Shown here piece after piece: positions 1 through 21,720 of a stretch of DNA of 21,720 nt. How positions within the stretch are numbered: position 1 is the first letter of the stretch; each line of letters starts with the position of its first letter. The stretch comes from Neoechinorhynchus agilis (taxonomy: Eukaryota; Animalia; Acanthocephala). The notes below the pieces were generated by a model that worked only from the letters and a program-made list of their open reading frames with translations, was not told where the DNA came from and made no database searches. The position numbers and the translations under genes are program-made. The DNA is taken from NCBI GenBank assembly GCA_051530055.1, contig JBMGUZ010000048.1, positions 1 through 21,720 on the forward strand, read 5' to 3'.

Positions 1-167
1 AATTATTCTCGAAAGTGAACTTATTCCTGTTTTGGTGCATTTTCTGCGAAAATTATTTGCTGCCGGCTGTGTTGAGCGATTAAAGAAAACGAATTTAGTC
101 TCCTACAAAATATTAGCGCAGCACAAAAACGTAAAAGTAGATTTTTCACGGAGATGAGAGTTCAAGA

Positions 168-238
168 GCATTGGTGGTTGAATGGTAGAATTCGTGATTG
201 CTACGCTAAAGACCCGGGTTCGGTATCCGTCCAATGCA
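168..238 (+). pseudogene. Degenerate tRNA-Gly(GCC)-derived sequence
   Basis: gcattggtggttgaatggtagaattc...gacccgggttcggtatccgtccaatgca aligns without gaps over 71 nt to the canonical metazoan tRNA-Gly-GCC (GCATTGGTGGTTCAGTGGTAGAATTC...GGCCCGGGTTCGATTCCCGGCCAATGCA, recalled from memory). The anticodon position reads GCT and the anticodon stem cannot pair. Confidence 0.8.
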
Positions 239-651
239 ACATTCGATCGATCTTAAATCTGTCGCCAGGAAACTTTACTTTTTCAATGGATTTTTTCGAC
301 TTTTAAACAACAAATGCGAAAAAATCTGGCCGCTTGGGCAATTATGAATCAGAACGAACAATGGACGCCAATATCTTACCTCTAATTTAATTTTCCTTCA
401 GAGATTTATATACTTTTTAGCATTGTGAATGCGTTTTTTAAATGAATGATTTGTAGTTTGTTTCCAATATTAAACTTTTCCCAGAGTTCTTGTGTTTTTT
501 AATAATACTTTTTTCGCATGAATCTAAACGCTGCGTACAATTTCCGAGTGGATACTAAAATAATTCGATATTTGAGAAATGCGCTTCGTTTTGATCGATT
601 TGTCTTTGAATTATTCTTTTGCTCGATTAGGTAGCAATGATGAGCGAAATA

Positions 652-657
652 TTTATT
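652..657 (-). terminator. Candidate AATAAA polyadenylation signal of FoxO-like copy A
   Basis: AATAAA on the minus strand ~80 nt after the stop codon, at the same position in all three copies. Confidence 0.5.
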
Positions 658-735
658 GTATGCTTAAAAGCCGAGTTTCGGTTTGTTTGAATGCGCTCTT
701 TTCGGTTGAGCATAACGATTGCCGTCCGATAACCT

Positions 736-3329
736 TTATCCAATTGGATTGAATTGATTGTTATTTTGTTGGTTAATGTTGTAGTTTTGGAGAGCGATCA
801 TCGCTTGCTCCTGCGAGATTAGAACTCCTGAGTTTAAGGCTTTTATTTCGCCGCATCTTTGACAAAGCGGCACAAGGAGAAACTGTGACATTTCGTGGGA
901 GTGATTCGGATCAACGCAAATATTGACGTGACAAACCATTTGACTAGCCTGATTGCTATTGTTGACTCGTTGATTGGTTTGAATACTTAATCCGTTTTGG
1001 AGAATCGCTGTATTGCCATATCTGAAATTTCCATCATTTCCTCCAATGTTAATGTTTTCGACGGGTGCGCTATTCTGCTGTGTTCCGAAATCAATGATCA
1101 GGTGGTTGTTCGCCAAGTCCAAATTTTTATTTGGAAAATATCCATTGGGTGCCATATTCCCAAAACCCAACTGTTCGTTTCGGTTTCCAATATTGGTACT
1201 GTTATTGTGGATTCCTTGGACTAAATTAGCTGCGTTCGCGTTTTCTACTCGATGGTTCTCCGCCAAGTTCAAATTTTGATTTGGAAAATATCCATTGGGC
1301 GCCATATTCCCAAAACCCAACTGTTCATTTCGGTTTCCAATATTGGTACTGTTATTATAGATTCCTTGGACTAAATAAGTTGCGTTCGAATTTTCTACTC
1401 GGGGGTTGTTCGCCAAGTTCAAATTTTGATTTGGAAAATATCCATTGGGTGCCATATTCCCAAAACCCAACTGTTCGTTTCGGTTTCCAACATTGGTACT
1501 GTTATTACAGATTCCTTGGACAAAATAGGCTGCGTTCGTGTTTTCTACTCGGTGGTTGTTCGCCAAGTTCAAATTTTGATTTGGAAAATATCCATTGGGC
1601 GCCATATTCCCAAAACCCAACTGTTCATTTCGATTTCCAATATTGGTACTGTTATTGTGGATTCCTTGGACTAAATTAGTTGCATTCGTATTTTCCACTC
1701 GGTGGTTGTTCGCCAAGTTCAAATTTTGATTTGGAAAATATCCATTGGGTGCCATATTCCCAAAACCCAACTGTTCATTTCCAATATTGGTACTGTTATT
1801 ATAGATTCCTTGGACTAAATTAGTTGCATTCGTATTTTCTACTCGGTGGTTGTTCGCCAAGTTCAAATTTTGATTTGGAAAATATCCATTGGGTGCCATA
1901 TCCCCAAAATCCAACTGTTCATTTCGATTTCCAATATTGGTACTGTTATTATAGATTCCTTGGACTAAATTAGCTGCGTTCGAATTTTCTACTCGGTGGT
2001 TGTTCGCGAAGTTCAAATTTTGATTTGGAAAATATCCATTGGGTGCCATATTCCCAAAACCCAACTGTTCGTTTCGGTTTCCAATATTGGTACTGTTATT
2101 GTAGATTCCTTGGACTAAATTAGTTGCATTCGTATTTTCTACTCGGTGGTTGTTCGCCAAGTTCAAATTTTGATTTGGAAAATATCCATTGGGTGCCATA
2201 TTCCCAAAACCCAACTGTTCGTTTCCAATATTGGTACTGTTATTGTGGATTCCTTGGACTAAATCAGCTGCGTTCGTATTTGCCACTCGGTGGTTGTTCG
2301 CCAAGTTCAAATTTTGATTTGGTAGATATCCATTGGGTGCCATATTCCCAAAACCCAACTGTTCATTTCGATTTCCAATATTGGTACTGTTATTATAGAT
2401 TCCTTGGACTAAATAAGTTGCATTCGTATTTTCCACTCGGTGGTTGTTCGCCAAGTCCAAATTTTGATTTGGAAAATATCCATTGGGTGCCATATTCGCA
2501 AAACCCAACTGTTCATTTCGATTTCCAATATTGGTACTGTTATTACAGATTCCTTGGACTAAATTAGCTGCGTTCGTATTTGCCACTCGGGGGTTGTTCG
2601 CCAAGTTCAAATTTTGATTTGGAAAATATCCATTGGGTGCCATATTCCCAAAACCCAACTGTTCGTTTCGATTTCCAATATTGGTACTGTTATTATAGAT
2701 TCCTTGGACAAAATAGGCTGCGTTCGTATTTTCCACCGTCCTGTTCATTTCATGGGGTGCTGCATGAACGAAATCTCTCGGTTCAAATGAGGACCGGGCC
2801 CGTTTGTTCCGATCATCGTTCATTGATCCAGGATTTGTACGTTTTCGGCCCGGTCTTTTGGGTTCTGGCTCCCTGTAATTCGGGTCAATGGTCCACCAAG
2901 ATCTTCTCGGATTATCGTCGTCCTCGATTTTAACGAATTTTTTGTTTATCGTAAGGCAATGTCGAATTGCGTTCTAAATACAATATCGGCGGCCATAAAA
3001 ATTTTAAGTTATGGGAAACTTACCTTCCAAGGCCTACTTTCGACGGGGCCCATTCGATAATTAAAATATAAATTGTTGTCCTCCAGCCATGAATAAATTT
3101 CACGTAGTTTCAGCCTCTTTTCGGGGCTGCTATAGATTGCTTTTGCGATCAAATCCGCGTAGGTGTACGGCCCCCACGCATTTATTCGTCGACCCTTTGC
3201 ACCAATAAGAATAATCGATTCTTCACTGGTTTCTGATGAATTTCCTTCGATCCGTTGATTTCTATTTCCTTGATACGATTCATCACCATCATCATGAGAA
3301 TGAGTAGAGCTTTTCCTGGAATCAGACAT
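736..3329 (-). CDS. foxO: Divergent FoxO-type forkhead transcription factor with 11 Asn-rich repeats, copy A; join(complement 3024-3329, 736-2973), 847 aa
   Basis: Exon 1 encodes RRINAWGPYTYADLIAKAIYSSPEKRLKLREIYSWL...YFNYRMGPVESRPWK. A GTAAGT...TATTTAG intron (2974-3023) follows. Exon 2 starts NAIRHCLTINKKFVKIEDDDNPRRSWWTIDP and runs in frame into ORF 736-2823. The 11-residue YF..WK spacing and the intron position are FoxO-typical. The symbol is family-level, not an orthology claim. Confidence 0.92.
1099..2736 (-). repeat. Coding tandem repeat, 11 units (nine of 150 nt, two of 144 nt)
   Basis: Unit ~VENTNATNLVQGIYNNSTNIGNRNEQLGFGNMAPNGYFPNQNLNLANNHR, counted from the translation. The two short units lack RN. 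Confidence 0.97.
2974..3023 (-). other. 50-nt phase-0 intron in forkhead domain, copy A
   Basis: GTAAGT donor and TATTTAG acceptor; removal restores the forkhead helix 3 sequence WK-NAIRH. Confidence 0.92.
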
Positions 3330-3488
3330 CTAAATTGGAAAAGTCAGATTAAAAATGAATTTAATTCATATTAATAAAGAAGGAATTCGACTTAAATGTT
3401 CTTCGAATTGATCGCTATAATCGACCGAAATCTTGGAGACGATTGAAAGATTCTATGTTCGAACTTTCTTGATTGAATGAGTGAATCG

Positions 3489-3496
3489 TATTTATA
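3489..3496 (-). promoter_or_regulatory. Candidate TATA box (TATAAATA), copy A
   Basis: Perfect TATAAATA ~165 nt upstream of the ATG, conserved in all three copies. Confidence 0.5.
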
Positions 3497-3836
3497 CTCC
3501 CCAATTCGAAAACATCAACTTTGTTTTTTTGATTGAACTTTGTACCTAAGCGAATTTGTTTTGGATGTCATCTCGTTTTGCTTTTCTATGATTTGTTGTT
3601 AAGAGCTTCGATTTTTAAAAATTAGATCACTGATATTCTTTATTGTATCTTATTTTTGGCATTTGGAGAGCATTGATGGCTTCTTTTCGGTATAATTCTA
3701 ATTTTATCATCTCTCAAATTAGTATTTTCCTAAACGGTCGACTTTGCTAAATTGAATGATCAATAAGTTATCATTAATTTTTGAGCCAGTTCTCATCAAC
3801 CTTCAAACTGGTAATCGCCTACCAACTTGTGGAATC

Positions 3837-5374
3837 TTTTTTTCTATTTTTTCTGGAGAATTTAATAATGAAATTAACTTTTATTACCAGAACCTGAATG
3901 TAACATACACGCTCACTTGAAGATATAAACATAATTATTCGCCGTCCTCGATTGTCGCCCGAATGCTCGCAATGTTGCCTCTCAACCCGGCGGTGCTGAT
4001 ATTTTATAACCAGGTTTTGACCTGACCTTGGATCGCCGGTCATAACCTGAAGGCGTCGCTTCACATCCTTCAGAAGTTGAGGAGCCTCGCAATCAAGAGA
4101 TCCGTAGGTACATTGGCTAAATCGAGGTATTTCGCCGTTTTCCGTCATTCCGCAGCGTTCGCTGCACCTCCAGCTTGAACCACCCAGAACTTTGGATTGC
4201 TGGTTGCGAGTGTATCGACACAGTGGCGTCCCAGAGGAGGCATTTACCCTCCTGCCATGGAACAGAGGTGGGCTGGTTCCAAAATATTGGGGTATTTGAG
4301 GCGTAACAAGTGCCCGGCTCAGCACCATGTTAATTTCAGAATGTCTTGCGAATCTACCGGCTGATTTTCAACAGATGAGACCATGGCATCCCGACGAATC
4401 CACATTTGCACCGCAGCGGCAACGGTGGGGGATGGCACATCGGTAGTCCCAGTCTCATTGAACTCCGGCCCGTTTTGCCTCGTGGGATAGTACCCTCGGA
4501 TGCCAGCGGGACCGTGGATTCTCTACTGGAGACTGCCAACAACCTGGCACGGGCAACGTCGTCGTTTGAGTCTGATAAGAGAGAGCTTTGAACACTTGCG
4601 GCGAGATGCCCACGCAGATTGTTTTTGGCGACCGGAGTTGGTCAGTGTACACCACTCACTGATTCCCTCTTCAAAATGCCTATCAAGACGATACGCATCT
4701 TTCAAAATGCGTTGAACTGCGCTTCCCCCATAGGAGCCTAAAGATGCGGGCAGGAATATGTCTGCTGTTTTCCGGATACCCAGCCCGCCAGAAGATACAG
4801 GCAAAGAAGCTTGTCGCCATGCCTCTTCTGACAGCTGGACATTTAAAACTTGCTCGAGACAGTCCTTCAATCTGTTATCTAGATTGCCACGCTGAACCTT
4901 GTGCTTGAAAAACGGCGAGGAACTTCAAGATGAAGAGGGTATCCTTTATCAAGGACAGAACCTCGTGTGATCCAAGCTCACAGACCTTATCGCAAAGCAC
5001 CGATAATTTCTTTAGAAGGCTGTTAATTTCGTTTTCTACATTCCCATCAAATGCGCAACTGCCCAAAAGCTTAAGCCGGTCTAAATCGACCATTTCTATC
5101 CCGACTTTCAAAGTCACGCATTATTACGCCTTTTGCAGGGTCCTTCTCTATATTACAGAATAGAATTTCGCATTTTTCTGTGTTCAATTCAAAATGCCCA
5201 GCTTCCTTGCCTCTATCAAGAACTACCTGGGGATCGCCTCCCAGCGCAGCATCGTCCACATAAAAGGCGTTGAATTCCGCATCAAGATAATGCGCAAATT
5301 CGTTCACTGTGAGCGCGAAACCAATGAGTATTTCTGTTGAACGCCGCTTTCGGATGGAATGATTTGATCGTTTA
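3837..5374 (-). mobile_element. Decayed 5'-truncated CRE-like non-LTR retrotransposon (RT + RLE remnant), copy A
   Basis: Mirror image of 10923-12459, with the same motifs and essentially the same stops and frameshifts. Confidence 0.85.
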
Positions 5375-6696
5375 CAAGAGAAGTTGCAGCTCCGTACGAA
5401 TTGAGTCCAGATGACAATAAGATTTAATTGTTATTTCTAAACCTGAAACAAACGTTTTTTGAGCAATGCTCTTAGTGTGAATAATTCATTCTTTTTTGAA
5501 AAGGTCCTAAGCGTTTAAGAGATTTTAAAATAAGTATCTTACGCCTCATGGAAACCTTGATAAACGCGTACAAGATTATGCCGAAATATCGGATTTTAAA
5601 ATAAAATTATTTTAATTTCTTCGCCAGAGACTACAAATAACGAGTGCGGAGTATCGGAGGTTAGGGAACGAGTTAAAACGACTAAAAATACCTCTGAAGG
5701 ATCTGTTTCGAAAAATAGACCCTTAAAACCGTCTGATGAAATCGAATTTAGTACCGAAGATCTCTTTTTTGTCGGACTAAAAGTATTATCGATAAAATAT
5801 ACGCCGTCGCCAACGATGCAGTGAATACGATAATATTTTATTGCAATGATTTGAAGAGAAATTTCAAGAAATGATGATCGAAACAATAATTTGGATGCAA
5901 TTTTTGAAAGCATTCAAAGGAAATCCGGATAACAAAATCGAACGAAGGAAGCGATAAATAATTTAAGAAGATCGAGGAGAAAACGAGCTGTTGTCATTAT
6001 GAGCAGCAATAGCCCTAAAATGTTAACATTGGAAGCAACAAATCAAAGAAAGGCATTGAATAAAACAGAAACGCAAAATGGCCTCTTAGAAAGATCATTT
6101 GATTTTTATTCCTTTAGCAAAAGCTAATGAGGAATCTTTGGTTGATGTTAGTGAGTTTTGATCGGCCTTCGCAACTTAATGACGATAAGACAAACCTAAA
6201 GTCCCAGGCTGAGAATTTCTGTTAGAAACATCACCAATGCCACTGGATTTTCTCGGCAATACAATCTTTCAGCTGTACCGATCACCGCATCTCCAAGACC
6301 TTTGTCCAGAGGTAAAACATTTTGGCTTACAAATACAAAAACAATAGAAAAATTAGTTGTGTTTTCATTAAAGGGAGTCAAATTAAACGGTTTTTGTTAC
6401 TCTGAAGTGTATTAGAGGCGTCAAGCGAGCAAACGGAACATTGATGAGCTTTTGATAAAGGAATTAACAATAACCGACCACTATAAAGGCGGTTCGGATT
6501 GATTCTTAGGTCTAAAACGATCCTCCAAGTAGCCTTAAGAGAAATTATTGACATTATTTTCCGAACGCCATGAAAGTGTAAAAGGATTCGGCAAGTAGCA
6601 AACTTGTACTTCGTGGACTCTTTTGTTGTTGTTTTTATTGCTCAATGAAATTGATTTCCACACACGACCACATCAAATTCGGATACACCCATATCG

Positions 6697-7656
6697 CTAA
6701 GACTCTTCATCCGGAATAACACTTTCGATTCTTAGTTTAACGTCTTTTGAAAGACTGGTTGGAAAATCAATTTGGAACTTAACTATGAGGTCTCCTCTCG
6801 AGTTTGGTGCTGTCGAACGGGGCATCCCGTCACCCTTTAGGATTTTGACAGTATTGGGACTAATGATTTCGTCTTCACTTATCGGGATACGTCTTTTCTT
6901 TGAGTCGATAGTAGAAACGACCACTTCGTTCAAGCATAGCGCCTGTAAGAGTGACAAACGAACACTATGAACCAAATCATCTCCAATCCTACTGAATGCT
7001 GGATCAGGTTCCTCGACTACAACGAACACCATATCCAACGGATCACCATACGAACTAATTAAATCACCTTCGCCAACGAATCTGATCTTCGTCCCAGCGC
7101 ACCAACCAGGTTTGATGTTTATGATGAAAATTTTAGGTTCAATCATAAAGGATCTTGATGATCGATCGTACACTTTCCTCTGAGCTACAATTCTCTTCGT
7201 GCCACCTTTTAAAAGTTCCTTTAAACTCAATTTCAATTCATGATACAAAGGTTCTTTTTGCCGAACCGTCTCTTGATCGGCTTTTGGATCACAATCTGTA
7301 TGCTGTGACCTTAGCCATTCAGTAATACGCTCAATTCCACAAAATCTCGACTCACTACTATCGCTAAAAAGGCTCAAATCGGCATCTAGTTTGTCAAAGA
7401 AACGCCTAAACGTCTTTCTTGGACTTACAATTGAATTGTAGCTGTAATTTCGTTCTCGATCATATGCCGATCGACGCGTTGGATCAATCAGAACTTCGTA
7501 GGCTTCAGCAAGCTGCTTGAACCTTTCTTCGGCATCGCCAGAATTACACTTGTCCGGATGATACTTCAGAGCCAAAGTTCGATATGCTCGTCTAATCTCG
7601 GCGTCCGTCGAATCAGACGATATCCCCAATATTTGGTAGTATCGCTTCCTAGTCAT
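6697..7656 (-). CDS. Class B DnaJ/Hsp40 co-chaperone (DNAJB1/4/5/13-like), intronless, 319 aa
   Basis: N-terminal J domain YYQILGISSDSTDAEIRRAYRTLALKYHPDK with intact HPD. No CxxCxGxG zinc finger. DnaJ C-terminal motifs present: LSLKELLKGGTK, IKPGWCAGTKIRFVGEGD, GDGMP...RGDLIVKFQIDFP. True ATG start. Confidence 0.93.
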   Translation of the reverse strand: MTRKRYYQILGISSDSTDAEIRRAYRTLALKYHPDKCNSGDAEERFKQLAEAYEVLIDPTRRSAYDRERNYSYNSIVSPRKTFRRFFDKLDADLSLFSDSSESRFCGIERITEWLRSQHTDCDPKADQETVRQKEPLYHELKLSLKELLKGGTKRIVAQRKVYDRSSRSFMIEPKIFIINIKPGWCAGTKIRFVGEGDLISSYGDPLDMVFVVVEEPDPAFSRIGDDLVHSVRLSLLQALCLNEVVVSTIDSKKRRIPISEDEIISPNTVKILKGDGMPRSTAPNSRGDLIVKFQIDFPTSLSKDVKLRIESVIPDEES

Positions 7657-7835
7657 TCAGTACGCGACGTTTTCAGGCTTCCGCAGCGTACGTCTCCGGC
7701 TTGATAGTATCGTCAGTGGGCAGGGGCGAGTTTGATGATGTGATATTAAAATCAGATTGACGTTGAATTGCGATTGAACGGTTCAATGTAAGAATGGCGT
7801 TAAAAAATCAATCGAAGAATGCCCTTTTTTGTGAG

Positions 7836-7843
7836 GTAAACAA
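7836..7843. promoter_or_regulatory. GTAAACAA (FoxO/DAF-16 binding element consensus) 180 nt upstream of the DnaJ ATG
   Basis: Exact match to the reverse complement of TTGTTTAC. It is a single site, so a chance occurrence is possible. Confidence 0.3.
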
Positions 7844-7915
7844 AAAGGTTTTTGTCCATGCAAACGTCTATGGAAACTGAGGACGAATGTATGCGTTTTA
7901 GGCTAGGATTTAGAA

Positions 7916-10766
7916 CTCGAGATACTCAAACAAAAATAAAATTTTATACGTTTTTGAGTATTTTTGAAGCGATCATCCAGTACACAGCTGATTTCCCGAA
8001 TTAATCGGTGAAGGACTAATTGAACTCGGGAGTTTTTTGACTGTGATTTTAAAAAGAAGACGGAATCTATATTTTAGACAAAACCTACGGATCCCATGTG
8101 CTCGAGATACTATAACAAAAATAAGATTTTATACGTTTTTGTGTATTTTTGAAGCGATCATCCAGTACACAGCTGATTTCCCGAATTAATCGGTGAAGGA
8201 CTAATTGAACTCGGGAGTTTTTTGACTGTGATTTTAAAAAGAAGACGGAATCTATATTTTAGACAAAACCTACGGATTCCTATTGCTCGAGATACTCAAA
8301 CAAAAATAAGATTTTATACGTTTTTGAGTATTTTTGAAGCGATCATCCAGTACACAGCTGATTTCCCGAATCAATCGGTGAAGGACTAATTGAACTCGGG
8401 AGTTTTTTTACTGTGATTTTAAAAAGAAGACGGAATCTATATTTTAGACAAAACCTACGGATCCCATGTGCTCGAGATACTGAAACAAAAATAAGATTTT
8501 ATACGTTTTTGAGTATTTTTGAAGGGATCATCCAGTACACAGCTGATTTCCCGAATTAATCGGTGAAGGACTAATTGAACTCGGGAGTTTTTTTGACTGT
8601 GATTTTAAAAAGAAGACGGAATCTATATTTTAGACAACACATTCTGATTCCTATTGCTCGAGATACTCAAACAAAAATAAGATTTTATACGTTTTTGAGT
8701 ATTTTTGAAGTGATCATCCAGTACACAGCTGATTTCCCGAATCAATCGGTGAAGGACTAATTGAACTCGGGAGTTTTTTTACTGTGATTTTAAAAAGAAG
8801 ACGGAATCTATATTTTAGACAAAACCTACGGATTCCATTGCTCGAGATACTGAAACAAAAATAAGATTTTATACGTTTTTGAGTGTTTTGATCATCCAGT
8901 ACACAGCTGATTTCCCGAATTAATCGGTGAAGGACTAATTGAACTCGGGAGTTTTTTTGACTGTGATTTTAAAAAGAAGACGGAATCTATATTTTAGACA
9001 ACACATTCTGATTCCTATTGCTCGAGATACTGAAACAAAAATAAGATTTTATACGTTTTTGAGTATTTTTGAAGCGATCATCCAGTACACAGCTGATTTC
9101 CCGAATCAATCGGTGAAGGACTAATTGAACTCGGGAGTTTTTTTGACTGTGATTTTAAAAAGAAGACGGAATCTATATTCTAGAAAAAACCTACGGATCC
9201 CATGTGCTCGAGATACTGAAACAAAAATAAGATTTTATACGTTTTTGAGTATTTTTGAAAGGATTATCCAGTACACAGCTGATTTCCCGAATTAATCGGT
9301 GAAGGACTAATTGAACTCGGGAGTTTTTTTGACTGTGATTTTAAAAAGAAGACGGAATCTATATTTTAGAAAAAACCTACGGATTCCATGTGCTCGAGAT
9401 ACTGAAACAAAAATAAGATTTTATACGTTTTTGAGTATTTTTGAAAGGATTATCCAGTACACAGCTGATTTCCCGAATTAATCGGTGAAGGACTAATTGA
9501 ACTCGGGAGTTTTTTTGACTGTGATTTTAAAAAGAAGACGGAATCTATATTTTAGACAACACATTCTGATTCCTATTGCTCGAGATACTCAAACAAAAAT
9601 AAGATTTTATACGTTTTTGAGTATTTTTGAAGCGATCATCCAGTACACAGCTGATTTCCCGAATTAATCGGTGAAGGACTAATTGAACTCGGGAGTTTTT
9701 TACTGTGATTTTAAAAAGAAGACGGAATCTATATTTTAGACAAAACCTACGGATTCCATTGCTCGAGATACTCAAACAAAAATAAGATTTTATACGTTTT
9801 TGAGTGTTCTTGAAGTGATCATCCAGTACACAGCTGATTTCCCGAATCAATCGGTGAAGGACTAATTGAACTCGGGAGTTTTTTTGACTGTGATTTTAAA
9901 AAGAAGACGGAATCTATATTTTAGACAAAACCTACGGATTCCTATTGCTCGAGATACTCAAACAAAAATAAGATTTTATACGTTTTTGAGTGTTCTTGAA
10001 GTGATCATCCAGTACACAGCTGATTTCCCGAATCAATCGGTGAAGGACTAATTGAACTCGGGAGTTTTTTTGACTGTGATTTTAAAAAGAAGACGGAATC
10101 TATATTTTAGACAAAACCTACGGATTCCTATTGCTCGAGATACTGAAACAAAAATAAGATTTTATACGTTTTTGAGTATTTTTGAAGCGATCATCCAGTA
10201 CACAGCTGATTTCCCGAATTAATCGGTGAAGGACTAATTGATCTCGGGAGTTTTTTTGACTGTGATTTTTAAAAGAAGACGGAATCTATATTTTAGACAA
10301 AACCTACGGATTCCATGTTTTCGAGATACTAAAACAAAAATAAGATTTTATACGTTTTTGTGTATTTTTGAAGCGATCATTCAGTACACAGCTGATTTCC
10401 CGAATTAATCGGTGAAGGACAAATTGAACTCGGGAGTTTTTTTGACTGTGATAAAAAAAGACGAAATCTATATTTGATACAAAACCTACGGATTCCATGT
10501 GCTCGAGATACTCAAACAAAAATAAAATTTTATACGTTTTTGAGTATTTTTTAAGTGATCATCCAGTACACGGCGGATTTCCCGAATTAATCGGTGAAGG
10601 ACTAATTGAACTCGGGAGTTTTTTCGACTGTGATTTTAAAAAGAAGACGGAATCAATATTCTAGAAAAAACCTACGGATCCCATGTGCTCGAGATACTGA
10701 AACAAAAATAAGATTTTATACGTTTTTGAGTATTTTTGAAAGGATTATCCAGTACACGGCGGATTT
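7916..10766. repeat. Tandem satellite array, ~15.4 monomers of ~185-186 bp
   Basis: The anchor ttgaactcggg (one copy reads ttgatctcggg) recurs at 8020, 8205, 8390, 8575, 8761, 8939, 9125, 9311, 9497, 9683, 9866, 10052, 10238, 10424 and 10606. Most monomers contain ctcgag and cagctg. There are no unique spacers. Confidence 0.97.
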
Positions 10767-10870
10767 TCCTTTGCTATTTATGAAGATACAGTAAAATATG
10801 TGATAAAGATGGGGCTTTTAAGATGAGCTTTAAAAAATCAGAATGCCAATGATGGTTCACGTCCGCACGT

Positions 10871-10907
10871 CTTCCACGAAATGTCACAGTTTCTCCTTGC
10901 GCCGTTT
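10871..10907 (+). other. Isolated 37-nt fragment of the FoxO-like 3' coding region
   Basis: cttccacgaaatgtcacagtttctccttgcgccgttt matches 14807-14843 at 35/37 positions. Confidence 0.85.
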
Positions 10908-10922
10908 AATATTAGAAACTAT

Positions 10923-12459
10923 TAAACGATCAAATCATTCCATCCGAAAGAGGCGTTCAACAGAAATACTCATTGGTTTCGCGCTCACAGTGAACGAATT
11001 TGCGCATTATCTTGATTCGGAATTCAACGCCTTTTATGTGGACGATGCTGCGCTGGGAGGCGATCCCCAGGTAGTTCTTGATAGAGGCAAGGAAGCTGGG
11101 CATTTTGAATTGAACACAGAAAAATGCGAAATTCTATTCTGTAATATAGAGAAGGACCCTGCAAAAGGCGTAATAATGCGTGACTTTGAAAGTCGGGATA
11201 GAAATGGTCGATTTAGACCGGCTTAAGCTTTTGGGCAGTTGCGCATTTGATGGGAATGTAGAAAACGAAATTAACAGCCTTCTAAAGAAATTATCGGTGC
11301 TTTGCGATAAGGTCTGTGAGCTTGGATCACACGAGGTTCTGTCCTTGATAAAGGATACCCTCTTCATCTTGAAGTTCCTCGCCGTTTTTCAAGCACAAGG
11401 TTCAGCGTGGCAATCTAGATAACAGATTGAAGGACTGTCTCGAGCAAGTTTTAAATGTCCAGCTGTCAGAAGAGGCATGGCGACAAGCTTCTTTGCCTGT
11501 ATCTTCTGGCGGGCTGGGTATCCGGAAAACAGCAGACATATTCCTGCCCGCATCTTTAGGCTCCTATGGGGGAAGCGCAGTTCAACGCATTTTGAAAGAT
11601 GCGTATCGTCTTGATAGGCATTTTGAAGAGGGAATCAGTGAGTGGTGTACACTGACCAACTCCGGTCGCCAAAAACAATCTGCGTGGGCATCTCGCCGCA
11701 AGTGTTCAAAGCTCTCTCTTATCAGACTCAAACGACGACGTTGCCCGTGCCAGGTTGTTGGCAGTCTCCAGTAGAGAATCCACGGTCCCGCTGGCATCCG
11801 AGGGTACTATCCCACGAGGCAAAACGGGCCGGAGTTCAATGAGACTGGGACTACCGATGTGTCATCCCCAGCGTTGCCGCTGCGGTGCAAATGTGGATTC
11901 GTCGGGATGCCATGGTCTCATCTGTTGAAAATCAGCCGGTAGATTCGCAAGACATTCTGAAATTAACATGGTGCTGAGCCGGGCACTTGTTACGCCTCAA
12001 ATACCCCAATATTTTGGAACCAGCCCACCTCTGTTCCATGGCAGGAGGGTAAATGCCTCCTCTGGGACGCCACTGTGTCGATACACTCGCAACCAGCAAT
12101 CCAAAGTTCTGGGTGGTTCAAGCTGGAGGTGCAGCGAACGCTGCGGAATGACGGAAAACGGCGAAATACCTCGATTTAGCCAATGTACCTACGGATCTCT
12201 TGATTGCGAGGCTCCTCAACTTCTGAAGGATGTGAAGCGACGCCTTCAGGTTATAACCGGCGATCCAAGGTCAGGTCAAAACCTGGTTATAAAATATCAG
12301 CACCGCCGGGTTGAGAGGCAACATTGCGAGCATTCGGGCGACAATCGAGGACGGCGAATAATTATGTTTATATCTTCAAGTGAGCGTGTATGTTACATTC
12401 AGGTTCTGGTAATAAAAGTTAATTTCATTATTAAATTCTCCAGAAAAAATAGAAAAAAA
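10923..12459 (+). mobile_element. Decayed 5'-truncated CRE-like non-LTR retrotransposon (RT + RLE remnant), copy B
   Basis: Motifs in order, across frameshifts: IPSERGVQQ, FYVDDAALGGD (RT YxDD), ELNTEKCEI, LKLLGS, QASLPVSSGGLGIR, the zinc-knuckle CGANVDSSGCHGLIC*KSAGRFARHSEIN, PWQEGKCLLWDAT (RLE endonuclease region), AANAAE*RKTAKY and RGNIASI. AATAAA and an A-rich tail follow. The clade is assigned from recalled motifs. Confidence 0.85.
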
Positions 12460-12799
12460 GATTCGACAAGTTGGTAGGCGATTACCAGTTTGAAGGTTGA
12501 TGAGAACTGGCTAAAAAATTAATGATAACTTATTGATCATTCAATTTAGCAAAGTCGACCGTTTAGGAAAATACTAATTTGAGAGATGATAAAATTAGAA
12601 TTATACCGAAAAGAAGCCATCAATGCTCGCCAAATGCCAAAAATAAGATACAATAAAGAATATCAGTGATCTAATTTTTAAAAATCGAAGCTCTTAACAA
12701 CAAATCATAGAAAAGCAAAACGAGATGACATCCAAAACAAATTCGCTTAGGTACAAAGTTCAATCAAAAAAACAAAGTTGATGTTTTCGAATTGGGGAG

Positions 12800-12807
12800 T
12801 ATAAATA
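12800..12807 (+). promoter_or_regulatory. Candidate TATA box (TATAAATA), copy B
   Basis: Conserved position upstream of the ATG in all three copies. Confidence 0.5.
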
Positions 12808-12966
12808 CGATTCACTCATTCAATCAAGAAAGTTCGAACATAGAATCTTTCAATCGTCTCCAAGATTTCGGTCGATTATAGCGATCAATTCGAAGAACAT
12901 TTAAGTCGAATTCCTTCTTTATTAATATGAATTAAATTCATTTTTAATCTGACTTTTCCAATTTAG

Positions 12967-14972
12967 ATGTCTGATTCCAGGAAAAGCTCTACTCATTCTC
13001 ATGATGATGGTGATGAATCGTATCAAGGAAATAGAAATCAACGGATCGAAGGAAATTCATCAGAAACCAGTGAAGAATCGATTATTCTTATTGGTGCAAA
13101 GGGTCGACGAATAAATGCGTGGGGGCCGTACACCTACGCGGATTTGATCGCAAAAGCAATCCAAAGCAGCCCCGAAAAGAGGCTGAAACTACGTGAAATT
13201 TATTCATGGCTGGAGGACAACAATTTATATTTTAATTATCGAATGGGCCCCGTCGAAAGTAGGCCTTGGAAGGTAAGTTTCCCATAACTTAAAATTTTTA
13301 TGGCCGCCGATATTGTATTTAGAACGCAATTCGACATTGCCTTACGATAAACAAAAAATTCGTTAAAATCGAGGACGACGATAATCCGAGAAGATCTTGG
13401 TGGACCATTGACCCGAATTACAGGGAGCCAGAACCCAAAAGACCGGGCCGAAAACGTACAAATCCTGGATCAATGAACGATGATCGGAACAAACGGGCCC
13501 GGTCCTCATTTGAACCGAGAGATTTCGTTCATGCAGCACCCCATGAAATGAACAGGACGGTGGAAAATTCGAACGCAGCTAATTTAGTCCAAGGAATCTG
13601 TAATAACAGTACCAATATTGGAAATCGAAATGAACAGTTGGGTTTTGGGAATATGGCACCCAATGGATATTTTCCAAATCAAACTTTGAACTTGGCGAAC
13701 AACCACCGAGTGGAAAATACGAATGCAACTAATTTAGTCCAAGGAATCCACAATAACAGTACCAATATTGGAAATCGAAACGAACAGTTGGGTTTTTGGA
13801 ATATGGCACCCAATGGATATTTTCCAAATCAAAATTTGAACTTGGCGAACAACCACCGAGTAGAAAACACGAACGCAGCCTATTTTGTCCAAGGAATCTG
13901 TAATAACAGTACCAATATTGGAAATCGAAATGAACAGTTGGGTTTTGGGAATATGGCACCCAATGGATATTTTCCAAATCAAAATTTGAACTTGGCGGAG
14001 AACCATCGAGTAGAAAACGCGAACGCAGCTAATTTAGTCCAAGGAATCCACAATAACAGTACCAATATTGGAAATCGAAATGAACAGTTGGGTTTTGGGA
14101 ATATGGCACCCAATGGATATTTTCCAAATCAAACTTTGAACTTGGCGAACAACCACCGAGTGGAAAATACGAATGCAACTAATTTAGTCCAAGGAATCCA
14201 CAATAACAGTACCAATATTGGAAATCGAAACGAACAGTTGGGTTTTGGGAATATGGCACCCAATGGATATCTACCAAATCAAAATTTGAACTTGGCGAAC
14301 AACCACCGAGTGGCAAATACGAACGCAGCTGATTTAGTCCAAGGAATCTACAATAACAGTACCAATATTGGAAATCGAAATGAACAGTTGGGTTTTGGGA
14401 ATATGGCACCCAATGGATATTTTCCAAATCAAAATTTGGACTTGGCGGAGAACCACCGAGTGGCAAATACGAACGCAACTTATTTAGTCCAAGGAATCGA
14501 CAATAACAGTACCAATATTGGAAATCGAAACGAACAGTTGGGGTTTGGGAATATGGCACCCAATGGATATTTTCCAAATCAAAATTTGAACTTGGCGAAC
14601 AACCACCGGATCATTGATTTCGGAACACAGCAGAATAGCGCACCCGTCGAAAACATTAACATTGGAGGAAATGATGGAAATTTCAGATATGGCAATACAG
14701 CGATTCTCCAAAACGGATTAAGTATTCAAGCTAATCAACGAGTCAACAATAGCAATCAGGCTAGTCAAATGGTTTGTCACGTCAATATTTGCGTTGATCC
14801 GAATCACTCCCACGAAATGTCACAGTTTCTCCTTGTGCCGTTTTGTCAAAGATGCGGCGAAATAAAAGCCTTAAACTCAGGAGTTCTAATCTCGCAGGAG
14901 CAAGCGATGATCGCTCTCCAAAACTACAACATTAACCAACAAAATAACAATCAATTCAATCCAATTGGATAA
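12967..14972 (+). CDS. foxO: Divergent FoxO-type forkhead transcription factor with 7 Asn-rich repeats, copy B; join(12967-13272, 13323-14972), 651 aa
   Basis: Exon 1 ends RPWK at 13272. The intron 13273-13322 runs GTAAGT...TATTTAG. Exon 2 begins aac gca att cga cat (NAIRH) and reaches the ATG at 13473 after exactly 50 codons with no stop. Confidence 0.92.
13273..13322 (+). other. 50-nt phase-0 intron in forkhead domain, copy B
   Basis: Canonical donor and acceptor; splicing restores the forkhead domain. Confidence 0.92.
13560..14609 (+). repeat. Coding tandem repeat, 7 units of 150 nt
   Basis: Seven 50-aa units counted in the translation. Confidence 0.97.
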
Positions 14973-15050
14973 AGGTTATCGGACGGCAATCGTTATGCTC
15001 AACCGAAAAGAGCGCATTCAAACAAACCGAAACTCAGCTTTTAAGCATAC

Positions 15051-15056
15051 AATAAA
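15051..15056 (+). terminator. Candidate AATAAA polyadenylation signal, copy B
   Basis: ~80 nt after the stop, conserved across copies. Confidence 0.5.
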
Positions 15057-15469
15057 TATTTCGTTCATCATTGCAACCCAATCGAGCAAAACAATAATTC
15101 AAAAACAAATCGATCAAAACGAAGAGCATTTCTCAAATATCGAATTATTTTAGTATCCACTCGGAAATTGTACGCAGCGTTTAGATTCATGCGAAAAAAG
15201 TATTATTAAAAAACACAAGAACTCTGGGAAAAGTTTAATATTGGAAACAAACTACAAATCATTCATTTAAAAAACGCATTCACAATGCTAAAAAGTATAT
15301 AAATCTCTGAAGGAAAATTAAATTAGAGGTAAGATATTAGCGTCCATTGTTCGTTCTGATTCATAATTGTTCAAGCGGCCAGATTTTTTCGCATTTGTTG
15401 TTTAAAAGTCGAAAAAATCCATTGAAAAAGTAAAGTTTCCTGGCGACAGATTTAAGATCGATCGAATGT

Positions 15470-15540
15470 TGCATTGGACGGATACCGAACCCGGGTCTTT
15501 AGCGTAGCAATCACGAATTCTACCATTCAACCACCAATGC
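15470..15540 (-). pseudogene. Degenerate tRNA-Gly(GCC)-derived sequence (mirror copy)
   Basis: Reverse complement of 168-238. Confidence 0.8.
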
Positions 15541-15773
15541 TCTTGAACTCTCATCTCCGTGAAAAATCTACTTTTACGTTTTTGTGCTGCGCTAATATTT
15601 TGTAGGAGACTAAATTCGTTTTCTTTAATCGCTCAACACAGCCGGCAGCAAATAATTTTCGCAGAAAATGCACCAAAACAGGAATAAGTTCACTTTCGAG
15701 AATAATTGGGATTAGAGCAACCGTTTACTTACAAATCTCTTTAGAAATCATTCTCATAAGATTATTTCTCAAA

Positions 15774-17396
15774 TTACAATCTAATCTTTTTGTTTTTCTC
15801 TTTATCATTCTCCAAAGCTTCACGATGACGCTTTCTATTAGTCGCGTTCAATTCATTTGTACGTTCAGGATTCTCAGCAATCCGCTGCTCTGCTCCTTCT
15901 TCATTGCCGTTAAGGATTTCGACGACGGTTTCTCCGCGCTCCACATTCCCGAAAAGAGACGAATATGCCGATTGCAACTGAGTTGGATTCGAACTCGTTG
16001 ACTGCAATGGAATCCCCTCCGATGCCATGATGGGCATCAATGTTTTTTCGACAAAATCAATAGCTTTTTTAAGCGTAATGGCTCTCAGCGGTCGTCCACG
16101 TTGAAATTCTTTTACGATAACAATCGATTTGTAAAACATTCTTCGGTCTTTACCTGATAAAAATATCTTGAGAAGATATTTTACGACGGATAAAAACTTA
16201 CAATGAGCATGTTGCTTCCGAACTTCTCTTAAGAAAATCTTTATCGTTGGAATCATAGAACCCAATTCCTGCTCAGCCTGTGCTCTGCTCATTCCCAGAA
16301 TTTCTATAAGAGCGTTAAACCGGATTTTTTGTCCTAAAATCTTACCTTCTTCATTCAAAATATTATTTGGTTGAAGAGTTGGTTCCATGTAGACCGGATC
16401 TTGAGATTGATTAAATGCAGCGTTTGAATTTGTAAATCTTATCGCCGATTCTTGGAGATGATTACGGCCATATTCGGAAAAGTTTGATTCAACTTTTAGC
16501 GGTTGGGAAATTTCGGGATTAAAAAACTGTGTTTGTTGCTCGACATTTCTTTGAGTGTCAAATACACCCACAGGATGGAGTTGTTGCCGTTGACCGGTGA
16601 AATCAATCGGCTGATCACTGTACATCGACATATTTGATTGATTGAGTGGTCGAGACTGATTAGGTGCGTAATCCACTTCATATTGATTCAATTGATGGAT
16701 CGGATGCTGTTGACTAATTGGGTTATAGCGATTCGGCTGTCTTGCTTGATATAATCGCTGACTTTGGAGCGTTGGATTTAGTATTCTCGGTGATTGCCAG
16801 ACTTGGTCCGATCTTTGAGGTTGATTTGGCGGAAATGTCGGCTCAAATTGAGTGCATTGGCCGATCTGTTGGGTTTGATTGTAAAAGAACGAACTTTCAT
16901 ATTGATTTGATTGGTCGATCGAATGCTGTTGATTCGTTGTGTGATAGTTTTGCATGCCATGTTCGTTTCGTTGGCATTCGAACATTGGGCCTTGCTGTTC
17001 AAATTGATTAAATTGACCAATTGATTGGTCTGATTGTGTAGCGTTCGGCTGCATTTGGTTACTTAATTGTTGGTGTGGTTCATAGTAGTCGGTCGTTGTA
17101 TGTCTCATTTCTGGTCCAGTTGCTCTTCGATTCGCCCATAAATACCTCGACTGATTTACCATTTCATTTAATAAATCCAACACTGATTTATAGTACTGAG
17201 AGAGATTGCGAGATTGGGTATATAAATCCTCTTCGGTACACTTCAGGGATTCGCCGTGTGGACTTTTACACAGCTCCATAATATTTTGTCTATAATAAAA
17301 CCGATCGGCATTGTGAAGATATCGCGATAAAAGACTACTTACATCGTTTTGGTAACATAAAGACGATTCTCGTAAGCTATTTCCATTTGAATTCAC
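15774..17396 (-). CDS. Uncharacterised Gln/Asn-rich protein, up to 540 aa; start uncertain
   Basis: A 1.6-kb open frame in AT-rich DNA, with a Q-rich middle and a basic C-terminus (RKRHR...KEKNKKIRL). The listed start is GTG; the first in-frame ATG is at 17279 (501 aa), so an upstream exon is possible. I recognise no family. Confidence 0.75.
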   Translation of the reverse strand: MNSNGNSLRESSLCYQNDVSSLLSRYLHNADRFYYRQNIMELCKSPHGESLKCTEEDLYTQSRNLSQYYKSVLDLLNEMVNQSRYLWANRRATGPEMRHTTTDYYEPHQQLSNQMQPNATQSDQSIGQFNQFEQQGPMFECQRNEHGMQNYHTTNQQHSIDQSNQYESSFFYNQTQQIGQCTQFEPTFPPNQPQRSDQVWQSPRILNPTLQSQRLYQARQPNRYNPISQQHPIHQLNQYEVDYAPNQSRPLNQSNMSMYSDQPIDFTGQRQQLHPVGVFDTQRNVEQQTQFFNPEISQPLKVESNFSEYGRNHLQESAIRFTNSNAAFNQSQDPVYMEPTLQPNNILNEEGKILGQKIRFNALIEILGMSRAQAEQELGSMIPTIKIFLREVRKQHAHCKFLSVVKYLLKIFLSGKDRRMFYKSIVIVKEFQRGRPLRAITLKKAIDFVEKTLMPIMASEGIPLQSTSSNPTQLQSAYSSLFGNVERGETVVEILNGNEEGAEQRIAENPERTNELNATNRKRHREALENDKEKNKKIRL

Positions 17397-18609
17397 TTTG
17401 TAGATCGTTGAGTTGTAAGCGATGATTTTTGTAAAAACATTGAATATTTCCTATTCTTACCATTCCGATAGAACCACAAATATTGGCAATTACATAATTA
17501 TTGTTGCCATCTTTGTTTAAATTTAAAACAAATAACAAGGAAGCAAGTCTTTATATTTGCGTATTTTTATTTGTGCATAAATTCCTTTATTTACTCATTG
17601 AAACATTTGGAGATCAATGCTTTAAACATTCTTGCACAAACAAACGCTATATTTTTTGGATGTACTGCTCCAAATACTGAGCTTGATTTTTTTATCAAAT
17701 GAATCAAGATAACGTTTATGGATTTTATGTTGCAATATCACTGATGAAGTGCGAATCGACTAGGATTTTAGATGTATTGAAAATGAGTTCTTGGAGTAAA
17801 AACAATTTCGTGACAGTTGAGTTGAAGAATTTCAGATGAATTTCTCTTATTTACTTAGGTCAAGAAAGTTAAAGGAAAGTAAAAAGGAAGCGAATGCTGC
17901 CACAAATTGTCAACCAACGAAGTATTTTCCTTTGTTGCCACAACTAATTTTTTACTTTTCGTCTCATTCAAATGGTCTTTGAAAGTATCGTGAATTTATG
18001 TCTAAACTTTATTGTCAATAGAAAAACGTAGAAATCAATTCTTTAGATTAAAAACGCTCTCATTTTATTTCACTAGGAATATAACGATCAACCTTAGAAG
18101 TCTCCGAATAAGTTTATCTGCTTTTAAAAAGGGTTGAAAAATGAAATTCGCCAATAATTTCAATCAGTCGGGAGTTTCTGGGAAATGCGGCAAATAATTC
18201 CCTACCAAGACTTATTCACAAAAATCTTAAATGGCAAAAAACAATTTAATTCTGTATTAAATCCAATTAATCTTTTCAAATTATAGTTTCATAAAAAAAT
18301 CAAAATTCAAAAAAAAATATTATCAATGGTTTAGGTGTCCAACATTGCAGCTGGATTTAATCATCGCTTCGGAAATATGCCGATGATAACCAGAAATGTC
18401 TTAAAAAAACGAGCAATTTCAAATCGCATTTGCGAGAAAAAAAAAGAATCAATCCCCCTAAACAATGAAATTTTCCCACGTTTCTTAAACTGGTTTTTAT
18501 ATCTTTATCGGGCCTAATAAAATTACTTCAATTTTATGCCAATATAAAAACATGAATAATTCAATCTTGAAACAAGGTAAAGATTAAGGCGACTTGGAGA
18601 AGGGTAAAA

Positions 18610-19115
18610 AATAATGTCTATATAGCAGAATTTTTTTTTATTATCTCATTGTAAAAGGGTTTTATCTTCTCCTATAGATATTTTTTAATAAAACATCGAA
18701 GAGATTGCAACATTTATAAATCTTAAATATTGATAAATCCGATTTTTTTTCGGTTGAACGCAAAGCTGCAAAATTCTTAAATTCCAATAATTAATTTTTA
18801 CAAATAAAAAAGCACCCGAAAAATCTGCCGGTAAATCGAATTGATTACAAAATTAATCTTTATAATTTCGATACGAACTTTAGAAATAAAAAACTCGTTG
18901 CACATTCACATCAGCATACTTTAAATTCTTTAAATTAAAAAATAATGTCTAAGTAACTGAAATCTTTTCTAATATCTCATTGAAAAAGGGGTTTATCTTC
19001 TTTTATAGAAATTTTTTAATAAAACATCGAAGAGATTGCAACATTTATAAATCTTAAACATCAATAAATCCGATTTTTTAGGTTGAACGCAAAGTAGAAA
19101 AATTCTAAAATTTCA
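18610..19115. repeat. Diverged direct repeat pair (~175 bp; 18610-18786 and 18941-19115)
   Basis: Shared blocks include aataatgtct, tatctcattg, ttttttaataaaacatcgaagagattgcaacatttataaatcttaaa and ggttgaacgcaaag. Confidence 0.8.
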
Positions 19116-19727
19116 AACCGGACTAAAAAAAGTCGAACTGCAAGAAGTTTCGCAAGACGCAACGAATAACCAAGAGTTTTTGAAGAACACGTAAATACAG
19201 CTGATCCTAATCAGGTGCCCGTAGAGCCCGGACGGTAGCCGAACTCGCGAGAACCACAGAAATTTTGTTGAGCAACAGTTCAAGAATTCTGATGTGCGGA
19301 TTGACCGAGCCGTTAGTGATTCGAGTGGGCAACTGGCTAAGCTAATTCACTTGTTCATCATGTACCAAAGAGTCCGGTATTGCCGCGATTGGTAAACCAA
19401 TAAAAAAAGTGCTCAAAAGGTTGATGAGAACTGGCTAAAAAATTAATTAATGATAACTTATTGATCATTCAATTTAGTAAAGTCGACCGTTTAGGAAAAT
19501 ACTAATTTGAGAGATGATAAAATTAGAATTATACCGCAAAGAAGATATCAATGCTCTCCAAATGCCAAAAATAAGATACAATAAAGAATATCAGTGATCA
19601 AATTTTTAAAAATCGAAGCTCTTAACAACAAATCATAGAAAAGCAAAACGAGATGACATCCAAAACAAATTCGCTTAGGTACAAAGTTCAATCAAAAAAA
19701 CAAAGTTGATGTTTTCGAATTGGGGAG

Positions 19728-19735
19728 TATAAATA
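19728..19735 (+). promoter_or_regulatory. Candidate TATA box (TATAAATA), copy C
   Basis: Same position as in copies A and B. Confidence 0.5.
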
Positions 19736-19894
19736 CGATTCACTCATTCAATCAAGAAAGTTCGAACATAGAATCTTTCAATCGTCTCCAAGATTTCGGT
19801 CGAATATAGCGATCAATTCGATGGACATTTAAGTCGAATTCCTTCTTTATTAATATGAATTAAATTCATTTTTAATCTGACTTTTCCAATTTAG

Positions 19895-21294
19895 ATGTCT
19901 GATTCCAGGAAAAGCTCTACTCATTCTCATGATGATGGTGATGAATCGTATCAAGGAAATAGAAATCAACGGATCGAAGGAAATTCATCAGAAACCAGTG
20001 AAGAATCGATTATTCTTATTGGTGCAAAGGGCCGACGAATAAATGCGTGGGGGCCGTACACCTACGCGGATTTGATCGCAAAAGCAATCTATAGCAGCCC
20101 CGAAAAGAGGCTGAAACTACGTGAAATTTATTCATGGCTGGAGGACAACAATTTATATTTTAATTTTCGAATGGGCCCCGTCGAAAGTAGGCCTTGGAAG
20201 GTAAGTTTCCCATAACTTAAAATTTTTACGGCCGCCGATATTGTATTTAGAACGCAATTCGACATTGCCTTACGATAAACAAAAAATTCGTTAAAATCGA
20301 GGACGACGATAATCCGAGAAGATCTTGGTGGACCATTGACCCGAATTACAGGGAGCCAGAACCCAAAAGACCGGGCCGAAAACGTACAAATCCTGGATCA
20401 ATGAACGATGATCGGAACAAACGGGCCCGGTCCTCATTTGAACCGAGAGATTTCGTTCATGCAGCACCCCATGAAATGAACAGGACGGTGGAAAATACGA
20501 ACGCAGCCTATTTTGTCCAAGGAATCTGTAATAACAGTACCAATATTGGAAATCGAAATGAACAGTTGGGTTTTGGGAATATGGCACCCAATGGATATTT
20601 TCCAAATCAAAATTTGAACTTGGCGAACAACCACCGAGTAGAAAACACGAACGCAGCTGCTTTAGTCCAAGGAATCTACAATAACAGTACCAATATTGGA
20701 AATCGAAATGAACAGTTGGGTTTTGGGAATATGGCGCCCAATGGATATTTTCCAAATCAAAATTTGGACTTGGCGAACAACCACCGAGTAGAAAACGCGA
20801 ACGCAACTAATTTAGTCCAAGGAATCTACAATAACAGTACCAATGTTGGAAACGAACAGTTGGGTTTTGGGAATATGGCACCCAATGGATATTTTCCAAA
20901 TCAAAATTTGAACTTGGCGAACAACCACCGGATCATTGATTTCGGAACACAGCAGAATAGCGCACCCGTCGAAAACATTAACATTGGAGGAAATGATGGA
21001 AATTTCAGATATGGCAATACAGCGATTCTCCAAAACGGATTAAGTATTCAAACCAATCAACGAGTCAACAATAGCAATCAGGCTAGTCAAATGGTTTGTC
21101 ACGTCAATATTTGCGTTGATCCGAATCACTCCCACGAAATGTCACAGTTTCTCCTTGTGCCGCTTTGTCAAAGATGCGGCGAAATAAAAGCCTTAAACTC
21201 AGGAGTTCTAATCTCGCAGGAGCAAGCGATGGTCGCTCTCCAAAACTACAACATTAACCAACAAAATAACAATCAATTCAATCCAATTGGATAA
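19895..21294 (+). CDS. foxO: Divergent FoxO-type forkhead transcription factor with 3 Asn-rich repeats, copy C; join(19895-20200, 20251-21294), 449 aa
   Basis: Same exon/intron structure as A and B, intron 20201-20250; exon 2 is in frame with ORF 20401-21294. Confidence 0.92.
20201..20250 (+). other. 50-nt phase-0 intron in forkhead domain, copy C
   Basis: gtaagt...gtatttag. Confidence 0.92.
20488..20931 (+). repeat. Coding tandem repeat, 3 units (150, 150, 144 nt)
   Basis: Counted from the translation; the last unit lacks RN. Confidence 0.97.
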
Positions 21295-21372
21295 AGGTTA
21301 TCGGACGGCAATCGTTATGCTCAACCGAAAAGAGCGCATTCCAACAAACCGAAACTCGGCTATTAAGCATAC

Positions 21373-21378
21373 AATAAA
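21373..21378 (+). terminator. Candidate AATAAA polyadenylation signal, copy C
   Basis: Same position as in copies A and B. Confidence 0.5.
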
Positions 21379-21475
21379 TATTTCGTTCATCATTGCTACC
21401 TAATCGAGCAAAAGAATAATTCAAAGACAAATCGATCAAAACGAAGCGCATTTCTCAAATATCGAATTATTTTAG

Positions 21476-21720
21476 CCTCCAGCGATTTCGAGAGTTAGAA
21501 GGGACGAAGTGCACTTCGCCATTTAGCAATCACTGCGAGGAAGCGTAGCGTCAACAGAGCCGTGTCCCTTGATGGCGCACAGTTCGTTTGCAGGAAATCG
21601 TTGAGCAATCCCGTAAATGCTTTGGCGACCTGATATCGTGCGCCCTTTGGGATCCGTTTCAGGACGATCCTGAGCAGGACCCGCGCAATATCGGTTATCG
21701 AAATAGAATCAGTGGTGATC
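21476..21720 (-). mobile_element. Probable fragment of the pre-RT region of a CRE-like non-LTR retrotransposon ORF
   Basis: The minus strand reads RIVLKRIPKGARYQVAKAFTGLLNDFLQ, resembling the LKRIPKGAR-type segment I recall upstream of the RT in such elements. GC content rises abruptly at the 21475 junction. Confidence 0.5.

Follow-up and report, generated by a model that had tools for sequence, protein, structure and literature searches.

The window analysed here, 21,720 nucleotides long, is the whole of an unplaced contig (JBMGUZ010000048.1) of Neoechinorhynchus agilis (Acanthocephala), a thorny-headed parasitic worm. It carries a gene-bearing palindrome, in which two inverted arms, each with one intact two-exon FoxO-like gene, surround an asymmetric spacer (Table 1). 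This inverted repeat is real and far above chance, and the two near-identical arms of about 5 kb with a spacer of 5.5 kb are just what an initial annotation of the sequence had described. In each arm, roughly 550 bp downstream of the gene are followed by a FoxO-like cassette of about 2 kb, by a dead reverse-transcriptase fragment and by a further 300 bp or so. Transcription runs outwards from the spacer in both arms, on the minus strand for the left gene and on the plus strand for the right one. A further gene copy, which the initial annotation had missed, lies in direct orientation and is set off from the palindrome by 3.7 kb of unique sequence; its cassette has GC-rich sequence at each breakpoint. 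All three copies in the window keep the 50-nt GT-AG intron and open frames. The window was also scanned for Rfam families and tRNAs, and none was found.

Table 1. Features of the palindrome, its spacer and its right flank in the window
Feature	Position	Strand	Remarks
Left palindrome arm	1..5374		5,374 bp; base 1 is the exact outer boundary of the arm
FoxO-like gene, left copy	736..3329	-	847 aa, 11 repeat units, intact
Left-copy exons	3329..3024 and 2973..736	-	50-nt GT-AG intron
Coding tandem repeat, left	1101..2733	-	150-bp, in frame; 11.0 copies; 50-aa N-rich unit
Reverse-transcriptase fragment	3804..5400	-	Decayed, frameshifted, 5'-truncated; upstream of left gene; GC ~0.5
Spurious 169-aa ORF	3819-4328 (left arm), 11968-12477 (right arm)		Within reverse-transcriptase remnant
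Asymmetric spacer	5375..10922		5,548 bp; 5375-5688 (314 bp) once belonged to the arm, now on one side only
DnaJ gene	6697..7656	-	319 aa, single exon, J domain and DnaJ_C; unique to spacer
186-bp satellite	7916..10766		15.4 copies, between DnaJ 5' end and right arm
Right palindrome arm	10923..15707		4,785 bp; outer boundary 15707, then unique right flank
Mirror reverse-transcriptase fragment	10923..12492	+	Right arm
FoxO-like gene, right copy	12967..14972	+	651 aa, 7 repeat units, intact
Right-copy exons	12967-13272 and 13323-14972	+	Two-exon model
Coding tandem repeat, right	13560..14608	+	150-bp, in frame; 7.0 copies
Unique right flank	15708..18711		Colinear with scaffold copy, 98.9% identical
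Q/N-rich ORF	15774-17396	-	540 aa; in right flank; no Pfam match; no mirror copy
Third copy of gene cassette	19417..21481	+	~2 kb, direct, intact, 3 repeat units
Third-copy gene	19895-20200 and 20251-21294	+	449 aa

The forkhead (winged-helix) domain of these proteins is recognised by PF00250 with 76.7 bits (cut-off 27), and it is the only part that AlphaFold models with confidence. In the PDB, the best 11 matches were all FoxO-class forkhead domains (70.7-85 bits), ten bearing the names FOXO1/3/4 or AFX, whereas no other Fox class exceeded 58 bits. No gap interrupts the alignment across the FoxO-specific insertion before helix 3. A forkhead domain nearest to FOXO1/3/4, the FoxO-specific loop insertion and the RRxNAWG motif are thus shared with FoxO and DAF-16, and the earlier description of outward-facing FoxO-like copies holds. 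Unlike FoxO and DAF-16, the N. agilis protein has no recognisable AKT consensus sites; the AKT/PKB consensus (RxRxxS/T) is absent from the N-terminal 40 residues, and GRKRTNPGSM stands at the position of RRRAASM of FOXO1. The KIX-binding and transactivation domains of FOXO were not found either, Forkhead being the sole Pfam family at E up to 0.1, and a DUF7527 match of the repeat protein in Pfam is borderline and within low-complexity sequence. Two more differences from FoxO and DAF-16 are an N-rich 50-aa tandem repeat and a C-terminal module containing Cys and His. Among 1.84 billion representative proteins, this module was found in N. agilis only, and AlphaFold2 gave no usable model of it (4-sequence alignment, pLDDT ~30). 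The genome paper of N. agilis makes no mention of forkhead or FOXO.

The repeat numbers of 11 and 7 reported for the two arms are exact, and they are accompanied by 3 units in the third copy and by 4, 5 and ~29 on the scaffold described below. Pairwise comparison among the 150-bp units gives a pN/pS of 0.36. Between the chr1 and chr2 paralogues, dN/dS is 0.27 overall and 0.11 in the forkhead domain, while the value of ~1 among the chr1 copies comes from very few changes. Purifying selection acts on the FoxO-like gene family. Two substitutions between the arms had been singled out earlier; AIYSS versus AIQSS lies inside the forkhead domain, and VMTGD versus VITGD falls in the spurious 169-aa ORF of the decayed reverse-transcriptase remnant, for which Pfam gave no match. 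Spreading of the cassette by retrotransposon 3' transduction was weighed and set aside, because the 50-nt intron is kept in every copy and the third copy has a different upstream sequence from the arms.

To judge from its conceptual translation, the inner arm is a remnant of a reverse-transcriptase retroelement. The translation had no direct match in Pfam or PDB, and a large protein search returned homologues with E between 1e-25 and 1e-11, PF00078 being present in several. The DnaJ protein of the spacer is 100% identical in the scaffold copy, and the neighbouring satellite has 15.4 copies in the window against ~8.4 there. Upstream of DnaJ, at 7836-7843, the window has its only match to the FoxO binding consensus GTAAACAA, a number not above chance expectation.

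A counterpart with the same architecture lies mid-arm at 8.13 Mb on the scaffold CM121341.1 (19.4 Mb), the largest of three scaffolds that make up 94% of the 46-Mb genome. On this scaffold both the left and the right flank are unique, and the palindrome is therefore complete at 15,707 bp. The size of 'at least 15.7 kb' given earlier is thus right in its figure and wrong in its 'at least', since the similarity of the arms stops at base 1 and at 15707; the left outer boundary, which was to be sought beyond the window, was found through the chromosomal copy to be window base 1. The boundaries are sharp, all four arms (window and scaffold) ending at one outer nucleotide. A mirror of the Q/N-rich ORF, whose existence had been raised as a possibility, was looked for in the chromosome copy and is not there. 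The arms earlier extended ~314 bp further inward, the segment 5375-5688 being doubled on the scaffold and lost from the right arm of the window.

With the tandem repeat included, the window arms show 97.8% identity over 3.7 kb (BLAST). Without it they are 99.4% identical, with 10 differences in the 2,637 positions of the inner segment and 13 in the 1,099 of the outer one; the arms are thus separated by 23 substitutions and a difference of four repeat units. When the window is compared with the scaffold, the right flank aligns plus/plus and the arms and spacer plus/minus, the spacer being inverted relative to the right flank, and the copy numbers of tandem repeat and satellite differ as well. 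The RT-like part of the scaffold arms differs at 84 of 1388 sites (6.1%), as against 17 of 1224 (1.4%) in their remainder (Fisher p = 1.6e-10), and the same part of the window arms differs at 5 of 1455 (0.3%). At 11 sites of the inner segment (13 with the outer one), the window arms share one state and the scaffold arms the other; the remaining two partitions hold 3 and 4 inner-segment sites. Along the arm, the orthology indicated by the informative sites changes from spacer-side to flank-side. [quoted passage not shown] The conversion to which the initial annotation referred has its signatures here in the haplotype-grouped sites and the uneven divergence of the arms. Few sites are informative, and some lie so close together that they could be single events.

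The locus is probably a true inverted segmental duplication of small size, located on an ordinary chromosome of N. agilis and subject to conversion and spacer flipping. In such a duplication, the likeness of the arms would be upheld by intrachromosomal gene conversion, with its strongest effect in the upstream region and around the gene itself. A crossover between one arm and its inverted partner would flip the spacer, so that window and scaffold would be two orientations, the window being perhaps an unpurged alternative haplotype of the pooled sample. The count of 50-aa repeat units may change by replication slippage or by unequal exchange. The palindrome would act as a two-copy gene unit in concerted evolution.

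Inverted pairs of paralogous FoxO-like genes are also present on both of the remaining major scaffolds. The chr2 pair lies in a palindrome of ~45 kb, while that of chr3 has 3-kb arms ~107 kb apart. The three paralogues are deeply diverged (dS ~0.8). No homologue of the 540-aa ORF or of the DnaJ gene was found in the chr2 palindrome, and the two loci are thus not paralogous blocks. Both the chr2 and the chr3 pair show their greatest likeness around the gene and the least at the arm edges. At the control loci sampled, young duplications, both direct and inverted, are common.

It would be rather surprising, in the light of these pairs, if the palindrome were real but merely a young inverted duplication, with no ongoing conversion and with the divergent RT stretch as a later ectopic replacement. 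Three of the four arms are indeed 98.7-99.6% alike throughout, yet the arms cluster by haplotype and not by position at the 11 inner-segment sites. Young duplications are frequent at the sampled loci, and the dN/dS near 1 of the chr1 copies rests on very few changes, as youth would have it; nevertheless, each of the three deeply diverged paralogues would need its own recent inverted duplication, and a divergence low at the centre and high at the edges is common to three independent pairs. A donor for the divergent stretch, which belongs to scaffold arm B, was not found among the fetched copies. Ectopic conversion by another copy of the element could instead explain the divergent RT part of this one arm.

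The preferred reading, a genuine duplication with conversion, also has to be weighed against the way in which the sequences were assembled. The assembly is a hybrid of ONT and Illumina data from 50 pooled worms, made with MaSuRCA/Flye and purge_dups. As one pooled assembly lies behind all the sequences, the window and scaffold versions are not independent read sets. Between them, the unique spacer is 100% identical (2541/2541) beside a flank that differs by 1%, which could reflect shared polishing. In scaffold arm B, exon 1 of the gene carries a G5-to-G4 frameshift that may be an ONT error. Another contig of the assembly, JBMGUZ010000007.1 (83 kb), has ends of 12.47 kb that are perfect inverted copies of each other (12,470/12,470), a probable hairpin artefact. 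In the bdelloid rotifer Adineta vaga, the palindromes of the 2013 assembly were mis-joined haplotypes, i.e., scaffolding artefacts (PMC8494291). The two cases share the clade Syndermata and palindromic arrangements in a draft assembly with uncollapsed haplotypes; the N. agilis structure differs in that it is found in gap-free contigs and recurs with distinct arms and a stretch of 6% divergence.

It could thus be asked whether only one arm is true, the pooled haplotypes having been joined head-to-head or the spacer orientation being arbitrary in a hairpin-shaped graph. The end of the contig coincides exactly with the end of the left arm, and the arm divergence of 0.3-1.2% is near the allelic divergence of the flank; on the scaffold, however, the arms are 6.1% apart over 1.4 kb, well beyond the allelic level of 1%. 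Such an origin would require the same four junctions to have been wrongly assembled in each of two contigs, whose four arms are distinct in sequence and in repeat count (11, 7, 4 and 5), and we consider it unlikely. The loci fetched have no N gaps, the asymmetric spacer holds a unique gene, and the third, direct copy in the window shows that the gene is truly multi-copy. Similarly, the distant arms of the chr3 pair cannot be a mis-placed haplotig. Fold-back artefacts are marked by identical arms, the lack of a unique spacer and a contig end, a combination that the window palindrome does not present. The initial annotation had argued against a fold-back read artefact from the differences between the arms, and this argument is strengthened by the asymmetric spacer with DnaJ and by the second contig with its unique flanks.

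The initial annotation had further suggested that the chromosome involved may be sex-limited, germline-restricted or a B chromosome; on such a chromosome, conversion would stand in for meiotic recombination in an amplicon. We regard this as highly improbable. Gene-bearing palindromes are typical of chromosomes of these kinds (PMC8327919), one species of acanthocephalan is reported to have B chromosomes (PMC10592040), and the window itself is an unplaced contig; its near-identical counterpart, nevertheless, is placed in the middle of an arm of a major scaffold. The Hi-C data that placed it there, as well as the HiFi data, derive from females. Modern cytogenetics shows three species of Acanthocephalus (N. 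agilis itself is not among them) to be XX/X0, with males that lack a Y, and to have no male-limited chromosome. As inverted FoxO-like pairs occur on all three major scaffolds, the X can carry at most one of them, and young duplications exist at other sampled loci too. A palindrome found on an ordinary large scaffold, with similar pairs elsewhere, is therefore not a marker of a special chromosome. Large palindromes of the sex-chromosome type are operationally defined by arms >8 kb with identity >99%; here both arms are shorter, and their identity exceeds 99% without the tandem repeat and falls below it with the repeat. The alternative offered earlier, another ampliconic region, is loosely right in the sense of a locally amplified gene family.

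In mammalian palindromes, recombination between the arms can flip the orientation of the spacer. The sex-chromosome palindromes of primates and mouse (human Y P1-P8; X, PMC8327919; bioRxiv 10.1101/800185) share with the N. agilis locus the inverted gene-bearing arms, the unique spacer and the signatures of arm-to-arm conversion. Their arms range from >8 kb up to megabases, as compared with 4.8-5.4 kb here. The N. agilis palindrome also departs from them in an identity that goes down to 97.8% when the coding minisatellite is counted, and in its placement, since the scaffold is a large and ordinary one and each of the three major scaffolds has a similar pair. Smaller arrangements are known as well. 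Hsp70Aa/Ab at 87A in Drosophila is a small inverted gene pair in concerted evolution, and the human FLNA-EMD inversion is flanked by 11-kb inverted repeats. Loci of this type resemble that of N. agilis in their kilobase-scale arms and short spacer, in coding and upstream sequence homogenised by conversion, as would be the case here, and in the apparent inversion polymorphism of the spacer. Unlike them, the N. agilis palindrome bears a lineage-specific FoxO-like factor with a length-variable coding repeat, and its inner arm is a dead retroelement.

The pooled assembly contains both real-looking and artefactual palindromes, and some gene models in such arms are unreliable, which calls for caution. 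If the structure and both of its orientations are real, the locus would be a compact palindrome of the autosomal type in a scarcely studied phylum, combining conversion, inversion and coding-repeat instability at one place. It would also be a natural system in which to ask whether selection maintains palindromes off the sex chromosomes. A wider suggestion, put forward tentatively, is that N. agilis keeps each member of the FoxO-like family as an inverted, conversion-homogenised pair, one per chromosome, with a spacer segregating both ways. Were this so, selection for the palindromic arrangement itself would be implied, and the palindrome would yield length-hypervariable proteins of 3 to >11 fifty-residue units. 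With its C-terminal Cys- and His-containing module, the FoxO-like family is a candidate regulator in acanthocephalan biology.

The window holds a large inverted repeat whose two arms surround a spacer, as the initial annotation had claimed. With BLAST, the arms of the window are 97.8% identical across 3.7 kb, a value lowered by the 150-bp tandem repeat, which differs in copy number between them; the 11 and 7 units reported earlier are confirmed as 11.0 and 7.0. Without this repeat, the mismatches number 10 in 2,637 inner and 13 in 1,099 outer positions (99.4% identity), and three lie in the innermost 947 bp. The substitutions quoted initially (AIYSS vs AIQSS, VMTGD vs VITGD) were also found. 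A third, direct cassette copy, absent from that annotation, is intact with 3 repeat units and is 1.1-2.5% diverged from the arms, varying by segment and arm. GC-rich, element-like-looking sequence is seen at both of its edges.

Coordinates of features in the window (first 12 rows) and on other records of the assembly; L numbers denote loci fetched from the same assembly
Feature	Position	Strand	Remarks
Left palindrome arm	1-5374		
Right palindrome arm	10923-15707		
Spacer	5375-10922		
150-bp tandem repeat, left arm	1101-2733		11.0 copies
150-bp tandem repeat, right arm	13560-14608		7.0 copies
FoxO-like gene, left arm	exons 3329..3024 + 2973..736	minus	847 aa
FoxO-like gene, right arm	exons 12967-13272 + 13323-14972	plus	651 aa
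Third FoxO-like cassette	19417-21481		direct
FoxO-like gene, third copy	exons 19895-20200 + 20251-21294		449 aa
169-aa ORF	3819-4328 and 11968-12477		inside reverse-transcriptase remnant; annotated as 165-aa hypothetical protein
DnaJ gene; 186-bp satellite (both spacer)	6697-7656; 7916-10766	minus (DnaJ)	single exon; 15.4 copies, between DnaJ 5' end and right arm
Q/N-rich ORF	15774-17396	minus	540 aa, immediately outside palindrome
Terminal copies of JBMGUZ010000007.1	1-12470 and 70708-83177		L011, L012
Palindrome of CM121342.1	2,749,457-2,797,978		~45 kb; L005/L006/L009/L010
Cassette pair of CM121343.1	L007 9185-12216, L008 9185-12191		~6.39 and 6.50 Mb

Each arm carries one FoxO-like gene of two exons, separated by a 50-nt intron with GT-AG ends, and both are transcribed outward from the spacer. 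The reading frames are open in all three window copies. The protein has a forkhead domain (PF00250, 76.7 bits), followed by an N-rich 50-aa repeat and a conserved C-terminal module of the pattern C-[VI]-D-P-x-H, ~12 residues, C-Q-R-C. Its 11 best PDB matches are FoxO-class forkhead domains (70.7-85 bits), 10 of them named FOXO1/3/4 or AFX, while other Fox classes reach 58 bits at most; the FoxO-specific loop aligns without gaps. No AKT consensus site is recognisable in the protein, nor were the FOXO KIX and TAD domains found in it. When 1.84 billion representative proteins were searched in full with HMMER, the C-terminal module came up in Neoechinorhynchus agilis only. Antisense ORFs of 132-171 aa over the coding repeat (1281-1679, 2124-2567, 14179-14577 and 20291-20806) are a by-product of its stop-free periodic sequence.

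The inner arm is GC-rich on both sides (window 3804-5400 and the matching part of the right arm). It is a frameshifted reverse transcriptase remnant, located upstream of the FoxO-like gene in the same orientation; its conceptual translation finds PF00078-bearing homologues. The 169-aa ORF was rejected as a gene, being a chance frame within this decayed remnant. Diverged copies of the element (66-75% DNA identity) are present in the spacer of the CM121342.1 palindrome, at its inner edge (~2,774,750-2,776,500), and at CM121341.1 ~8,146,575-8,148,150, upstream of the third cassette copy there. The element is recurrently associated with FoxO-like cassettes. Within the satellite unit of the spacer, a short inverted repeat resembling a hairpin can be read by eye in the consensus. 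One consensus FoxO binding element (GTAAACAA) is found at 7836-7843, ~180 bp 5' of where DnaJ translation starts, at a frequency in the window no higher than chance. The 540-aa Q/N-rich ORF has no Pfam match and is 99.4% identical to its copy on CM121341.1, which is annotated as 471 aa.

Exactly two records, both in the N. agilis assembly GCA_051530055.1, encode the DnaJ protein: the window contig JBMGUZ010000048.1 (21,720 bp) and, at 8.13 Mb, the scaffold CM121341.1 (19.4 Mb). The assembly amounts to 46.2 Mb, with 94% of the sequence in three scaffolds; single females were the source of the Hi-C data and of a small amount of HiFi data, and haplotigs were removed with purge_dups. By joining three fetched loci, 42.9 kb of CM121341.1 were reconstructed, in the order unique left flank, arm A, satellite, DnaJ, arm B, right flank, 5.8 kb of sequence absent from the window, and the third copy. 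The scaffold satellite has ~8.4 copies vs 15.4 in the window. The third copy on the scaffold (L003 10001-15300) has a frameshifted 4.4-kb array of ~29 150-bp units and lacks the C-terminal coding part, whereas its window counterpart is intact. The scaffold arm B gene, ACOME3_001943 (L001 ~14353-16056), has lost one base from a G5 run of exon 1, and its repeat is frameshifted; its annotation spans both defects with artificial introns, removing part of forkhead helix 1. These defects are either ONT error or early decay.

All four arms end outward at the same nucleotide (...GAGAATAATT), beyond which arm A continues into the unique left flank, and arm B and the window right arm into the same right flank. 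Since window base 1 is this very nucleotide, the palindrome is complete at 15,707 bp; its outer boundary, initially sought to the left of the window, is thus located there, and no mirror of the 540-aa ORF exists. The contig probably ends here because the assembler recognised the repeat edge. The reading as a gene-bearing palindrome stands.

Between the window and the scaffold, the right flank aligns plus/plus (98.9-99.1%) while the arms and the spacer align plus/minus. What lies next to the flank-side arm is the satellite in the window, but the 3' side of DnaJ on the scaffold. With respect to the flank, the spacer is therefore inverted. The unique spacer is identical at 2541/2541 positions. 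That this inversion is a true polymorphism is about as probable as its alternative, an arbitrary assembly choice, or slightly more so. The arms have 11 and 7 repeat units in the window and 4 and 5 on the scaffold, and 311 bp are missing from the inner end of the window right arm. In the part resembling reverse transcriptase, arm B is the outlier of the four: scaffold arms A and B differ there at 84 of 1388 sites (6.1%), vs 17 of 1224 elsewhere (Fisher p = 1.6e-10), and the window arms at 5 of 1455. At 11 inner-segment sites (13 including the outer segment), the window arms share one state and the scaffold arms the other, though 7 of the 11 are packed into a 40-nt stretch and may stem from one event. 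The innermost informative sites (to window 11871) group the arms by adjoining spacer side; the others (12255 outward) group them by adjoining flank, with one exception. Though the counts are small, this pattern is consistent with arm-to-arm conversion and inter-arm crossover. The idea of conversion proposed at the outset stands, on the four-arm divergence contrast and the grouping of sites.

For the bdelloid rotifer Adineta vaga, mis-scaffolded haplotypes were later given as the cause of palindromes reported from an initial assembly (PMC8494291). In the present assembly, the two ends of the unplaced contig JBMGUZ010000007.1 (83 kb) are perfectly identical inverted copies (12,470/12,470), probably a hairpin artefact. 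Two unrelated kinase loci, not chosen for this purpose, serve as controls and carry young direct duplications (99.4-99.95%) and a 1.25-kb inverted one (97.2%), at L013 1-2001 / 19045-21044 and L014 1-2311 / 8896-11209 and 4321-5569 / 13519-12272; recent local duplication, or uncollapsed haplotypes, is therefore widespread here. Several points speak against mis-scaffolded haplotypes as the explanation of the window palindrome. It is present in two contigs, both free of gaps, and its four arms all differ in sequence; in one stretch their divergence reaches 6.1%, well over the allelic level of 1%. The spacer carries a gene and is asymmetric, the third cassette lies past 3.7 kb of unique sequence, and the CM121343.1 pair is not explicable by a mis-placed haplotig. 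The palindrome is probably real.

Paralogues are found on the other two scaffolds. On CM121342.1 (16.4 Mb), the paralogue (349 aa, 51% identical, dS ~0.8, one repeat unit) occurs as two inward-facing copies with identical coding sequence. Their palindrome has ~21-kb arms (99.1-99.9% identical), a 4.9-kb spacer with SURF2 and a unique left flank; its arms show one mismatch in 2.5 kb around the FoxO-like gene vs 0.4-3% elsewhere. Both arms also contain a PKA-like kinase, a 542-aa gene and an LRR gene. On CM121343.1 (7.8 Mb), the paralogue (339 aa, 39% identical in the C-terminal module) forms an inverted, outward-facing pair of 3.0-kb cassettes, 97.8% identical and ~107 kb apart, with mismatches concentrated at the cassette edges. 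Its forkhead helix 3 (NSIRHNLSLH) is the most canonical in the family. For the family, an overall dN/dS of 0.27 compares with 0.11 within the forkhead domain and 0.19 across the C-terminal 75 residues; pN/pS of the repeat units is 0.36. By these ratios, the genes are functional.

The placement on a sex-limited, germline-restricted or B chromosome, considered initially, does not stand. The locus lies within the largest ordinary scaffold, which was placed by female Hi-C data; each of the three scaffolds has an inverted pair of FoxO-like genes; and in the Acanthocephalus species studied by modern methods, the system is XX/X0 and a Y is lacking. It is, instead, a small gene-bearing palindrome evolving in concert, of a kind already known. 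What is noteworthy is the recurrence of inverted pairs in each paralogue of a FoxO-like family that is lineage-specific, together with a coding repeat variable in length and a possible polymorphic inversion of the spacer.

Follow-up and report, generated by a model that had tools for sequence, protein, structure and literature searches.

FoxO-type forkhead genes with an Asn-rich coding repeat of variable length in the acanthocephalan Neoechinorhynchus agilis

The window analysed here, an unplaced 21.7-kb contig traced by protein search to the acanthocephalan Neoechinorhynchus agilis, contains three intact two-exon Fox genes, which we call c1, c2 and c3. Each encodes a FoxO-type forkhead domain, a basic linker, a tandem array of an Asn-rich 50-residue unit and a Cys/His tail. 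In our judgement all three genes are probably functional and represent a lineage-specific factor derived from FoxO, whose array is a coding minisatellite. The class of transcription factor is known, but its architecture here is new. The locus is palindromic and structurally unstable: the left arm of a ~5 kb inverted repeat (1–5374) contains c1 with its upstream region as well as a retrotransposon remnant, and c2 lies in the right arm (10923–15707), which is 97–100% complementary to the left one.

The N. agilis assembly comprises 46.2 Mb in 102 contigs, including three chromosome-scale scaffolds; it was produced from the DNA of a pool of ~50 worms using ONT R9.4 and Illumina reads, MaSuRCA and then purge_dups, and its gene models were made by BRAKER with mRNA-Seq evidence (PMC12690905). 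Forkhead or FoxO genes are mentioned neither in the genome paper nor in one supplementary file (PMC12690905), and our protein search found the proteins of the family deposited as N. agilis 'hypothetical protein'. In NCBI, c2 is represented only by a partial model of 426 aa (ACOME3_010690), and for two Fox genes of the window our searches retrieved no model from the deposited N. agilis proteins. The gene models presented here are an improvement on the public annotation.

The analysis started from c2 (12967–14972, plus strand; 651 aa). Its exon 1 (12967–13272, plus) encodes an acidic, Ser-rich N-terminus, helices H1 and H2 of the forkhead domain and the FoxO-type H2-H3 loop, the last residues being ...RPWK. 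The intron (13273–13322, plus; GTAAGT...TTTAG) has 50 nt and is in phase 0. The first part of exon 2 (13323–13559, plus) contributes the recognition helix NAIRHCLTI, the wings, a basic linker (KRPGRKRT...NKRAR) that is likely a nuclear localisation signal, and a spacer. There follow the coding minisatellite (13560–14609, plus), with seven units of 150 nt or 50 aa and the consensus VENTNAANLVQGIYNNSTNIGNRNEQLGFGNMAPNGYFPNQNLNLANNHR, and a conserved tail of 120 aa featuring a C-x4-H...C-x2-C motif (NICVDPNHSHEMSQFLLVPFCQRCGEI...), which with the stop codon spans 14610–14972 (plus). Gene c1 (736–3329, minus; 847 aa) has exon 1 at 3329–3024, the intron at 3023–2974 and exon 2 at 2973–736, within which the array of 11 units covers 2736–1099, the tail 1098–739 and the stop codon 738–736. 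In c3 (19895–21294, plus; 449 aa), the exons are located at 19895–20200 and 20251–21294 on either side of the intron (20201–20250), with three units at 20488–20931 and the tail at 20932–21291. Pfam, Tandem Repeats Finder and the spliced translation all bear out the domain order and coordinates proposed in the initial annotation, which had also described three intact paralogues differing mainly in repeat number; outside the arrays, the proteins indeed differ at only 1–5 of 301 residues. Variants that distinguish the paralogues include Y66Q and Y91F, and T41A, L78F and I101V in the tail.

As open reading frames, the genes appear as pairs, a first frame of 106 aa being followed by a long Asn-rich one: 3329–3009 and 2823–736 (minus), 12967–13287 and 13473–14972 (plus), and 19895–20215 and 20401–21294 (plus). 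The Asn-rich frame of c2 encodes 499 aa. That a 50-nt intron joins the two frames, as had been proposed, holds for all three copies: TGG AAG (Trp-Lys) is followed by GTAAGT, and a TTTAG acceptor 50 nt later restores the frame. The spliced c2 junction reads ...SRPWK|NAIRHCLT..., and unspliced read-through meets a stop after four codons (VSFP*). The deposited BRAKER models of the family use the identical splice site. A TATA-type box, TATAAATA (12800–12807, plus), located ~165 nt upstream of the c2 start codon and also conserved upstream of c1, c3 and the genes P0004, P0005 and P0007, is a putative promoter element. An AATAAA (15051–15056, plus) 78 nt past the c2 stop, with a match at the same position after c1 and c3, is the candidate polyadenylation signal. 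Two other interpretations of the locus were rejected. Long minus-strand frames run over the arrays, but the codon-position pattern matches the plus frame; and a secreted repeat antigen does not fit the hydrophilic N-terminus without a signal peptide, the forkhead domain and the basic, nuclear-type linker.

The Pfam Forkhead family (PF00250) matches residues 54–137 with E=1.6e-22 and 79.8 bits, well over the family's gathering score of 27, and is the only domain found in a Pfam scan of the protein at an E cut-off of 0.01. AlphaFold predicts the H-S-H-H-S-S topology for this region with a pLDDT of 80–91. The best eleven matches in a PDB search were all FoxO-type (FOXO1, FOXO4, FOXO3 and 2mbf), with 72–86 bits and E values of 7e-19 to 2e-23; FOXO1/3/4 scored 82–86 bits, compared with at most 56 bits (3e-14 or weaker) for FOXP/A/C/N/M/K. 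The entry 2mbf is deposited merely as 'Fork head domain containing protein'. The alignments with FOXO1 and FOXO4 have no gap over the H2-H3 loop, i.e. across the FoxO insertion. This loop reads YF-NYRMGPVESRP-WK, giving 11 residues between YF and WK, and the same spacing is present in 135 of 162 proteins made up of family members and the top matches of an exhaustive HMMER search; this search covered 1.84 billion representatives and supplied most of the 162. Its named top non-self matches are FoxO proteins from the nematode Bursaphelenchus, the mite Leptotrombidium, the tardigrade Hypsibius, clupeid fish and a snail. Restricting a word-seeded homologue search to the forkhead domain was uninformative, yielding only eight candidates.

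The phase-0 intron after WK is common to four N. agilis subfamilies (window-type, P0005, P0007 and P0162); relative to the paralogues, its sequence has diverged, but it is still the same length and still has GT-AG ends. Outside this species, the FoxO-type gene calls P0006, P0009 and P0034 all end abruptly at GWK|V, the GT donor supplying the Val codon. P0009 comes from the nematode Bursaphelenchus okinawaensis, and P0006 and P0034 come from Logan contigs. The PDB matches, the 11-residue spacing and the intron after WK agree with each other and support the FoxO class to which the proteins had been assigned at the outset. With FoxO/DAF-16 (human FOXO1/3/4/6, C. elegans DAF-16 and Drosophila dFOXO) the window proteins share the five-residue insertion that produces this spacing, the intron position, a basic region past wing 2 and the Asn, Arg and His of helix 3.

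These helix-3 residues are Asn103, Arg106 and His107, the counterparts of those with which FOXO1 contacts bases in forkhead-DNA structures. The helix otherwise departs from the canonical NSIRHNLSL, reading NAIRHCLTI, and given this deviation the site specificity may differ from that of a canonical forkhead. A further difference from FoxO/DAF-16 is the replacement of NAWGN by NAWGP. The window proteins also lack the AKT sites of FoxO/DAF-16: no RxRxxS/T motif occurs in them, the basic region being GRKRTNPGS with only RKRT(148)NP, and P0005 retains RKRENS at this position. Neither the FOXO KIX-binding domain (FOXO_KIX_bdg) nor FOXO-TAD gave a Pfam match, including when tail and repeat were scanned separately at E up to 10. 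Finally, and again unlike FoxO/DAF-16, the C-terminal half consists of the Asn-rich modules and the Cys/His tail, for which no homologue was found outside N. agilis.

In all three subfamilies that possess a tail, it keeps the pattern C-x4-H-x12-C-x2-C, followed by a predicted helix. PDB and Pfam searches revealed no relative of the tail, and the full-length c3 search returned no relative of repeat or tail outside N. agilis. Forkhead matches dominated the results for a profile of unit and tail (349 positions, including P0005 forkhead columns), so that weak unit or tail matches could be hidden in them. AlphaFold produced no confident model of the tail alone, the pLDDT being 20–40 with an alignment of 5–6 sequences.

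Both the full-length search with c3 and the exhaustive HMMER search found full-length relatives only in N. agilis. Two identical genes of the P0005 type (349 aa) flank SURF2 on CM121342.1, inverted relative to each other, and P0007 and P0155 (339 aa) are located on CM121343.1; the P0005 and P0007/P0155 genes contain a single Asn-rich unit and the same tail. FoxO-type spacing is combined with other C-termini in ACOME3_003413, 000431, 003067 and 002151. In a neighbour-joining tree, bootstrapped on a subset of the sequences, the window-type genes and P0005 form a clade with 100% bootstrap support, and the wider N. agilis group is weakly supported. The family nests inside the sequences with FoxO spacing in this tree, but the deep nodes are weakly supported. 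The initial annotation had also raised the question of a separate canonical FoxO. A more canonical FoxO-type gene exists in ACOME3_002151 (WKNSIRHNLSL, NEGSSKSSWW), which sits among ordinary FoxO sequences in the tree and is the strongest contender for a more canonical FoxO in this species. There are at least seven FoxO-type subfamilies in the 46-Mb genome. Invertebrates such as fly and worm usually have one FoxO gene, in contrast to the multi-copy window-type family. For flatworms, too, FoxO is reported as single-copy (PMC7859237). The comparisons support the view that the window genes represent a divergent, lineage-specific offshoot within an unusual FoxO radiation, as had been suspected, and no described orthologue with a window-type repeat came to light.

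Tandem Repeats Finder reports a period of 150 nt with 11.0, 7.0 and 3.0 copies in c1, c2 and c3, respectively, and a 92% match. Three units of the window arrays have lost Arg-Asn in frame, and this 6-nt deletion is the sole length variant among the units of the window and of the chromosomal gene P0002. Across 25 units, the nucleotide diversity at codon positions 1, 2 and 3 is 0.064, 0.029 and 0.093. The pooled unit-versus-unit dN/dS is 0.32, with 0.38 for the more variable residues 1–14 and 0.28 for residues 15–50. Identity between the consensus unit and the one unit in P0005 is 70%, about the level of the forkhead domain, and the unit is recognisable in P0007. In comparisons with P0005, the forkhead domain has a dN/dS of 0.11, the tail one of 0.23 and the linker one of 0.53. 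The comparisons indicate that the forkhead domain, the module and the tail are under purifying selection. Unit and tail are ancestral: paralogues on two other chromosomes have one copy of each. A module that is single-copy in paralogues and constrained in sequence is no new low-complexity filler.

Units within one array differ by 10–14 nt, the same as units from different arrays, and the closest relative of a unit is usually found in another array; between the gene copies, flanking sequence is only ~1% different. This pattern fits a history in which old unit variants were shuffled, gained and lost through unequal exchange or conversion between copies. The composition of the array is prion-like, as had been predicted: the c1 array (546 aa) contains 28% N, 34.1% N+Q, 10% G, 8% aromatic and 8.4% charged residues, and is thus N/Q-rich and low in charge over at least 60 residues. 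AlphaFold confidence is low, with a pLDDT of ~22 for the array in the c3 model and 20–40 generally outside the forkhead domain (alignment of 5–6 sequences), so that the model says little about the array. Composition and low model confidence are compatible with disorder and prion-like behaviour. N/Q-rich prion-like domains are known from yeast proteins of the Sup35/Ure2/New1 type, and FUS-family proteins have low-complexity domains. The array resembles these in composition, but its unit is position-specifically conserved, has a dN/dS of 0.3 and contains 18% aliphatic residues. Such conservation is more in keeping with a module that carries motifs than with a domain defined purely by its composition. 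PDB and Pfam searches with the repeat found nothing meaningful.

The gene order of the window, Fox(-), DnaJ, Fox(+), Q/N-rich gene(-), Fox(+), recurs on CM121341.1 at 8.12–8.16 Mb. The two loci are 95–99% identical in DNA sequence, with 99.1% identity in the unique stretch at 15622–18699, and the 3' flanks of the genes pair by position (c1 with P0002, c2 with P0001; 6 mismatches each). The chromosomal arrays have 4.0, 5.0 and 30.1 units, compared with 11, 7 and 3 in the window. There are other differences. DnaJ and the satellite spacer between the inverted Fox genes have opposite orientations in window and chromosome, and a 186-nt satellite has 15.4 copies in the window versus 8.4 on the chromosome. 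About 700 bp upstream of c3 are unmatched on the chromosome, 5.8 kb of chromosomal sequence are missing from the window, and the third chromosomal Fox gene, with the 30-unit array, has no tail, whereas c3 has one. Of the chromosomal copies, P0001 (in exon 1) and P0004 are frameshifted, and the 30-unit array has many frameshifts. All 27 kinds of indel in the 30-unit array are deletions, with no insertions. Since deletions alone are expected of poorly polished ONT sequence, the frameshifts look like ONT errors, but they could reflect real decay.

Given that the assembly was made from ~50 pooled worms, the window probably represents a second haplotype of the CM121341.1 locus that the assembly left uncollapsed, and its array is probably a coding minisatellite of the hypervariable kind. 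The array consists of in-frame 150-nt units whose copy number differs between homologous, probably allelic, loci, as in a VNTR. The differences from the chromosome exceed repeat number, so the window could be partly misassembled or could be a separate duplicated locus. The second of these possibilities, a paralogous locus created by recent segmental duplication that would bring the number of multi-repeat genes in N. agilis to six, strikes us as unlikely. It would account for the flipped spacer, the unmatched segments and the tail of c3, and the contig did survive purge_dups; but the shared gene order, the near-identity of the unique 3-kb stretch and the positional pairing of the 3' flanks are against it, as are the lack of unique flanks in the window contig and the pooled, outbred nature of the sample.

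The pooling of worms and the 4, 5 and ~30 units at the syntenic locus bear directly on the suggestion of the initial annotation that 11, 7 and 3 units form a graded series from one locus; a fixed series of this kind is not supported. The number of repeats must then be polymorphic or unstable, or in part reflect assembly uncertainty, and does not characterise the individual paralogues. The values 11, 7 and 3 capture an unstable array in a single state, and whichever of the above origins the window has, the number does not track gene position. We accordingly consider it improbable that each paralogue has a fixed, selected number of repeats and that graded activation or condensation strength is thus drawn from a single locus. 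Three intact copies that are near-identical outside the arrays, the prion-like composition and the purifying selection on the unit speak for such a series; against it stand the unit numbers of the syntenic genes, the pool of worms from which the DNA came and the shuffling of units between arrays. A neutral origin, in which gene copies that are decaying or redundant have expanded arrays with no role in the protein, or an origin of the arrays as a tandem-repeat assembly artefact, seems very unlikely: the frameshifts in P0001 and P0004, the missing tail after the 30-unit array and the minus-strand frames, a sign of few stop codons in several frames, would suit it, but all three window copies are intact, their only length variant is an in-frame one, diversity follows the order 3 > 1 > 2 over the codon positions and dN/dS is 0.32, a single unit is kept in P0005 and recognisable in P0007, and the chromosomal indels are all deletions, as for unpolished ONT sequence.

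The reading we prefer, a FoxO-derived factor with a coding minisatellite, would work as follows. Units would be gained and lost via unequal recombination or gene conversion, with direct and inverted gene copies as the recombination partners. The protein would enter the nucleus and bind forkhead/DAF-16-type sites. Its Asn-rich modules may act as a multivalent, probably disordered effector region for activation or co-factor binding, and the tail may be a partner-binding or metal-binding element. Canonical AKT/14-3-3 regulation would be unlikely.

There are precedents for parts of this scheme. The zinc-finger array of PRDM9 is a hypervariable coding minisatellite in a DNA-binding protein; here, too, the tandem units are long (150 nt), their number varies between homologous copies, and variants appear to have been shuffled by unequal recombination. 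In PRDM9, however, it is the DNA-binding domain that is repeated and not a probably disordered effector region, and the variation described here is seen between loci, with allelism inferred. Variable low-complexity repeats tune regulators in other systems, such as the polyQ tract of yeast Ssn6/Cyc8, the Q/A repeat of dog RUNX2 and the repeats of clock genes. By analogy, a length difference outside the DNA-binding region may serve as a tuning knob in the window proteins, although the known examples are homopolymer or dipeptide tracts and not a conserved 50-aa module.

A more far-reaching proposal, which we put forward tentatively and regard as possible rather than probable, is that the worm population carries an allelic series of transcription-factor valency, from 3 to ~30 units, following the radiation of FoxO into at least seven subfamilies. 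One FoxO branch would have gained the 50-aa module and the Cys/His tail, and the minisatellite would have arisen within palindromic gene pairs. If this is true, the worms would provide an in vivo test bed in which the copy number of a disordered region could be compared with activation or condensation. The array would also serve as a population marker. The module, present in 1, 3, 4, 5, 7, 11 or ~30 copies, is a ready-made series for relating effector valency to transcription-factor output.

N. agilis is a gutless parasite that has lost ~45% of conserved metazoan genes, and its genome is among the smallest and most gene-depleted in animals. Through FoxO, animals match growth, lifespan and dormancy to nutrient and stress signals. 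A radiation of FoxO derivatives without AKT motifs would point to a rewired control of nutrient and stress responses in this species.

The Fox genes c1 and c2 of the window lie within the arms of an inverted repeat of about 5 kb (positions 1-5374 and 10923-15707), which are 97-100% complementary to each other. The 5.5-kb spacer between the arms (5375-10922) contains a DnaJ gene and a satellite. The DnaJ gene (6697-7656, minus strand), located between the two inverted Fox genes, has no introns and encodes a protein of 319 amino acids with a J domain and a DnaJ_C domain. The satellite (7916-10766) is non-coding, with 15.4 copies of a 186-nt unit matching at 94%; at the chromosomal locus (L001 3827-5389, a stretch of CM121341.1) there are 8.4 copies. 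The orientation of the DnaJ-satellite spacer on CM121341.1 is opposite to that in the window, which suggests that the spacer was inverted through recombination of one arm with the other, or else misassembled.

Both arms also carry GC-rich (~50%) ORF fragments, duplicated at 3819-5117 (minus strand) and 10843-12477 (plus strand). No Pfam match was found for them at E<=0.01. One fragment contains the reverse-transcriptase-like motif FYVDDAALGG, and judging by this motif the fragments are probably the remnant of a non-LTR retrotransposon. Outside the arms, a Q/N-rich ORF of 540 amino acids (15774-17396, minus strand), in which no Pfam domain was found, lies in a stretch that is 99.1% identical to the chromosome, where the ORF is annotated as a hypothetical protein of 471 amino acids. 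Long ORFs antisense to the Asn-rich arrays of the Fox genes (1013-2933, plus strand; 13729-14577 and 20291-20806, minus strand) were rejected as genes, being by-products of a repeat poor in stop codons.

The third Fox gene of CM121341.1 has an array of 30.1 units (L004 10597-14987) and lacks the C-terminal tail downstream of it. Within the array, 1-nt deletions are numerous and insertions absent. Probable explanations are that it represents a long allele whose ONT consensus was left unpolished, or that sequences were joined there during assembly.

Inverted duplication is also seen in the single-unit paralogue P0005, present as two identical genes arranged tail-to-tail (L002 10001-11100, plus strand, and 18778-19877, minus strand). 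The pair encloses a SURF2 gene, and the flanking LRR genes are likewise duplicated. Four more N. agilis genes with FoxO-type spacing, P0142, P0150, P0043 and P0162, are found on CM121341.1; their C-termini are unrelated, and none of the four has the complete AKT motif set. This gene count is a lower bound, as the species was checked for ~20 of the top 150 matches, and so further FoxO-spaced genes may exist in N. agilis.

Finally, an acceptor-like TTTAG immediately precedes the ATG in three Fox subfamilies: at 12955-12966 for c2 and the equivalent site before c1 and c3, at ~9990-10000 of L002, and at ~5990-6000 of L006. This is a hint that the 5' UTR may contain an intron, or that the site may serve as an acceptor for trans-splicing.
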